From a virus (Duplodnaviria; Caudoviricetes), in the IMG/VR virus record IMGVR_UViG_3300037225_000815, positions 75 to 64,074 of that record: DNA of 64,000 bases; one strand, written 5' to 3'. The notes under the pieces are model-generated. The model was not told the DNA's origin. It ran no database searches and saw only the letters and a list, made by a program, of their open reading frames with translations. The stretch's first letter is position 1; each line of letters starts with the position of its first letter. The translations under genes were made by a program, and so were the position numbers. This document shows, in pieces, positions 1-64,000 of the stretch.

Positions 1-2072
1 ACATCCCATGGTTCAGCATATACTCCCCTGTATTTATCGTTGATCGTGACTATATCATTCTTCACAAATTCATCAAAGCACCGGTTGCCCCCGGACAATG
101 GGTTTATCATCTGGATCAGGGATGTGAGCCCAGCCTGGTCTGTATCCATTGTCCAGTTATTCACGAACGCATCAGCCTCTGCCACAGTTGGATGACCAAC
201 GAGGAATGACGCGAACACAAACGAATCGAGCTGCTTGCTATATGCCTGAAGGTTGATGAGTTCCGGTATCGCCTGGGGATGCAGGACTATGTCCATGTTC
301 GTGGACTTGTATGCAGTATCCGAGTACGTTATAAGCTTCCCAGTTCCGTCCACGTTGGCTACCAGGATCATCGGTGGTACGCCGTCAGGGATGAACGACG
401 GCCTATCAACATATCCAGGCGAAGCTTCACCGAACTTGACCATGTAAGTATTATCAGACGCCGATAATGGACTGCCGCTGTAGTCGGCATTCAGCGTCAG
501 CTGCGACTTGATTCCCATATCCTGCAGCATGTTGTTCGCGTGCAGATTGAAGCTCGTGTTGCCGGTATCGACCCTTGTATCAGTGTTATGGACGGTGAAC
601 TCGGAGCTATTCGATAGATCAGTATAAGCGTAGTCGACATCTACCGGATCCTGCTCGAATGAGACGCTTGTTGGGGAGACTGTCTTGGCCATGGAGTATA
701 GGTCTGAACCGCTGAACGGACGTATGGCCATCTCCTCGTCTGTCTTGTGTAGGATACTCCTGACAAGACTTGTGAGCATGGAGTTCCGGTCCGCTGGTAA
801 TAGAGATGTTCCATGGTAGATGTGGGGAACCAGCGTGGGATCCAGTATGGATGTCGGCTGGTTGATATATGGGACGTTGAAATAGGCCGTCTGCAGATCC
901 TTCCCTGGCTGGTATAGGATTCCGTCCAAGCCAGTCTCGGCATACTGGACAGTTATCCTCTGTGGAGCCTTCGGTGTTATGCCTACGTTGAGCTGCGATG
1001 GTTGCTTATCCGTCATGAATACAGCTAGGTTCAAGGGTGTCGGATCCGTCGTGTTCGGAAGGAAGGAGACGTTCTTAACTGTGTTCTGGCTATCGACCGC
1101 GACGAAGCCAACCGGGAACCTACCGTCTATGGCCTGGTTCGAAGACGTGATGGGTTGCATCTGGAACGGCGTGCGCTTGGATAGGTCTATCCACGGATCA
1201 ATGATATCCTGCTGGTAGTACTTCTCCATGAGGGTCTTAAGATAGTCCAGGAACGCCCTGGGCGTCGGCTGGAATGGCTTGAATCCGTTGACGTCGAATC
1301 CCGGATCCTGACGGATGTTGAGCATAGGCTGGTCAATATCCCTGGCGATGAACGTGTATATCTCCTGGACAGGAGTCCCATCGTTTGCCAGGCTGGTCTC
1401 GACGTTCAGGACCTTGATGTCCACGATCGAGTGCATCGTATAGTTGGAGCTGTTGGGATTGCCATAGACGATCAGCATATCGAAGTATCTCTTGCGCAGC
1501 GCGTTACGGAGGGTATCCGGGCTCATTGGATCGTTCGCTGCCCCGCCGTTCTTGCCCTGCCAGATGTACTCCTTCATCCTACGCTTGACCTGGTCAATCT
1601 CATCGGCAGTCACACCAGCTGCGTTCCTGTCGAATATGACGCGGTCCATGACTGTCCGGTCCCGGGTGAACTGCACGTCCCCGTACTGGTTGATACCGTA
1701 CTTGGTGTCAAGTCCGGGCTGTCCCAGCTTGGGCGTCTGCTCAATGCTATAGTTGCCCTGGGCCAACGGCGCCAGGTTGGTACCGGTAACGTTGTTGATC
1801 ATCTTGTCGCCCTTGAGCAGTATGTACTCAAGGTAGCCGGTCATCTTATAGTTGAGGACGAGCTTGCCCTCTACCCTGAAGACTCCGGGAGCGATATCAT
1901 TGAATAGTTCATTGTTATATGCATATAATGGCGCGGAGTTGATGACTGCATTCCAGCCAAGCATGGCAACTTCATCGACGTAGACGTTGTTTATGAAGAC
2001 GTCGACATTGGCGCCAGTATAGTATGTCTCGAAGTCCTCTTGGAGGAGATCTTCTATCTTCTTCATTGCCAT
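1..2072 (-). CDS. Virion structural protein with N-terminal tail-tube-like domain; runs off the window start
   Basis: ATG at 2072. Translation begins MAMKKIEDLLQEDFETYYTGANVDVFINNVYVDEV...APLYAYNNELFNDIAPGVFRVEGKLVLNY, which resembles the two adjacent tube-like proteins. The frame is still open at position 3; it is absent from the ORF track because it has no stop in the window. Confidence 0.7.
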   Translation of the reverse strand, partial: MAMKKIEDLLQEDFETYYTGANVDVFINNVYVDEVAMLGWNAVINSAPLYAYNNELFNDIAPGVFRVEGKLVLNYKMTGYLEYILLKGDKMINNVTGTNLAPLAQGNYSIEQTPKLGQPGLDTKYGINQYGDVQFTRDRTVMDRVIFDRNAAGVTADEIDQVKRRMKEYIWQGKNGGAANDPMSPDTLRNALRKRYFDMLIVYGNPNSSNYTMHSIVDIKVLNVETSLANDGTPVQEIYTFIARDIDQPMLNIRQDPGFDVNGFKPFQPTPRAFLDYLKTLMEKYYQQDIIDPWIDLSKRTPFQMQPITSSNQAIDGRFPVGFVAVDSQNTVKNVSFLPNTTDPTPLNLAVFMTDKQPSQLNVGITPKAPQRITVQYAETGLDGILYQPGKDLQTAYFNVPYINQPTSILDPTLVPHIYHGTSLLPADRNSMLTSLVRSILHKTDEEMAIRPFSGSDLYSMAKTVSPTSVSFEQDPVDVDYAYTDLSNSSEFTVHNTDTRVDTGNTSFNLHANNMLQDMGIKSQLTLNADYSGSPLSASDNTYMVKFGEASPGYVDRPSFIPDGVPPMILVANVDGTGKLITYSDTAYKSTNMDIVLHPQAIPELINLQAYSKQLDSFVFASFLVGHPTVAEADAFVNNWTMDTDQAGLTSLIQMINPLSGGNRCFDEFVKNDIVTINDKYRGVYAEPWD

Positions 2073-2082
2073 CTGTTCTTCC

Positions 2083-3402
2083 TTATTGCGATTGGTTCGA
2101 GGACTGGTTCCTTGCTATATCAGTCCGTGCCACTCCGCGAAGGCCCAGTCCCCACTTCTCAGTCGTATTCCTGCGCTGGGTCATGTAGTCGACCTGTTGC
2201 ATGACCCCCATCAGCTCGTTGTACATCGTGGCAACTTCGAACGGGCTACGGTTCATGCTCATACCGTTAAGGACCCTATTCCTCATCATCAGATATTCGT
2301 TGTCGTTTACCTCGATCGTCGATCCTATCACATTACCCTTTGCGTCTGTCTTTACTGACCTGGTCGCGCGGAGGGGAGTGATATCCAGGGCTATGTACGT
2401 ATACTGGACTTCCATGATTGAGTCCGACATCGAGATGACCTGGCCCATATCCGTCAGCTTGATCCCATAGATGCTCATAGCCGATGCATCCCCATATTCG
2501 TTCTGGAACGTCAGGACAATGTCCATCAGTGGCAGCTGGTCAGGGAGCAGGAAAGGCTTGTAGAGGTCATGGGTGGATCGGATAGCATCTGTCTCTCCGG
2601 TATACAGCCCGGGCTGCATATCCATGAACGTGTCCTGCCTGGAAATGGTTGCTATGATGGAACCAGCAACTGTCCTATCCCCGTAGGCGAATCCCTTGGG
2701 TCCGGACCTTCCAAGCACCTTCACCGGGGCTACCGATGAGTGTAGGGAGTATGTCAGTGTCGTTACTGTGAATAATTCCGTTATGATGTTCGGCGTCATG
2801 ACGATGATCTGCATGTCCACGCCGGTATAGGTCGGCAGCTCGTTGTTTATCATCTTGCCGTTCATGGCCACGAATTGGCCTGTGAGGTTGACTGCCTGTT
2901 CCTTGCTGATATCCGATCCGGCTGCGCTCAATGCCGACAGCGATGATCCGTCCAGGGCCTTCATTTCGGCATAGCTCAGGTCGACGAATATCTTGTCCAT
3001 ATTATTGACGTATATGTCAAGGTCTGTCTTTGGATTGAGCGTCTGGCCGAAGTTCACCAGGATCTGGAAGAGCTTGCGGATCTCCGTAGTCTGGCGGTCG
3101 AACGGCAACCCCTTCTGCAGGATAAGGGTCTTGTCGCTAGCCTCGTTGGTCATGAGAAGGATCTGGTTATTGATAGCCGTGGTCACGGCGTTGGCGTTTG
3201 ATGCCGCCATCCCTGCGACTATGAAACTAGTGACGTAACTCTTGTTTATTGACGTGGATGCAGTATTGGACGTAGTGGGAGCATACGCCTTGAAAGTGTT
3301 GATGATCGCTTCCCTATATCCCGCATTGTTGATCAACGCGTCGAAGTCACTAGGGTTATTGGCGCTCATCAGTGCTAGATTTAGCAGGCTCAGCTTAAGC
3401 AC
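2083..3402 (-). CDS. Tail-tube-like structural protein (paralogue)
   Basis: C-terminal half (TYTGVDM...LTYSLHSSVAPVKVLGRSGPKGFAYGDRTVAGSII...PDQLPLMDIVLTFQNEYG) aligns by eye with 3460..4191. Confidence 0.65.
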   Translation of the reverse strand: MLKLSLLNLALMSANNPSDFDALINNAGYREAIINTFKAYAPTTSNTASTSINKSYVTSFIVAGMAASNANAVTTAINNQILLMTNEASDKTLILQKGLPFDRQTTEIRKLFQILVNFGQTLNPKTDLDIYVNNMDKIFVDLSYAEMKALDGSSLSALSAAGSDISKEQAVNLTGQFVAMNGKMINNELPTYTGVDMQIIVMTPNIITELFTVTTLTYSLHSSVAPVKVLGRSGPKGFAYGDRTVAGSIIATISRQDTFMDMQPGLYTGETDAIRSTHDLYKPFLLPDQLPLMDIVLTFQNEYGDASAMSIYGIKLTDMGQVISMSDSIMEVQYTYIALDITPLRATRSVKTDAKGNVIGSTIEVNDNEYLMMRNRVLNGMSMNRSPFEVATMYNELMGVMQQVDYMTQRRNTTEKWGLGLRGVARTDIARNQSSNQSQ

Positions 3403-3418
3403 AGTTTGCTCCAGAAGT

Positions 3419-3449
3419 GAAAAGGGCGCCCATTAAGGCGCCCCTTTCC
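3419..3449 (-). terminator. Intrinsic terminator-like hairpin after the tube gene
   Basis: Minus strand GGGGCGCC-TTAAT-GGGCGCCC-TTTT, immediately after the 3460 stop. Confidence 0.7.
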
Positions 3450-3459
3450 GTGATGTGCC

Positions 3460-4191
3460 TTACACTCCGGTCTGACCGCTCAGGCCGGCCCAATTGATGT
3501 ACTGGTCTACAGTACCCCCGCTCGGGAACGGGAAGATGGTCGACGTGCCGGAAGCATTCGCGCCCATGCCGGTGTAGAAGTTGCCAGTAGTGGCGTTGAT
3601 GTTCTTGTCGCCGTCTGGCATCCAAGGAACCCATGCCGTCTTGGCTTTCGCCACGTACGTCATCTGTTCCTCATTGGTGATGTCGTCAACCGACAGACCC
3701 CCGCCTTCGTTCAGGATCTCGACGCCGACGATGGACATCCACGCGGACAGTCCATATTCGTTCTGGGCGATGAGAGTGATGTTGAAGGGCATGATCTGGT
3801 CGGCATATTCGGCATGCCTCTTGATGGTCTGGATACCGGTGCCTGATGTCAGGTCCTTCTGGTATGCCTGTGCCCAGTCCCACACGCTGACGTTCGTATC
3901 GATTGTTGCCGGCTCATGGATATGAGCGTAATAATCGAAACGGCCGCTGGTGTCGCGCATGATCTGATACAGCGCTGATCTGTCGAACAGCGTGAATATC
4001 ATGGAACCTGCGAGACCGCGCTTGCCGCGTGAGAAGCTGCGGGGATTGGCGGACCCGAATGTGTAGACGGGTGCCTTTTCCCTCGTCACAGAGTATGAAA
4101 CGCCCTGTAACGTGGCGATGACCGTGTCAGCCACAACTGCGAGGATATCGATCCCCGAGAAAGAGCTATATGCACTTGTGTCAACTGCCAT
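3460..4191 (-). CDS. Major tail tube protein (putative)
   Basis: Directly downstream of the sheath, AAGGAG SD, followed by a terminator. Tube-like pattern SFSGIDI...LQGVSYSVTREKAPVYTFG...RGKRGLAGSMIF. Confidence 0.7.
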   Translation of the reverse strand: MAVDTSAYSSFSGIDILAVVADTVIATLQGVSYSVTREKAPVYTFGSANPRSFSRGKRGLAGSMIFTLFDRSALYQIMRDTSGRFDYYAHIHEPATIDTNVSVWDWAQAYQKDLTSGTGIQTIKRHAEYADQIMPFNITLIAQNEYGLSAWMSIVGVEILNEGGGLSVDDITNEEQMTYVAKAKTAWVPWMPDGDKNINATTGNFYTGMGANASGTSTIFPFPSGGTVDQYINWAGLSGQTGV

Positions 4192-4255
4192 GTTGTTCTC
4201 CTTGCTGGTTTATAGATCTATCCCGGGAGTCGTCCCCCGGGATGATTTGGGTTTC

Positions 4256-6703
4256 TTACTGACCGAGGCGCACCCTGGTCTCGAGGGCGATCTTCCTGAC
4301 TTCCACCGCCGTGGTGAGGAGCAGTTTGACCGTAGTCGTACCGGAGATTGCCGAGCCTGTCGGAGCGACCTGGACGTCAAGTGCCTGCAGTTTGGCAGGT
4401 GACATCGCCTGGAGCACGATCTTGGCAGTCGTTTCCATCGCCTGGCGGGTCGCGTTCGTATTGGGCTGTCCGATGAACGGATCGAGCACCTGACGGACTG
4501 CGTTGACCGCTTCGAAGATGATGTCGACGACATACTGGCGCGTGAACTGGGATGCTGGACGGGCCGCTGTCGGTGCGTCTGCGATGATGATCGAACCGTC
4601 GAACGCGTGGTTCGTGAACAGCGTGTAGCGCATGCCATTGACTGCGTTGATACGGTCGGATGTGATGATAGGATAGATGAGCCCGGTGATCCAGGTTGCA
4701 GGTACCCTCTTGTTGATCATCGCTGAGAGGTTGTCATGGGCGTACTTCATGGCCGCGAACACGTTTGCGGAGTTCGGGACGTAGGAGCGTCCGCCGAGAA
4801 CCTGAGGGAGCGATCCTACCATGTCGCCAGCAGTGACAACAAGGTGGAAATCGTCCACCGCATTCATCACATTGGCAGCGCGGGTAGTATCGACCGAGGA
4901 GACAGTCACGAGACTGTTGTACCAGTTCTCTTTCTCCGTGACCGAGGGGTTAGCCGGGTTGGTGGCAGAAAGGGGACGGGTGCTGATGATACCCTCGCAC
5001 TCAGAGACATACTGGGACTTCCGCTTGATGAAGTCAATGAGTTTGAGATGGAACTGGGCATTGGTCGTGACCGGCATTCCGGTCTCGTAGTCGATGCCTT
5101 CCATTGTATCATCGAGATAGACGCCCTGGGGAACGACGAGACGGCACGGGATGTTGTCGGCACCTGCGAACCCTTTGATGAGTTCGTTGTAGTACGCGGC
5201 AGTGGTCATCCTGCGGCCATCGTCTCCACCGGAGAGCTGTCCTGCCTGGACTTCCCCTGACTTCAGGCTTCCGCCCGTCACCATTGGGAGCTCAGGTTCG
5301 TAGAGGTATTCGACTGTGATTGTGTCACCGATCGCCGGGTAGTTGGGCGGGTTGACGAACTTGACGATGTTGTTGGCAGCGTCAGTTATCTGCACGTCCC
5401 CTGGGATGGTGAACTGGGTCTGAGTCGAGTAATCAAGTTCAAGACTGTAGACCTGCGCGGCTCCGAAAGTGATCGTGTTTCCAGCCACGAAGTAGCTGTA
5501 CCGATCTCCTGCCTGGATTCCGCTCCTGGTCTTGGATTCCGCGAAAGTGGTCGAGAACTTGTAGTTGGCGAAGTATACGTCGCCGACGTCGGCATCATCA
5601 CCATGGGGGTTGATGACTCCTGCGTTGATCGTCAAGGAAAGCCCGCTGATAGTGTAGTTGGCGCCGGACACTACCGTAGTCTGGCCATTCACTGCACTGG
5701 TGCGGTATAGGACGAAGTCCTTGAGGGTAGTGTTGTCTATCCCCGTGAGACCCGCTGTTCCTACGACGGTTGCGTTCTGGACTCCTGACTGGCCGGGAAC
5801 GACTGGTCCGATGAGGACCTCATTCTGGACAATGGAGTAGAACGATGTGATCGTATCAACGTTCACATCGGATACCTTCACCGGGGTCTGGGCGAGGATG
5901 GCGGAAGTAGTTCCGCCTGCCACGCTGGCAGAATCGGTATAGGAACCGTTGCTGAACACTGAAGTGAAGTTGAGGATATTGTCCCCAGCGCTGACTCCAG
6001 GATTGAGCTGATACGAGGTGTTGATCAGTGTGCTGCCGCTCGGAGATCCCGCCATCTGCGTTATCGTGATGTTATACGATCCTGCGATCACGTTTGGCGT
6101 GGCCTTCAGGACGGTATTGAGATCGCTATTCGCATTGATGGCCTGGGCAAGGGATGAGACCCTGCTATAGGCACCAGGGACGCTGCCGTCCATGGAAAGG
6201 TCGTAATCGACTGTTACGCCCGTGTTGGCATCTTCGATCTCCATCTTCACCGGCTCCCCGCTAGGATTGCCGATGACGGTTACGAAGATGTTATTGCCTG
6301 CCGGACCGTCTGCCTTGGCTTCGAACGATATCGAAGGGGTGTCGACCGAGTTGGAGAAGGGGGCGTATTCGCCGGAACCTCTCCTGGTCTCGTAGAGGGC
6401 AAGTGCCGCTCGTTTCGCCGCACCGATTCTGACTGCGATGACTTCAGCGTTCTGGATGGTCTGCTTGATCTCATAGAATCCCTTGACCAGCGACGTATTG
6501 TAGTACGGGTCGTTGGGCACTGTCCCGAACAGGTCGGTGATAGTTGATGTATCAACGCGGGTCGGGCTATAGAGATTCCCCTGAGTTGCTGTCCCGAAGA
6601 TGAGTATCGCATTCGGTGATGGCGGCACAGCCTGCTCTTTCACGTCCTCTTCAATGATGTTGGAGACAACGCTGTTTACATTGGGGTAAAGGTCTGTTGC
6701 CAT
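4256..6703 (-). CDS. Contractile tail sheath protein
   Basis: Start MATDLYPNV with GGAGG SD. Sheath-like N-terminus (ILIFGTATQG..P), LSGGDDG motif, and C-terminal VRQVLDPFIGQPN. Confidence 0.85.
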   Translation of the reverse strand: MATDLYPNVNSVVSNIIEEDVKEQAVPPSPNAILIFGTATQGNLYSPTRVDTSTITDLFGTVPNDPYYNTSLVKGFYEIKQTIQNAEVIAVRIGAAKRAALALYETRRGSGEYAPFSNSVDTPSISFEAKADGPAGNNIFVTVIGNPSGEPVKMEIEDANTGVTVDYDLSMDGSVPGAYSRVSSLAQAINANSDLNTVLKATPNVIAGSYNITITQMAGSPSGSTLINTSYQLNPGVSAGDNILNFTSVFSNGSYTDSASVAGGTTSAILAQTPVKVSDVNVDTITSFYSIVQNEVLIGPVVPGQSGVQNATVVGTAGLTGIDNTTLKDFVLYRTSAVNGQTTVVSGANYTISGLSLTINAGVINPHGDDADVGDVYFANYKFSTTFAESKTRSGIQAGDRYSYFVAGNTITFGAAQVYSLELDYSTQTQFTIPGDVQITDAANNIVKFVNPPNYPAIGDTITVEYLYEPELPMVTGGSLKSGEVQAGQLSGGDDGRRMTTAAYYNELIKGFAGADNIPCRLVVPQGVYLDDTMEGIDYETGMPVTTNAQFHLKLIDFIKRKSQYVSECEGIISTRPLSATNPANPSVTEKENWYNSLVTVSSVDTTRAANVMNAVDDFHLVVTAGDMVGSLPQVLGGRSYVPNSANVFAAMKYAHDNLSAMINKRVPATWITGLIYPIITSDRINAVNGMRYTLFTNHAFDGSIIIADAPTAARPASQFTRQYVVDIIFEAVNAVRQVLDPFIGQPNTNATRQAMETTAKIVLQAMSPAKLQALDVQVAPTGSAISGTTTVKLLLTTAVEVRKIALETRVRLGQ

Positions 6704-6740
6704 GTATGTCCTCCATATTAGGTTCTGTCTATTCTCAATC

Positions 6741-7421
6741 CTATCCGCCTGATGGAGCATTTATCGATTGGACATAGGATTGCCAAATATCAGCGACTTC
6801 CAGCTGGACGTCGTTGATAACTGTGTCCTCGCGATACCATAGATGCTCCGTTCTGACGTACATCTGGAACCCATGAACGTGATACAACGTCCTCGAGTTG
6901 AATCCAGGGATTGCACGTCCTCCATAGAGGATTCGGTTGATGCCGAGCCATTCAAGCCAGGGAGCATGAACTTCCAGCATGTTCTCCATTCTCATAGTCA
7001 GGTCATGAACTTGGTCCTCTGAAGGAGCGAAGCACTCGAACCTAACTATGTTATCATAGTACTTTCCCATGATGGTTACAATCTTGGTTGTACCGTCAGG
7101 GTTGGTTACTTTAATCTCCTCTCTGGGCTTTGCCCTCACATCCCTCGGGGAGCCGAACTGGTTCTCGCCTAGAGTACCGTTCTCCCGCCGGGGAATGCTG
7201 TAGACCACTATGTTCTGGGGCCGGGTCCCCAGCGTAGCCGAATTGATGGTGGTCTCGTCCATCACCACGTCGTTATAGTCTGTGGCATACAGTATCTTCT
7301 TCTCCTTGACCTGGTCATGGGGAAGCCGATTATTGTATGCTTCTATAATGAACCCCACAAGCTTGATGAAATCAGTGATCTCATAGTAGTACTTGCGGTG
7401 GTTCGCTACCTGTAGAAGCAT
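6741..7421 (-). CDS. Putative tail completion/neck protein
   Basis: Start MLLQVANH overlaps the upstream stop; lies between head and sheath genes. Function inferred from position. Confidence 0.45.
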   Translation of the reverse strand: MLLQVANHRKYYYEITDFIKLVGFIIEAYNNRLPHDQVKEKKILYATDYNDVVMDETTINSATLGTRPQNIVVYSIPRRENGTLGENQFGSPRDVRAKPREEIKVTNPDGTTKIVTIMGKYYDNIVRFECFAPSEDQVHDLTMRMENMLEVHAPWLEWLGINRILYGGRAIPGFNSRTLYHVHGFQMYVRTEHLWYREDTVINDVQLEVADIWQSYVQSINAPSGG

Positions 7422-7690
7422 TACTGCTCCTCGGGACTCTTGTGGTCCTTGATCATCTGTTTGAGGCCCCGGACGTTCGCCATGAACGCCTTCGGTTCCA
7501 CGAGCAGGCCATTCGAAGTATAGTCCAGAACCCACTTCGAGCGTTCATCGCAATCTTCGAGGATGAACCTGTAGATCTCGTGGCGCTTCTTCTCCGGGAT
7601 CTCTTCAACTCCTACGACCTTCATACCTTTGAATATGAGGGACGCGGCCAGCGTGATATCCGCTGTCTTGTATAGTCTCTTCTCGTTCAT
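7421..7690 (-). CDS. Small conserved phage protein (DUF5659-like)
   Basis: YKTADITLAASL motif; GGAG SD. Confidence 0.5.
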   Translation of the reverse strand: MNEKRLYKTADITLAASLIFKGMKVVGVEEIPEKKRHEIYRFILEDCDERSKWVLDYTSNGLLVEPKAFMANVRGLKQMIKDHKSPEEQ

Positions 7691-8241
7691 ATGTATCTCC
7701 ATTTCAATAGGCTAGCCAACGACGTATCCAGTGTCTGCGGATCGTGGATGGACTGGTCGTTGATCGCCGACTTGAGTACGACGTAACACCTCGTGTAGAT
7801 CAGCTTACCGTCCCTCTTGTAGTCCGGAAGCTTGATCTGGTGCTGATACAGGACGTGGGCCACTCTTGGCACCTTCGACCATTCTGCCTCAGCTATCTCG
7901 AATATGTTGTCCTCGCTCTTGGGCCGCACGTTGCTTGCCACGAAGAACGAGTCCGGGTAGTACGCTTCCACTCCCATATGAGTTGAAGGGTGTGGATCGA
8001 TGATCGGCTCGTATACTCTCCTGAGCCTTACGAGGTAATCCTTGTACTCCCATTGCGGACCATTGATCGCCTCGCCGGTCTGCGGATTCCACCATTTGCT
8101 CTTCTTAGTGAGATCGAAGGACCTCAGTATGCCCCAATGGCCCCATTCCCCGGTAAGCATGTACCGGAGCTCAGTCTCCATATCCCAGCCAGCAGCGCCC
8201 CCAAACGCCTCATTAAGGACGTCTGAAGACTTCGCTTGCAT
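7687..8241 (-). CDS. Putative head-tail joining protein
   Basis: Likely start MQAKSSD; in the neck module; overlaps its neighbours. Confidence 0.4.
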   Translation of the reverse strand: MQAKSSDVLNEAFGGAAGWDMETELRYMLTGEWGHWGILRSFDLTKKSKWWNPQTGEAINGPQWEYKDYLVRLRRVYEPIIDPHPSTHMGVEAYYPDSFFVASNVRPKSEDNIFEIAEAEWSKVPRVAHVLYQHQIKLPDYKRDGKLIYTRCYVVLKSAINDQSIHDPQTLDTSLASLLKWRYI

Positions 8242-9475
8242 ACCGCAGACTTCCGACCGATGGGATAAAGACGGCTCTGCGCGCGTTCGGGTACTTGCGC
8301 TGCGTTGCGTACTGGGATTTGACTCCAGTCGTAGCGCCTCGTGGGACACCCAAATTGCGTAATGCCTGGTCTATGCACAGATCGAGTTCTTCGAGGGGGC
8401 GATCAACTCGATATGAATCATAGGCAATGGTCAGGTCAGCCAGCTGCCTTGATGTGACACCGAAGAGTGCGCCGATCGTTATGCTCCGCGCAATCTCCTT
8501 CACTGTCAAGCATGTTGTCAGCTTCTGCACATCCCTGGACGGTTCTCCGGATATCCCCGGGATGGCTGTCGTATAGAGTACGTCATTTGATTCCTGCAAT
8601 ATATACCGGTCTATCAGCGTATCGGACAGCCCCTTTACAAGGAACCCTCCGCGCATCCTTACCTGATGCGGGGTCGTGAGATACGGATCAAACGGCGATG
8701 TGAAGGTAAACAGATAGTCCTCGGGAAGATGCATTGTAGCATCATTCTTCGAGGTAACCTTGTTGGCCTTCAGCTTGACCGTGTAAAGCGTATTCATGAA
8801 AAGGTCGCCACTCATCGGCCAGGATACGTAGTCATTCTGGACAACTGGTGTGCCTACGACAGGGACATCTACGGGAACACCGAGTGGATGGTCCAGTCTC
8901 TCGCTCGTGATCGACAGTGCATCCGCGGAAATCGACACGTTCTGGTCGAACCTAACCGTGATTTCGTTCAGCTGGCTCATCAGACGTGATTCGTCGATTG
9001 GATCCGTGGACATCACATTGACGAAGGCGATGTCGGGACCGATGTTGCCGTACTCGTTGATCGTGGTGGATCCCACGTCTATTACCGGCTGGACTACTAT
9101 GTCCAGGCTGCTCTTCGTGCCGGTTCCGAAGTTGATTATCTGGTTCTTGTCAAGAACGGACCCATCCTTGCTCTGTACTCCTGTCAGTATGCTATCCATG
9201 ACGTTGTAGTCACCGAATATCATCAGCTGGTAGGATGTACTGGGATTCAGTGATCCGCTCGGTTGAACCACGAATTGCTTGTCATTAAGGGGGTCGACTT
9301 GGACAGTGTAGTGGACGCCGGAATACCCTGGCATCCCATAGAGGCGGACTGTAGCTGGATTGACCGTCAAAGGTGCCAGTGACCGGTCAAAGGTTACAAC
9401 GATGTCAGCGTCGATCAGCACGTTGCTTTGCTGATCCATTGGGACGCTACCCATGAGTTGCATTACAGTTGCCAT
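8213..9475 (-). CDS. Ig-like (Big_5/SbsA-type) repeat virion protein, possible head-tail adaptor
   Basis: Two repeats of P..Q.NV....I.VTF / PIDE....ITVRFDQ, with L...T.Y.L and F.FT(T/S) motifs. Confidence 0.6.
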   Translation of the reverse strand: MATVMQLMGSVPMDQQSNVLIDADIVVTFDRSLAPLTVNPATVRLYGMPGYSGVHYTVQVDPLNDKQFVVQPSGSLNPSTSYQLMIFGDYNVMDSILTGVQSKDGSVLDKNQIINFGTGTKSSLDIVVQPVIDVGSTTINEYGNIGPDIAFVNVMSTDPIDESRLMSQLNEITVRFDQNVSISADALSITSERLDHPLGVPVDVPVVGTPVVQNDYVSWPMSGDLFMNTLYTVKLKANKVTSKNDATMHLPEDYLFTFTSPFDPYLTTPHQVRMRGGFLVKGLSDTLIDRYILQESNDVLYTTAIPGISGEPSRDVQKLTTCLTVKEIARSITIGALFGVTSRQLADLTIAYDSYRVDRPLEELDLCIDQALRNLGVPRGATTGVKSQYATQRKYPNARRAVFIPSVGSLRYASEVFRRP

Positions 9476-9485
9476 TAAGTCTTCC

Positions 9486-10067
9486 TTAGTTGTCCTTCAC
9501 TGTCGGTTCGAACACCGTGCCCCGAGCCAGCCCGTTCTCATCGACAGTTGCGTCGATCTTCCCGTCGGACTCGGTATATGTGGTCATAACGCGCACTTTC
9601 TCCAGTCTGCTTTTGAGTGCCGCAAGGATTGTCTCTCTCTTCTTGCGCACCGAATTCTTTCCGCTTGACTCAAGGGTGATTGCATGGGAAATGATCTCGG
9701 GATCGCCTATCTGCTCTATCGCCTTGAGCGCCTGTTCGGCTCCTAGTTTCACGAGCTTCGTGGCCTGGTCCATGGCCTTGAAGTTGTTGTCCTGCCTGTT
9801 GGTCACGTCGACCATTTCGACCTTGACTTCCGAGTGCAGGGGCGGCCCGTCGAGCTTCCGGAGCTCCCCGGTCCTGATGCTGTTCATGACGAGGTCATAA
9901 TTGACAGCGTCATCAAGAGCTACGAATCCGGTGGTCCTGGCCTTGCCTTTGTCGTTCGGGAATATCGAGAGACCGATGGAACCGTCGAATGACGACCACA
10001 TCGCGCGCCTCGAACCCAGAGTGAAATAGATGCCGGCTGACTGCTTCTCTTTGGCTTCTTTGGACAT
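9486..10067 (-). CDS. Hypothetical virion protein downstream of capsid
   Basis: ORF with AAGGAG SD in the head module. Confidence 0.55.
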   Translation of the reverse strand: MSKEAKEKQSAGIYFTLGSRRAMWSSFDGSIGLSIFPNDKGKARTTGFVALDDAVNYDLVMNSIRTGELRKLDGPPLHSEVKVEMVDVTNRQDNNFKAMDQATKLVKLGAEQALKAIEQIGDPEIISHAITLESSGKNSVRKKRETILAALKSRLEKVRVMTTYTESDGKIDATVDENGLARGTVFEPTVKDN

Positions 10068-10093
10068 ATCTTATCTCCTTTATTATAGCCATT

Positions 10094-10115
10094 GGGGGAG
10101 CATTGCTGCTCCCCC
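10094..10115 (-). terminator. GC-rich hairpin after the major capsid gene
   Basis: GGGGGAGCA-TTGC-TGCTCCCCC. The U-tract is weak on the minus strand, so it may only attenuate or stabilise. Confidence 0.5.
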
Positions 10116-10144
10116 TTTGACCGTTATTGTTACTCGACTGACGA

Positions 10145-11455
10145 TTACCCTACTCCGTTCGCGGAGCCGGTGTAAACGTTCGCGCCAGCGCCGGACAGCG
10201 CTGAGTAGCGCGTGAGCGGGTTGAGCTGGATAGCGTTCATGTTCTGGAACACATAGTTCCTGTCCACGACGATATTCTTCGCGATCCTGATGGCCTTGCC
10301 TTGGTTCATGACACCCATGCCGAATGACTCCTTCATGCGGATCATGACCTGTTCCTTCTGGGCGAGGTCGAACTGCTCGACGATCGGATCGTCTTTCCTG
10401 AACACGACTCCGCATTCCCCGGCCTCCGCGAAGACCATGTCGGTGACGTAGTTGTTACCGACTGCCTTGATAGGCACGAAGGGGGAGACGATGATGGTGA
10501 GCGGGGTTGGCCACACGTGTGGTTTGATCTGCATCTGTGCACCCAGCGCCATCATTGTGCGGACGAAAGGATCAGGGAAGAGCTTCCCGGTGGAAGGATC
10601 CATCATCGGGTTACCTTGGCCCTTACCGTATGTCAGTCCGAGGCCGTTCGGGCCTTCGAGGACTTTCATGCGGGTGAACAACCCACCCTGTGGCGGCCTG
10701 AAGGTCACGACAGTGTTGTTGTTCAGGATAATTTCCTTCATCTCCGGGTCGACCATGAACATCTGCCATGCAAAGGGGTGCATGATCAGGGTGTCCAGGT
10801 TGTAGCCGTCGATCATCGCCTGGGTATAGAGCTCCAGGAGATCGTTGAGGGAAAGCGTTCCGTTCTGGACTCCGTCGATTCCGCGGCCAGTAGTTGTCCT
10901 GACCTTGGGGGAAGTCGTCGGAGCTGCGTTGTTGTACTCGATGGTACCGTACTTCTTGACTTCGTCCCAGGCCATCTTCTCCCTGTTGCGCACGAGAGCG
11001 TTCCTGGCCTTCCGGAGCCACATTCCGACCACATCGATAAGATTATCCTCTAGGACATCCTGTGCGATTCGGACTGCGAGACCGTACTTCTGGACTTGTG
11101 CCATGATACGATAGCCCTGGATTCCGAAGGCGAAGTTCGTTTCCGGATATTCGCCGTCTTCACCGACTGGACCGGCAACCAGCTCGCCCGTGGACGTGAA
11201 CTGGAAGGTTCCGCCGCGTGTGACGCCGATTTCCGTGAACAGGGTGTCATAGATGACAGAGTCGGGCTCGATCTCGTCAACCATGATTCTGCTGATGGTT
11301 TCCTGTGTGAGGGGAACGAGGTCGGCATTGCGGAGCACGTCCTTCACATCGTAAGTATGGCTTTCACCATTCTCGTCTGTGAATGAGGAGACGCCTGCCA
11401 TAATGTCGCGGATCGTTCTTTCCATCACCAGTTTATCATTTGCTGTGAAATTCAT
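10145..11455 (-). CDS. Major capsid protein (HK97 fold)
   Basis: VGEDGEYPE...KYGLAVRIAQDVLEDNLIDVV...LIMHPFAW pattern; AGGAGG SD; follows protease and decoration genes. Confidence 0.85.
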   Translation of the reverse strand: MNFTANDKLVMERTIRDIMAGVSSFTDENGESHTYDVKDVLRNADLVPLTQETISRIMVDEIEPDSVIYDTLFTEIGVTRGGTFQFTSTGELVAGPVGEDGEYPETNFAFGIQGYRIMAQVQKYGLAVRIAQDVLEDNLIDVVGMWLRKARNALVRNREKMAWDEVKKYGTIEYNNAAPTTSPKVRTTTGRGIDGVQNGTLSLNDLLELYTQAMIDGYNLDTLIMHPFAWQMFMVDPEMKEIILNNNTVVTFRPPQGGLFTRMKVLEGPNGLGLTYGKGQGNPMMDPSTGKLFPDPFVRTMMALGAQMQIKPHVWPTPLTIIVSPFVPIKAVGNNYVTDMVFAEAGECGVVFRKDDPIVEQFDLAQKEQVMIRMKESFGMGVMNQGKAIRIAKNIVVDRNYVFQNMNAIQLNPLTRYSALSGAGANVYTGSANGVG

Positions 11456-11482
11456 TGGTTTCCTCCTGGGGATTGGTTAGAC

Positions 11483-12685
11483 TTAGCTGACGTGCAGGTT
11501 GAGTCTTGCAACGCCGATGTATCCGCTCTGGACCAGATCCAAGATCTGGGCGTAGGTCGGAGACGCGACTGGGGACACGAGGTTCTTCAGGATCGTGTTG
11601 GCGAGCAGGAAGAGCCTGAAAGGCAGACCGAAAGTGTCGGTTCCGCCGACTCCGGTGTCTTTCACAACCATGATCAGCTCTGTCAGATCCTTGGGGAACT
11701 TGTTATCGACCGCCGTGAGGCGTGCGATATGCTGTGCTGTTGTCGGAGTATTTGGGAACGACGTCATGTCGAGCAAATACTTGCCGGTGATGTCCGACTT
11801 GACCATTCCGCCGATTCCCTGGATAAGGTTGGCGAGAGTGGGGACGAACAGGACGGGCATGCCCAATGCGTTGATGGCATTGTAGCCGGCCTTTGGTGAG
11901 CCACCTGTACTCCAGTTCGAGTTCGAGGGAGTTGCGAGGTTGGAGTCATATTCCTGTACGACGTATGGGACTTCCACGTACCAGTCGGTCACGAACGAGC
12001 GGAACTTCTGCATGGTGTTCGATGTGAAGTTCAGGAACTTGCCCTGATCATCCACATAGATGTCTTCAGTCACAACGCCGATGGGAACGTTGGCTGGACG
12101 GACGAAACGGGAGTTCGTAGTGACGGCATTGCCGAGCACGTCAAGACGTGGTGTTTCGTCGAAATACGCACCGGACGAATCCGCTATGTCGTATGCGTGA
12201 TATGGGTCTGAAACTGTCGTTCCGCCATTGGCAAGAACGGCTGCGAGATTCAGTTTCCCGTATCCTTCGATGGAATCTTCGATCGGGCTCTGCAGTGCCG
12301 AGCCATTATGGCCGATGCCATTGGCTACGTATCCGGCATTCATGCCATTTGCGGTAGCATCGCCAGAGACCGGTACTGGTGCGTACCAACCACTTGTGAG
12401 GCCTGCACTGTTCATCAGAGAGCTCTGGTAGAACAGATTGGACATGATGGGCACGCCTGAGATGATCGAACCGATGGGAATCGCGATCGGGCGCCTCATG
12501 AGGGACTGATCCTTGATCACACGGACCGTAGGAGCAGCCTTATGGGAGATGATCGGATCTGCGGGCCGGTCACCATCTGAAATCTCGAAGCCCCAGCGGA
12601 CCTGCGTTGTGCGCAGAATGTCAGCCATTTGCTTCTGATCGATGTTCAGATATGTGCCGGTACCTGTAAAGTTAAGGTTGTTCAT
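11483..12685 (-). CDS. Head decoration/structural protein (putative)
   Basis: Between protease-scaffold and capsid; AGGAGG SD; PIGVV motif. Confidence 0.55.
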   Translation of the reverse strand: MNNLNFTGTGTYLNIDQKQMADILRTTQVRWGFEISDGDRPADPIISHKAAPTVRVIKDQSLMRRPIAIPIGSIISGVPIMSNLFYQSSLMNSAGLTSGWYAPVPVSGDATANGMNAGYVANGIGHNGSALQSPIEDSIEGYGKLNLAAVLANGGTTVSDPYHAYDIADSSGAYFDETPRLDVLGNAVTTNSRFVRPANVPIGVVTEDIYVDDQGKFLNFTSNTMQKFRSFVTDWYVEVPYVVQEYDSNLATPSNSNWSTGGSPKAGYNAINALGMPVLFVPTLANLIQGIGGMVKSDITGKYLLDMTSFPNTPTTAQHIARLTAVDNKFPKDLTELIMVVKDTGVGGTDTFGLPFRLFLLANTILKNLVSPVASPTYAQILDLVQSGYIGVARLNLHVS

Positions 12686-12713
12686 TGGTTTTCCTCCTGG
12701 ATGGTATGAACGC

Positions 12714-14768
12714 TTACTTGCGTGTTCTGGTGATCAGTTTGAGGACACCAGAAGTGTTTGCATCCGCTGGCGCGGCGGCTGCTGGAGTTGCTGTCGGGTT
12801 GTTGACGTCCCCTGCGGTGGCGGCAGCTGCGGCTTCAGATGCTGCTCCTGCAGGAGCTTGCGCGTCCTTGTTGTCTGCTGCTGGGGCGGCTGCCGGTGCT
12901 GCGGGAGCTGCGGGGACTTTGCCTGTATCGAGCGCGTCCTGCAGTTTCTGATTCACTGGATCCACCTTCGCATTGCTGGCTTCGCCTTCCGCGAAGCTCA
13001 GGATGACTTTCAAGGCACTGATCTCCAGGTCCTTGTACTCATCCTTCATCTTCGAAGTGGCTTTCTCCTTGCCAGCTGCGTCTGTCGCTTCAAGGTATGC
13101 CTTCGCTTTGGAGAGTTTGGCGACGATCGTGGCGTTCACGATCTTATCGATGAGGGTAGCCTTCACGTCCTTCTCGAGTTCGTCGATCCGGGATGTGAGT
13201 GCGGTTTCCTTATCTTTGTGTTCCGCTTCCATCTTTCCAACGAGCGTTGTGACAATGCTTGAACCGAGCAGTTCATCTTTCGTTTGAAATGTGAACATGT
13301 GTTCGGCCTCCATTGTAGATTGTGGTATACTTCCTTTGACTACGGGCTGAGCGACTGGCTCGGCTTCGTCCTTGCTGTCGCATCCCATGCGTTTAGCCTT
13401 TCCGTTCACGCAAGCCAGTATCGATGACTTGGTAGCGGAGGAGTAATTGGCCCTTCCGATCAGGCGGCGAGCCGCCGTGACATGGGCGCAATCGGGTACT
13501 GGGAACGACCTGCCCGGACCACAGAACGTGGACTCAGGGAGGCTCTTGCGTTTCTTTGTGGAAAGCGTAGCATCCTCTAGTTCGTCCAGCTTGTCAGTGA
13601 TAAGGGTTAGGAGAGCCTTCGGATCCTTGAATTCGGCGTCCTTGATGGACGCAAAGTCAAAGATAGGAATGTTCCCGAGTTCATCGATGATCGACTCGGG
13701 ATCCGGCATCAGCCCTGCCTTGATCACTGATTCAAGGATGGAAAGGGTTGCATAGTCGCGCAGAAGCTTGTCGATGCATCCACAGTCCTGTCCTGGTTTG
13801 GTTCCGTCATTTCCGGAAGCTTGACCCTGGTCAGCATTGTCGGGCTTCTCCGCATTATCACCAGTCCCTGAATTGGCAATCTTGCAGAAGTCACCTACAC
13901 ACTGCGTACCATCGGTCATGAAATCCTTCAATTCTATGTTCTCCCCTCTCAGGTTGATCACAGAGGTGGCTGCCGGGTTGGAGCCGTCACCAATGTAGAA
14001 GCTGTAGAGGGAATTCATCTCCATGAGTGGGGAGCCGTTACTGAAGTCCATAGGCTCCCACGTCGCTTCCGCATCGCTGTTGTTGATCATGATGTGCGCC
14101 TTGTTGACTGCGTCATCATCCGCGGGATGCGTTACGAACGAATATTCCTTGTAGATCTGCCGGCCTACCCTGTAGTAGCAGGCTTCCTTCCCGTTCTCAG
14201 TATCATAGATCTGCCCGCGCTGGTGCCGGCATTCCTCGTCGAGAACCGGGTTCTTGCCGCAGATGGAGCACTTGATGTCTTCCGGAATTCCCCTGGCCCT
14301 GATCGATGTCGTGAGATAGGTCTGGTCGATGATCTTCTGGATGGCTTCAGGATCAGTGATTCCCGAGTAGACGGTGATGTGTCCCTTGGGTTTCTTGAGG
14401 TTATCCCTCTCCTTGGCGTCCTTCATCTGGTACCTTACAGGCACGGCTTTGTGTACCCGGCCGATGACATCCTTAACATCATCGCTATGGTTCACGGTTA
14501 CCGCTTTGGGGTAGGGGCTAGTGAACGTCTTGGCATTCGCTTCCAGGTACTCCGGCATGTAGAAAGCGTGGTTGGAGTTGATAAATCCATAGTGGGTGGA
14601 GTCGACAGCGTTAACCAGGACGGGCTTCTTGAACTGCTGTTTCAGCTGTTCCCCTAGCTGCTTAAGAAACGGTTCATCCTGTGAAGCGTCAAACACCTCG
14701 ATCTTGCCAGCCTTGCTGACATAGACGCTGCGTGAGCGATCCATCACGATCGTTTCCTGAATCTTCAT
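12714..14768 (-). CDS. Prohead protease-scaffold fusion with inserted DUF6582-like domain
   Basis: VNH..D..DVIGRV, YLTTSI, CSICG...C.H and EYSFVTHPAD protease motifs; coiled-coil plus Ala/Pro-rich C-terminus. Confidence 0.8.
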   Translation of the reverse strand: MKIQETIVMDRSRSVYVSKAGKIEVFDASQDEPFLKQLGEQLKQQFKKPVLVNAVDSTHYGFINSNHAFYMPEYLEANAKTFTSPYPKAVTVNHSDDVKDVIGRVHKAVPVRYQMKDAKERDNLKKPKGHITVYSGITDPEAIQKIIDQTYLTTSIRARGIPEDIKCSICGKNPVLDEECRHQRGQIYDTENGKEACYYRVGRQIYKEYSFVTHPADDDAVNKAHIMINNSDAEATWEPMDFSNGSPLMEMNSLYSFYIGDGSNPAATSVINLRGENIELKDFMTDGTQCVGDFCKIANSGTGDNAEKPDNADQGQASGNDGTKPGQDCGCIDKLLRDYATLSILESVIKAGLMPDPESIIDELGNIPIFDFASIKDAEFKDPKALLTLITDKLDELEDATLSTKKRKSLPESTFCGPGRSFPVPDCAHVTAARRLIGRANYSSATKSSILACVNGKAKRMGCDSKDEAEPVAQPVVKGSIPQSTMEAEHMFTFQTKDELLGSSIVTTLVGKMEAEHKDKETALTSRIDELEKDVKATLIDKIVNATIVAKLSKAKAYLEATDAAGKEKATSKMKDEYKDLEISALKVILSFAEGEASNAKVDPVNQKLQDALDTGKVPAAPAAPAAAPAADNKDAQAPAGAASEAAAAATAGDVNNPTATPAAAAPADANTSGVLKLITRTRK

Positions 14769-14793
14769 AGAGATCCTCCAACTAGCTAGTAAT

Positions 14794-14822
14794 ATTGTAG
14801 TCTTGTCGCATATTCACGTCAA
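14794..14822 (-). promoter_or_regulatory. sigma70-like promoter for the head operon
   Basis: TTGACG-17 nt-TACAAT upstream of the 14768 start. Confidence 0.7.
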
Positions 14823-14824
14823 GA

Positions 14825-16459
14825 TTAGCTATTCTTAGTCCTTCCGGGTCCGCTCTTCGTCCCGTGCTGGTTCGACGATTGGATGGCCGACTTCGAGGAA
14901 TTGGCGGCAGCCTGCATCTTTGCCTGGATCTCCGCATGTTTGGCCCTGGCCTGGATCATCGGGAACGTATCATCCTCGTCCTCTCCCATATCATCATAAC
15001 CAAGTTCAGACCGAGCTTCAGCGCGCTTGATCACTCCCTGGCTGAACTGGTTGAGTACGTGGTTCTCGTGCTTGATCTTGTTGTCAAGGTCGACCTCATA
15101 GAACTCTATGGAAGGAAGGTTCTCATCCCTGAGTATCCAGTCTATTGGTGCCCCGCCTTCCTGGAGAAGCTCTATGAGTAGCTTCTGCATCTCTGCACCG
15201 ATGACCGCCTGGATCTCGATAGTCTTGTCCTGTTTCACCTTGTCAATGATATCTGCAGTCGCCCTGGGAGCGCCGTCCTGACCCGTGGTAACCGTGCTGA
15301 GCCAAAGCTCGGTGAAGAGCCTGGACTTGAAGTATTGGAGGTATGCCTCGGCCCGGAGGGCTTGGCCCTCAGCTCCTATGACCTTGACGATCTGGCGGTT
15401 GTCCGTAATCAGGAACCCATTGGATTCCATACCCTGGAGCTTGGCCACAGTGTCATTGATCTCTTCCTGGGTTCCCTTCAGCTTGTCCGATCCGATTGCG
15501 ATATGATAGAGGGGATGTCCGTACTGGAACATAAGAAGCTCTATGTTCTCTTCTATTAGCCTCAGTGTCTCAATGTCCTGCAGGGCCGGGTGGAAAGGAG
15601 GCATGGCCCACTTCTCACCGACCGCGGCATGGTACCTGATGTGGAGCATATCATGCTCACGGATAGTCACCTGCTCCTCGCCATTGAAGGAGGAGTATGC
15701 GCGGCCATACATCCTCAAGAGGTTGAATGTGCCGCTGTTGGATCCATATGGAATGTCGCGTTCGAAGTATGAGTTACCCAGGTTCCAGGTATTCAAAGGC
15801 CGCAGACCGCGGCCGAAGTATGGCATCCTGACATAGCTGAAGTTCCTGTCGTTCGGTGCCTTCTCTATCCTGATCCTGCGACAATCCTCGGGGTAGATGG
15901 CAGCTATCGGCTTCATAGTCTTCCCGTCCATCCTGTCATAGACCTTTCCGGAAGACTGGTCCTCAGACCTGAATTTGGCCAGGAAGATGTTACCGTATAG
16001 GAGGAGGCTGAAGAACATGGACCTGAAGAGCTCGAGATTGGTTATGCCGCTCATGAGCTCGAATTCCTTGAAGCGCTTGGTCAGATACTTGGTGACGATA
16101 TCGTTCTTGGATTTGAGGATGTATCCATTCCTCATTGCACTGTCAGTATAGCTGTCAACGGAGTATTTGAGGTATCCCTCCGAGGTATAGGCATGGTACA
16201 TGTCGAGCATGTTCCAGGTGTTGGCATAGATTCCGTTGAAGCTTATGAGCCTCTTGTTCATGGAAAGGTTCTTGGGATTGGCCAGCTTGACGGCCGACAG
16301 CTTTCCGCTGTCATCCTTGGCGTCCCGCACGACTATGGCGTTGCCTCTGCTTATATCGTTTATCCGCCTGACAACAAGCTTATCCATCCGGTTAAGGGTG
16401 CGTTCCGCCTGCCAGTTGCGGATACCGTCGCCTATTGCTTGGAAGATAGTCTTGTTCAT
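14825..16459 (-). CDS. Portal protein
   Basis: LLLYGNIFL, MLHIRY and GVIKRAEARSELGY portal-like motifs; lies between terminase and protease. Confidence 0.85.
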   Translation of the reverse strand: MNKTIFQAIGDGIRNWQAERTLNRMDKLVVRRINDISRGNAIVVRDAKDDSGKLSAVKLANPKNLSMNKRLISFNGIYANTWNMLDMYHAYTSEGYLKYSVDSYTDSAMRNGYILKSKNDIVTKYLTKRFKEFELMSGITNLELFRSMFFSLLLYGNIFLAKFRSEDQSSGKVYDRMDGKTMKPIAAIYPEDCRRIRIEKAPNDRNFSYVRMPYFGRGLRPLNTWNLGNSYFERDIPYGSNSGTFNLLRMYGRAYSSFNGEEQVTIREHDMLHIRYHAAVGEKWAMPPFHPALQDIETLRLIEENIELLMFQYGHPLYHIAIGSDKLKGTQEEINDTVAKLQGMESNGFLITDNRQIVKVIGAEGQALRAEAYLQYFKSRLFTELWLSTVTTGQDGAPRATADIIDKVKQDKTIEIQAVIGAEMQKLLIELLQEGGAPIDWILRDENLPSIEFYEVDLDNKIKHENHVLNQFSQGVIKRAEARSELGYDDMGEDEDDTFPMIQARAKHAEIQAKMQAAANSSKSAIQSSNQHGTKSGPGRTKNS

Positions 16460-16476
16460 GCAACATCCTTACGCAT

Positions 16477-16506
16477 ATTATATGTATAGTCCATATTATG
16501 CGTCAA
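16477..16506 (-). promoter_or_regulatory. sigma70-like promoter for portal
   Basis: TTGACG-18 nt-TATAAT upstream of the 16459 start. Confidence 0.65.
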
Positions 16507-18797
16507 CCAAGTACGTCCTTCTTGATACCGCCGACTATGGGGGTCATTTCCCTGATCAGGTCGCTGACATCCCTGGCGCAGTTGCCCATAGGGTTATTGA
16601 TAGCTGGGGACTCGAAAGACGTTGTCGGAGCGTCATTCTTGCCCTTATATGGGTTGTACATCCTATTGGTAGAAACGTTGAATTCCATGCCCCCATGCTT
16701 GGATTTCCGGAACATCTGGGTACAGATATAGTCAGGTTCGGGCCCAAGCTGGACGGTGGGGTCATATACAGGGGTTGTCAGAAGCTTGACGGTATCCGGA
16801 GGAATAGGGTTCCCAGTGGAGTCCGTGGGTGGCTTGGTACCAGGCGCCCCCGGAGGTATGCCCAGGTCATTCATGATGGAATCCACAGCCTTGGATGCAT
16901 CATCCGCGCTAGCCAGGGTGGACAGTCCGCAAACGTTCCGGAGCCGCACATCAGCCTTCAGGACTATCTCCAATAGCTTGCTGAACAGAGACACGTTCTT
17001 GTAGTTCATCTTGATGTCATACATGGCCTCGAAGGCTATGGCCTTCTGGTTGTTCTTGCGCCACTGGTTGGCGAGCATGTCGAACATCTTCAGCTTCAGC
17101 TCCTTGATCCCACAGAGGACCATCTGGAACATCTTGTCCACTGGTTCACAAAGCGTGATAGCTTCCTGGATGGTGGGAGATTTCAGGTAGAGACTGACGA
17201 CATATTTCTCTAGGTATGACATTACAGTGGAGAACAGCATGCTAAGGCTCTCCACCCCGGCGTCAATCAGGTCCCCAATCAGGTTGGAGACGCACATATT
17301 GAACCAGTCTGATATATTGGTGACCTTGAGTGAAATGGATGTATCTCCCAGGAGCCGGCCAAGGACGGCATCGAATAGGGCGGCAAAGACCTGTATCTCC
17401 TGCATAGCATCAGGTCCTAGTATGTCATTCAACTTAGTGTCGGCGGTGTATCCTATTCCCTTCTCCATGTAATCCTGGATCTTCTGTTTGGTGGCGGGAT
17501 CGAGCTTGTCATTCTCGACGACAAGCAGGGTATATAACAATCTGAGAGCGCAGCATATGAAGCTCTTCAGGCTGAAAGACCCGCCTGGAGTGTTGATGTT
17601 CATGTCAGTGAAACTGCTTAAGGAAACGTCGAACGACTGGAGTGCGTTGTTGATATTGAGGACCATATCGTACAGCGGCTTCTCTATCACCCCAGCCGGA
17701 TCTTGGGCGACCGTATCGGATACCTTGTGTTCCATCCTGGTGAGGTTGTTACTATACTCTGTTGCTCCCGCGGCGATCCTGTCGCCGACCGTCATCTCGA
17801 TAAATCCCCCGGTTCCTGGAGCGTTGGAATTGTCCGTCTTTGTCTGGCCTATACCCGTGAACGTTCCCCTGTCATTGAGCACATCCTTGATACTGTTGAA
17901 TCCCGGTTGCTGTGTCTCCTGGGCCAGTATCTTTGCAACCATCTGCTGCGCCTGAGCCTGGTCAGCTGGGGACATTCCTGCCAAAGCTTCCGGAGTACAG
18001 TCCTGGGGCTGTTGGTATGCCGCATCGCTGAAATCGAAGAATGCAGATTCGGGTACCTTCTGTCCGGCAAGCGCCTGTTTGAACACGTTGGCCTTCATCT
18101 CATCCTCAAGAATGAACACGTCCCGGCAGGGATAGATACCGAAGAGCTTCCCGAATGCGTTGTTGAAATCGTCCTGCAAGTGGGTGAGTCCCTTGGTGAA
18201 GCTGTCTACTGCTCCGAATATTGCGCATATGGGTTTGAATATCAGGGTGATGACGAACTTAAGGACTATCCGGAGAAGCAGCTTAAGGAGCATCAGTCCG
18301 AAGTCGATCATGAAAGATGACTGCAACTGATCAGCTTTGTCGGCAACCTTCTTGGCCAGATCATCCTCTTCCTGGACTCTAGCAAGGTCCGTAGCCGACT
18401 GGGGCTGGGATGGTGGCTTCTGGTAAGTTGCCTTCTGGAGGAAACACTGGAACTGTTCTGGAGTGATAGTCTGACCATCAACTACGATCGGAGCGGTAGG
18501 TGCGAATGCCTGTGCCATAGCTGTAGCTCTGGCAGCAACCTGGTCAGCCATGGTCCGGGACGCCCTCAATATGTCCAGGAACGATGCTACAGGTATAGTG
18601 GTATTGTCCCTGAACGAAGTCAGGAACTTGGTGTTCTTCTGGAAATCAGTCTCCTCTGTGGGAGCAATGGTTCCAAGTTGTAATGCCAACCGGGACTGTT
18701 CCTGGTCCTGTTGGTTCTGCTTGACGTTCTGTAGTGCACCGTTGTCCACTGCAGTTATGAATTCCACCAGTTCCGGGTGTCTGAGATCAGCGGCCAT
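16503..18797 (-). CDS. Large helical hypothetical virion protein
   Basis: Likely start MAADLRHP after AGGAG; long ORF between terminase and portal. Confidence 0.55.
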   Translation of the reverse strand: MAADLRHPELVEFITAVDNGALQNVKQNQQDQEQSRLALQLGTIAPTEETDFQKNTKFLTSFRDNTTIPVASFLDILRASRTMADQVAARATAMAQAFAPTAPIVVDGQTITPEQFQCFLQKATYQKPPSQPQSATDLARVQEEDDLAKKVADKADQLQSSFMIDFGLMLLKLLLRIVLKFVITLIFKPICAIFGAVDSFTKGLTHLQDDFNNAFGKLFGIYPCRDVFILEDEMKANVFKQALAGQKVPESAFFDFSDAAYQQPQDCTPEALAGMSPADQAQAQQMVAKILAQETQQPGFNSIKDVLNDRGTFTGIGQTKTDNSNAPGTGGFIEMTVGDRIAAGATEYSNNLTRMEHKVSDTVAQDPAGVIEKPLYDMVLNINNALQSFDVSLSSFTDMNINTPGGSFSLKSFICCALRLLYTLLVVENDKLDPATKQKIQDYMEKGIGYTADTKLNDILGPDAMQEIQVFAALFDAVLGRLLGDTSISLKVTNISDWFNMCVSNLIGDLIDAGVESLSMLFSTVMSYLEKYVVSLYLKSPTIQEAITLCEPVDKMFQMVLCGIKELKLKMFDMLANQWRKNNQKAIAFEAMYDIKMNYKNVSLFSKLLEIVLKADVRLRNVCGLSTLASADDASKAVDSIMNDLGIPPGAPGTKPPTDSTGNPIPPDTVKLLTTPVYDPTVQLGPEPDYICTQMFRKSKHGGMEFNVSTNRMYNPYKGKNDAPTTSFESPAINNPMGNCARDVSDLIREMTPIVGGIKKDVLG

Positions 18798-20544
18798 ATC
18801 TTCCTCTCCTTGATCTAATGCTCTCGAAATTGAGCGATCGTGATACAACATTCATCCGCTTCACCGGCGAGTTGGACAATAATGCGCTTATGCTCCTGGT
18901 CGGAACGGGATTCCTCGGCTGTACTGATGTTGCCAGATCCCTTGCCCGTTGTATCACTTCATGGCTGACGGTGACCGCTGTGGTATTTGGAAGCAGGTCA
19001 AACAGGTTATTGAGATGCAAGATCTCCGTCACATATGCATATATGGCGAACATGAGAGCGTCCAGATCATGGTCGCTCTTGCATGCATATATCTCCCTGC
19101 CACTGGCATTGATCTTCTCGACATAATAGTTCCTCATCTGGTCACCCATACTGAGGTCATTAGTATCGATCTGCTTCTTGTCATTGCTCATAAACTCTTC
19201 CATGGGAAGTGTAAGTATGCCCTGTTCGACGGTCCTGACTGCCGACTTGACCACGAAGCTCTTCACGTAGGTCTGCCTTTCCTCCATGGTTAGTGGGTCC
19301 AGGATGGTTATCATACCTCCTGTTTCCACCGGGACAATCTTCTTCCCGATAGGGTCCATCGGGTTCCGGACAGTCAATAGCCTTAGTTCCTCTATCTGCA
19401 TGTCGCCATGGCCGACATCGACAGCGATATGACTAGGGTTGAACCACCTGTCCAGGTCCCGGATCTTGGCGATTGCCTCATGCTGGGCGAACTCCGATTT
19501 GGGAATCCTCTCCTTATGGACTATGCATATCTTGTTCGTCTCATCTACCGTGATAGCAACTATCCTGGTACCTTTGGTGTTGTTCCAGTCCACTCCTACC
19601 AGACGGTACTTGGCCCCGGCCATGAGCGTAGCCTGGTCCTGGTATGAGTAATTCCGCATCTGCTGTCCTTCCTTGATTATCTTGGAATGGACCTTCTCTA
19701 TCATGTCGATGTCCGATGTCCTGAAGACACCAGCTTCGTTGCTTCCCCATTCTGCCAGGTATTCGTGCTCCCTGGATGAACGGTCCAACCTCATGATCCT
19801 GGCTTCCATCTCCTCGTTCAATGAAGGATTGACCTTGTAGGTATAATGATAGGTATTGTACCGTCCCGAATACCATTCCTTGTAGAATGGCCCTACCCGT
19901 CCAGTAGGCGTGGAGCTCATCCAAATGCTGGGAAACTTATAGGACGAGATGACCGGCATGACATCGTCGGTCATTGTAACATCGTCAATGTAGTCGGCCT
20001 CGTCTATGAACAGGTCGGATGCGGACTGACCTCGTATGGAGGAACCACCGGCTATGGCTGTTGCCTTGGCCGCAGTATATCCCTCAATAATGGATCCATT
20101 GGTGAAGATTGCCGCCATAGGATGCGTGGAGGTGATCTTGACCTTCATCCTCCTGACTGTGATATCGGCGTTGGCTATAAGTGTCTTGATCTTGCCGAAG
20201 ATATTCTTGACCTGTGATTCCCTTGGAGTTGTTACTATGATCTTCGATCCCGGGACGCAGATTGCTTTCCAGATGGCCATTGCCGCCAGTAGCAATGTCT
20301 TGCCTATCTGACGGCTCATCCTGAGTATCTTGAAGCGGGAATGGTCATCAGTGATCTCGAGCTGGTAATCCCTGACCTTGAACGGCATGGTTGGGTTATT
20401 GGGATCCTTCAGGTTGGCCTCTATCCATACAGATGGATATGATGCGTATGTTGCCTGTAGGTATACACTATCAGGAACCTGGCCGTGTATCTCATCCAGC
20501 TCCTCTACTGTGAGCTGCTGTATTTCTTCTTGCCCTGCTAGCAT
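18787..20544 (-). CDS. terL: Terminase large subunit
   Basis: Q motif RDYQ, Walker A SRQIGKT, Walker B LFIDEAD, STP coupling motif, RNase H acidic motifs VGVDWN / AVDVGHG / DHDLDA. Confidence 0.92.
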   Translation of the reverse strand: MLAGQEEIQQLTVEELDEIHGQVPDSVYLQATYASYPSVWIEANLKDPNNPTMPFKVRDYQLEITDDHSRFKILRMSRQIGKTLLLAAMAIWKAICVPGSKIIVTTPRESQVKNIFGKIKTLIANADITVRRMKVKITSTHPMAAIFTNGSIIEGYTAAKATAIAGGSSIRGQSASDLFIDEADYIDDVTMTDDVMPVISSYKFPSIWMSSTPTGRVGPFYKEWYSGRYNTYHYTYKVNPSLNEEMEARIMRLDRSSREHEYLAEWGSNEAGVFRTSDIDMIEKVHSKIIKEGQQMRNYSYQDQATLMAGAKYRLVGVDWNNTKGTRIVAITVDETNKICIVHKERIPKSEFAQHEAIAKIRDLDRWFNPSHIAVDVGHGDMQIEELRLLTVRNPMDPIGKKIVPVETGGMITILDPLTMEERQTYVKSFVVKSAVRTVEQGILTLPMEEFMSNDKKQIDTNDLSMGDQMRNYYVEKINASGREIYACKSDHDLDALMFAIYAYVTEILHLNNLFDLLPNTTAVTVSHEVIQRARDLATSVQPRNPVPTRSISALLSNSPVKRMNVVSRSLNFESIRSRRGRYGR

Positions 20545-20555
20545 CTTGTCTCCAT

Positions 20556-21317
20556 TTACATGTTCTTGACTGCTGCCAGATCCGCCTTCAAAGTGGCTAT
20601 ATCGAACCCTTCAGGACTCTTCCCGGCAACACTGAGGAAGTCGGAAGACAGTGGGATCCAAGCCTCATCGTTGTATTCCATGTAGAATTCGTAGGACATC
20701 TTCTGGACCTGCCCCCATGTGATGCAATAGATCCAGTCCTGGTCGTAGCCTACGATGGGAACATAATGTCCACCGTCGCTCTTGGCGCCTTCCACAACGG
20801 TCCAAGGCAGGCCTTTGTTAACCTGGTCCATGGCGCTATCAGGGAAGTCAATCCCTATGCCAACGGCGTCGAACAGCATTACGGCCATCTTGAGCTCGTC
20901 GATATTCTGGGGTTTGATCTGCAGGTAGGCGCTCAGTTTGTGTACAATCCCAGAGGCATCTACTAACCCAGTCCTCTGGCGATATCCCATGGCGTCACGG
21001 ACTATGGTTCCGTTGTCGCTATTGGGATCGTCCGGGTTGTAACCAGCGACATCATGATATGCCTTGATGATGCTGCTATCCGGAAAGTTCACCGGTTTGG
21101 AGACTTCAGCGTTCCACATGATATGCTCATGTGCGGCACCGGCCCACACGCAGTCTCCCAGCTGATCGTTCAGTGCCATTCCCCAGTCTCCCTTGTATGC
21201 AAGATATGGGGTTGAGACTGGCTGTATGTCTGGGAGCTTTGCCCGGCTCATGTATGTCATCATCTTGAGATCCCGGTGATCCGCTACGAACGCTTTCTTG
21301 CCTAGTTTGAATTTCAT
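20556..21317 (-). CDS. Papain-like (C1A) cysteine peptidase-fold protein
   Basis: NDQLGDCVWAG (Cys), GGHYVPIVGYD (His), ITWG. Confidence 0.7.
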   Translation of the reverse strand: MKFKLGKKAFVADHRDLKMMTYMSRAKLPDIQPVSTPYLAYKGDWGMALNDQLGDCVWAGAAHEHIMWNAEVSKPVNFPDSSIIKAYHDVAGYNPDDPNSDNGTIVRDAMGYRQRTGLVDASGIVHKLSAYLQIKPQNIDELKMAVMLFDAVGIGIDFPDSAMDQVNKGLPWTVVEGAKSDGGHYVPIVGYDQDWIYCITWGQVQKMSYEFYMEYNDEAWIPLSSDFLSVAGKSPEGFDIATLKADLAAVKNM

Positions 21318-21326
21318 GTTAGCCTC

Positions 21327-22043
21327 CTATTGCGCCATAAGTTCGGCGTCTTCGGTCTTTGATTTGACATATTCGAATCTGTAACCATGTGTCTGTGACA
21401 TTATACCATTGGTTACTTTGGGAACAGAACTATGAGGTAAGCCTAATACTCTTGCCGCTTCTCTGGCAGATTCATAGATCTTTCCATCATTCAAGCATCT
21501 GACCGGTTTAGATCTATATTCCTTAATGACTGTCAACATATGTGTTCTAAGCTCTGCTTGATGGTTCTTACACCATTCTTGCAATATCTTAGTCTGATAT
21601 GGTTGTGTAACCAATCTAGCCCGTCTCATCTTCTCACTATTCTTCAGACCATTAGATACATTCTTCCTCTGTTCTTCGGTGAACTTATAACCAGTAGTAT
21701 TAGTTGCAGTTGGCGCAGTATTGAACCCTTGTTTGTATGCATCAAATGCATCAATATGAAACTGCTCCCTTTCCTGAAGAGAGAGTTTGTCGCATAGTTC
21801 TACTATAGAGAACTCCAGATTCTGTGGACCATACTTGTTGACAAATGCTTGCAAATGTGCATTATGATGAGTGCCATACGATAACTTACGGCAATGTCCG
21901 GCATAACGTTTATCTATGTTAACCGAACTTCCTATGTAGACCCGTGAATCGATCTTACTCGCGATCTTGTAGATTCCAGAAGCCTTCCGGAGATCTCCCT
22001 TAATAGGAATGTAAGTGTCAGTTAGACGTTTGAAATATCTCAT
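21327..22043 (-). mobile_element. Free-standing GIY-YIG homing endonuclease with NUMOD/HTH C-terminus
   Basis: SGIYKI...VYIGSS...R, EREQFHID...GFN, YESAREAARVLG; AT-rich relative to flanks. Confidence 0.85.
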
Positions 22044-22049
22044 ATTACC

Positions 22050-24023
22050 TCATTGTGAAAGGAGTTCGGCCTCACGGCCCAAGTACATACGTGCATTTAG
22101 ACCAGCGTTGCTGATGGCAGCGATCGCCCGTGTCCGTTCTGTGTTAGCCTGCTCGCTTTCGAATGCCCGGCCAGTTCCGAATTGGACCCTTGTTATGCTG
22201 TTCAGGGATGATGCTATCTCGGATGCCGCGCGAATACCGGTGGTGACTGTAGCCTTGATTGCCTGTGCGCCCAAAGTTATGACCGTCCCAGCCCATATCA
22301 GATTGGTCAGGGTACCGGTCGCGATCATGCCCTCGATCTTCCTGGCGTTGAACATCCCTCCGATTCCTTTAGTAATGAGGTTCTTTGTTGCAGTCTTCCC
22401 AAATGCCGCTTCTCCTATTGCTCCGCCTCTCACTGGAACTTTCAGCTCACCCTTGGCTATTCCAGTTATGGTCGAGCCCATGGCTGCCTTATCCAAGGTC
22501 TGTGCGCGCATGATATCACCAATAAGCGTCTCTGTTCCGGATGCCCGCCACCCCCCTTTCAGCCTGGCGGCAATCGATCTGTATATCATTCCCTTGTTTG
22601 CTCCACCAAGAAGGCCACCGAACACTCCGCCGGCGATTGCGCGCTGGGCCAGGATGGATCCAAGTTCCTTCTTTGTAAGGGCCTCTATGAGGGGAGCATT
22701 CAATCCCTGGGTCCCTTCAACTGCCGAGGCTATCTCTTCTGGGTTGATCGACAAAGCCTGTTTCCGGAGCGCCTTCCTTCCTCGCCGTTTGATGGTCGTG
22801 TTTGCACGTGAGAATAGCGCCGACCTTTCTGCAGCTGCCGAAGCCTTGCTCAATCCTTTCACGTCTATACCATACAAGTCCTTGATCATCTCCGGATCCA
22901 GCTTGACATGGGAGAAAGTGTCAGTTACGTGGGCACGTATCTGTTCTTCAAGGACCATTGGACTTCTTGATGCCCTGAGATAATCGGATCTCGCTGTCGA
23001 ATACAGCTTCCTGGCATTGCCCATGGCTATACGGGATTCGTTCCTTTCGAATGCCGTTCCGCTCCGGTAATGCTTGTAGTCCCGTTGTGTCTCCTCGAAA
23101 TATGCCTTCGCCCTGGTAAGGTCTGTTGCCTCCGGAATTGTTGCTGGTGCCCTGTGTCGTACCAGGTCGTCCACGTGGGTCACGTACTTCTCGAGCTGCT
23201 CATTCAGTGCCTTGTTGGCGGTGCCTGTGTATTCGGCGCCCATTGCAATACGCTTTCCCTTGGGGCCTCCAGTCACGCTGGTCCTGACAAGTGACTCATT
23301 GCCGAAGCCCGTGAAGAGATATCCGCCTGTTCCGTGGGCCCACTTCTCAAGCTTGCCGGCAAGTTTCTCTGTCTTTGCGAACTGCCGGAGGAGGCCTGAT
23401 ACTCCGCCGCCACGTCCGAAGAGGAGAGTTCCCATGAACGCTCCACCGACCGCACCCTGGGCTATTCCAGATAGGTCCTCGCCCCGGTTATATGCTGCCG
23501 TCGCTCCGAACATCGCTCCCATGAAGAGACCCGGCATGTCGCTGCCACTTCCCATCGTCCGGACTGTCCCTTTCCTTATCCTGCGGGCGAATTCTTTCCT
23601 TCCACCTGCCATCTCAACTTTCTGTTTGATGGTGGCGTTTAGAGGCGTGAGGGGATGGCCTTCCAGCGGCTCTATCATGCTCTTGAGAGTGGACATTCCC
23701 CCAGGTTGTATTACCTGTCCTCTGACACCCCGGGAGCCGCCAATAAGTGGAGCGAACAGCGGAGTTGCGCCGCGGCCGAACGGCGTCCATCCTTCCTTGA
23801 GAGATGTTCCATAGACGACGTCGCTCTTCATCGCGGACCGGCGTAGGATTATGGAAGATTCACTGAGGAATTTGATCGGATGGGCATATGGGTTGAGCGG
23901 ATCTATTACGTTGGTGCGCAGCGCGTCGGCTACTGTCTTGATTGGCGACTGGTGAAGCAGATAGCTTTCATCATCGTCGGTTGCCTGGTTGTATAACTCG
24001 TCGGGGGAAGGATAGTTCGGCAT
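22050..24023 (-). CDS. Gly/Ala-rich basic protein, putative internal virion/ejection protein
   Basis: 657 aa ORF with glycine-zipper-like segments; function inferred. Confidence 0.5.
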   Translation of the reverse strand: MPNYPSPDELYNQATDDDESYLLHQSPIKTVADALRTNVIDPLNPYAHPIKFLSESSIILRRSAMKSDVVYGTSLKEGWTPFGRGATPLFAPLIGGSRGVRGQVIQPGGMSTLKSMIEPLEGHPLTPLNATIKQKVEMAGGRKEFARRIRKGTVRTMGSGSDMPGLFMGAMFGATAAYNRGEDLSGIAQGAVGGAFMGTLLFGRGGGVSGLLRQFAKTEKLAGKLEKWAHGTGGYLFTGFGNESLVRTSVTGGPKGKRIAMGAEYTGTANKALNEQLEKYVTHVDDLVRHRAPATIPEATDLTRAKAYFEETQRDYKHYRSGTAFERNESRIAMGNARKLYSTARSDYLRASRSPMVLEEQIRAHVTDTFSHVKLDPEMIKDLYGIDVKGLSKASAAAERSALFSRANTTIKRRGRKALRKQALSINPEEIASAVEGTQGLNAPLIEALTKKELGSILAQRAIAGGVFGGLLGGANKGMIYRSIAARLKGGWRASGTETLIGDIMRAQTLDKAAMGSTITGIAKGELKVPVRGGAIGEAAFGKTATKNLITKGIGGMFNARKIEGMIATGTLTNLIWAGTVITLGAQAIKATVTTGIRAASEIASSLNSITRVQFGTGRAFESEQANTERTRAIAAISNAGLNARMYLGREAELLSQ

Positions 24024-24032
24024 CTTGCTTCC

Positions 24033-24311
24033 TTATTCTCCGGAGCGTCTCCGGCGGTACATGGATTGGACCAACCCGTCAGTGTTCATGTTGTTGGAGT
24101 CGAGGCCTCGCTTCCCATATCCCATGGAGGGAGCGTTGGTTGCGGACATCGCCAGCTTTCCCAGCTTTCCTGCCCCTCGGAGGGCATGGAACGCGATGGC
24201 CGGCGCGCTCAAAGTGGTAGCCATGGTCACGCTTCCAAGGAAGCCGTCAAGGCTCGACAGTTTGAGGCTCTTGCCGAATGTTCCTGATCTCACTATTCCA
24301 TTTGCATTCAT
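24033..24311 (-). CDS. Small basic hypothetical protein
   Basis: Coupled ORF; ends GLVQSMYRRR. Confidence 0.5.
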   Translation of the reverse strand: MNANGIVRSGTFGKSLKLSSLDGFLGSVTMATTLSAPAIAFHALRGAGKLGKLAMSATNAPSMGYGKRGLDSNNMNTDGLVQSMYRRRRSGE

Positions 24312-24586
24312 ATTGGTGTCCCTATGAATATGTTCCTCTGACCTTTCCTATTCTTGAACGGGCTGCGTCCACTTGCCATCCTGGCACCGTAAGTCGCGAC
24401 GTTGACGCCCATGTAGAGGCTAAGTGAAGCCGTGGCCACCTTCTGCATCACCCGGGGATCCCGGAGATTGCCGCCGATAAGGCTGTTGCCAAGAGTCTTG
24501 ACGTTTCCCACGTGCTTCCCGAGGAACTTCATGGCGGTTGATCCGATAGTCTCAGCCGTCCTTGCTATCCTGCCGGTTCCTATCAT
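24308..24586 (-). CDS. Small basic hypothetical protein
   Basis: GAGG SD; downstream of a sigma70-like promoter. Confidence 0.5.
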   Translation of the reverse strand: MIGTGRIARTAETIGSTAMKFLGKHVGNVKTLGNSLIGGNLRDPRVMQKVATASLSLYMGVNVATYGARMASGRSPFKNRKGQRNIFIGTPI

Positions 24587-24604
24587 AATGCACCTCTTTC
24601 AGAT

Positions 24605-24633
24605 ATTATAGGTACAATGTCCAGTCACATCAA
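24605..24633 (-). promoter_or_regulatory. sigma70-like promoter
   Basis: TTGATG-17 nt-TATAAT upstream of the 24586 start. Confidence 0.6.
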
Positions 24634-27600
24634 CGGTAACTGGGGACGAACGGGATTGGGTCGTAGGCGCTGGTCTCTCCGCCGATCGGGTGCCGGCGGT
24701 GGGCCTGGCTATACGATGCCGAGAACGTGGTCTGATGTATTGATAGCGCCTGGTCCCTGGAATGTAATTCAGCCATCCTATGAGCCTGTTTGGTGTTCCT
24801 AGCGGGCAGTTGATTGGGGTATGGGTGCGCCAGCTTTGGTGTAGTGCGGTAGAATGGAGGATGTACCCTGATGGTCTGGCCGGCTTCGCCACCGGCCGCA
24901 GTGATAGTTGCGGCTATGGCCGATTCTCCTTCAGTTCCTCGTATCGCCGGAGATGTTCCCATGTATATGAACGAGTCCAACGGTGACCTGGTACCGTTGT
25001 AGGAGAGGATCCTGGTATTCGCCTCATGCAAAGCTGGCGAGGAAGTATGTGCAACGAAGGGTTGTCCAGGTGGCTGTTCTCCACCTATGAACGCCTTCAC
25101 TTTCTTGGTGACTGGCCCGAACTCCGACCGGGCCAGCTGTTTCCTGTACTTGGCAGCTGCCTTACCCATGTCGCCCGGGGTAATTACATCCTCGGCGGTC
25201 TTTACTATGACCCTCTCGCTTGTGGCAGATGGTGGAGGCATAAGCATGGCAGCTTTGAAGTTCTCACCGGACTGGTAGATGTCTCCCTTGGGAACTGTTG
25301 CAGAAGTGATATCTATGATCCTCCGTTCGGGTAGCGCGGAATCAGGATGTGGTGTTACTGTCGGTACGACTTCCCTTGCAAGCTTCCTTCCGTATGCGAC
25401 TTTCCTTGCCTGATCGGACATATCCCTCATTTCCTTGGCACTTACCTGTGTATCGGCCCTGCCGACTGCTACGGCCATGTCAAGTATCCGTTCAGCCTGT
25501 CCCCGTATATGCGCCTTGGAAACGTCCTTAGCCGTGGCGGATTCCATAGGAGATCTCATTGGAGTTGCAGTCGTTGTTACTCGATCGGCTGCTCCCCGCT
25601 CTCCTCCCATGAACCATTGTCCTCCGGAGACATTCCTATAAGCTTGTCCAAGCGACGGAGTCGTGTTCGATTCCTTCATCCGCCGGGCAAGAGCCTTACC
25701 CTTGGCGACATCCTCACCTGCATGAGCTATGAGATTGGTCTGGCCAGTATGCATATCACTCAATGTCGAGGTAACGGAGAATATGTCCTCCCTTGCCTGG
25801 TTCCATCTAACGTCGCTACCGACCAGCTTCCCTATGGCTTCTAGGTCGTTGGCCCATCCTGATCCGAAGTCGGTGATCTTCTGTCTGTTGCCCATGCGCA
25901 TCTGGCTTGTATCTGGCAGGCCATCCATGTCGGAGTTCCTGGCGTTCCGGAGGAGCTCGCGCAATTTCTGGTGGCGCCGCTCCTTGAACCTAGGATCATT
26001 CCTCACCTTGTTTGGATTATAGGGATCGATCTGTATGTTCGGATCGTACTGGCCATGGGAAAGTCCCAGCAATAATCCTCCAGCCATTCCCAATCCTGTC
26101 AGCTTTGCCACACCAGTCAGCTTACCATCCTTCAGGAATATGCTGCCGAGGCTTCTCAATGCCGCCTTACCGAGCTCCCGCTTGCCGCCCCTTTTGGCCA
26201 CTGCGGCACCAAGGTATGCCTTGGTGTTCTTGGTAACACTTCCAAAGAATCCCGTATGGATCGTATCGCGGTATGCTTCCTTGAACTTCTTGTAGTCGGC
26301 CAATATGTCATCGTAATTGACGTTGGTCGAGCCAGTCTCCTTAAGAGCTGACCTGACCTTGGCGACATATGCTCCATAGATGGGCTTGGCAACTATCTTC
26401 GCCAGCCGCCGGTCCAATGTCTTGAGAACCCCTTTCCCTTCCCCAATGTCCTTGACATCCTGGTTGAGGGATTGCAGGGATCTGACAACCTTCATACTGG
26501 ACGGTTTCTCGAATATGGAAGTGAACAGGTGGCCGACTGCCCTGAATACAGACGGCAGTACACCGTTCTCGAACCTAACCGCGGAACCGAAGTCAGTCAT
26601 CTGATAGCGCCGCATCATAGTCATGAACGAGTTGTGGTTCATCGCCTCCAGCTTGGTATGGTCCCCGCTGAACATCTGCTGGGCTTTCATGGCGGTCCAT
26701 TTGACTCCGGAAGCAAGGAATGCTCCGGCCAGGGCCGAACCGACTGTGCCACCGAACGCGTTCTGCATGCCACCGAACGTCTTGTTCATGTCATAACCGA
26801 TATTGCGTTCAAGTTCCTTGGCGATCCCTTTCTCCCTGGACGGGAGAGTAGTCTTACGGTTGATGATATCTATGTAGTCCGATTTGGCCTTTCCATACAG
26901 GTTCAGCTTGTCGTCCTTCATCATCTTCTCGGCTGCGATCTCCCGGAAGATGGCGAACCGAGTCTTGGCTTCTACTGACATGGCTGATGCATATGATGGA
27001 TCGAATATTCCCTTCCTCTCATCGTCGATCAGCTGCATAGTCTTGGCCAGTTTCCTGGTAGTATCGATGGTCATGGCGTTATCCGCCATGCCATAGTGCT
27101 GTTCAGACATCCTCTTCTGACCATGGACGAAGTTCATGGCGTTATGCATGCTCTCAAGGTTCATGCCGCCCATGAACATGGATCCTGGACCCTTGTTCAT
27201 CTCAGTGAATATGTCCTGCGTAACCTTGTCAGCCAGACCGATCTTCTTGACTGTAGATGGGTTCATGTAACCAAGGGAGTTGGCAAATGCCATGCCATGC
27301 TCGGGGAACATTTGCTGCATCATCAGCATCTGTGCTCCGCGCGCGTCATGCAACGGTTCCTTGGCTCCCAATACGCTTGTTTCGTGCTCGGAGTTGTAGG
27401 CGAAGAAGAGCGCCGTACCGCGCTGGGCATCGGCATACCGGTTGTACACCACCGAGGAAGTCGTGTTCTTGTCGCCGACTATGCCTATCATCCTCTTGTT
27501 GTCCAGCTGCATCCAACCTACACCGGCGCCGAACGCTGTATCCCCCGACTTGTCTACAGACTTCAGGAGATACATATCATGGAGGTGTTCCAGGAATTCC

Positions 27601-28310
27601 TTGTGATCATACGCCTTGCCGGTCTTCATAGCCTGGTCATCAGCGCCCTTAAGCTGGCGGGATAGGCCGATGAAATACTCCTGATGGGACTTGAGCTTCA
27701 TCAGTTCTTCTTCTGTTTCCTTGGTTCCCATCCTCCCATGCCGTTTGAGATATCTAGCGGTGTTATGTGCAGCGGCACCGAGCAGTCCTGAGAACTTCTG
27801 TATTCGGCGGTCATATCCAGCGTCTGCCAGAAGCCCCGGCATGCCGGTGTTCGGATCGCCTCCCATATTGTGGGTGAAGAAGAGCTCTACAGATGACGGC
27901 TTGTACCGGTCAGGCATGCCCGGCAGAGTACCATCCGTGGCGGTGACGCCCATGGTGATTGCAGAATTGAGCTTGTCCTTCCGTATGGCAGATTCGACAT
28001 CTATGAATAATGCTGTCTTTCTGGGAGATGATTGGTCCGCCCCGGATGCCCCGACCAGGCCCTTGAGGGTATTGTACGCAACCGCCTTGTTGGTCAGGTA
28101 GTTATTACGTTCGGCGTCGGTCATCGGCTGCTCATGTATGAGCGCGTACTTTATCGCACCGTCATTGCTGGAATGGGGTACTAGGCTGCTGAGATCGACC
28201 CACGTGTCTGTGGCTGTCTTCCTATAGTAGACATCCTCGCCTTTCATGTCCCGTGACTTGATGATTGTCCCTATTGGCTTGGTAAGTTCTAGGGGATTTG
28301 AGGAGGCCAT
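24630..28310 (-). CDS. Large putative virion protein with N-terminal DnaQ-like (DEDDh) domain
   Basis: LFIDVES, FAYNSEHE and QHYGMAD resemble Exo I/II/III; TDFGS motif occurs twice. Confidence 0.55.
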   Translation of the reverse strand: MASSNPLELTKPIGTIIKSRDMKGEDVYYRKTATDTWVDLSSLVPHSSNDGAIKYALIHEQPMTDAERNNYLTNKAVAYNTLKGLVGASGADQSSPRKTALFIDVESAIRKDKLNSAITMGVTATDGTLPGMPDRYKPSSVELFFTHNMGGDPNTGMPGLLADAGYDRRIQKFSGLLGAAAHNTARYLKRHGRMGTKETEEELMKLKSHQEYFIGLSRQLKGADDQAMKTGKAYDHKEFLEHLHDMYLLKSVDKSGDTAFGAGVGWMQLDNKRMIGIVGDKNTTSSVVYNRYADAQRGTALFFAYNSEHETSVLGAKEPLHDARGAQMLMMQQMFPEHGMAFANSLGYMNPSTVKKIGLADKVTQDIFTEMNKGPGSMFMGGMNLESMHNAMNFVHGQKRMSEQHYGMADNAMTIDTTRKLAKTMQLIDDERKGIFDPSYASAMSVEAKTRFAIFREIAAEKMMKDDKLNLYGKAKSDYIDIINRKTTLPSREKGIAKELERNIGYDMNKTFGGMQNAFGGTVGSALAGAFLASGVKWTAMKAQQMFSGDHTKLEAMNHNSFMTMMRRYQMTDFGSAVRFENGVLPSVFRAVGHLFTSIFEKPSSMKVVRSLQSLNQDVKDIGEGKGVLKTLDRRLAKIVAKPIYGAYVAKVRSALKETGSTNVNYDDILADYKKFKEAYRDTIHTGFFGSVTKNTKAYLGAAVAKRGGKRELGKAALRSLGSIFLKDGKLTGVAKLTGLGMAGGLLLGLSHGQYDPNIQIDPYNPNKVRNDPRFKERRHQKLRELLRNARNSDMDGLPDTSQMRMGNRQKITDFGSGWANDLEAIGKLVGSDVRWNQAREDIFSVTSTLSDMHTGQTNLIAHAGEDVAKGKALARRMKESNTTPSLGQAYRNVSGGQWFMGGERGAADRVTTTATPMRSPMESATAKDVSKAHIRGQAERILDMAVAVGRADTQVSAKEMRDMSDQARKVAYGRKLAREVVPTVTPHPDSALPERRIIDITSATVPKGDIYQSGENFKAAMLMPPPSATSERVIVKTAEDVITPGDMGKAAAKYRKQLARSEFGPVTKKVKAFIGGEQPPGQPFVAHTSSPALHEANTRILSYNGTRSPLDSFIYMGTSPAIRGTEGESAIAATITAAGGEAGQTIRVHPPFYRTTPKLAHPYPNQLPARNTKQAHRMAELHSRDQALSIHQTTFSASYSQAHRRHPIGGETSAYDPIPFVPSYR

Positions 28311-28312
28311 GG

Positions 28313-29185
28313 TTAGCCTTCAGTGGTCGGTTTATTCTTCTGTTCTAGCAGTTTGGTCCTTACGAATGCTACTGCCTCGACTGGTGACATTTCCTTGTTG
28401 CCGCTCTCAAGCACCTTGTACTTGGTCCGTATCTCCGGAGTGAACATGAGGCTTTGCATGATCTTCTCCTTGCGCCTCTGGACCCGGTCCTGGATCTCGA
28501 ACTCTATGGAGATCTCCTCTGCTTCTACCACTTCTCCTGTCTTGTTGACAGCGAAGATGGGCTTCGAAGTCTTGTACCCGATCTCGTTTATCTTGTTCCT
28601 CATCCTGATCTCGGAGATATCGCATTCGATCAGGCTATATATCTGGTTGATTATTGCCAATGGAAGCATGTCAGGAGTCAGCCCTATCATCCGGATGTAT
28701 TCTGCCATCTCCTTGTCGGCAATGATCCGCTCCAGAGGGCATGGCTGTCCGACGGGGAAATGGTCGCCGTCCAGGGAGGTAAACGGGCATATGGCGAAGT
28801 GCTCACAGTGCCGGTCAGGGTTGTCCCCTGGGCAGCGCTTAAGGATTCCAAGATAATTGATGCTGGACTTGAACGTCCCGAATCCTGACATCAGTGACTC
28901 GGTCTGCTTCTTGTCCAGCTTGATTCCGGTTTCCTGGACCGATTGGATGAATGCCTTCACGAAGGAGTCCTCCATGTCCGGAGGCGGGCTCTTGATCATT
29001 GCTACGTTGGCCATGGTCCGCTTCATTGGTGTTACCTGTTCCGGAGATGGATCAGGCAGCTGGACGTTCTTTGAGGGTTTCTTCAGCTTAGGCTTTGGAG
29101 GCTCCTCGGCGACCTGTTCCTGGATCCTCTTGGTCGCCGCGGCCGCGCGCCGGGCTATCTCGTCAAGGGTAAGATTCGGGGCCAT
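28313..29185 (-). CDS. Cys-cluster protein, possible terminase small subunit
   Basis: Likely start MAPNLTLD; CP....C...CP...PVGQPCPLE cluster followed by helices. Function is a guess. Confidence 0.4.
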   Translation of the reverse strand: MAPNLTLDEIARRAAAATKRIQEQVAEEPPKPKLKKPSKNVQLPDPSPEQVTPMKRTMANVAMIKSPPPDMEDSFVKAFIQSVQETGIKLDKKQTESLMSGFGTFKSSINYLGILKRCPGDNPDRHCEHFAICPFTSLDGDHFPVGQPCPLERIIADKEMAEYIRMIGLTPDMLPLAIINQIYSLIECDISEIRMRNKINEIGYKTSKPIFAVNKTGEVVEAEEISIEFEIQDRVQRRKEKIMQSLMFTPEIRTKYKVLESGNKEMSPVEAVAFVRTKLLEQKNKPTTEG

Positions 29186-29564
29186 TGCCGATCCTCCGGA
29201 GGGCCCTATCCAGGAGGGCTGCCAGCTTGAAGTACCGCATATCAATGTACGATATCATGAAATCGAGGGCGTCAGAGTATACCCGGTAGAGAGTGTATAC
29301 CTTCCTGACCTTGTCCAGGTTGGGTTTCTTCTTGGATTTCTCGGCGAACAGCTGGGTCTCCAGCTTGAACGCATTCTTACGGACTACCAGTTCGGTTGGG
29401 CAGGTGGCGGTGATCTTATTCATCTCTTCCATATATAGCGTTGTGTCAACGTCCTTGAGATGGATCTGGTTGAACACTTCCTTCTCCTTGGCCATAGTTA
29501 TGACCTGGGAGATGAACTTGAACATCGCCTCGTTATGTTCCGGTGGGATGGGCTGTTTCAACAT
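29163..29564 (-). CDS. Hypothetical protein
   Basis: ORF overlapping both neighbours. Confidence 0.5.
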   Translation of the reverse strand: MLKQPIPPEHNEAMFKFISQVITMAKEKEVFNQIHLKDVDTTLYMEEMNKITATCPTELVVRKNAFKLETQLFAEKSKKKPNLDKVRKVYTLYRVYSDALDFMISYIDMRYFKLAALLDRALRRIGNGPESYP

Positions 29565-30514
29565 GTTCTTCCTTCTGCCTTTGTGACATGCTCATAGTTG
29601 CCGCTCATCACGTACTCACCAAAGGAGTCGTCTACACTGTATATGTTAGGGTCTATGCCCATAGAAGTCAAGTCCTTGAACCGCTTCTCATCCATCCTGG
29701 AACAGATGTAATCCCAGGGGGACATGTCTTTCAAATGTGAGAAATGCGCCAGGACTTCCTTGTCGCGGAGATGGGCTATGGCCGAGAATTCGATGTCCCG
29801 GACCCTGCCGGGTACCATCTCGAGCACGTAACCAACCTCCCGGATGCAGTAACTCCGGGTATCATACATACCAGCACGGAGCAGGATGACTACTCCCTCC
29901 AGCATAGGAAGGGCCTCAATTATGTCGTAGATAATCTTCATGTAATCTATTAGGACGAACAGGTCGTCATATTGCTGGTTGTCGAAGCTGATAAGACCGT
30001 CATTGCCGCCGCAATCGTCAGAATATTCATCGATGTTGATCTTCACGTGCCTGGACAGGGTATATAGGATTTGAGCGTCATCGGGCTTCAGTTTCACCCT
30101 GGCGGCTATCATCCTAATGTCCGGCTCTCCTGTATGCTCACCGTGGAACTCCTCTACGTACTTGGAGATCTCCGCAACCTTCTTGGCTATACGGTAGGTC
30201 ACCTTCACCGGGTATGTAGTCGTGTCCAGTAGGTTCCAGATACTGTGTTGTATAGCGACATAGGCATACGTCGAGAAGCGGATATTGCGGGATGGCTTGA
30301 ACAGTTGGGCGGCACGTATCAGCCCCTCCAATCCAGCCTGGAAGATGTCATCCCTTGCCACGTTTGCCAGTGTGGCGAACTTGCCTACGATATGTCCGAC
30401 TAGGGCTATATTCTCGAGAATGAGCTTGTCGGTAGGCGTCGCCTTGGCTAGCTCCTCTGGCGATACCTTGAGGAACTTGAAAGAGTCGTAACCGTAGGAT
30501 ATGTCTGACATCAT
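29558..30514 (-). CDS. Phage-encoded sigma70-family RNA polymerase sigma factor
   Basis: Region 2: ENIALVGHIVGKF...DIFQAGLEGLIRAAQLFKPSRNIRFSTYAYVAI. Region 4: IREVGYVLEMVPGRVRDIEFSAIAHLR. Confidence 0.9.
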   Translation of the reverse strand: MMSDISYGYDSFKFLKVSPEELAKATPTDKLILENIALVGHIVGKFATLANVARDDIFQAGLEGLIRAAQLFKPSRNIRFSTYAYVAIQHSIWNLLDTTTYPVKVTYRIAKKVAEISKYVEEFHGEHTGEPDIRMIAARVKLKPDDAQILYTLSRHVKINIDEYSDDCGGNDGLISFDNQQYDDLFVLIDYMKIIYDIIEALPMLEGVVILLRAGMYDTRSYCIREVGYVLEMVPGRVRDIEFSAIAHLRDKEVLAHFSHLKDMSPWDYICSRMDEKRFKDLTSMGIDPNIYSVDDSFGEYVMSGNYEHVTKAEGRTC

Positions 30515-31590
30515 CTCACCTTTGCGAGTATCTCGTTGATGAATATGTCCATGTTGTGTTGCTCGTCTATGAAGTTCTGGTCCAGATAGACTGGTAGGAC
30601 AAACCTTTCCCTATGCGTCCGGTAGACCGTCCGGAACGTATTGATAAGGGCTATCTCGTCGACTTGTCCCCAGACCATTTCTCCCGTTACCTGGGGGAAG
30701 GATGAATTATAAACCAATGCATTCCTGGCAGGGACAGGTATTGAGTTCTTCTGGTTGAAGAACGATTTGACAAGGTAGGGATGGTCAGGATAGATAACCG
30801 GGATACCCCTGGACAGCGCCTCGTTGAATCCCAGGCCCCACCCTTCGCCACGAGTGGTGGAGACGAAGATATCCGCCTCCTGGTACAGGTCGTTCATCTC
30901 TGCTTCTGTAAGGCATCCACATATTGCCTGGATACTGGGGAACTGCTTGCCCAGCCTGGAGATCTTCATGATCTGGCTAATACCTGCTTCCACTGCCTCC
31001 TTCTTGATGTCGGCAACCTTTAAGACAAGCCTGACGGAGTCCAGGCTACCATCGAATGCATATAGGAAGCTCTTGATCAGGGTGGAAGGATCCTTCCGCT
31101 CGTCCCATCTGAAGACCGACAGGAACGTTAGCGGACTATGCCAGGTCCTCTTCTCATAGTTAGAATCGTTCTTCACTATATGAGGGATATAGCTGATATT
31201 GTCCTTTCCCATGCAATGCTGATATGTCTCTACCTGCCATTTCGCGAACGTCACGCAATGCTCCACCTTGTTGAGGATATCCATGTACATAGGCGGCAGG
31301 ATCGCAAGCTCCCAGGCGTAGAACCATATGGTGAAGACTCCGTCGTTCTTTATAGCATTCAGGGAAAGATGAGGATGCGGGACGGCGTGGATTATCCTTA
31401 CATCGGGCTTCCCAATGTCGCTGTCAATCATGCTCTTGACCAGGTTGTCTTCAGGAGTGTCGAACAGCTGTATGGGTCCGATTGTCTTGACCGACACATG
31501 ATGCTTCATGGACTTGAGCTTGATGATATAGTCCTTGGCTGCCTTGCCATACCCCGTTGTGTTGATGTGTGAACAATACTCGATCTTCAT
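30511..31590 (-). CDS. Glycosyltransferase family 4 (GT-B)
   Basis: TGYG, AWE, FLSVFRWDERKD, ADIFVSTTRGEGWGLGFNEALSRGIPVI. Confidence 0.85.
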   Translation of the reverse strand: MKIEYCSHINTTGYGKAAKDYIIKLKSMKHHVSVKTIGPIQLFDTPEDNLVKSMIDSDIGKPDVRIIHAVPHPHLSLNAIKNDGVFTIWFYAWELAILPPMYMDILNKVEHCVTFAKWQVETYQHCMGKDNISYIPHIVKNDSNYEKRTWHSPLTFLSVFRWDERKDPSTLIKSFLYAFDGSLDSVRLVLKVADIKKEAVEAGISQIMKISRLGKQFPSIQAICGCLTEAEMNDLYQEADIFVSTTRGEGWGLGFNEALSRGIPVIYPDHPYLVKSFFNQKNSIPVPARNALVYNSSFPQVTGEMVWGQVDEIALINTFRTVYRTHRERFVLPVYLDQNFIDEQHNMDIFINEILAKVR

Positions 31591-32402
31591 ATCGTCTCCT
31601 TGAATAGAATTCTCTTAGCCTCTATTTCGAACGCTCCTTTGTCTTGTGGCCATGTAAACCACTTGTTCTTGGATGATAACCCATAGATGCCCCTGTTATA
31701 TTCGCTTATTGTCCTCTCGATAGTATTCTTATTACTGCCGTTATATAGTTCAATGATATTCTTGTCGAATATGTGGGAGAAACACCTTACAAATGTCAGG
31801 GAAGACACGACTAGTTTTGCCTCCCTAATCATGTACGCAGCCTCCCTAATTGAGATCGTATCGCCTATATCCATGTCACATCTGATTCCACAAGTAGCCA
31901 TATTCCTGGGTATCCGTTTCCCTATTCCTATTACAGGTAGTAAACTAATTTCCTTTATACAGGTTACAATGGATTGGTCGGTAAGCATCCTATCATGTTC
32001 TCCGGCAAAAGGCATAAGCAATATGAACTCTTTGGGAACCGATATGGATGGCTTCAATATGGGGAATTCTACAGGAATAGGCTCCAATTCTGCAGGCATA
32101 TCGACCTTGTACATATTGGTTCTATCGCCAACCTGGTCAGGAAACCGATTATCACCATCTGCAGGATTGACGCCTTCAACTGCCGATGTGGGTATGCATT
32201 TGACAGGAAATGGCAGGTTCTCGAATATATTTATGACAGGCTCAGGATTCATATGCACCTCATAGAATAGAGATACATCATCGACCAATCCTGCCTTGAA
32301 CATCGCATTTAGCTTAGACAGCCGGCATCTGCCCTCAGTTGCTATGAAGTTCTGGTATATGATATCACCAAGTCCATGTCTTGCAGGTATGAATACTTTC
32401 AT
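31587..32402 (-). CDS. GT9-like (heptosyltransferase-like) glycosyltransferase
   Basis: HGLGDII N-terminus; ILLMPFAG; SIREAAYMIREAKLVVS. Confidence 0.6.
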   Translation of the reverse strand: MKVFIPARHGLGDIIYQNFIATEGRCRLSKLNAMFKAGLVDDVSLFYEVHMNPEPVINIFENLPFPVKCIPTSAVEGVNPADGDNRFPDQVGDRTNMYKVDMPAELEPIPVEFPILKPSISVPKEFILLMPFAGEHDRMLTDQSIVTCIKEISLLPVIGIGKRIPRNMATCGIRCDMDIGDTISIREAAYMIREAKLVVSSLTFVRCFSHIFDKNIIELYNGSNKNTIERTISEYNRGIYGLSSKNKWFTWPQDKGAFEIEAKRILFKETI

Positions 32403-32407
32403 CTACA

Positions 32408-33025
32408 TTACTCCAGGATGTACAGTCTTTGGTATGATGGAATGTCCATAATGCACTTTGCCCGGTGAGACAACAGATAATGGTGGGTCAGGTACGTCTT
32501 TCCTTGTATATCTATGTAATCTAGAGTTCTTGGAAACCACATCTGAACATAGGCATCATCCAGTAGGATTAGAGACCCTTTCTTTAGCTTTGGCAAGGCA
32601 ATCACGATCTCCCTGAGTTGGTGTTCCCTGGACTGTATCTCGCATCCTTCGTAGAAGTCATATGCATCCAGGTATAAGAAGTCTATTTGAAACGGGAACG
32701 CCGACAGAAACTCTACGGAATCGCCAGTGTTGAATATCACTTTGTAATCCCTAGTGAATTCCTTGGCCTTCTCAATATGATCTGGATTGATATCAACACT
32801 ATATAGCTGTCCACCAAACTGCCTTGCCATCTCTGCGAAGATAAGGGTCGATGCTCCCTGGGCATGCAGAAGATTGCTGGATTGTACACCTGTTTCAACA
32901 AGAACCTTTGGCTGCATTCCCCTCATAATATCATATACCATCTTGATGCTTTCAGTCCTATGCGCCAATGTGCCGTCATATCCCGGTATCGTCCCGTCCT
33001 TTAATAATAGGGCAAGATCCAACAT
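32408..33025 (-). CDS. Class I SAM-dependent methyltransferase (Methyltransf_24-like)
   Basis: LVETG, YSVDI, GDSVEFL, IDFLYLD, GSLILLDD. Confidence 0.8.
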   Translation of the reverse strand: MLDLALLLKDGTIPGYDGTLAHRTESIKMVYDIMRGMQPKVLVETGVQSSNLLHAQGASTLIFAEMARQFGGQLYSVDINPDHIEKAKEFTRDYKVIFNTGDSVEFLSAFPFQIDFLYLDAYDFYEGCEIQSREHQLREIVIALPKLKKGSLILLDDAYVQMWFPRTLDYIDIQGKTYLTHHYLLSHRAKCIMDIPSYQRLYILE

Positions 33026-33034
33026 GTGTCTCTC

Positions 33035-33577
33035 CTATAGTTTCAGTTTCTCGATTATGCATTCAATAGCATATTCTCCGGTAGAGTGCTGGTCATCTGG
33101 AATCTTATAGTCGAATCCAGTGTCACAATCCATGCATCTACGTAATCTATACTCTCGTAATGGCAAGGCATCTTCTATGATGCGCAATAGTTTGGCCGGA
33201 GTATAGAATGACCGATGATCATGGTTGAACCTAGAAGGAAGATTTCCCTTCTTCTCATAGAGCCACTGATGTGGAACGTATATGATAAGAAATCCTCCAG
33301 GTTTCAAGCATCTATATTGGTCCTTAATGATATCCATATCATTATTGGTATGCTCTAGCATGTGTGAACTATAGATTACCTCTTGGGAATTATCCTCGAA
33401 TGGAAGATGACTGCCGTCATAGCCTGGAGTGTTTAGATCTATTCCTATGACGCGCTGGTCAGGCATGGTCTCTCCTCCAGTTGCTGCGTATCCTACATCA
33501 ATAATAGTCTTTCCATTTACAAACACATAGAAGCCATCATTAAGCCTGCGAATGTGTGCTTTCAGTGTTTCGCTCAT
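33035..33577 (-). CDS. Class I SAM-dependent methyltransferase (type 11-like)
   Basis: IIDVGY, LPFEDNSQEVIYSSHMLEH, RCLKPGGFLIIYVP. Confidence 0.85.
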   Translation of the reverse strand: MSETLKAHIRRLNDGFYVFVNGKTIIDVGYAATGGETMPDQRVIGIDLNTPGYDGSHLPFEDNSQEVIYSSHMLEHTNNDMDIIKDQYRCLKPGGFLIIYVPHQWLYEKKGNLPSRFNHDHRSFYTPAKLLRIIEDALPLREYRLRRCMDCDTGFDYKIPDDQHSTGEYAIECIIEKLKL

Positions 33578-34311
33578 GCGCCTAACCTTTCAAGGTGACG
33601 GGCTACTTCGGGCGAGAACAGCCGCTGGAAGTTGAACTTTCCAACAGATGACCCGCCGGCCATGTGTAGAACCTTGATTGTCTTGTTGTTAAGCGTGAGA
33701 TTTCCATCCACCAACTTGATATCCTTCCAGCTATCCCAGTGTGTAGTTGTACCATATACGCTGGCGATATTGTAGTAGACATTGGTACCGATAGCATCCA
33801 GAATATTGGTCTTATATTTGCCGCTATGGAATACTTTGTTGAATGTACCGTTATCATAGAAAGGCGTATTAATGCCCTCTGTCAGGTTCAGTTGATTCCA
33901 ATCCTCGAAGAATTGCCTGTTGCGTACCGCGAACACGCCTATATTCAGGTATTGGAATGGATCCAGTCCTGGCCAATTATGTGGTCCGCCATTCCCTGCC
34001 TTGCCTTGATCATTTGTATCCCTGGTACCGGCAACGTCATATTCAGAGTTGAAGATCTCGTCCATCCTATGTGTACATATTGTGTCGCCGTCCAAATGGA
34101 TAACCAAATCATAATCCTTGGCGCATTGGATGCCGAAGTGGGAAATGGTAAGTCCGAAATAGGTAGTATTCATTAGATGCATGGCATCTTCAGTCTGTTC
34201 CCGGCCAAAGAGGATAACAGGTAGCTCAGGATGGAACTTCTTTACGCTCCTGGCCATTCTCTCACATTCCGACTTGTAATCCATGTAGTATGCGTAGACG
34301 CAAGCTTTCAT
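33574..34311 (-). CDS. GT-A fold (GT8-like) glycosyltransferase
   Basis: Start MKACVY after AGGAGG; SVKKFHP, IHLDGD (DxD), YLNIGVF, VLHMAG. Confidence 0.7.
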   Translation of the reverse strand: MKACVYAYYMDYKSECERMARSVKKFHPELPVILFGREQTEDAMHLMNTTYFGLTISHFGIQCAKDYDLVIHLDGDTICTHRMDEIFNSEYDVAGTRDTNDQGKAGNGGPHNWPGLDPFQYLNIGVFAVRNRQFFEDWNQLNLTEGINTPFYDNGTFNKVFHSGKYKTNILDAIGTNVYYNIASVYGTTTHWDSWKDIKLVDGNLTLNNKTIKVLHMAGGSSVGKFNFQRLFSPEVARHLERLGA

Positions 34312-34344
34312 GGTATGTTCCCTCCTGTAACCAATTATGTTACC

Positions 34345-34373
34345 AATATACACATTCTGTTACGGAAAGTCAA
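34345..34373 (-). promoter_or_regulatory. sigma70-like promoter for the GT/MTase/sigma operon
   Basis: TTGACT-17 nt-TATATT. Confidence 0.65.
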
Positions 34374-34386
34374 GCATGGAAGACGA

Positions 34387-34419
34387 GAAAGGCCCGGCCG
34401 TAAGTGTGCGACCGGGCCC
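34387..34419 (-). terminator. Terminator-like hairpin
   Basis: Minus strand GGCCCGGTCG...CGGCCGGGCC-TTTC after the 34433 stop. Confidence 0.55.
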
Positions 34420-34432
34420 TTGAGATGATGGG

Positions 34433-34684
34433 TTATTTCATGAATATACGATACTTCTTGCCCTCTTCTGCCTGCCATGACTCCTCTATCTCCCGCTTTG
34501 TGAAGTATAGGAATTTGTAGTCATGGATGTTCCATGGATCGGTGTACCGCCTATACCAGTTCCCATCCTGGACATCCAAGCCTCTGTTCACAGCTCGACG
34601 GAATAGCCTGTTCGCGATCTGCCGGTTCTCATGGGAACAGCTGTTATCAGTAAACCCGGGCACGTGTTTGAAGCTTCTGGACAT
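34433..34684 (-). CDS. Small basic 'MSRS' phage protein
   Basis: MSRSFKHVP...ANRLFRR...WNIHDY; AAGGAG SD. Confidence 0.65.
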   Translation of the reverse strand: MSRSFKHVPGFTDNSCSHENRQIANRLFRRAVNRGLDVQDGNWYRRYTDPWNIHDYKFLYFTKREIEESWQAEEGKKYRIFMK

Positions 34685-34726
34685 GTGTAGCTCCTTTAAT
34701 TAAGGTCACTACATATGGTACCTCCT
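34685..34726 (-). promoter_or_regulatory. Start-stop uORF (ATG-TAG-TGA) within an SD-sequestering hairpin
   Basis: Minus strand AGGAGG-taccat-ATG-TAG-TGA-ccttaattaAAGGAG-ctacac-ATG. TGTAG/CTACA and CCTT/AAGG can pair. Confidence 0.6.
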
Positions 34727-34738
34727 GGAGGGTTGTTG

Positions 34739-34951
34739 CTAGATGATTCCGTTCAATGCAAGGACGCGCATCTGGTCGGCGACCTTCTCGAGCTGCATGA
34801 TGTGCTTGGTGATCTGGACGCAATCCTGGGCGTCAAGCTTGGCGCCGCGGACGACGCCGCATACCAGCTTGGTCACGGCCGTCTTATACAGGTCGTCTTC
34901 GCTGATCCTTGACATCTTTGCCTTTGTTGGCATCTTCTTTGATCTGGCCAC
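34739..34951 (-). CDS. Hypothetical protein
   Basis: GTG start with AGGAGG SD. Confidence 0.55.
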   Translation of the reverse strand: MARSKKMPTKAKMSRISEDDLYKTAVTKLVCGVVRGAKLDAQDCVQITKHIMQLEKVADQMRVLALNGII

Positions 34952-35048
34952 GTTGCCTCCTGGTCATTAGGTTGGGAAGGGTATCCGGGTCGGGAACCAG
35001 CGGCTTATACCGCGTTAACGGCTTCAGCCGCTGGAGATTCGGCATTAC

Positions 35049-35360
35049 TTACCCCTGTCCCGTCTGTGTCGGAGGATATAACGGCCTCGAGCCGGTAGGG
35101 CCCTTGGTCGCATACACATTCGGCTTGTAGACATGGGACTTGCCCATGGTTACCGTCGCTGTGTTCCGTTCCGGCGCCTGCTTCGTCAGCTGCTTCTTCA
35201 GAGCTTCGATGTCCGGCGCGTTCTTGTTTCCGATCTGGTACGGTTCCACCTTGGCCGGCCCCTTGTTAGGGTGGAGGATGTCTATCCCCTGGCCCTGGGT
35301 CTTCCGGTCACCCGCAGGTGTCCTGGAACCGCTGTATCTGGCTCCGCCTGGCTTTGCCAT
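35049..35360 (-). CDS. Low-complexity Pro/Gly/Lys-rich protein
   Basis: AAGGAG SD; KGP and TGQG motifs. Confidence 0.55.
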   Translation of the reverse strand: MAKPGGARYSGSRTPAGDRKTQGQGIDILHPNKGPAKVEPYQIGNKNAPDIEALKKQLTKQAPERNTATVTMGKSHVYKPNVYATKGPTGSRPLYPPTQTGQG

Positions 35361-35399
35361 AATGTTCTCCTTGATGTTATTGTCTGCGGCCTTCCGCGC

Positions 35400-35577
35400 T
35401 TACTTGCCCTTGCTGACCGTGGATGGGTATCCGCCGGGGCCTTTGGGTGTGACACGCCGTCCGAGGTAGCCATCAGACTTGGATGGTTGGCCTGGAGTGA
35501 TCAGCTGCCCGTTGTAAGGGCCCTGGCCAGTCTTCGCCGGCTTCGTCGGATTCGTTGTTCCTTGTACCTTAGCCATT
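35400..35577 (-). CDS. Low-complexity Pro/Gly/Lys-rich protein
   Basis: Start MAKVQGTT after AAGGAG (start coordinate approximate); KGP and TGQG motifs. Confidence 0.5.
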
Positions 35578-35769
35578 GTTAGCTCCTTGTGGTTTATCGA
35601 TCTTATCTGGATGCTTCCATTTGATGGGCGGGAAGTCGTTCCCGTGGGCGTGGCAGCAACCGGCCATGCCCAGTACTGCATCGTGCCATTTCTGGGCCTC
35701 TTCGCCATCGGCAACGAGTATCTCGTCCTCGAATTCGATGGTTACTTTGAGGCACTTGTGATCAGCCAT
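35569..35769 (-). CDS. Hypothetical protein
   Basis: Coupled to both neighbours. Confidence 0.45.
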   Translation of the reverse strand: MADHKCLKVTIEFEDEILVADGEEAQKWHDAVLGMAGCCHAHGNDFPPIKWKHPDKIDKPQGANNG

Positions 35770-36196
35770 TCGGTTTCACCGGGGCATTCGCCGGGGCATT
35801 GACCGGTACTGGTAGATTGGAAAGGATGACGGCATTCTTGATCCTGTCGGCGCCTACGAAAGTTACTATCACGCCTTCTATAGAAGCGAACGCCTCGATT
35901 GGGAACTGGATCTTCTGCGATGCCAGATAGGCATACACCAGGACCAGCACTCCCCCGACTGTGGTTAATACGTGCGCCGGAGCATCCGCAAGCATGAGTG
36001 CGTTCGGATCCTGCGCATTCTTCGCCTTCTGGAAACCTATGGATAAGGCCACCAGTCCGCCAAGCACCAACGACAGCCAGTGCGGAATCAGCACTATGGC
36101 CATCTGTACGATGCCCCCGAAGATCAACAGCGCGATGGTCACCAGAGCCATCCACAACGTGGGACTGGAATACCAAGCTTGTTTCTTATCATTCAT
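35762..36196 (-). CDS. Multi-TM membrane protein, holin-like
   Basis: WYSSPTLW start, about four hydrophobic segments, AGGAGG SD. Confidence 0.55.
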   Translation of the reverse strand: MNDKKQAWYSSPTLWMALVTIALLIFGGIVQMAIVLIPHWLSLVLGGLVALSIGFQKAKNAQDPNALMLADAPAHVLTTVGGVLVLVYAYLASQKIQFPIEAFASIEGVIVTFVGADRIKNAVILSNLPVPVNAPANAPVKPNG

Positions 36197-36198
36197 AT

Positions 36199-36885
36199 TT
36201 AGCCTCCTAAGCTAATAGATTCTAATTGTAATGTTCGACCAGTGGCACTATTTCGACAAGCTTCCGCTAGCTGTAATAGTCCTTTCTGCCGATATGATGG
36301 GTCTTTCCACCGTTCCTTAAGTCTTTCAGACATCTTCTGCCTGGTTGCAAGAGATAGCTTTCTACCCCGTTGCCAGGATGATAATTTGGCTTTATGGTCA
36401 GGAGTAAACTCCTTTCCTTTAAGAGCTTGAGACATCTTCATTCTTGCATCAAGTGTATGCTTCCTGCCTAGAATCTTAGCTGTTCTCTTGGCTATAGATT
36501 CTGGAGATAGCTTCTTGCCTTTCTGCGATTCGGCTATCTTCATCCTTGTTTCTAATGAAGGCTTGTAACCTAAGTGTCCTTCTCCGCCTTCAGTTGTATT
36601 TACTAACTTACAACCAGAATCCTTATATGTCTTAATGAGCTGAATCTCTTCATTAGAACCATCACCTTCAACCTCCAAGATCTGCTGTACTTTAGGTTCA
36701 ACGCCATCCTTTATGCAGCATCTGATCCATTTGCACCTATAGTCGGTACCACCAAGTCTAGCTTCACTCATATGTTCAATAAGTCTCCTCTCTGGTGTAT
36801 ATGTGGTCTTTCCAATGTATCTTACCTGACCATAAAGCTCATGGGAATATCTAGGTTCAAGTAGGACATATAGCTTAGTCTTCAT
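36199..36885 (-). mobile_element. GIY-YIG homing endonuclease with NUMOD3 repeats
   Basis: LYVLLEP...RYIGKT...RLIEH; LVNTTEGGEG; repeated S.ETR.K(I/M)S...KG; AT-rich; next to the tRNA cluster. Confidence 0.8.
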
Positions 36886-36955
36886 TATATCCTTCCAGGG
36901 TACCATTTCTGTGTGTTATTCATTTGAACCTCCTTGAGGTTATAAGATACGGTTT

Positions 36956-37117
36956 CTATGTAGCCGGAGCGGCGGGCGGCGCGGGCGGGACAGGCGGCTT
37001 CTTCGTGAACCAGCCCTTGATTGTGTCCCACAACAGGGATATTCCCTGTATGATGGTTGCCACCAGCCCGATATCGTTCAATACGTCCTGGGGGCTGATC
37101 TTGTCCTTCTTGGCCAT
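36956..37117 (-). CDS. Small protein with one hydrophobic helix
   Basis: Start MAKKDKISP after AAGGAGG (start coordinate approximate). Confidence 0.5.
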   Translation of the reverse strand: MAKKDKISPQDVLNDIGLVATIIQGISLLWDTIKGWFTKKPPVPPAPPAAPAT

Positions 37118-37174
37118 GTTTCCTCCTTGGCTCGATACCCATATGTTAGGTACTTTCAAGCCTTTCATCATCTG

Positions 37175-37261
37175 TGGGAAGTGATGGATTCGAACCACCG
37201 CGGCCGCTTTCGCGACGACGGGTTTACAGCCCGTTGGTTTCAACCGCTCACCCAACTGCCC
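37175..37261 (-). tRNA. tRNA-Tyr(GTA)
   Basis: GGGCAGT acceptor (one mismatch), ACGGG-CT-GTA-AA-CCCGT, long variable arm, GGTTCGAATCC; CCA not encoded. Confidence 0.9.
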
Positions 37262-37264
37262 ATT

Positions 37265-37337
37265 TGGAGCTGACAGGAATCGAACCTGCGACTTCCTGGT
37301 TGCAAACCAGGCGCTCTCCCAACTGAGCTACAACCCC
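37265..37337 (-). tRNA. tRNA-Ala(TGC)
   Basis: CCTGG-TT-TGC-AA-CCAGG; G3:U70 identity pair; GGTTCGATTCC. Confidence 0.95.
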
Positions 37338-37340
37338 ATT

Positions 37341-37414
37341 CGGACTGTACGGGACTCGAACCCGTGACCTCCGGATCGACAATCCGGCGCACTAGCCAAC
37401 TGTGCTAACAATCC
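37341..37414 (-). tRNA. tRNA-Asp(GTC)
   Basis: CCGGA-TT-GTC-GA-TCCGG; G discriminator; GGTTCGAGTCC. Confidence 0.93.
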
Positions 37415-37419
37415 CTTCT

Positions 37420-37493
37420 AGCGGCCTGTGGGATTTGAACCCACGTAAACCAGCTTGGAAGGCTGGCACATAACCGGGCTCTGTCAAAGCCGC
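37420..37493 (-). tRNA. tRNA-Gly(TCC)
   Basis: GCGGCTT/AGGCCGC acceptor, CCAGC-CT-TCC-AA-GCTGG, U discriminator; weak D arm. Confidence 0.88.
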
Positions 37494-37499
37494 ACATAT

Positions 37500-37586
37500 C
37501 GGAGAGTACAGGACTTGAACCTGTAAGGCGACTTAATGCGCCCACGGATTTAGCAAACCCGCTCCTTACCATTCGAACAACTCTCC
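37500..37586 (-). tRNA. tRNA-Ser(GCT)
   Basis: GGAGAGT/ACTCTCC acceptor, CGGGT-TT-GCT-AA-ATCCG, long variable arm, G discriminator. Confidence 0.88.
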
Positions 37587-37589
37587 ATT

Positions 37590-37675
37590 CGGAGAGAGTA
37601 GGATTTGAACCTACGCATCCCTTACGGGATGGCGGCTTAGCAAGCCGCTGGTTTAAGCCGCTCACCCAACTCTCT
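37590..37675 (-). tRNA. tRNA-Ser(GCT), second divergent copy
   Basis: GCGGC-TT-GCT-AA-GCCGC, long variable arm; acceptor has A1:C72 and U7:U66 mismatches. Confidence 0.8.
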
Positions 37676-38012
37676 ATGTTAACTGCTTCCTTTCAGGATC
37701 CGAGCTATGCGTAGCATCACGCTCCTTCCTGGCCGGTGGTTTGTTGCCGAACAAGATCTCGATGTCAAGGCGGTGTCCCCAGTCAGTCGTCAGGGTACCT
37801 CCAGCCAGGTTGGCCCGCATGGCCTTCACGATGTCCACAAGAAGGTCCCGGACCGATCCGGTGTTGTACTCGGTCGTTATGTTCAATGATACCTTGATTG
37901 GCTTGCCATATTCGGATGGCCCAATCATCAATTGGTCATATGGTAATGATTCAGGCGGTACGACGTCCACTTCCTTGTAGAATACTTTGTCTGTCGGCTT
38001 GATATCGTTCAT
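37674..38012 (-). CDS. Hypothetical protein
   Basis: Likely start MNDIKPTD after GGAG. Confidence 0.5.
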   Translation of the reverse strand: MNDIKPTDKVFYKEVDVVPPESLPYDQLMIGPSEYGKPIKVSLNITTEYNTGSVRDLLVDIVKAMRANLAGGTLTTDWGHRLDIEILFGNKPPARKERDATHSSDPERKQLT

Positions 38013-38262
38013 CTTCTCTCCTCTCCTGTATTGTCTTCTCTCCAAAGTGCCGGCGGGGATTGCCACAGCACCAACTGGAGCATTGCTTGGTTGTCTTCCT
38101 GAGCTTATGCGACTGGTGCTCGATCCATTCTTCCTTCGTGATCCGGTGCTCGAAGTTCAGGCTACCCCGGTCACTATAGAAGAAGTCGATCCTGCTGGCC
38201 AGCGCCTTGGCTCGCCTGAGCCCGTTCGCTTTCGCCTTCTCAAGACGCTCCCTTGATATCAT
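37951..38262 (-). CDS. Basic hypothetical protein
   Basis: CSSWCCGNPRRHFGEKTIQERR motif; coupled to the upstream ORF. Confidence 0.6.
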   Translation of the reverse strand: MISRERLEKAKANGLRRAKALASRIDFFYSDRGSLNFEHRITKEEWIEHQSHKLRKTTKQCSSWCCGNPRRHFGEKTIQERREDERYQADRQSILQGSGRRTA

Positions 38263-38627
38263 GCATGAGTACCTCTATCCCTCATGTATCCTTTCCAATT
38301 GAGTAGCGGCCGGTAGACCGGCGGCTGGTCCTTGATGGGATCCGTCGGAACATGGATCCATGGCGTCCGCGGGGAATCCTCCGGAACCTCGGATGAGATC
38401 CGGTTGCTGCCATGGACAGGGTCGATGGCAACTTCCCTCAGGACAGGATCGTTGGTATGGACTCCGCCGTTGGGATTGACCATGCCTGGACCGGGCTCGA
38501 AGAAGTCCCTGCGGCTGACTCTATTTGGAAGTGCCTTGATATTGGGAGTATGCTTAGCCCATTTCTTAGCCATCTTGGGATGCTGTGAGAACATCCATCG
38601 AGCTTGAGATTTGGAAGCGAAAGGCAT
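38259..38627 (-). CDS. Hypothetical phage protein
   Basis: MPFASKSQARWMF N-terminus; AGGAG SD. Confidence 0.6.
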   Translation of the reverse strand: MPFASKSQARWMFSQHPKMAKKWAKHTPNIKALPNRVSRRDFFEPGPGMVNPNGGVHTNDPVLREVAIDPVHGSNRISSEVPEDSPRTPWIHVPTDPIKDQPPVYRPLLNWKGYMRDRGTHA

Positions 38628-38656
38628 TTGATTGCTCCTGGTTTCTATTGTCTACT

Positions 38657-38965
38657 CTAGACTTCCTTCATCCTGGCCTTGAGCGCCGGCAGGTTGAATG
38701 TACCGAACATCCTGTCGACCTCGGCGCCGTTCTTGTATACGATCAGCGTCGGCACGCTGCATACGTTCTCGGCCTGGGTGAGCCGGTCATGCTTCTCCAC
38801 GTCCACATAATAGAAGTTGCATTTATCGGACATCTCATTCTCAAGCTCCTCGATGATCCCCTTCATCGACTTGCATGGGTCGCACCATGGCGCCCCGTAC
38901 TCGACTATGACCAGTCCCTTGGAATGGTCAAGCTCGGAATAGTTCTCTTGCCTGATCTCATACAT
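38657..38965 (-). CDS. Thioredoxin-like protein
   Basis: GAPWCDPCK active site; SVPTLIVYKNG cis-Pro motif. Confidence 0.9.
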   Translation of the reverse strand: MYEIRQENYSELDHSKGLVIVEYGAPWCDPCKSMKGIIEELENEMSDKCNFYYVDVEKHDRLTQAENVCSVPTLIVYKNGAEVDRMFGTFNLPALKARMKEV

Positions 38966-38967
38966 CT

Positions 38968-39336
38968 CTATACCTCCCTGACTTTCAGTTCTGCTGGCGG
39001 CGCGGTCACCGACTTGAAATGGGAACCCTTGTCCTTCACGCCGAGCATGGTCATTAGATTATCGAGCCGCCTCCGCTCCGCCTGGACCTCGCTTTCCATG
39101 TCGGCTATATCCCTTGGCATCTCCCTGAGCTGCCGCTCATACACCTTCCTCACGCACGACCAGCACGCGTGGCGGTCAGAATACTGGTCGTAGTCGTTCC
39201 TTACCTGGACCCGGAAGACTCTGCCCTTGTACTCGTGCCGGTTGATCTTCCTGCCGCAGACGGCGCATGTCTGTGCCTTATGCGGAAGGTTGGTGACCTC
39301 TGTGTATATGGCAATCAGCTTCTTCAGCTCAGTCAT
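38968..39336 (-). CDS. Zn-finger hypothetical protein
   Basis: CAVCG...CWSC. Confidence 0.55.
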   Translation of the reverse strand: MTELKKLIAIYTEVTNLPHKAQTCAVCGRKINRHEYKGRVFRVQVRNDYDQYSDRHACWSCVRKVYERQLREMPRDIADMESEVQAERRRLDNLMTMLGVKDKGSHFKSVTAPPAELKVREV

Positions 39337-39541
39337 GCCTGTCCCTCCTGAACGTCACAATGAACCAGGTCCTGATGTAGCCGGCTGCCGCTACGACGAA
39401 CATTATTGGGGCTCCCATTGCCACTGTTGCGACGGCAACCGCGATAGTTGCGACGGCGACCACCAAACCTGCGACGGCCAGCAGTATTGCGACGGGAACG
39501 GCCCAAAGCCATCCCAATTTGGACTTCGACAGTGTGCTCAT
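39329..39541 (-). CDS. Small membrane protein
   Basis: Start MSTLSKSK; long Ala/Val hydrophobic stretch. Confidence 0.5.
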   Translation of the reverse strand: MSTLSKSKLGWLWAVPVAILLAVAGLVVAVATIAVAVATVAMGAPIMFVVAAAGYIRTWFIVTFRRDRHD

Positions 39542-39619
39542 ATTGCCCCTCGGAAGATGGTCCGCCCACGGCGGAGGGAGGTAGCCGTGGGTTGGGACCA
39601 ATAGGGAAAGGAGGTATGT

Positions 39620-40207
39620 TTATGCCTCATTGACAGTGTCTCCCTTCGGTTTCATAGATAGTATACGCCGATCCTCTTCCTTCTTCAAGCGCCACTCCTT
39701 TACCATGGCTTCGAGGTCAGGTAAGAGCGCAGTGAGCCTGTCCTTGGATTCCTGCCAGCTCATGTCCTGGACGGGTCCCTGCGAGATAGTGTTGGAGGTC
39801 CCTACCGGCCACAGCATATTGACTTCGTTGAGGAGCCGCTCCCTGTTCGCAGGGTTGTCGAAGTCGAACGTCCTCGGGCTGACGCTTGGGGTGTAATGTC
39901 CGATTACAGCAGCATCCCAGAGGTTCACGTTCGAAACCTCGCCGCTCATCATGATGTAGTTCCCGCTGACCTCGAAGATCTGCTCCTGGGTCCAGGGTCT
40001 CGCCGGCTGCGACATGTTGTCGCGCAGTCCGGCCGACGCCTCGCGCAACGCCCGCTGGGTAGCGTTCTCCACTGCGAACGTGCCGCCCAGCCTATGCAGG
40101 TCGTCCGAGAGCCGGATGTCGCCTCCGCGGCGGATGTCGCCTCCGCGGCGGAGGTCGTCGGATAATGGTCTCACCGGGTACATCGCGCGTCTGTGTACGC
40201 TAGGCAT
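39620..40207 (-). CDS. Hypothetical protein, first gene of the minus arm
   Basis: Likely start MPSVHRR after GGAGG and a sigma70-like promoter. Confidence 0.55.
   Translation of the reverse strand: MPSVHRRAMYPVRPLSDDLRRGGDIRRGGDIRLSDDLHRLGGTFAVENATQRALREASAGLRDNMSQPARPWTQEQIFEVSGNYIMMSGEVSNVNLWDAAVIGHYTPSVSPRTFDFDNPANRERLLNEVNMLWPVGTSNTISQGPVQDMSWQESKDRLTALLPDLEAMVKEWRLKKEEDRRILSMKPKGDTVNEA
40113..40159. repeat. 18-bp in-frame tandem repeat
   Basis: CGGATGTCGCCTCCGCGG x2 plus a partial copy; encodes RRGGDI repeats. Confidence 0.85.
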
Positions 40208-40229
40208 GGCGCCACCTCCATTCACTGAT

Positions 40230-40258
40230 AATATACTCATTTGATCCGCAGTAGTCAA
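40230..40258 (-). promoter_or_regulatory. sigma70-like promoter at the head of the minus arm
   Basis: TTGACT-17 nt-TATATT. Confidence 0.65.
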
Positions 40259-40259
40259 G

Positions 40260-40710
40260 CGGATCCCTTTATAAACGGCTTTTCCATGGCCCCGGGTCTC
40301 CGGATGATTACAGGGATCCATCGGACGATTATCGGACGATTCCAGGCGGATCCGGAAGCGGCGGATTCCCATTTCCCGGATCCGGATATATGCCGTATAC
40401 CTCCCCTACAGGCTCCGGAACCCCGTTCTAATGTGGCGAAATATGCGGCGAAGAACCGGCAACCATCACCAGGAACCGCCGGTTATCCATCCGCGGCGGG
40501 CGGCCGACAACCCCATACACCCCGCATCCCGGCCCTATACACCCCATACCCGGAGGGAAGTTGCCGCTGGGCGGGCCACCGCGGACTCCCTATACCCGCC
40601 AAATGCGCCCGAAACATGGACATTCGGCGACTTATAGGAACCTATGGAAGGATGATGCCGCGCCTTAATAGGGGCAATCCAGGAATAATTGTGCCCGACA
40701 CCTGGTGAGA
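40260..40710. other. GC-rich non-coding strand-switch region (candidate terminus or origin)
   Basis: Dense CCGG/GGATCC, ATCGGACGATT x2, CCC(C/T)ATAC repeats; separates the divergent arms. Confidence 0.5.
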
Positions 40711-40798
40711 GTTGAGGGAGTTAGTCTTTGGTTTCATGCCCAGGGGTAGCTATCAACTCTAAGATACTAAACCAATTAAACATCCATAGGAGGATGCC

Positions 40799-40987
40799 AT
40801 GATCAATTCAAAGTTCTCGAAGATCGTTGTTGTCGATGAGAAGGAACAGATCCTGTCTCAGCTCACTGCTCTGAATGCATCTGAGTACAAAGCGGTAATG
40901 ACGATGATTAGGAAAGGTATGAAGAAGGATGACAAGATGGCTATTGATGCAGCAATCGAATTGCATTGCTTCAATCAGATGCCATGA
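40799..40987 (+). CDS. Small early protein
   Basis: AGGAGG SD. Confidence 0.65.
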   Translation: MINSKFSKIVVVDEKEQILSQLTALNASEYKAVMTMIRKGMKKDDKMAIDAAIELHCFNQMP

Positions 40988-41061
40988 ACTAGGAGGGTTT
41001 AAGCCTAGTGCGTCCAGTGGTAGAGATACCACTGGGGTACCCAGTATATAAGGAGTATGAC

Positions 41062-41289
41062 ATGATGTACACAGGATTGAATGAACAGGAAGTTGTGTTG
41101 AAAGGATTGATTGAGATATGGAAAGAGGAAGGCCATCTGGATATCCAGTTGTTGAATGTGTTGGTTGATGCATTGGATGATGATGTTGTGCTGGTGAGAG
41201 TTGTTGCTGAGCCAAGAGTAAGGGCTATTGGTTATGGCAATGTAGGCACATGCAGTTGGTGCTGCAAAGTTAAAGGGTATAGGGGGTAG
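41062..41289 (+). CDS. Small early protein
   Basis: AAGGAG SD; start MMYTG. Confidence 0.5.
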   Translation: MMYTGLNEQEVVLKGLIEIWKEEGHLDIQLLNVLVDALDDDVVLVRVVAEPRVRAIGYGNVGTCSWCCKVKGYRG

Positions 41290-41378
41290 GTTGGGGAAGG
41301 GTAGGGGTACTAATCATTCAAGTGGCACGGTGCCTGGCCGTGGTACTAAACATAACACTATTCCATAGGAGGAATATC

Positions 41379-41546
41379 ATGGATTGCAGAAACATCGGAT
41401 TGCATTGCCACAATTGTGGAATGTTGAACGAGGTGTCGTCTTGCGCTGCTTGGGGAATGCCCAAGAAAGTCGAGATCGTCGAGGACACGATGTCCAAGGA
41501 CACTGATGGTACACCGGAGACGGGGTTGCCGTCTGATCTGAAGTGA
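41379..41546 (+). CDS. Small Cys-rich early protein
   Basis: AGGAGG SD; start MDCRNIG. Confidence 0.55.
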   Translation: MDCRNIGLHCHNCGMLNEVSSCAAWGMPKKVEIVEDTMSKDTDGTPETGLPSDLK

Positions 41547-41612
41547 GCGCTAGTATACGGTTGTATGCTAGGCTGTAGGTACGAAACGAGACATTGTCTA
41601 TAGGAGGACAAC

Positions 41613-44279
41613 ATGTCTACACTTAACTACATCATAGAGACAGTACGCGAAGCCCTGCAGGCTCTCGTAGTATTCGTCTCAACCGCTGCTGCAACTGTGA
41701 AGTTCGCGAGCAAGCGGGCCAAACTCATGCTGCGTACAACGCTGCTCATCGATGCTGATGGCATCTATGACAAGCGGGACAACGTGGTTGGGATCAAGAA
41801 CCTGAGGGTCAGTAAGGTTTCCCTCTCGTTCGAGAAGGCGAAGAACCTTGTTACCAATGCCTTCCTGGCAGGTACCTTTGTGGCTCTCTGTGAACCTCTC
41901 ACAGATCTGCTCAAGGGAATCTCCAATGATGGAAGGGACATTGGGATTAGGGCTCTTAAGGCTGCGCTCGATTTCATCGAGAAGTCTTATGGGCTGACAC
42001 TCGTCGCCAACAGGTACATCGATGGCTTCAACTATGACGATGGCATCAAACGTGCCACATTGTTGTTCCATAAGAATGGACCGAAAGGCTTTGGCGAGGA
42101 TCTCTCCATGGCGCTGTTCGGCGCTCCGCTCCTGATCAAGGGAAACGACACAGTGAAGTTCATGAACTATGTATGGGCTGGAACCCAGACAAGGTTCAGC
42201 ATCATGACCGTGAACTATCTATTCACTGCCAATCATAAGGGCGGAACTGATGGTTCGGGCTGGACAACCCTCGAGTATCTGAACGCCAGGTTCCCTGAAC
42301 TGGCCAAGGAAGTCGTGGATACCAACACCCATCTGATCAAGCAGCAGGCGTTCGCCAGCATACTTGGTCATGTAAGTCCCATCAAGGGATGTATAGCCAT
42401 TGCGTACAACCGCACTGAATGGCATACATTCGGAACGGGAGTCGCTTATGACAAGGCTATCGATGCATTCGTCGTCACTGACAATGAAGTCAAGCTGGCT
42501 GCTGCAGGCATCGAGATAGGCCATGTGTATGAAGGTCGCTTTGGTGTGATCAACATGTCAGGCGAAGAGACACTGCGCAAGCCTTTCTGGAAGGCGAATC
42601 CTCAGCTGCTCGCCAGGACCAACTGGAAGGATTGCACCCGCGGAACAGCGATTGCCAAGGCCAATGCCGATAAGATCCTTGCGGCTATCACTACGAAGGA
42701 CACGTATCTGAAGCAAGTTCTGCATCTCTCCGGTAATGATGTGCAGGATCCCAAGTGGCAGGCTTCCAGGATGAGCGCCATGACAATCGCCGGTCAGCTT
42801 GTGGCTGGCTTGCCGTTCAGCGCATTCGAGTCATCCAAGTCTACCAGCGAGAACATTGCAATGAGGGAGATCAAGAAGGCACTGAAGGGAATGATCTGCT
42901 CTATTGCCAGGCTGAAGATCCCCGGTTCCTATTTCTATCCGCTGGTCGATGATAGGCTGGTTGGAAGATGGGAAGTCGGAATGTCCCCTTGGCTTGCTGA
43001 AGAGCTTGGCAAGCGCTGGAACGTAGGCCGTGACATCCATGATGGAGATACCCTGATGGTTCAGAGGTCTCCGCATATTGGAAGCGGTTATCTGGCAGTT
43101 ACCATCAAGATCATTGACCCGCTGTGCAAGTTCGACGGTATCGTTCTTAGCCGTTGGACTGCCAATCTGCTGGCTGCTGATTGTGATGGTGATCGCGTTT
43201 CACTGAGTCTCCCTATGATCGGCGATGTCATCAATCCTGAGGAGTTCCCCGAGGAGAAGGATGCATCAGAGTTCATGAAGAAGATGAAGCTGATGTCCAC
43301 TGGCAATGCGGTTGCCGATAAGCTTCTCGCTGCCACAGTTGGCAAGCTGATTGGCCTGGTTGATTTCCTCATGAGCATGCTGCATGAACGTGAGGGCAGG
43401 CTCTCCAAGAAAGTCCTGGCGTTCGGCGGCCATGTCTCGCAGGCTCTGATCAATTCCGGTAAGCATGTCGGTGAGGATGTTCTGGACATGGATGCGATCA
43501 GTGACATGATCAATCCGCTGCAGACCATTGTCGATAAGTATGGCAAGGAGAAACAGTTCCGCAAGACTATCTCCTACTTCTATCGCTATATCACCGGCAA
43601 GCTGGACGACATTGACTATGAAGACTTCGTTGAACCCAAGGGCAATTCCCCTGTGTTGAATGAAGCTTATACGACGACTCCGCTCAAGGGCGTCTATGAT
43701 GCTCTCTCCAGCACTGGCGTCAAGCCGTTCTGGTTCAACTATGATTGGTCAGCTGACAAGGCTGAATGGCTCAAGATAGTCAGGAACGCTCAGTCGATCC
43801 TTTCTACACTGGATCCGGATGGCGACTTCTATGTGAACGGCAACCAGGACAAGACGATGTGGGAAGGCAGCAAGGTATTCGTTGACCCTGCATTCTTCAC
43901 AAACAAGAGCCATCTGCCTGTTCTGCATGCCGCCATCAAGCTGCTGGGCAAGACTGCCGCCAATGCAGAGGAAGCAAGGGCGCTTCTCCGCAAGCATTTC
44001 GACGACAAGCTCATGATCCTCAAGGACGAGTATCCCCGTTATCTCGTAGCATTCTGGGCCAGGGTGTTCGCTTCTGGTACTCCGGAACGCGCGCTGATGA
44101 TGTGTCTGAACACGGCTGAGTTCACACTGGTCATCCGGGCAATCAAGAATTGGACACCGGAAGACGGTTTCAACTGGCAGGAACTGGCCAGCTGGTCAAT
44201 TCGGCACATGAGTTATGTGAAGCAGACTATCAAGGAAGTCGACTCAGAGGCTGATGAAGCTAACGAGGAAACCATCTAA
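41613..44279 (+). CDS. Single-chain double-psi-beta-barrel polymerase, YonO/cellular-RdRP-like
   Basis: Ordered motifs TDGSGW, PIKGC, TDNEVK, QRSPH and AADCDGDRV (DxDGD at 43179-43193); AGGAGG SD; 888 aa. Confidence 0.8.
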   Translation: MSTLNYIIETVREALQALVVFVSTAAATVKFASKRAKLMLRTTLLIDADGIYDKRDNVVGIKNLRVSKVSLSFEKAKNLVTNAFLAGTFVALCEPLTDLLKGISNDGRDIGIRALKAALDFIEKSYGLTLVANRYIDGFNYDDGIKRATLLFHKNGPKGFGEDLSMALFGAPLLIKGNDTVKFMNYVWAGTQTRFSIMTVNYLFTANHKGGTDGSGWTTLEYLNARFPELAKEVVDTNTHLIKQQAFASILGHVSPIKGCIAIAYNRTEWHTFGTGVAYDKAIDAFVVTDNEVKLAAAGIEIGHVYEGRFGVINMSGEETLRKPFWKANPQLLARTNWKDCTRGTAIAKANADKILAAITTKDTYLKQVLHLSGNDVQDPKWQASRMSAMTIAGQLVAGLPFSAFESSKSTSENIAMREIKKALKGMICSIARLKIPGSYFYPLVDDRLVGRWEVGMSPWLAEELGKRWNVGRDIHDGDTLMVQRSPHIGSGYLAVTIKIIDPLCKFDGIVLSRWTANLLAADCDGDRVSLSLPMIGDVINPEEFPEEKDASEFMKKMKLMSTGNAVADKLLAATVGKLIGLVDFLMSMLHEREGRLSKKVLAFGGHVSQALINSGKHVGEDVLDMDAISDMINPLQTIVDKYGKEKQFRKTISYFYRYITGKLDDIDYEDFVEPKGNSPVLNEAYTTTPLKGVYDALSSTGVKPFWFNYDWSADKAEWLKIVRNAQSILSTLDPDGDFYVNGNQDKTMWEGSKVFVDPAFFTNKSHLPVLHAAIKLLGKTAANAEEARALLRKHFDDKLMILKDEYPRYLVAFWARVFASGTPERALMMCLNTAEFTLVIRAIKNWTPEDGFNWQELASWSIRHMSYVKQTIKEVDSEADEANEETI

Positions 44280-44816
44280 TAAGCATAGTTAACTATATAT
44301 GCAGATAGATTGGAACGCAGCCGATCCGGTAACTTCCGGCTCTTACGGGGACCTGAGAAGAGTCCTTACCTGTAGGGATAGTAGGCTCCGCCCGATTGGT
44401 TACTAGTGTCCATACGGTAGGCCCTATCCGAAGAGACGCAGGACCCTTTGAATATGTCATATTCGCCCAGGTGGCGACATATTCAAGGTCTGTCCACCCT
44501 TCCTAAAGTGGACTTATCTCATACACTTGCTTACTGGGATGACTTGCCCCAGTAAGACAACGTAGAAACAAAGCCCATCTGCAGACCGTCAGGTTGATGC
44601 AGACTCCCGGAAGATAATGACTCCGGGGTGGACTTGTTCATGTATGAGATTCTATTATGCCCTAGCGGGCATATTCTTTGCCTCAAGAGACGCAGGAACC
44701 CTCGGACTGTCATACCTGAGTGCGAGCCACACAGGACACAGTTAGGGCGTCGCTGTGCCCAGATGCGGACCTGCCTCGAAACAGCCTTTCCCTTGATTCA
44801 CCATAGGAGGTGCCTT

Positions 44817-44993
44817 ATGGATAGGTTCTCCAAATTCATATTCGTCGCCGACGAACACGCCATCATCAAGTTCGTCCATGTACGCCTCAACAGGAACGAG
44901 ACGTACAACTACATCAAGCTCGCCCACAAACTGGAAGACGAGATGAGGCTCTCCATAGAGCGTGAACTCATCCGCAACCGGGCGAGGGCGTAA
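44817..44993 (+). CDS. Small early protein
   Basis: AGGAGG SD; start MDRFSKF. Confidence 0.6.
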   Translation: MDRFSKFIFVADEHAIIKFVHVRLNRNETYNYIKLAHKLEDEMRLSIERELIRNRARA

Positions 44994-45469
44994 CACCAAA
45001 CTGCGTTTAAGAGACGCAGTTTCCTTTGACTACATAGTCAGCCTAACCGCTGAACTCAATAACGTAGCTCACGTAGCCTGATTGAGGGCCAACATGATTG
45101 TCCCACAAAGGTTACACGCCCCAGAATGGGGCAGGTATACTACCTGCGTACTGATTCCTATAGGTACGCAGTTTCCTTTGAGCCTGCATAGAAATGCATA
45201 AGCCTCGAATGGATGGCTTGCCATCGGTAGAGGGGGTTCTATTCAATCCGCAGGAGAGAGCGGTGATGCCAAGTACCTTGGCTTAAACTGCGGGGAAAGG
45301 TGATGACACCCCGCATTATTATTGCATGGAGGACATCATGTTCGAACAATGCCTTATCCTCGTAGTGCTGTTATGCGCTTCAATACTGCTTAACATCATA
45401 CTGCTATCGAGGAAATGACTGCGTAAGGACTACGCAGTTCCTTTCAGAAATACCACAAGGAGGTATATC

Positions 45470-45928
45470 ATGAAGATAGTGACTCGCATCATAAGCGAAG
45501 TTTCCAAGTTCCACGTCATACTGAAGACGAAGCCGGACAACGCTGGCATCAACACCATAGGCTGGTGCGAAATCCGGATACCGTACTTCATGTCCGTCGA
45601 GGCACCCATCATCAACCTCAACAACAACTATGCCCCGTACGGAATACCCGCCTCCATCAAGGAGAAGTTCTCGGAAGGCGACGTGAAGTGGCTCAAGGTC
45701 GGCGAACGTGTGGTCGAGGGCAAGACAGTCCAGAACCACAAATGGCTCATCACAGAGAAAGGCAGGCTTGGTCTCAACCGTGAGATATCCCGGGCTGTGA
45801 AGAAATATGCCAAGGAGTTCGGACTTACGGTGGATGCACCCAAAGTCAACCTGGCCAAGGAAGCGACTACTTCCATTGACACTGGTACTGCGCAGGAGCA
45901 GAGCACCAGTGGCGAGAAGATGGAATAA
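45470..45928 (+). CDS. Hypothetical beta-rich protein (possible nucleic-acid binder)
   Basis: Hairpin element plus AAGGAGG SD upstream. Confidence 0.7.
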   Translation: MKIVTRIISEVSKFHVILKTKPDNAGINTIGWCEIRIPYFMSVEAPIINLNNNYAPYGIPASIKEKFSEGDVKWLKVGERVVEGKTVQNHKWLITEKGRLGLNREISRAVKKYAKEFGLTVDAPKVNLAKEATTSIDTGTAQEQSTSGEKME

Positions 45929-45992
45929 GCACAAGGACTGCGTTACCGGAAGGGACGCAGTTCGCTTTGAATAATACCATAGGAGGTATATC

Positions 45993-46202
45993 ATGTCAGA
46001 AAGAATGGAAAGAGTGAAAGTCGTCCTCATGGTCCAGAAGGCATCAGATGCCATCTGCGACGTAATCCACAACATGACTCCCAAGTCATTCAAGGCATGC
46101 AAACAGTACGTGAAAGCCGTCAGCAAGGCAGTCACGAAACTGCAGAAAGCGGGCGTCATCGAGGAACTCACGGACCTCGTCGGCAAGGCATGGAACAAGT
46201 AA
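45993..46202 (+). CDS. Small helical protein
   Basis: Hairpin element plus AGGAGG SD. Confidence 0.7.
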   Translation: MSERMERVKVVLMVQKASDAICDVIHNMTPKSFKACKQYVKAVSKAVTKLQKAGVIEELTDLVGKAWNK

Positions 46203-46245
46203 TTCCAAACTGCGTAGGGGAAGACCTTACGCAGTTCCATTCGAA

Positions 46246-46300
46246 CGCCATCGCTAGGCTGAAATGCCGGGGCTATGGGTTCGAATCCCAAGATGGCACA
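46246..46300 (+). ncRNA. tRNA-like mini element lacking a D arm
   Basis: GCCATC/GATGGC acceptor-like stem, TGGG-TTCGAAT-CCCA T arm, GGC-TGAAAT-GCC hairpin. Confidence 0.45.
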
Positions 46301-46311
46301 GGAGGCCAACC

Positions 46312-46425
46312 ATGAAACAGTCAAAGGCGGAGAAGAAGGCCATCAAGAAACTGAAGGAGCTCGAGAAGAAAGTCGGCATCACGGCCGAGGAAGCGGAAGC
46401 CCTTCTGAAAGGTCTGTATCCCTAA
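46312..46425 (+). CDS. Short Lys/Glu-rich peptide
   Basis: AGGAGG SD; MKQSKAEKKAIKKLKELEKK. Confidence 0.5.
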   Translation: MKQSKAEKKAIKKLKELEKKVGITAEEAEALLKGLYP

Positions 46426-46584
46426 GAGAACCAATAAGTGAAGAGTCTCCTACACCAGGATTCTAGACAACCTGGACAAACCCGTATAGGCCATGCGGAC
46501 TGGGAGACTCGCGTCCTACTATCCTCCTATACTGGGACTGTGCCAATTAGTATCGGCGCAGTTCCTTTTGACAAGGAGGACACC

Positions 46585-46758
46585 ATGAAGATACTGACAA
46601 TGGAAGAAATCAGTAAGATGCCCATCCCCACCAAGTTGCTCAACGACCTGAGGACTATGGCTATGGACACTGCCGTCAAGGTTCAAAGTCTGAGCCCCGA
46701 GGAGCAGAAGCGCCTCACTGAAGACGCCAAGAGAATCGTACAACAGTACCTGCGTTAG
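46585..46758 (+). CDS. Small protein
   Basis: Hairpin element plus AAGGAGG; its stop lies inside the next hairpin. Confidence 0.65.
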   Translation: MKILTMEEISKMPIPTKLLNDLRTMAMDTAVKVQSLSPEEQKRLTEDAKRIVQQYLR

Positions 46759-46807
46759 GGAAACCTGACGCAGTTCTCTCTGAATACCACACCCAAGGAG
46801 GGTAAAC

Positions 46808-47233
46808 ATGATTACTGTATTACTCATCATCAGTGTACTTGCAAACCTCGGACTGCTCGTCACCATCCTGAAACAGACCAAGTCCAGGAACGACGAACAG
46901 GAAACCCGTGACCTCAAAGCCCGAGAGGAAGCGGAGAAGAAACAGGAAGACTACATAGAAGGCCTGTTACAGAACATCCACGACCAGGACGTCCACATCG
47001 AAGTCCAAGCCAAGGAAATTGCCTCACTGAAAGAGACAATCAAGAGACTGGAAGACAGCATGACCAAGGGCGCCAAACTCGAGGAAGGCCTCAAGAGCGT
47101 CGGTGATGCGCTGTCACCCAATGGATTGGGCAAAGGCATCGGCATGCTAGTCCGCAACATCAAGGCCATAGGGCCCACCATCGGCAACGGGTTCAAGGAA
47201 GGCTACAACCAGGGCCTGCTCGAGAACAAGTAA
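46808..47233 (+). CDS. Membrane-anchored coiled-coil protein
   Basis: N-terminal TM segment, coiled coil, AAGGAGG SD. Confidence 0.7.
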   Translation: MITVLLIISVLANLGLLVTILKQTKSRNDEQETRDLKAREEAEKKQEDYIEGLLQNIHDQDVHIEVQAKEIASLKETIKRLEDSMTKGAKLEEGLKSVGDALSPNGLGKGIGMLVRNIKAIGPTIGNGFKEGYNQGLLENK

Positions 47234-47296
47234 TCAAGCACTGCGTTGGGTGAAAGCCTGACGCAGTCCCTTTCAGAATCTACCAGGAGGTATCAC

Positions 47297-47548
47297 ATGA
47301 ACATGAAACTCGAACGGAACCTCGCAGTCGCCGGAGCAACAACCGGAATCGCCGTCGCCAACGCACTCCGCAACACGGCTATCGGGGCCAAGAAAGTCGC
47401 TTCCTTCACCACGAAAGTGGCCAGGAATGCGTGGGCCTATGTGGTCGCCGGAGCCAAAACAGTCGGCAAGTCGACAGTCAATGCCTTCAAGGGTATCGGC
47501 GAAGTCGGCAAGCAGGAACTCGAGGTTGCCAAGGCCAAACAGCGGTAG
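47297..47548 (+). CDS. Ala/Lys-rich amphipathic protein
   Basis: Hairpin element plus AGGAGG. Confidence 0.65.
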   Translation: MNMKLERNLAVAGATTGIAVANALRNTAIGAKKVASFTTKVARNAWAYVVAGAKTVGKSTVNAFKGIGEVGKQELEVAKAKQR

Positions 47549-47602
47549 ACACAACACTGCGTAGGGTAACTCCTTACGCAGTCGCTTTCGAGGAGGTGCC
47601 TT

Positions 47603-47905
47603 ATGGCAATGACAATGATTATCACCATGTTCGGAATCATGCTGGCTACATCCATCTCATTGTATGAGGTGCTGAGATGTTCCCGGCCGTTCGGCTGGTT
47701 CATCAGGATTATCGACAAGAGTTTCCTGTTCCAGATGGCTTTCCACTTCGCAATCGCCTTCGTCATCAGGAGCATAAGCGGAGAAGGCATGACCGCAGGC
47801 GGTGCAAATCTCGCCTCGACGGCAGTGTTTCCCCTGTACTGCTTCATCAGGAACGCAATCAACGGGAACTACCGCATGCTGAACGGCGGATGGAGGACCA
47901 AATGA
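47603..47905 (+). CDS. Membrane protein
   Basis: About three hydrophobic segments; AGGAGG. Confidence 0.65.
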   Translation: MAMTMIITMFGIMLATSISLYEVLRCSRPFGWFIRIIDKSFLFQMAFHFAIAFVIRSISGEGMTAGGANLASTAVFPLYCFIRNAINGNYRMLNGGWRTK

Positions 47906-48039
47906 TAGCAATCGTGCTCACCACATTATGGGTCCTCTTCATCCTGGCCGTGTTCCATGTCACGTGGCCATGGTACATCATCACCCTGGTCGTAGCGGGA
48001 GCGTTGCTCTGCATCTACATCTTCGACGACAGCTTCTAA
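47902..48039 (+). CDS. Small 2-TM protein
   Basis: ATGA overlap with the upstream gene; GGAGG. Confidence 0.55.
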   Translation: MIAIVLTTLWVLFILAVFHVTWPWYIITLVVAGALLCIYIFDDSF

Positions 48040-48140
48040 GCAAGGAGGCCCAATGCACTTCATACTAGGGCTCATCATCGGTATCATAGTCTACAGATGG
48101 CTATTCTGTAGCAACAACACCAAGACCAAGGAGGTCAAGC

Positions 48141-48674
48141 ATGACGACACAGAACACAAGGACTGACCCTCAAGTCAGCCAGCACGCTCTGGACGCCGTC
48201 CGCATCGCCAAGGAGAAGCACGACAAGGCTGTCCTGCTCAACAAGGCGAAAGTGGAGGAGTCCAGGCTCAAGAGGCGTGAGGCGGGACGCAAGTTCGCCC
48301 AGCGCATCAAGAACGGGGTCGAGAAGACCGTCTCGTGGTATGAGCATGAGTTCACGAACATATGCTATGACGGCATGGTATATGGCGGTGCGTCAGCCCT
48401 CATAGGCGCCACCATAGGCATGCTCATGTCCAACCCGGCAATCATCTCGATGGCTGTCACGTTCGGTGGAATCACCGCCATCATCCCGATAGTCGTCGCC
48501 CTGGCCTACTGGGCTGTCAAAGGCCTGGTAGAACTCGGCAAAGCGACTGTCAGGGCCATCAAGAAAGTCCACAAGGACGCTCCGGTCATCAAGGAAGCCA
48601 TGAAAGAAGGCTCCAAAGTGCCGGCCAATCAGGACCCTCCACCCCCAATGGCTGGGGCAGAAGCCACCGCATAG
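48141..48674 (+). CDS. Membrane protein with two central TMs
   Basis: AAGGAGG SD. Confidence 0.7.
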   Translation: MTTQNTRTDPQVSQHALDAVRIAKEKHDKAVLLNKAKVEESRLKRREAGRKFAQRIKNGVEKTVSWYEHEFTNICYDGMVYGGASALIGATIGMLMSNPAIISMAVTFGGITAIIPIVVALAYWAVKGLVELGKATVRAIKKVHKDAPVIKEAMKEGSKVPANQDPPPPMAGAEATA

Positions 48675-48714
48675 CCATCAAGACTGCATTCCCGAAAGGG
48701 GTGCAGTCCCTTTT

Positions 48715-48852
48715 GTGCTCAAGCGAGGGGGCAGGGGCCCCCGAGCATATCATAATGCTGGGCAGGGACCCAGCGTAATAATAGATGAATCCTTACGCAG
48801 TAAAGGATGAATGGGCTTGGGCGGAGCCCAAATAGCGGGCAGGGACCCGCCA
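48715..48852 (+). ncRNA. Candidate multi-hairpin sRNA with CAGGG(A/G) loops
   Basis: Begins at the purine of a hairpin element; four short GC stems, three with CAGGGR loops. Confidence 0.45.
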
Positions 48853-49246
48853 AAGTGAAACGTGTTTCCAGATAACGGCGAATTCACGTCAAGTTTGGGG
48901 AATATCGAACGGAAAGTGAGTCATTTCTCCAGGTTTGCACGGTTTCGCACGGAATCCCGTGATAAACACGTAATAACCCCCGTAATTTGCTCTGTTTGAG
49001 CGAATAACCTGGGGTAAACAGGTGTTTGAAAGGGCATAGGTCCTGTCCCGTGAGTAGGATCCTGATGGGTGTACCCTATAAGTATCCTGACCGGGAGGGA
49101 TGATGCCCGCCGATTGAGGGATGCCCGGAATGGCCCGCATATATGCGGGAATAAAGGGTGTAGGCTATTCATGTTTATCGGCATGCGACACGCATGCGAT
49201 TAAGGGATTGCGTACTTGTATGGACATCGCTATGAAAGGAGAACGT

Positions 49247-49507
49247 ATGAAGTTCAAAGTTGGCTGGTGGTACCGGCTCGTCGACACAATGCAATCGTTC
49301 AATGGCGACATAATGAACGACTACCAATGGCATAAGTGCGTTGAATCCGTTCCGGACGGCGAATGGACCGCCGTGAAGATGGAATCCGAATCCGGTACTC
49401 CGACAACAAGGCAATACGCATACGACGAAGCGCAGTACAACCCCGGAACACGGGATAAGAACACAGTTTCGTCGCCGGCACCGGAACTGAACGTCAGGGA
49501 AGCATAA
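49247..49507 (+). CDS. Hypothetical protein
   Basis: AAGGAG SD; start MKFKVGW. Confidence 0.55.
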   Translation: MKFKVGWWYRLVDTMQSFNGDIMNDYQWHKCVESVPDGEWTAVKMESESGTPTTRQYAYDEAQYNPGTRDKNTVSSPAPELNVREA

Positions 49508-49552
49508 CCTAACGCAGGGAATCGTCGAAATCTAAACACAAGGAGGCTCGCC

Positions 49553-49903
49553 ATGGCGAGACGAATACGTGAACGTAACAGCCAGTTCAACAAGCGGTTG
49601 GCCGGCGCATTCAACAGGTTCATCGCCCACCAGGCGGACAACCTGGGGAAAGTCGTCTATGACAACCACGAGATGGTCATAGCCATGGGGCTGTCGAACA
49701 TCATAGTGGGAATCGCAGTGTGCGTCCTGACCGGTGAGGTGACGATACTCTATGTCATCGCATCGATAGTGGCGAACACCCTACTGGACATCGGCGTCTC
49801 GTTCCTGTCGTCGCTCATCATGAGGGCGATAAGCGAGAGGCTCGGCAAGGAGGTGAAGCATGGACCGCAAGTCGACATTCAGCTCATACCTCAGTCGATA
49901 TGA
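49553..49903 (+). CDS. Membrane protein
   Basis: AAGGAGG SD; two TMs. Confidence 0.6.
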   Translation: MARRIRERNSQFNKRLAGAFNRFIAHQADNLGKVVYDNHEMVIAMGLSNIIVGIAVCVLTGEVTILYVIASIVANTLLDIGVSFLSSLIMRAISERLGKEVKHGPQVDIQLIPQSI

Positions 49904-50132
49904 CCTGCACTCGATGCAGGTCAGCGACGAGGGCAACACAATCTACGAGTTCGTCCTGAGGACGGACCGCAGGCGGTCCGTGTTCATCGAGGAAACGAAG
50001 TCCCTGATACGGGTATTGGACCCGCAGGTCAGTGACGACGTCGAAACAGTCAACGGATATGAGGACTCTATCCGTTACTTTGCGACGGTAGAACTGAAGA
50101 CGGGAAGCAGATGCCTGCGACAAACCTCGTAG
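49860..50132 (+). CDS. Hypothetical protein
   Basis: AAGGAGG SD. Confidence 0.55.
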   Translation: MDRKSTFSSYLSRYDLHSMQVSDEGNTIYEFVLRTDRRRSVFIEETKSLIRVLDPQVSDDVETVNGYEDSIRYFATVELKTGSRCLRQTS

Positions 50133-50758
50133 GCTTCGGCGACTACCGTGGCAGTCAATGGCGGGATGTACCCACGTCATACCTGATGTGGATACTCTCG
50201 CCCGAGTTCCATGACCACCACGACGCAAAGGTCAATGCCCGCATCGAACTGGCCCGTCGCACGGGGTTCGTACAGAACCACGGAAGCCCGAACAGCCAGC
50301 CAATCTATACCGCACAGGTTAGGGAGGCCGGCGACACATGGGAACCGGAGAGGAAGGAACCAGACATACTCACGGAGCGTGAGGTGTTCCTGATATGCAA
50401 ACTTGCATCGGAACGTTACATCACAAACTCCAATATGCATACATTCCCATCCGGAATGTCAGTACTAGACTGTCGCAGGAAATCGCTTAATGACACTTGC
50501 CATGAATGCTTCACATGGCCAGACGCAGAATCCATTGAAAGGATGATGTCGATAATGCGAGAGCTCAGCGACGACCTAGAAGCGAGAGCCCAAGTTGCAT
50601 CACCCCTCAGGTCACGTCGCAGACGGAACAACCGAGGAACGGAAGAGCTTGCCCAGGACATACTACGGGGCATGGGCGTAGACATATCTGAAGAGAACGA
50701 AGGCCAACCGGAAGAGACGCCAAACGACCCTTTCGGTGACCCAACCATCCCATTCTGA
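50111..50758 (+). CDS. DUF3820-like N-terminal domain protein with SSB-like acidic C-tail
   Basis: FGDYRG...DVPTSYLMWI; ends DPFGDPTIPF. Confidence 0.6.
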   Translation: MPATNLVGFGDYRGSQWRDVPTSYLMWILSPEFHDHHDAKVNARIELARRTGFVQNHGSPNSQPIYTAQVREAGDTWEPERKEPDILTEREVFLICKLASERYITNSNMHTFPSGMSVLDCRRKSLNDTCHECFTWPDAESIERMMSIMRELSDDLEARAQVASPLRSRRRRNNRGTEELAQDILRGMGVDISEENEGQPEETPNDPFGDPTIPF

Positions 50759-50768
50759 AGGAGGACAC

Positions 50769-50990
50769 ATGCTGTCAGACGTCGAAAGAGTAGCCATCGC
50801 AGTCAGGCGCATGGACGCTCTCATGCCTTCCTACTATAGGAAGGAAGCCAAATTCATCGAACTCCTGGAACAGGTATGCGGTTCAGACCGCTTTCTGCGA
50901 CAAGAAGTCGGCAGACACTATGGGGCACAGCCCAAAAGGAAGAGACTAGTCGAAGAGCACCTGACCTTCTTCGACTTAAACCCCCGATAG
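50769..50990 (+). CDS. Hypothetical protein
   Basis: AAGGAGG SD; start MLSDVER. Confidence 0.55.
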   Translation: MLSDVERVAIAVRRMDALMPSYYRKEAKFIELLEQVCGSDRFLRQEVGRHYGAQPKRKRLVEEHLTFFDLNPR

Positions 50991-51349
50991 GGTACGCCTA
51001 CGGCGGAAATGTATTGCACACGGGTTAAGGTGTGCGCCATTGTCCGCTTTCATAGGGTTGAGAACCCGCCCGGGACGGAAGAGCCGGCAATTCGACTCTG
51101 TCGTCCAGGGGCGAGACCCGTTTGTCGCAGGGCTCACGAGTGCAACGCAGTCATACCCAAGACCTTCAGTGAAACCAAGAGGCTACGCATGCTTGCTCAC
51201 TTGCATGCGCCTCGCAATCCGTCTGGGGCGCCCAGCCGGATTCCCTCCGGTTGCTCGACGCCTGCTGGCGTTCGCATCGCAGGCTACGCAAACATGGACT
51301 GCGCCGACCTGACGCAGTCCCTTTCAGATACCATACAAGGAGAATCATC

Positions 51350-51751
51350 ATGAAGAAGACATCATTGCTCATCGGAATCGTGGCAATCATCGCATGCATA
51401 TCTGCCTGCTCGAAGATGAATCCTATGGCGCCCAAGCTGGAATCGGCCCCGGCGACCAACTTCATCGTACCGTGGACGACAATGAATACTACCTACACAG
51501 TATCCAACTTCGTTACAAGACTGACCAATACGTCAGGTAATCTTACAACGTTGGATGTGAGAGTTATATTCGGATTCGCCGACGGAACAGAAGCTCAAGC
51601 GACGACAACCACGCCTGACCAATACGGTGTAATGATATCGTATGGAATGATAGGCTTATCATTCTACACGGACAACAACCGGAACGTGTACCAGAACTAC
51701 TTCCAGAGTGGTGGAGCAACTCCCACCTACTACAGGTACTCAATCAGGTAA
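51350..51751 (+). CDS. Lipoprotein
   Basis: MKK, hydrophobic stretch, then ISA-C lipobox; hairpin element upstream. Confidence 0.7.
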   Translation: MKKTSLLIGIVAIIACISACSKMNPMAPKLESAPATNFIVPWTTMNTTYTVSNFVTRLTNTSGNLTTLDVRVIFGFADGTEAQATTTTPDQYGVMISYGMIGLSFYTDNNRNVYQNYFQSGGATPTYYRYSIR

Positions 51752-52037
51752 CCACGAGACTGCGCCAGGAAGTTCCTGACGCAGTTGCTTTCGATTGTCA
51801 CAGATGGCAGGTGGGATTAGAAGCGTCCAGCCTTTAATGAGTGCGGGCAGACCCCGGCCAGCAAGTGGATATGGGCGGTAACAGTCCATGTCAAGTACTG
51901 CACGAAACCCAACGTGGTACGACTCCTAAGAGGGAGAGGATAAAGCGACCCGCTTCGGCGTAACAGCAAACCATTCATGGCAGTCATGCGGACTTGCTCC
52001 AAGCGATTGGCGCAGTCCCTTTTGAAAGGAGGCGCAG

Positions 52038-52241
52038 ATGCTTACACGATACAAGTCCATCAACCTGATGAAGGCGCAGGAAGTCCGGGCCAAAGCGCTG
52101 GCCAAACTCCTGGGCGCAGAAGTCAACAAGCGGATTGACGTCATCCTGTGGAATCCCCATCACCTGAAGAGCGCTTCGATGATGAAGGACATCACCAGGG
52201 TGGAGCTCATCAAATGCATCCAGAAGGAACTGGCGAAGTAA
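52038..52241 (+). CDS. Small protein
   Basis: Hairpin element plus AAGGAGG. Confidence 0.65.
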   Translation: MLTRYKSINLMKAQEVRAKALAKLLGAEVNKRIDVILWNPHHLKSASMMKDITRVELIKCIQKELAK

Positions 52242-52387
52242 ACCGACAAGGAGGATACATGATTGTACTACTGGCAGTAGCCGGAGTTATCATCTGGCTC
52301 GCACTGGAATGATTCAGTCATAGCGCACCCTCCTAAACTGCGTCGGGCACCATGCCTGACGCAGTCTTATCCGGACAAGGAGGCATC

Positions 52388-52558
52388 ATGAACCAAGGCG
52401 AATTGATAGAATCTCACAGGCAGGAAATCGAGACCGAGATTGCCTGGATGGAAACCACGCTCAAGCAGGCTCTATACCTGAAAGAGGAACTGGCCAAGTC
52501 AAGGGCACGTGTGGAATACCTCGAGGTCTCCATAATGGAACTTGTGTCAAAGACCTGA
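52388..52558 (+). CDS. Small coiled-coil protein
   Basis: Hairpin element plus AAGGAGG. Confidence 0.6.
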   Translation: MNQGELIESHRQEIETEIAWMETTLKQALYLKEELAKSRARVEYLEVSIMELVSKT

Positions 52559-52585
52559 CGCAGTTCCTTTTGCAAGGAGGACACC

Positions 52586-52864
52586 ATGATTACCACGAAA
52601 CTGGTGAATGACATTCATGCAGAAGGCTCGGCCATCAACCTGTTCAACCTGGGCTTCCTATACAAAGGGAGCACATGGGAGATATTCTGCATGTTCGAGA
52701 TGGCCAATTTGTTCCAACACAAGAACATCAGTGAACGCACACAGTGGCTCGTAACCGAAGACCAGAAAGTCTACCTGTCGCAGGACAGCGGGAACGGATA
52801 CCACTCGGAATGGGCGTACTTTGATGTCGAACACGAGACAGTGTTCATTACTGCGCCTGCATGA
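52586..52864 (+). CDS. Small protein
   Basis: Hairpin element plus AAGGAGG. Confidence 0.65.
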   Translation: MITTKLVNDIHAEGSAINLFNLGFLYKGSTWEIFCMFEMANLFQHKNISERTQWLVTEDQKVYLSQDSGNGYHSEWAYFDVEHETVFITAPA

Positions 52865-52909
52865 CGCAGTTCCTTTCGATTAATCCTATACCACAAGGAG
52901 GTAGAGCAA

Positions 52910-53320
52910 ATGGTTAATCAAATCGTCATACCGACGACATCGGAAGCGGTGTCGCTGAGATTCCGGCCGTACCATACGGCCAAGTCCGAGAAACTTCTGG
53001 GATACCTGGAAGTGACTGTGAAGAGCATGATGGGAAGCGTCCTGACTTCGTTCCCCGTCTTCACGTGGCAGGACCCCAAGTCCCAGGCCAAGCGCTACGG
53101 CGTCATCGGCAAGCTCGACTACAAGGTCGGGACGAAGGAACACTCCCACGGCTTCCTGTCACGGGACCTGAAAGCCTACATCAACCGGATACTCGAGGAG
53201 AACTCCTCGATGCTGACCGGTGAGTCCTCCGAGTTCGTCGAGACACATGAGGAGCATGTGCCCGCCCAGCAGGCGAGCGCAGAGTCAACCCCCGACGGAG
53301 AGTCGGAAAGAACCGCCTAA
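52910..53320 (+). CDS. Beta-rich protein with acidic tail (SpoVG/PC4-like guess)
   Basis: SLRFRPY...LLGYLEVTV; hairpin element plus AAGGAGG. Confidence 0.6.
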   Translation: MVNQIVIPTTSEAVSLRFRPYHTAKSEKLLGYLEVTVKSMMGSVLTSFPVFTWQDPKSQAKRYGVIGKLDYKVGTKEHSHGFLSRDLKAYINRILEENSSMLTGESSEFVETHEEHVPAQQASAESTPDGESERTA

Positions 53321-53394
53321 CCAACGACTGCGCCAGGAAGACCTGACGCAGTCTCCTTCGGAGAAATCGTTGATGCTTTAACACAGGAGGCACC

Positions 53395-53670
53395 ATGAAG
53401 TTCGACAAGGAGCTCATACTCAAGGTCAAAGCCGTGGTCTCTATGGAAATCAGGATACTGGATGTCGAAGGCGGAACGATGCTTGAGCAGAACCCCAACA
53501 AGGCCGGCTCGGTATATGCCGACATCTACAGGAACCATAGGGCATGGTTCATGTGCTGGTTCAAGCCGGACAACGGCGACCCATGGAGGCTGTTCACGCT
53601 CTCGCCCACCGGTGAGTTCGAGGAAATCGGTGGCGACAAGATATCCCGTCTCAAGGCAATCATGGGATGA
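53395..53670 (+). CDS. Small protein
   Basis: Hairpin element plus AGGAGG. Confidence 0.65.
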   Translation: MKFDKELILKVKAVVSMEIRILDVEGGTMLEQNPNKAGSVYADIYRNHRAWFMCWFKPDNGDPWRLFTLSPTGEFEEIGGDKISRLKAIMG

Positions 53671-54173
53671 TTCCCTCCCTATCTGCGCCAGGACACAAGG
53701 ATGTGCCTGACGCAGTCCCTTTTGGGACTGCGTATCCGTCAGACAGGGCCGTGATAGCATGTGTGGCGACATGCGTGTAATGATGAGTCTCTCTGTGCTA
53801 TAAACGTGCCGAGGCAGGCCAATAAGCCCTCGGTGGCTTGGACGCAGTTCCTTTTGCATCGTAGGAGAGGCCTACCTGTTGAATATGGTGAAAGTCCATA
53901 GCAGCCTGGGATACTCTCCCAGTGAACAAAAACGCTCCTGCGTCCTGAAGTGGGGGATACCCGCGACTGGACGCAGTTGTTTTCGGATAACCCACTAGGG
54001 CAGACCGAACTTATGTTCCCCTCCAAAGGACATAAGGGACTCTCGCCAATACGGAGTCGTCCGGGAAGAACCGAAACGCCCGGACCTGAAATATCCATCG
54101 GAAGTAGGACATGTACGGGGTAGTACTGGACGTCCCAGCTGCCCCGTCACTTTTACCTTAAGGAGGTAAACCG

Positions 54174-54482
54174 ATGCTAATAGAACCATCAAAAGGAACC
54201 GGTCGAGCAAGATGCAGATTGTGCCGCAAACTCATCAAAGAAGGTGCCCAACAGATACGTATAAAGATGGCATACGCCCAGGAATGCGCACACAGAAAGT
54301 GCATGACCAAGACAAGACGATTCGTATGCCAGGAGTGTAGTTTGAGGAATAGAACAACTCCATGTTTATTGGTTCTTAAAGGATGTGAACCTGATTCACT
54401 TGGGCCGAAACTTTGTCCCATTGATTCTGCGGGTTGGCCTCCCAAATGGGTCGAGATCAAGCTCAAACGGAGGAAATCATGA
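54174..54482 (+). CDS. PARP-type zinc-finger-like protein
   Basis: IEPSKGTGRARCRLCRKLIKEG...HRKC matches the zf-PARP pattern. Confidence 0.6.
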   Translation: MLIEPSKGTGRARCRLCRKLIKEGAQQIRIKMAYAQECAHRKCMTKTRRFVCQECSLRNRTTPCLLVLKGCEPDSLGPKLCPIDSAGWPPKWVEIKLKRRKS

Positions 54483-54871
54483 CCTATCCTGACCATATTA
54501 CAAAAGGATGGCTACGCGAACACCCGGACTGCATATTCGTATTCGGCGACAACATGGCCAGATTCGGACATGGCGGAGCGGCAGCCTTAAGGGACTTGCC
54601 AAACACCTACGGATTCATCACCCAGAAGTATCCGGACTCAAGGCCCGAATCCCATTATAAGCCAGAAGAATATACGCATATCCTGAACACGGAAACCGAA
54701 TTCCTCCGAGAACGCATTCTGTGTAATCCCGATCTTACCTTTATGATTACGAAGCTTGGCGGCGGACTCGCCAACATGTTCAATATCCGCCCGGCAATCA
54801 TCGAGAAGCTCAAGGAGTTCGAGGACACAGCCAAATACCCGAACGTGGTATTCATAGGGGGTAACACATGA
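54479..54871 (+). CDS. Macrodomain-like phage protein
   Basis: IFVFGDN..RFGHGGAA.LR..PN.YGFIT.K and KLGGGLA motifs. Confidence 0.6.
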   Translation: MTYPDHITKGWLREHPDCIFVFGDNMARFGHGGAAALRDLPNTYGFITQKYPDSRPESHYKPEEYTHILNTETEFLRERILCNPDLTFMITKLGGGLANMFNIRPAIIEKLKEFEDTAKYPNVVFIGGNT

Positions 54872-55113
54872 TTATCGGCGGACAGGAATTCCCCGACGTA
54901 TGCGTACCGGAATGCCGGTTGGGCAAGGAATACAGGGGACAGGGCGACCTATGCGACAGATGCCCGATCTTCTGCTGCACCCTGTACCAGGACGAACCCG
55001 GTGAGCCTCCCCACAGGATCCTGGAACCCGACGACTACCGTCCAGACTGGGCGAAAGCCTGGAAGGAATGGTTCGACGGAGGAATGGCAGGATATCCCAA
55101 GATAAGCCTATGA
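54868..55113 (+). CDS. Cys-rich small protein
   Basis: C...C, CDRCPIFCC. Confidence 0.55.
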   Translation: MIIGGQEFPDVCVPECRLGKEYRGQGDLCDRCPIFCCTLYQDEPGEPPHRILEPDDYRPDWAKAWKEWFDGGMAGYPKISL

Positions 55114-55126
55114 CAAGGAGAAGCCA

Positions 55127-55630
55127 GTGTCAAACGAGAATCTGAACATATGTTCCAAGTGCGGCGGAGAATGCTGCAAACTCTTCCCCGGGTTCTACTA
55201 CCCCGATGACTTCAGGAAGCGGAACGGAAGCCTAGACTGGGAAAGGATACTCAACCTCCTTACCTCGGGCCTGGCACAGATTGACAGGTGGGAAGATACC
55301 GAACCAGTCTACTTCCTGAGGCCAAAGATGGTAATGAAGAATGACAGCCATAACGGCATATTCTCATACCCATGGGGCGGGGACCCGGGCATCCATCTGA
55401 CGGAATACGGATGCTCGCTCAAGTACAAACAGCGCCCGTCGCAGTGCCGGCTCCTGGACCCGGTGAAGTGTGAGAAAGGCGACCAGCAGGACTCGGATCT
55501 CGGAAGGGAATCCGCAATGCGCGAATGGAAGAGGCTATCGAATAAGCTACAAGACATCGGCAAGGAAGCCGGAAGGAGAAGAGATGTCACAACAAAGGGA
55601 CATAGCGGTCCTCAAGAAGTTGCTTTATGA
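55127..55630 (+). CDS. YkgJ-like CxxCxxCC metal-cluster protein
   Basis: CSKCGGECCK...GCSL...RPSQCR. Confidence 0.7.
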   Translation: MSNENLNICSKCGGECCKLFPGFYYPDDFRKRNGSLDWERILNLLTSGLAQIDRWEDTEPVYFLRPKMVMKNDSHNGIFSYPWGGDPGIHLTEYGCSLKYKQRPSQCRLLDPVKCEKGDQQDSDLGRESAMREWKRLSNKLQDIGKEAGRRRDVTTKGHSGPQEVAL

Positions 55631-55781
55631 CCGCCGACAGGCTATCATCAACGACAGAACAGTGATATCCAGCGTCGAGGCGGACGACGTTATCGACGCC
55701 CTGACAAGCGCAATATCAAGCATACGGCGAAACACTCGCATTACGTGTCCGGAATGCGACGCCGAAATCGACCTGGACTAA
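55584..55781 (+). CDS. Small protein
   Basis: Start MSQQRD; CPEC near the C-terminus. Confidence 0.5.
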   Translation: MSQQRDIAVLKKLLYDRRQAIINDRTVISSVEADDVIDALTSAISSIRRNTRITCPECDAEIDLD

Positions 55782-55792
55782 AGGAGAACAAC

Positions 55793-56314
55793 ATGGCGAA
55801 ACTCAAATTCGAACACGATGTCAGATGCACGGCATGTGGAGGAACTGGACTATACCGCGGAATGGCGGAACGCGACGGAGCGACGGTCGTCTGCTACAGA
55901 TGCGAAGGAACGGGTAAGGAGCATATCGTACATGAGTACGAACCGTTCAATGGCAGGAAACTCGACCCGACCATCAAGCGCGTCTACCAGACTGCCGGAG
56001 GATATTGTATCACCGACAAAGACGTCACGCATGCTGGGCAGGTAATCCACTTCTCGAAGGCCGGAATCTCCTACCAAGAATGGATGGACGGCGGTAAACC
56101 ACTGCCCATAAGGGAACTCCATTGCCCAGTCATACACTTCGGACAGGGAACACCAATCGGAGAATGGTTCAAGCACCACCATGACCACGAGACATTCAAG
56201 TCAGACCTACATGAATGTGAAATGTGCTTCAGCCCATGCTCAGAGAAGCATCGGGAACAGTACTGGGCGTTCTACGACCAGCATGAAGCCAAATTCCTGA
56301 AACTGAAGGAGTGA
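55793..56314 (+). CDS. DnaJ-type Zn-finger protein
   Basis: CTACGGTG...CYRCEGTG; AAGGAG SD. Confidence 0.7.
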   Translation: MAKLKFEHDVRCTACGGTGLYRGMAERDGATVVCYRCEGTGKEHIVHEYEPFNGRKLDPTIKRVYQTAGGYCITDKDVTHAGQVIHFSKAGISYQEWMDGGKPLPIRELHCPVIHFGQGTPIGEWFKHHHDHETFKSDLHECEMCFSPCSEKHREQYWAFYDQHEAKFLKLKE

Positions 56315-56592
56315 ACATGCCAGAATACCTCGGAGACCGAACAATAGCCGAGAAAGAGCATGAAGACTCAATCCAGGAACAGGGGTTCATGGACGAGTTC
56401 GAATGCATTCATGGTGTACCAATCGAAGAGGACTGCCCGGAATGCTTCCTCGACAACTTCGGGGACATGGCCGGGAACAATCACGTCCTCAAGGAGATGA
56501 TATCCGATATCGAGATCCCTAGTCCCGATACAAATCCCAAGAGTAAGGAGGGGCAATGCGGAGATGCATCTCCAAGCAGGCGAGACGGATAA
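56311..56592 (+). CDS. Acidic hypothetical protein
   Basis: CIHG....CPEC. Confidence 0.5.
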   Translation: MNMPEYLGDRTIAEKEHEDSIQEQGFMDEFECIHGVPIEEDCPECFLDNFGDMAGNNHVLKEMISDIEIPSPDTNPKSKEGQCGDASPSRRDG

Positions 56593-56683
56593 TCGCCAGA
56601 ATTCTCAGCTAGGTCATTGGCTGCGCCGGGGTAACCTGACGCAGTCATCCTTGGCAGGTTGGTTCCCCAAGGAGCAACCACAC

Positions 56684-57166
56684 ATGAACGATACCATCAA
56701 GATTCGCAAGGAGAGCTATGAGGAGCTCAAGCGGTCCGACGTGAGCAAGCACATCTCCATTGGCTTCAGGTCATACGAAGATGACATGAAGTTCGGCTAT
56801 GCCACCGTGACCATCACCACCCCCATCGGCTCGGTCAAACTCAGACTCACCGTCTGGAAGAACAAGCAGGACGCCAGCAAACCGCGCCTGGGCTGGTACC
56901 AGACCTTCGACGGCTACACGACTTCGGTCGTGAAACCCAAGGAAGGCGCTGACCCCGCCAAGAACAAGTTCCGTCTCCCGACGGAATCAGCCGTGGATTC
57001 CAGCATCCACGACATCATCGACGCGATGATTATCGACGCTATCGCCGGGACCAAGAAGAAGAAGGCCCCGCCGAAGAAGACACCGAAATCGGAGGAGCAG
57101 TCTGGAAAGCCCGCTCCGGCGAAATCGGAAACCGAACAACTCGAGACCGACGCCCGTACGGCGTAA
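56684..57166 (+). CDS. Beta-rich protein, paralogue of 52910
   Basis: SIGFRSY...FGYATVTI; hairpin element plus AAGGAG. Confidence 0.6.
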   Translation: MNDTIKIRKESYEELKRSDVSKHISIGFRSYEDDMKFGYATVTITTPIGSVKLRLTVWKNKQDASKPRLGWYQTFDGYTTSVVKPKEGADPAKNKFRLPTESAVDSSIHDIIDAMIIDAIAGTKKKKAPPKKTPKSEEQSGKPAPAKSETEQLETDARTA

Positions 57167-57529
57167 GAGAACAGAGGAACTAAGACCTGCCAGGACTGTG
57201 TACGCAAGTGCGCAGTTCCTTTTGGATAATGTACGGCTGTTTAGCCCACACTAAACAGAAATTCATATTCATTGGTATGCACAGGAGGCATGAATGAAAG
57301 TGTTGAAGAGCTACTTAATAACCGACCTATCGTTCGAGGACAAGGAAAGGATATTCCAGGAGGCCAAGGCCGCCGGACACCAAGTGTATGTGACAACAAG
57401 GGACGCCACGCAATACATGGAAATAAGGGAGGGAACCAATGTCACTGGAAGCGACAAGAAAGCTGATACTTGACATCTGGAAGAAGGCACGACTGGACAT
57501 AGCAGCAAGACGCAAGAAGGAGAGGGCAC

Positions 57530-57781
57530 ATGGAAGAAAGACCAAAGCTAAAGCCAATCAGGCTGAATAAGCCGCTGTTCGACATGGTATCCTCGGGTAT
57601 GCCGGGGCAGACCGACAGCATGTCCGAATGGATGGAAGGCTTCAAGGAATGCTACATCTGCGGCAAACCGCACAAGAGGAAACATAAGACGTGCTCCGAG
57701 AGGTGCGAACGGGCGTACCTCGGAGACAGGGAGCTACGGGCCCAGATCTTAAGCGAGGTGAAAGCCAAGGAGGACAGATGA
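57530..57781 (+). CDS. Zn-ribbon protein
   Basis: CYICGKP...TCSERC. Confidence 0.6.
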   Translation: MEERPKLKPIRLNKPLFDMVSSGMPGQTDSMSEWMEGFKECYICGKPHKRKHKTCSERCERAYLGDRELRAQILSEVKAKEDR

Positions 57782-58059
57782 TAAAGGACAACGCAAGCCT
57801 GGCTGAAATCGTGAATAGCCTGCCGAAGGAACAACAGGAGGAGTTCCATAAGAGCGGACTGCACGGTGTCATCAGCAAGTTCGGCATCCAGTCGGAGGAC
57901 AGGAAGATTCTCAGGTGCGACATAGGGAACCTGATAATCGCCGACGACGTCAAGACATTGGTACACATCCCTATCAAGATAGACCTATTCAAGCCGGTGT
58001 TGCTTGTGGGGGCGTTCAAATGGAGGCTCTTCGACGACAACCTAGAAATCCACATCTAA
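57778..58059 (+). CDS. Hypothetical protein
   Basis: AAGGAGG SD; start MIKDNAS. Confidence 0.55.
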   Translation: MIKDNASLAEIVNSLPKEQQEEFHKSGLHGVISKFGIQSEDRKILRCDIGNLIIADDVKTLVHIPIKIDLFKPVLLVGAFKWRLFDDNLEIHI

Positions 58060-58075
58060 TACTGGGAGAATAACT

Positions 58076-61000
58076 ATGCACGTCCAAGTTGACGGAACGG
58101 TTATCAACATATCCCGGATGAAGCTCTCGGACAGGACGCTCGTAACTGTCGAGAGTACCGGGAACATATCGAGGAAGTTCGAACTTCCAATAATCGAGTA
58201 TCCCCTGATGGTGTCCAGGAATACGGTGGAATTCGCGCCAATTCACATGGACCCGTCGGAGCTCATCGTCATCAACAACCACATCACTGTCGACAAGAAC
58301 GGGATTATCAGGCTCAACGACGGCTCTTTCGAGAGCGCAAGCATCAAGAATGACGAGAAGGCCAAGAGGCTTCTGAAGAGGACGCTGATAGACCATCCGA
58401 TATGGGTGGACCAGTTCAGGGCACTGACTGGGAAAGCGACCGACAAGCACATCCTCTCCCTGGCTGCCGTAAGGCAGATATTCAGGAAGAGGTCGAGAAT
58501 ACCCAGGATCCAGAACGTATTCCAGGGGGAACTGAGGGTATGGCGCATCGTCGACAGGGAAGAGCTCATCTACCAGACCATCGTCAAGAAGGTCTACCAG
58601 ATGGTGTTCGAGAACCTGACTGAAAGCAGGGCGAAGTACGCCATCAGGAAGCTGAACATCTCCAAACAGGAGGCCATCTTCAACCTCATCCAGGCCAAGA
58701 CTGCGTCCCAGAAGGTCGAGATACCGTGGTCATCGCAGATGATACCGCTCCTCGAAGAGGCCTCCGGACTGGTCCCGAACGACACTCTACAGAGCGAGAA
58801 AGCCGGACTGGTAGTCGCGAAAGGAACGGTCGAGAAGAACGGAAGACGGTACTCATACGCCCAGAGCGTAAACCCATGGTTTGAGCACTGCTCCACCAAT
58901 AGGCAGGTGGTCGCCAAGTATGTCACCCAGATATGCATGCTGACCAACCACAAATGGAAGGAGATGCCCAAGCTGCTGGCCGCCCGGATGGCCTACATGG
59001 GATTCACTCCAGAGGACGGCTGCGTCATATCAGCATCGGCAGCGGAGAAGTTCAGGTGTATGCAGGTCGACATCGACCACATCATCGTGAAGAATCCCAA
59101 ACTGGAAGTGAGTTCCTGCGGGAACTTCGACCCGTACGACTACTCGGGTATCATGAGGACAAACGCCCCGTTCATCAACAGGGGAGTCCTGGGTACCTAT
59201 AACGACAGGAAGAAGGAGCTGAGGAGCAAGTACCATGGGATCATCACCAAGCTCGAAGTAGTACCTACCGAGGTGGACGACGAGTTCATGGTAGCGGTCG
59301 AGACCACATCGGTCATGAAGCTCGAGAAGGGCGACAAGCTGGCAGACCTCCATGGCAACAAGGTCACTATCGCAGAGATAATGGAACCGGGCGAGATGCC
59401 CCGTACCATCGATGGCTGGCCGGTCGACATCATAATCCCTCCGTACCTGGGCAAGCGGGCGTCAGCCAGTAGGCTGAAGGAAGAGGAAGACTCGCTACCG
59501 GGAAGGAACATACTGACCCTGGTCGACCCGGTCAACGACACATGCTACCCGAACATCAACGTCGGCAAGGTAGCTTACATCCGAATCTCCCAGCATGCCA
59601 GGAAGAAGCTCAACTACTCCAACAAGACCAAGACCAACTACATCGGCATCACTCCGAGGGGCTACGGCCTCTACACGTATGCCGACGCGATGTACCATAT
59701 GGAAGCCGTCGGAGCGGAAGGGCTCATCAGGGAGATCCTCAACCAGACGTTCAGCACCAACTCCCCTGAGCTCCTGAACGAACACCTCAAATGCATGGGA
59801 TTCGAGCTCGTAAAGGGCAGGATTACCGGCACCACGAAGACCCCGTTCTTCGAGGCCCCTGACAACGACATCGTCATCAACAAGGTGGTTGACCCGCGGA
59901 AGCTTCCGGAGGACCTGACAGGGACAGTTGTGGACCCCAGATTGCTCCATAACCACAGTTGGCTCCGCATTCCCCAGGGTATCGAGCTGACTTTCCACGC
60001 GCTCACCAGCGCCCTCAGGGCCCGTTCATACGACCACGAATACGTCGAGCACGTCCTTACGGAGGACTACTCGTGGATGTCCAAGTACGGGATAGGCTTC
60101 AAGCACCTGATGTCGGACGGCAAGAAGCAGATGTTCCTAAGGATACCGCCCGGCCTGCGGACTTGGCGGACACCGACCGACCTGACTACGCTGTCCGATA
60201 TCCAGCAGCAGCTGAACCAGATTCTGGTGCAGTTCCGCGGCTACGAATCGCATGCGGGCTCTCCCGCGGTATTCGGATTCATGCGGCGTATCAACCAGAT
60301 GATGAACAAGCTCATCGACAGCGTCTGCTCCAGGATATTCACCAAGAGCGGACTGCTGAGGAACACCATCCATCCAAGGGTCAAGTACGCGATGAACGCA
60401 GTGCTTGGGAGCAATCCCAGGCTGGAACTTGACATGTGCGAAATCCCATACGAAGCCGTCTACAGCTATCTGGAAGACGAGGATTGGAAGCGAGCATACA
60501 ACCTCCAGGACATCGAGGACCCGAGCATCGGCGAGATCAACCTGGCGTTCGAGAAGATGGACGCAAGGTGCCTGGTCAAGAGGAATCCGGTCCATCAGAT
60601 AAGGAACATCCTGGGACTACGGGTCAGAGTCCATAACGGACAGACCATCAACATCAACCCGGCGATCGTGAAGATGCTGGACGGCGACTTCGACGGCGAT
60701 ACGGGGATAGCCCTGATGCCGGTTACGAAGGAAGCCCAGGAAGACATCAAGAGGTTCGGCATCGAGAAGCATCTCAGCCACCTGATTACCAACAAGGACC
60801 TGGAAGGATTCACCGTCAAGGACACAATCCGGGAGAACGACCTGTCCATACAGAGGTGGTACTTCCACAACTCCGGGATATCCGAGGACAAGAAGGACAT
60901 CCGGAAGAGGTATGGCGAGAAGAAGGCTACGATGTTCCTCAAACTGTACAACGCCGACCTGACACAGAAGGAGCTGTTCGAGATGCAGGTGGACTCCGCA

Positions 61001-61564
61001 GTGGAGTTCAGCTACATGAAGAGTGCGACAGCGAACGCCGGCAACATCGGCAACCTCCTGAGGAACCTCATGTTCAGGCCGTACGGACGGCTGGGAATCA
61101 AGATAGCCAGCCATGTCTACCACGTACTGGCGCAGGCCGGACTGGACTGCAAGAACTCGATGACAGACAGGAAGGACCTGGAGAAGGCGTTCCGGGCGTT
61201 CAGGGATTTCAAGATGGACCATACGACGTTCGCATCAAGCCTCTCGGGCTTCTTCAAGCCGAGCATCATAGAGGCAGTCTGGAAGACGCTGACGAAGAAC
61301 GGCAGATGGGTCGGCAACATCACAAGAGTAATAGCCGAACGCATGCCGGTAGCCCACATCGTCAACTCCGGGAAGATTCAGGACCTCTACCTTGCCGCGC
61401 TGAACACTGAGCGTAACGTGTCCGAAGGCAGTTTCGTCGAGAAGCTGCTGACGTACATCGAACCGCGCCAGGACTTCATCATCAAGAAGGGCGTCGAAGA
61501 GGAAGAGGATACTATCGTCCTGTCATCCGAGATAGAGGTGACGGAAGAGGATCTGGAAGAGTAA
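58076..61564 (+). CDS. Compact fused beta-beta' DNA-directed RNA polymerase
   Basis: Beta motifs GFTPEDGCVISAS and GDKLADLHGNKVTI...MP..IDGWPVDIIIPP. Beta' motifs KSGLLRNTIHPRV, LVKRNPVH and INPAIVKMLDGDFDGD (DFDGD at 60686-60700). Confidence 0.88.
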   Translation: MHVQVDGTVINISRMKLSDRTLVTVESTGNISRKFELPIIEYPLMVSRNTVEFAPIHMDPSELIVINNHITVDKNGIIRLNDGSFESASIKNDEKAKRLLKRTLIDHPIWVDQFRALTGKATDKHILSLAAVRQIFRKRSRIPRIQNVFQGELRVWRIVDREELIYQTIVKKVYQMVFENLTESRAKYAIRKLNISKQEAIFNLIQAKTASQKVEIPWSSQMIPLLEEASGLVPNDTLQSEKAGLVVAKGTVEKNGRRYSYAQSVNPWFEHCSTNRQVVAKYVTQICMLTNHKWKEMPKLLAARMAYMGFTPEDGCVISASAAEKFRCMQVDIDHIIVKNPKLEVSSCGNFDPYDYSGIMRTNAPFINRGVLGTYNDRKKELRSKYHGIITKLEVVPTEVDDEFMVAVETTSVMKLEKGDKLADLHGNKVTIAEIMEPGEMPRTIDGWPVDIIIPPYLGKRASASRLKEEEDSLPGRNILTLVDPVNDTCYPNINVGKVAYIRISQHARKKLNYSNKTKTNYIGITPRGYGLYTYADAMYHMEAVGAEGLIREILNQTFSTNSPELLNEHLKCMGFELVKGRITGTTKTPFFEAPDNDIVINKVVDPRKLPEDLTGTVVDPRLLHNHSWLRIPQGIELTFHALTSALRARSYDHEYVEHVLTEDYSWMSKYGIGFKHLMSDGKKQMFLRIPPGLRTWRTPTDLTTLSDIQQQLNQILVQFRGYESHAGSPAVFGFMRRINQMMNKLIDSVCSRIFTKSGLLRNTIHPRVKYAMNAVLGSNPRLELDMCEIPYEAVYSYLEDEDWKRAYNLQDIEDPSIGEINLAFEKMDARCLVKRNPVHQIRNILGLRVRVHNGQTININPAIVKMLDGDFDGDTGIALMPVTKEAQEDIKRFGIEKHLSHLITNKDLEGFTVKDTIRENDLSIQRWYFHNSGISEDKKDIRKRYGEKKATMFLKLYNADLTQKELFEMQVDSAVEFSYMKSATANAGNIGNLLRNLMFRPYGRLGIKIASHVYHVLAQAGLDCKNSMTDRKDLEKAFRAFRDFKMDHTTFASSLSGFFKPSIIEAVWKTLTKNGRWVGNITRVIAERMPVAHIVNSGKIQDLYLAALNTERNVSEGSFVEKLLTYIEPRQDFIIKKGVEEEEDTIVLSSEIEVTEEDLEE

Positions 61565-61660
61565 ACGATTGTCCAAATGATTAGACAGCGTGTGGGGGAA
61601 GTTCCTCGCACGCTGTTTGTTTACCATCCGTTCATGGTTGTTGGCATATCAGGAGGGAAG

Positions 61661-61915
61661 ATGTTCAAGCCAGGAGATGAAGTTGAAGTCATGGACATGG
61701 AAGGAGTATGGCATAAGACAATAGTCAGCAGCGTCAACACAAACAGAGACAATGAGACTGTATACTGGGTCAAGCGCGGAGACTGGGGTGTCAACAGCCT
61801 ACCATTTCCGGGCGCCAACAAAGGTAATACCGACGTAGCCCATTCCAAATTCATCCGACTCTACCCGCTTACTCATACGGGCGATATGTTCAACACAGAA
61901 GTGAGGGAAGCATGA
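61661..61915 (+). CDS. Small SH3/Tudor-like protein
   Basis: MFKPGDEVEV...W; AGGAGG SD. Confidence 0.55.
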   Translation: MFKPGDEVEVMDMEGVWHKTIVSSVNTNRDNETVYWVKRGDWGVNSLPFPGANKGNTDVAHSKFIRLYPLTHTGDMFNTEVREA

Positions 61916-62250
61916 GCATAATAGGACAACTGCAATCAGTGATAGAGAAGCTCAAGGCACAAGTTATAGACCTGAAGGCCGATAACGCCACGGCACGCGA
62001 GGTAATCGAGAGCCTGTGTGGACAGTTTGCAATGCCGCTGGACAACCCTCCAAGGATAACAACTGCGGGATACAGCGACTTGAAGGCAGCATTCATGTTC
62101 CTTGGTTGGTCAGACCCGCATCCAATACCTGAACGAGGATGCCAATGGAAAGGATGCAAGAAGACCGCGACATGCGGGACTCCCTACAAGAAGGGATATC
62201 TCCGCGTCTGCGGAGACCATTTCAGTAGGATCAACAAGAAACGCAAATGA
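61912..62250 (+). CDS. Hypothetical protein
   Basis: Coiled N-terminus; CQWKGC...CGDH. Confidence 0.55.
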   Translation: MSIIGQLQSVIEKLKAQVIDLKADNATAREVIESLCGQFAMPLDNPPRITTAGYSDLKAAFMFLGWSDPHPIPERGCQWKGCKKTATCGTPYKKGYLRVCGDHFSRINKKRK

Positions 62251-62528
62251 CACCTAATGGAAGGAGAAACAGGATGGAAAGCAAGAGATTCCGTATCCTA
62301 CTGGACAAGGTGGAGAACATCTTCTATATCCAGGAGAGGAAATGGAGATGGTTCTTCGGCTGGAACGACTACTGGAAGACACATGTACTGCGCGGCCTCC
62401 AGGAAGAACTGGACATCGAATGCAGGGCGGAATTCAGTTCGGTCAGGGCCGCCAAGGAATACATACGGAAGCTCAAACTCAAGGAGAACGCAGCACAATT
62501 CGGCGACATGATCATCTGCGAACTATAG
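62247..62528 (+). CDS. Hypothetical protein
   Basis: FYIQERKWRWFFGW; the start may instead be the M at 62274. Confidence 0.55.
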   Translation: MTPNGRRNRMESKRFRILLDKVENIFYIQERKWRWFFGWNDYWKTHVLRGLQEELDIECRAEFSSVRAAKEYIRKLKLKENAAQFGDMIICEL

Positions 62529-62550
62529 AGGACTACAAATAACCAACTCA

Positions 62551-62754
62551 ATGGAGGTAACTGTGAAGTTGAGAACAGACCATGCAAAAGAACGAAGGGA
62601 ACGCACACTCAAGCGCCTCAAAGAGCAACTTGCATCGGGGAAGAAACCCTGGAAGAACATCAATGTCAAGGACGGCGCCACGCAGGAGGACCTGACTGAA
62701 GCCGACATCAAGAGGATCAAGAAGGAGATCGCGATCCTGGAAACACGGGTATAA
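62551..62754 (+). CDS. Small basic protein
   Basis: The start may instead be GTG at 62563 after GGAGG. Confidence 0.5.
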   Translation: MEVTVKLRTDHAKERRERTLKRLKEQLASGKKPWKNINVKDGATQEDLTEADIKRIKKEIAILETRV

Positions 62755-62763
62755 GGAGCAACC

Positions 62764-63111
62764 ATGAGAAAGATCAAGGAATTCGTCATCGAGAAGGGGA
62801 TGATCCTCAAGCGCAAGTCATGGGATATGAACCAGGCGGTAATCGTCCTGGAGAACCCCAGGATGGAGCCGAACAGGGAGAGCAAGAAGCCCACACATGA
62901 CTACATCTTCCCCTCCAACAACTACCGCGACAGGAACGAGAAGGAGCCGGCGACCCGCTGGTTCTTCGCCCACCCATGGTGCGGGGACAAATGGGTACGG
63001 GTAACCCCTCCCAAGGGCGGCAAGAAGAAGGAGAAGAGGAAGACGGCACCGACACCGGGAATCGGCGAGACGCTCGTCAAGTCGCTCGAAGCGACAGCCA
63101 CCCAGGCATAA
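62764..63111 (+). CDS. Hypothetical protein
   Basis: AAGGAG SD. Confidence 0.55.
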   Translation: MRKIKEFVIEKGMILKRKSWDMNQAVIVLENPRMEPNRESKKPTHDYIFPSNNYRDRNEKEPATRWFFAHPWCGDKWVRVTPPKGGKKKEKRKTAPTPGIGETLVKSLEATATQA

Positions 63112-63131
63112 CTAAATTCCCCCTATTTATT

Positions 63132-63172
63132 GGACCCGGAGGGAGCCCGCTAGGGAATCCGCTCCGGGTCTT
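63132..63172 (+). terminator. Terminator-like hairpin
   Basis: GGACCCGGAG...CTCCGGGTCT-TT. Confidence 0.5.
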
Positions 63173-63181
63173 TGGAATACT

Positions 63182-63541
63182 ATGAAACCGCTCTATACCA
63201 TACCGAAACAGTCCGGGAACGGACTGACCGCGTCACAAACAGCTCTGCTGAATGGTCTCCTTGAACATGGGGACATAATCAACACAGCAAGGAGCAGGCG
63301 TCCCAATCCAAGCATTACTTGGCCGGACCAGCCGATACATCCGACGATGTTCCCAGTAGCCAGGTTCATGAACGGAGAGCAGATCCCATTTGAACCAATC
63401 GGCGACGCGGAAAGGCTGGCGAAACAGGTGGAAACGCGACGAACCTGGCGGGGGATATTGGGTATATTGATACTGTTAGCTGGCTCCACGGCTCTCATAC
63501 TCGTCATAGCCAAATCGGTACATCTGCACATTGGAGGATAG
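63182..63541 (+). CDS. Protein with C-terminal TM
   Basis: ORF with a hydrophobic C-terminus. Confidence 0.5.
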   Translation: MKPLYTIPKQSGNGLTASQTALLNGLLEHGDIINTARSRRPNPSITWPDQPIHPTMFPVARFMNGEQIPFEPIGDAERLAKQVETRRTWRGILGILILLAGSTALILVIAKSVHLHIGG

Positions 63542-63820
63542 ATGAAGAAGGTATGGACGTACTACAAGCTAGTCCCATGCAACTTCCTGTCATTCGACAT
63601 CCGGGTCGATATCTCATGGATACCGACCATAAAGGAAGCGCTGAAGACCGCGAAGAAGCTGATGCGCGCCTACAACAACAAGTACCCGTCCGATTCAACC
63701 GCATTCATATCGGTCGACGAGCATACGCGTTCATCATTAGCAGCCATCAGCTATACGGAGAATGGCCTGGTACAGCAGAACCTGGTCAACAAGAACGACC
63801 TTGAGGAGAAGATAATATGA
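63542..63820 (+). CDS. Hypothetical protein
   Basis: GGAGG SD. Confidence 0.55.
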   Translation: MKKVWTYYKLVPCNFLSFDIRVDISWIPTIKEALKTAKKLMRAYNNKYPSDSTAFISVDEHTRSSLAAISYTENGLVQQNLVNKNDLEEKII

Positions 63821-64000
63821 ACATCGAGAAAGTGATAGCTTTCCTGGAGACATGCAAACGGCCGCACTACTACTGCGACGACTGTTGGTATTCATGCCCG
63901 AAACACCCGGAAGGGTGCTGTGACGACAGCCTACCAAGCAAAGAATGCACCTGCGGCGCCGACGAATTCAACAGGAAGGTCGACGACTTCATAGCCAAAC
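63817..64000 (+). CDS. Cys-rich protein, truncated at the window end
   Basis: ATGA overlap; MNIEKVIAFLETCKRPHYYCDDCWYSCP. Confidence 0.5.
   Translation, partial: MNIEKVIAFLETCKRPHYYCDDCWYSCPKHPEGCCDDSLPSKECTCGADEFNRKVDDFIAK

Follow-up and report, generated by a model that had tools for sequence, protein, structure and literature searches.

A fused two-barrel RNA polymerase gene

The window, a 64,000-nt stretch of DNA from a large uncultured phage, carries at positions 58076 to 61564 of its plus strand (stop codon included) a gene for a two-barrel RNA polymerase of 1162 aa, denoted P0001, in which a beta-like half is fused to a beta'-like half. The open reading frame starts with ATG, contains no internal stops and is preceded by GGGAG 8 nt 5' of the start codon. 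As the sequence-only reading had claimed, beta and beta' motifs share this one uninterrupted frame: two Pfam families, the beta-type RNA_pol_Rpb2_6 (aa 374-456, E 1.1e-11, 44.9 bits with a cut-off of 23.4) and the beta'-type RNA_pol_Rpb1_2 (aa 832-892, E 5.9e-7, 30.3 bits with a cut-off of 25.3), are matched above their cut-offs, and no other family appears in the Pfam scan at E <= 1. In phmmer comparisons with PDB sequences, aa 406-457 align with residues 823-874 of Thermus beta (E 8e-6), the segment GDKLADLHGNKV (aa 419-430) being aligned with GDKLANRHGNKG of Thermus, and aa 744-893 are matched by beta' chains. Judged by sequence, these signals are far beyond chance. The protein is 47% as long as mycobacterial beta and beta' combined (1169 + 1317 aa) and about 42% as long as the E. 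coli pair, with E. coli beta' taken to be 1407 aa; the earlier estimate of "well under half" of RpoB plus RpoC is thus correct as to "under half" and slightly generous as to "well".

All two-barrel polymerases are described as sharing eight invariant residues (PMC2919709): the three Asp of the DxDxD loop, the Arg and Pro of the R-x-P motif and, in the second barrel, one Asp plus two Lys; the counterparts in P0001 are D871, D873, D875, R836, P838, D314, K421 and K429, respectively. With both barrels and all eight residues, P0001 belongs to the two-barrel (double-psi beta-barrel, DPBB) RNA polymerase superfamily, and the gene is a genuine beta::beta' fusion, minimal and apparently complete.

Domain architecture and predicted structure

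The AlphaFold model of P0001 (pLDDT 72.3, pTM 0.75) is confident over aa 230-1130, and the first ~220 residues are modelled poorly. All parts of the protein described below are encoded on the plus strand. The N-terminal region (aa 1-194, 58076 to 58657, pLDDT mostly below 50) replaces the N-terminal lobes of beta; it matches no Pfam family at E <= 1, and almost all family members share its W156. The beta/Rpb2-like module that follows (aa 195-565, 58658 to 59770), delineated by VIA-align and the family profile, includes the lysine-bearing barrel and is matched by plastid beta (Z 17.3), chain C of the phiKZ nvRNAP (7ogp_C, Z 16.2), AR9 chain C (7s00_C, Z 16.1) and vaccinia Rpo132 (Z 15.6 over 340 aa, rmsd 2.9). 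The acidic residue of this barrel, D314 of an EDG motif (59015 to 59017), is found without exception in the 29 family members, and the surrounding family profile, heDgivvSe, is aligned with YEDAIIMSE of beta. The active-site lysines K421 and K429, assigned from the Thermus and family alignments, are located in the aa 419-430 segment (59330 to 59365).

The junction of the two halves (aa 566-600, 59771 to 59875) is partly disordered in the model, with pLDDT below 50 at aa 588-599. Structural alignments with beta' begin at aa 579, the first residue of the beta'/Rpb1-like module (aa 579-1129, 59810 to 61462), likewise defined by VIA-align and the family profile; this module is matched by M. tuberculosis beta' (6edt_D, Z 15.0, 515 residues aligned across positions 7-1257 of the chain) and by Pol II Rpb1 (Z 13.8). 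Structure prediction of P0001 alone, proposed as a check in the sequence-only reading, thus yielded one half that matches beta (Z 15-17) and another that matches beta' (Z 15.0). Ahead of the catalytic barrel, a helical hairpin at aa 708-755 (60197 to 60340; model helices 708-725 and 731-755) is a candidate equivalent of the beta' clamp helices; family profile positions 715-904 align with residues 262-506 of beta' (9n9p_D), and the beta' stretch aligned to the hairpin is what we take to be the sigma-docking coiled coil. The barrel itself, with aa 770-900 of the model resembling isolated DPBB domains (Z 5-7), contains the R-x-P...H motif RNPVH (aa 836-840, 60581 to 60595, inside the Rpb1_2 match), in which P838 and H840 are invariant in the family and R836 is nearly so (at least 90%), and the metal-binding loop DGDFDGD (aa 869-875, 60680 to 60700), whose three Asp and G874 are invariant in all 29 members. 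A 40-residue model helix (aa 964-1003, 60965 to 61084, MKSATANAGNIGNLLRNL) is a candidate bridge helix; the helices that follow it, among them one at 1005-1027, carry a trigger-loop-like LAQ.GLD.K segment, and K982, G989, Y1015 and K1026 are invariant in the family. The bridge-helix and trigger-loop names are our presumptive assignments from beta'/Rpb1 motifs. The acidic, disordered C-terminal tail (aa 1131-1162, 61466 to 61561) is absent from the 31%-identical relative discussed below.

The family of fused polymerases

An exhaustive search with a profile of P0001 and two relatives retrieved 2622 proteins with E <= 1e-3, and 28 of these reached E <= 1e-30. The family of P0001 comprises metagenomic fused enzymes of 1075-1271 aa; Rpb2_6 is recognized in 27 and Rpb1_2 in 14 of the 29 members, with no other Pfam family found in any of them. 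Seven of the eight two-barrel residues are present in every member, R836 being the exception. The motif readings reported previously, DGDFDGD in place of the usual NADFDGD and HGNKV in place of HGNKG, were both confirmed, at aa 869-875 and within aa 419-430. They represent the family rule rather than an oddity, given that DGDxDGD occurs in 16 of the 29 members and NADFDGD in two, and that the residue after Lys is not Gly in 17 of the 22 members in which GDK..HGNK is matched. In a close relative of P0001, an intron-like insert lies exactly within the metal-binding loop; such inserts usually settle at strongly constrained sites.

Against the PDB, the family profile reaches E <= 1e-5 with 192 sequences of beta or beta', led by B. 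subtilis beta (residues 764-1053, E 2.8e-23), with the AR9 nvRNAP at E 3.1e-20; 264-301 profile positions are aligned with beta and as many as 240 with beta' (E about 1e-15 to 1e-16). In these profile comparisons, similarity to beta and beta' extends beyond the DxDxD loop, which places the family in the multisubunit-type lineage, described as "clade 1" in a catalogue of 23 families and encompassing beta/beta' together with derivatives with fused barrels (PMC10770324). Fused RNA polymerases of this kind are already known, and the family of P0001 is represented by metagenomic sequences.

Genomic context and the search for further subunits

The plus arm of the window carries small genes, and the terminase, portal and sheath genes are on the minus arm. 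P0001 and the virion module are ~29 kb apart and on opposite strands, and P0001 is surrounded by small non-structural genes; the arrangement is the same in G001, a complete 234-kb relative that encodes a fused enzyme with 31% identity to P0001 (a further record, G002, is 120 kb long). There are about 18 conserved intergenic hairpins, and the last copy (CTGYG...CGCAG followed by TTCCTTTTG, 57193 to 57218, plus strand) is 858 nt upstream of the ATG of P0001, in line with the ~850 bp noted earlier; no copy was found between 57218 and the window end. The hairpin-free leader (57219 to 58075, plus strand) contains small ORFs (e.g. 57530-57781 and 57691-58059) packed against P0001, and from this spacing the leader ORFs and P0001 probably form one transcription unit. 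A hairpin with a 16-bp stem (61582 to 61619, plus strand) is located 18 nt past the stop codon of P0001.

At the head of the plus arm, P0004 (41613 to 44279, plus strand, 888 aa) is a second, very divergent two-barrel polymerase candidate (QRSPH ... ADCDGD). It carries the invariant R-x-P...DxDGD barrel, which bears out the earlier proposal of another polymerase besides P0001, and its Atlas lead is to RdRP/YonO-like clusters; G001 also retains a second polymerase. It is P0004, not P0001, that looks like a member of the YonO, QDE-1 and crAss gp66 clade.

A search for Rpb1_1, Rpb1_5, Rpb2_7 and RNA_pol_L, which were matched in all 14 control genomes, found none of them in the record from which the window derives, G001 or G002, and the fused gene alone scores above the Rpb2_6 and Rpb1_2 cut-offs in the window and in G001. 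The search for missing beta/beta' fragments elsewhere in the genome, proposed as a check in the sequence-only reading, thus turned up none at the Pfam level in these three records. No alpha or further beta/beta' piece was detected at this level in the window's record, which by CheckV's estimate lacks 73% of the phage genome, a part that could encode a partner subunit, or in the complete G001, where Pfam-level searches could overlook a divergent subunit.

A phage sigma factor and promoter-like sites

The sigma factor reported at 29558 was confirmed as P0155, a 318-aa protein of the sigma-70 family with regions 2 to 4, encoded directly upstream of the virion module (29558 to 30514, minus strand). 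It is 24-29% identical to sigma factors of Bacillus, Synechococcus and Microcystis phages, which, to our knowledge, have no RNA polymerase of their own; among three cultured RNA polymerase-encoding phages that were checked, two also encode a sigma. The best sigma-70-type promoter-like site, TTGACG-18-TATAAT (16477 to 16506, minus strand), is located 18 nt before the start of the portal gene, and G001 has a counterpart at the same spot. All five strict sites in the window are on the minus strand, in the virion arm, compared with 0.34 +/- 0.64 in 100 shuffled sequences, for a pattern that was formulated after some of the sites had been seen; three of them are 18-26 nt before gene starts. G001 contains 18 near-consensus TTGACA-N17-TATAAT sites, in both arms (6.0 +/- 2.5 in shuffles), and no sigma gene was found in it with Pfam region 2, PHROG 351 or a custom HMM. 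With respect to sigma docking, the beta' clamp-helix region is retained in P0001 at the sequence level, and the complete relative is devoid of a detectable sigma. Phage polymerases and phage sigma factors are presented as alternative strategies in reviews (PMC7598289, PMC7824862).

Comparison with known RNA polymerases

Like P0001, cellular beta/beta' (Rpb2/Rpb1) contain both double-psi barrels with all the catalytic residues, in folds that match at Z 15-17, and the candidate bridge helix and trigger-loop-like helices of the model would have their counterparts there as well. Cellular enzymes, however, consist of two chains totalling ~2500-2750 aa, whereas P0001, a single chain of 1162 aa with the motifs DGDFDGD and HGNKV, lacks or replaces the beta lobes and the N-terminal ~180 residues of beta', and no alpha-type or further beta/beta'-type gene was found with it at the Pfam level. 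The phiKZ and AR9 nvRNAPs are trimmed phage homologues of beta/beta' that function without alpha or omega, and an alpha gene was likewise not found here by Pfam; P0001 finds some of its best structure and profile matches in their beta C-terminal subunits. These enzymes are described as having beta and beta' divided over four pieces, with a fifth subunit for specificity, in virion and non-virion sets (PMC7598289, PMC7824862), whereas P0001 is one fused gene and complete G001 shows no second beta/beta' set in Pfam searches. A PhiKZ-type assignment of P0001 was rejected on account of the single uninterrupted ORF and the one Rpb2_6/Rpb1_2 gene above cut-off in G001.

Single-chain organization has other precedents. 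The killer-plasmid pGKL2 Orf6 (Rpb2::Rpb1, 982 aa) resembles P0001 in size and in the order of its halves and, going by its description, has a comparable deletion of about half of each parent, but belongs to a yeast cytoplasmic plasmid and presumably originated from eukaryotic subunits (PMC2919709). The cultured Salmonella myovirus Arash, like the phage studied here, combines a beta-into-beta' fusion with a phage sigma: gp206 contains Rpb2_3, Rpb2_6, Rpb1_1 and Rpb1_2 in one 1525-aa protein (Pfam scan), and both Arash and Vibrio phage D69 encode a 1525-aa beta::beta'-N fusion plus a Sigma70_r2 protein. The Arash fusion, however, ends past the catalytic barrel, with the remaining beta' encoded separately (the gp206, gp216 and gp10 set), whereas P0001 holds both halves. 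In the YonO, QDE-1, crAss gp66 and P23-45 gp64-gp96 clade, described as including phage enzymes that act without the host core (PMC5467207, PMC10770324), one chain also harbours both barrels, but P0001 is closer to beta/beta' (Z 15-17) than to QDE-1 (Z 13.7, 438 residues aligned), P74-26 gp62 (Z 9.1), crAss gp66 (Z 8.0) or P23-45 gp96 (Z 7.4). An identity as a YonO/QDE-1-like RdRP was likewise rejected, with no PF05183 match at E <= 1 and QDE-1 scoring below beta (17.3) and beta' (15.0).

Likely roles in phage transcription

We favour, with about even confidence, the view that P0001 is a non-virion transcriptase independent of both the host core and sigma-70-type factors, and that the phage sigma redirects the host core to the virion arm. 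P0001 is predicted to be a catalytically competent, single-chain, DNA-dependent two-barrel RNA polymerase, in which the trimmed beta-like half (aa ~195-565) would contribute the barrel with D314, K421 and K429 and, across the short junction, the trimmed beta'-like half (aa ~579-1129) would contribute the barrel with R836-x-P838 and D871/D873/D875 together with the clamp-helix-like hairpin, the long bridge-like helix and the trigger-loop-like helices, covalent fusion substituting for assembly on an alpha dimer. It would most likely be made after the hairpin-punctuated early genes, rendering phage transcription free of the host core; it is most likely non-virion because it is encoded in the non-structural arm, past the last hairpin and closely grouped with small genes. 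As in every phage two-barrel polymerase characterised to date, initiation would most likely proceed without a sigma-70-type factor, via a determinant of P0001 itself or another phage-specific one, and P0155 would most likely steer the host core toward sigma-70-type promoters in the virion arm.

A self-contained holoenzyme, in which P0001, expressed earlier by the host enzyme or the 888-aa polymerase, is the core and the phage sigma (or the host sigma in sigma-less relatives) directs it to the virion arm, appears rather unlikely. It would fit the confinement of the strict sites to the virion arm, often just upstream of genes, the location of the sigma gene next to the virion module, the hairpin in the clamp-helix region spanned by the family profile, the excess of sites in G001 and the Sigma70_r2 proteins of Arash and D69, as well as the detection of sigma, beta and beta' in Arash virions (PMC10585845). 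However, none of the characterised phage two-barrel polymerases uses a sigma-70-family factor, PhiKZ and AR9 being described as relying on an unrelated fifth subunit (PMC7598289); G001 retains the fused enzyme with no detectable sigma; P0001 lacks or replaces most of the beta lobes and ~180 residues at the N-terminus of beta'; and the promoter pattern was set with some sites in view. We also consider it unlikely that P0001 is a minimal sigma-70-using core that reads TTGAC-N17/18-TATAAT promoters of the virion arm with either a phage or a host sigma. The relay suggested in the sequence-only reading, in which one polymerase expresses the next and the latter drives the virion arm, is partly supported by the presence of both polymerases and the sigma and by strict sites in the virion arm only; the sigma-less G001 speaks against an obligatory pairing of the fused enzyme with a sigma.

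Packaging of P0001 in the virion, with injection alongside the DNA and transcription of the first genes in the manner of N4, crAss-like phages, phiKZ and P23-45, and probably also of Arash, is improbable. Many phages with two polymerases are described as packaging one (PMC10770324, PMC7598289), and Arash gp206 is the most abundant protein by virion mass spectrometry (PMC10585845), so a fused beta-type subunit can be virion-borne; but gp206 adjoins the portal gene and resembles P0001 only marginally (tblastn E 0.02, aa 300-456), whereas P0001 is remote from the virion module both here and in G001. Highly improbable is the notion that P0001 is not a transcriptase but a primer-making or RNA-templated, QDE-1-like polymerase, or an inactive relic: although two-barrel enzymes can switch templates, QDE-1 is a structural match and the presence of promoters in both arms of G001 might point to transcription by the host enzyme, the catalytic residues are retained across 29 divergent members, the nearest relatives in sequence and fold are DNA-dependent beta/beta', no RdRP family is matched, and the intron-like insert of the close relative targets the metal-binding loop.

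Implications

RNA polymerases of the cell type have five subunits and a mass of about 400 kDa. A single chain of 130 kDa, nearer to beta/beta' than the YonO or crAss enzyme, would show the minimum needed for DNA transcription, and would be tractable for structural work, for ideas on how polymerases first evolved and, possibly, for the design of orthogonal expression systems. In one and the same genome, the fused core coexists with another, divergent polymerase and with a full sigma-70-family factor, so that service of a phage-encoded core by a sigma is directly testable. If P0001 does use sigma, bacterial-type initiation directed by sigma would for the first time be seen in a single-chain RNA polymerase without alpha, and the phage would also have a YonO-like polymerase serving an earlier set of hairpin-punctuated genes.

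Sequence and predicted fold of the fused polymerase

The viral record comprises 64,074 bases, all but 74 of which lie in the window, and its completeness is estimated at 27% (CheckV). The ORF at 58076-61564 (+) starts with ATG and remains open for 1162 codons; GGGAG is located 8 nt upstream, and the gap to the preceding small ORF is 16 nt. Its product, P0001, matches two Pfam families above the curated cut-offs, RNA_pol_Rpb2_6 (amino acids 374-456, E 1.1e-11) and RNA_pol_Rpb1_2 (amino acids 832-892, E 5.9e-7), and no others at E <= 1. In phmmer comparisons with PDB sequences, amino acids 406-457 pair with the GDK...HGNKG segment of Thermus beta, and several beta' chains match amino acids 744-893 through their catalytic region. 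The ORF, Pfam and phmmer results bear out the sequence-only reading of beta- and beta'-type motifs in one uninterrupted ORF, and the unusual motifs are those it described, namely GDKLADLHGNKV at amino acids 419-430 and DGDFDGD at amino acids 869-875. Its estimate of a length well under half that of RpoB plus RpoC holds as to "under half", but "well" is slightly generous, given that P0001 amounts to 47% of the mycobacterial pair (PDB chain lengths); for the E. coli beta plus beta' pair, with the beta' length that we assume, the fraction is about 42%. The C-terminal tail (61466-61561, +) is strongly acidic and disordered (EEEEDT...EEDLEE); this tail is absent from the 31% identical enzyme of G001, a complete 234-kb relative, and partly kept in a 63% identical relative.

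The AlphaFold2 model of P0001, built from a 29-row alignment, has a mean pLDDT of 72.3 and a pTM of 0.75 and is mostly confident over residues 230-1130, with pLDDT below 50 at residues 1-63, 104-162, 642-681 and 1131-1162. Structure prediction of the enzyme alone had been proposed as a check, and an all-against-representatives structural search with the model matches the two halves to beta and beta', respectively. Residues 195-565 match plastid beta (Z 17.3, the highest value), chain C of the phiKZ nvRNAP (Z 16.2), AR9 chain C (Z 16.1) and vaccinia Rpo132 (Z 15.6; 340 residues, rmsd 2.9), and residues 579-1129 match Mycobacterium tuberculosis beta' (Z 15.0; 515 residues aligned over chain positions 7-1257) and Pol II Rpb1 (Z 13.8). 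Among single-chain enzymes, the whole chain matches QDE-1 (Z 13.7), P74-26 gp62 (Z 9.1), crAss gp66 (Z 8.0) and P23-45 gp96 (Z 7.4). The family profile retrieves 192 distinct PDB sequences at E <= 1e-5, the best 60 of the 192 all being beta or beta'. It aligns with residues 764-1053/1098 of the 1193 residues of Bacillus subtilis beta; on beta', the alignment sets in near residue 179 or 262. Accordingly, approximately the first 600 beta residues are replaced by about 280, and the first ~180 beta' residues are gone. The stretch around beta' 260-310, which we take to be the clamp helices, is kept in the profile alignment, and the model contains a helical hairpin (708-755) N-terminal to the catalytic barrel. 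A 40-residue helix (964-1003) bears MKSATANAGNIG, and later helices bear LAQ.GLD.K; judged by beta'/Rpb1 motifs, these are a candidate bridge helix and trigger loop. That P0001 is a fused two-barrel RNA polymerase appears to us nearly certain.

A family of minimal fused enzymes

A family profile seeded with P0001 and two word-index relatives was scored against 1.84 billion representatives and matched 2622 proteins at E <= 1e-3, 374 at E <= 1e-10 and 28 at E <= 1e-30. The 29-member set analyzed here consists of the proteins of 1075-1271 aa among the 150 matches listed, with the exclusion of P0112 and P0121, which are similar in length but have canonical motifs and rank lower. These proteins fall into two groups: a loose one (22-42% identity) that includes P0001, P0003, P0005, P0006, P0008, P0010 and P0012, with P0028 and P0033 at its edge, and a tighter one of 20 members (34-46% identity). 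The minimal enzyme also occurs in split form: the 150 matches listed include ~650-aa proteins that correspond to the first half of the profile alone and ~550-aa proteins that correspond to the second half alone. The exhaustive search also returned size classes of about 830-940, 1450-1700 and 1900-2500 aa. Many metagenome contigs of 74-121 kb (L040-L065 and others) carry a single frame of ~1830-1900 codons, measured from stop to stop (profile E about 1e-20), which represents a larger fused beta-beta' class with canonical NADFDGD/GRHGNKG motifs.

The motifs of P0001 that seemed odd are the norm in the family: DGDxDGD is found in 16 of the 29 members and NADFDGD in only 2, and the residue after the HGNK lysine is not glycine in 17 of the 22 members that match GDK..HGNK. 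Twenty residues are invariant across the 29 members, including D314, K421, K429, R461, P838, H840, D871, D873, G874 and D875 as well as K982, G989, Y1015 and K1026. Of the eight residues that Ruprich-Robert and Thuriaux (PMC2919709) describe as invariant in all two-barrel polymerases, seven are fixed in the family, and the remaining one, R836, is conserved in 90% or more of the members. Rpb2_6 is matched by 27 of the 29 proteins and Rpb1_2 by 14, with no other Pfam family detected in the set.

Among INPHARED phages, tblastn at E <= 1e-5 found no relatives of P0001, megablast with window positions 50000-64000 gave no matches, and P0029, a member of subfamily B, had no match either; at E <= 1, P0001 hits 34 records, with barrel-sized matches only. 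A scan of IMG/VR with alignment A1 recovered two loci only, both of the 31% identical relative, and a scan with the subfamily-B alignment A5 recovered none. Fused two-barrel polymerases are a known kind: published examples are pGKL2 Orf6 (PMC2919709), YonO (PMC5467207), crAss gp66 (bioRxiv 2020.03.07.982082), and P23-45 gp64 and gp96 together with "derivatives with fused DPBB domains" inside the cellular clade (PMC10770324), and repeated fusions among two-barrel polymerases have been noted (PMC7281927). In the Atlas, two clusters (59 and 87 phage proteins, about 1066-1095 aa long) combine Rpb2_6 and Rpb1_2, and one of these was automatically named "putative DNA-directed RNA polymerase". Our literature search found no description of, or experiment on, the 1075-1271-aa family, which the 23-family catalogue of PMC10770324 may include, and no account of a fused enzyme in the company of a second polymerase and a sigma factor.

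In the closest relative of P0001 (59-63% identical), encoded on a contig of a MAG titled Brevinema andersonii, the polymerase gene is divided between an 895-aa and a 295-aa ORF. The split falls inside the catalytic loop (...KVFD / GDFDGD...), where an insert of about 420 nt (L090 7614-8036) contains no long ORF, is preceded by U and ends in G; it folds much better than shuffled sequences (z -4.55; 0 of 100 shuffles fold as well). The insert resembles a small self-splicing intron placed within the metal-binding loop but remains a candidate because no Rfam family matches this gene region at E <= 0.01. An insert in this loop bears on the function of P0001.

Genome layout and a probable second polymerase

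Two arms make up the window, diverging from a point near 41.6 kb at which the AT skew flips. The minus arm encodes the tail sheath (4256-6760), portal (14825-16459), large terminase (18787-20544) and a sigma-70-family factor of 318 aa (29558-30514). The assignment of the latter in the sequence-only reading agrees with matches to Sigma70_r2 (E 2.7e-7) and PHROG 351 (E 6.7e-26) and with an alignment to SigA regions 2-4. The interval from the sigma gene to six clustered tRNA genes (37174-37676, -; Tyr-GTA, Ala-TGC, Asp-GTC, Gly-TCC and two Ser-GCT) holds, on the same strand, a group-1 glycosyltransferase, two SAM-methyltransferase-like genes and a NUMOD3-bearing homing endonuclease (30511-34353 and 36199-36906). 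The plus arm starts with the gene for the 888-aa P0004 (41613-44279), followed by many small genes up to the fused polymerase gene. The layout of G001 is the same: window genes 2083-29245 are syntenic with G001 74,295-98,898, a 912-aa P0004-like gene (L004 169-2907, -) is the first of the arm pointing away from the virion arm, with the fused polymerase gene ~53 kb beyond it on the same arm. A location of the fused gene at a physical genome end was considered and dropped; the G001 "terminal repeat" is merely a 114-nt overlap and coordinate 1 is arbitrary, so the place of the gene near this coordinate carries no weight.

P0004 is probably a second, very divergent two-barrel polymerase, judging from its conserved residues and remote similarities. 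R485-x-P487 and D523/D525/G526/D527 are conserved in P0004 as well as in four relatives, one of which is the G001 gene. In an hhalign comparison of the P0004 and fused families, only the R-x-P...DxDGD barrel aligns (probability 67%, E 5e-5); the best PDB profile match is weak, to the P23-45 tape-measure polymerase gp96 (E 0.038), and Pfam Rpb1_2 falls below the cut-off (E 6e-4). The nearest named Atlas clusters are PF05183 RdRP (feature score 0.90, TM 0.40-0.48), a lead only, and the fold predicted from a 5-sequence alignment (pLDDT 41.8) is too poor for use. Given the barrel residues, the hhalign result and the links to gp96 and PF05183, "YonO-like" is a fair label for P0004, and the description of the fused enzyme as a second, independent RNA polymerase is reasonable.

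Hairpins and promoter-like sites

Hairpins of the form CTGYG...CGCAG followed by T(T/C)CCTTTYG occur in 18 copies between 45001 and 57215 under a relaxed pattern; the strict pattern yields 14 copies in the plus arm and one at 40007. They are typically located 8-13 nt past a stop codon and 33-57 nt ahead of the next start, and may act as terminators specific to the phage, as processing sites or as hairpin promoters. The ATG of P0001 lies 858 nt downstream of the last conserved copy (end, 57218), matching the earlier observation that the array stops about 850 bp upstream. No copy is present from 57216 to the window end, the stretch that includes the polymerase gene, or in the virion arm, and G001 contains one strict match only. 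A hairpin with a perfect-looking 16-bp stem (61582-61619, +) follows the P0001 stop codon after 18 nt and shares sequence with the called 5' end of the next ORF (61577-61915).

No 10-mer in 57216-57300 or ahead of the P0004 gene that could mark a promoter is common to other intergenic regions. Counts from a generic promoter scan do not clearly exceed those of the shuffles (17 vs 13.5 +/- 3.3, 21 vs 14.9 +/- 4.2, 26 vs 20.8 +/- 4.8 and 7 vs 3.8 +/- 1.9). Only a strict sigma-70-type pattern, TTGA[CT][AGT]-N16-18-TA[TC]A[AT]T, written after some sites had been seen, stands out; it matches five sites in the window, all on the minus strand of the minus arm (14794-14822, 16477-16506, 24605-24633, 34345-34373 and 40230-40258), compared to 0.34 +/- 0.64 in 100 dinucleotide shuffles, none of which reaches five, a comparison to be read with the post-hoc origin of the pattern. 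Three of the five are 18-26 nt ahead of gene starts; of the other two, one overlaps the start assigned to 33574-34353 and the other falls inside the called ORF 39620-40372. G001 has 18 such sites (6.0 +/- 2.5 in shuffles), oriented with the coding strands. The short gap immediately 5' of the portal gene holds one strict site in both genomes, in G001 at 84720-84748 (L023 4720-4748), in a genome with no detectable sigma gene.

Partner subunits, sigma factors and the role of the fused polymerase

In the window's record, G001 and the 120-kb record G002, Rpb2_6 and Rpb1_2 are above the cut-off only in the fused gene, and Pfam models for Rpb1_1, Rpb1_5, Rpb2_7 and the alpha-type RNA_pol_L match none of the three records (controls, 14 of 14 positive). 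The proposed search for missing beta or beta' pieces accordingly found none with these models, which divergent partner subunits could escape; 73% of the window's genome is unseen. Neither a sigma gene nor a close P0004-like gene was found in the flanks of 52 metagenome loci, among which the closest fused relatives (L031-L035) are on contigs of only 6-34 kb; the single P0004-like trace is a weak match to alignment A4 (E 4e-4) within the large ORF of L069. This absence carries little weight. In the MAG of the 59% identical relative, sigma matches are weak (23-33% identity) and confined to contigs other than the one with the polymerase, which ends before the region where a syntenic sigma gene would lie.

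From the pairing of a YonO-like enzyme, a fused core and a sigma factor, the sequence-only reading proposed a relay in which one polymerase expresses the fused one, which then drives the virion arm. This relay, with the fused core using the sigma, is the main rival; it appears unlikely, albeit worth serious consideration. Pfam region 2, PHROG 351 and an HMM built from the window sigma with its relatives all fail to detect a sigma gene in G001; therefore, the fused enzyme would need no phage-encoded sigma there. Phages of Bacillus, Synechococcus and Microcystis have sigmas that share 24-29% identity with that of the window; these phages are not known to encode a polymerase of their own. A complex prediction for the beta' half of P0001 (amino acids 575-1130) with the window sigma scored 0.00 in a run without controls and counts neither for nor against binding. 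Among the sequencing runs listed as containing the window sequence, none is of RNA, and the one that contains it in full is a DNA run, possibly its source. According to two reviews (PMC7598289, PMC7824862), jumbo phages with their own polymerases lack a sigma factor and those without polymerases have one. However, Salmonella phage Arash and Vibrio phage D69 are counter-examples. Arash gp206 (L084 4078-8655; 1525 aa), annotated as "beta", carries Rpb2_3, Rpb2_6, Rpb1_1 and Rpb1_2, and the D69 protein (L085 4069-8652) carries Rpb2_6, Rpb1_1 and Rpb1_2 without Rpb2_3; Sigma70_r2 proteins are present in both phages and not in Rhizobium phage RHph_Y65, that is, in two of the three cultured-phage records checked. 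Their annotations, "RNA polymerase subunit beta" or "hypothetical", conceal fusions in which beta runs on into the N-terminal portion of beta' as far as the catalytic barrel. Because both phages encode a fused RNA polymerase and a sigma factor, and Arash virions contain beta, beta' and sigma according to PMC10585845, a sigma-using phage core has a plausible precedent, short of proof.

The Arash virion proteome is also the parallel for a virion-borne P0001, which, with the gene at the far end of the non-structural arm, we consider improbable. A non-transcriptase or dead protein would sit poorly with the fixed catalytic residues across the family and is very improbable. In the account that we favor, P0001 would be a single-chain core in which fusion stands in for alpha-mediated assembly, produced as a non-virion protein from the hairpin-free unit and transcribing independently of the host core, with specificity provided by the enzyme itself or by another phage factor; the phage sigma, for its part, would send the host core to the virion arm. 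We regard the prospects of this full chain as evenly balanced.
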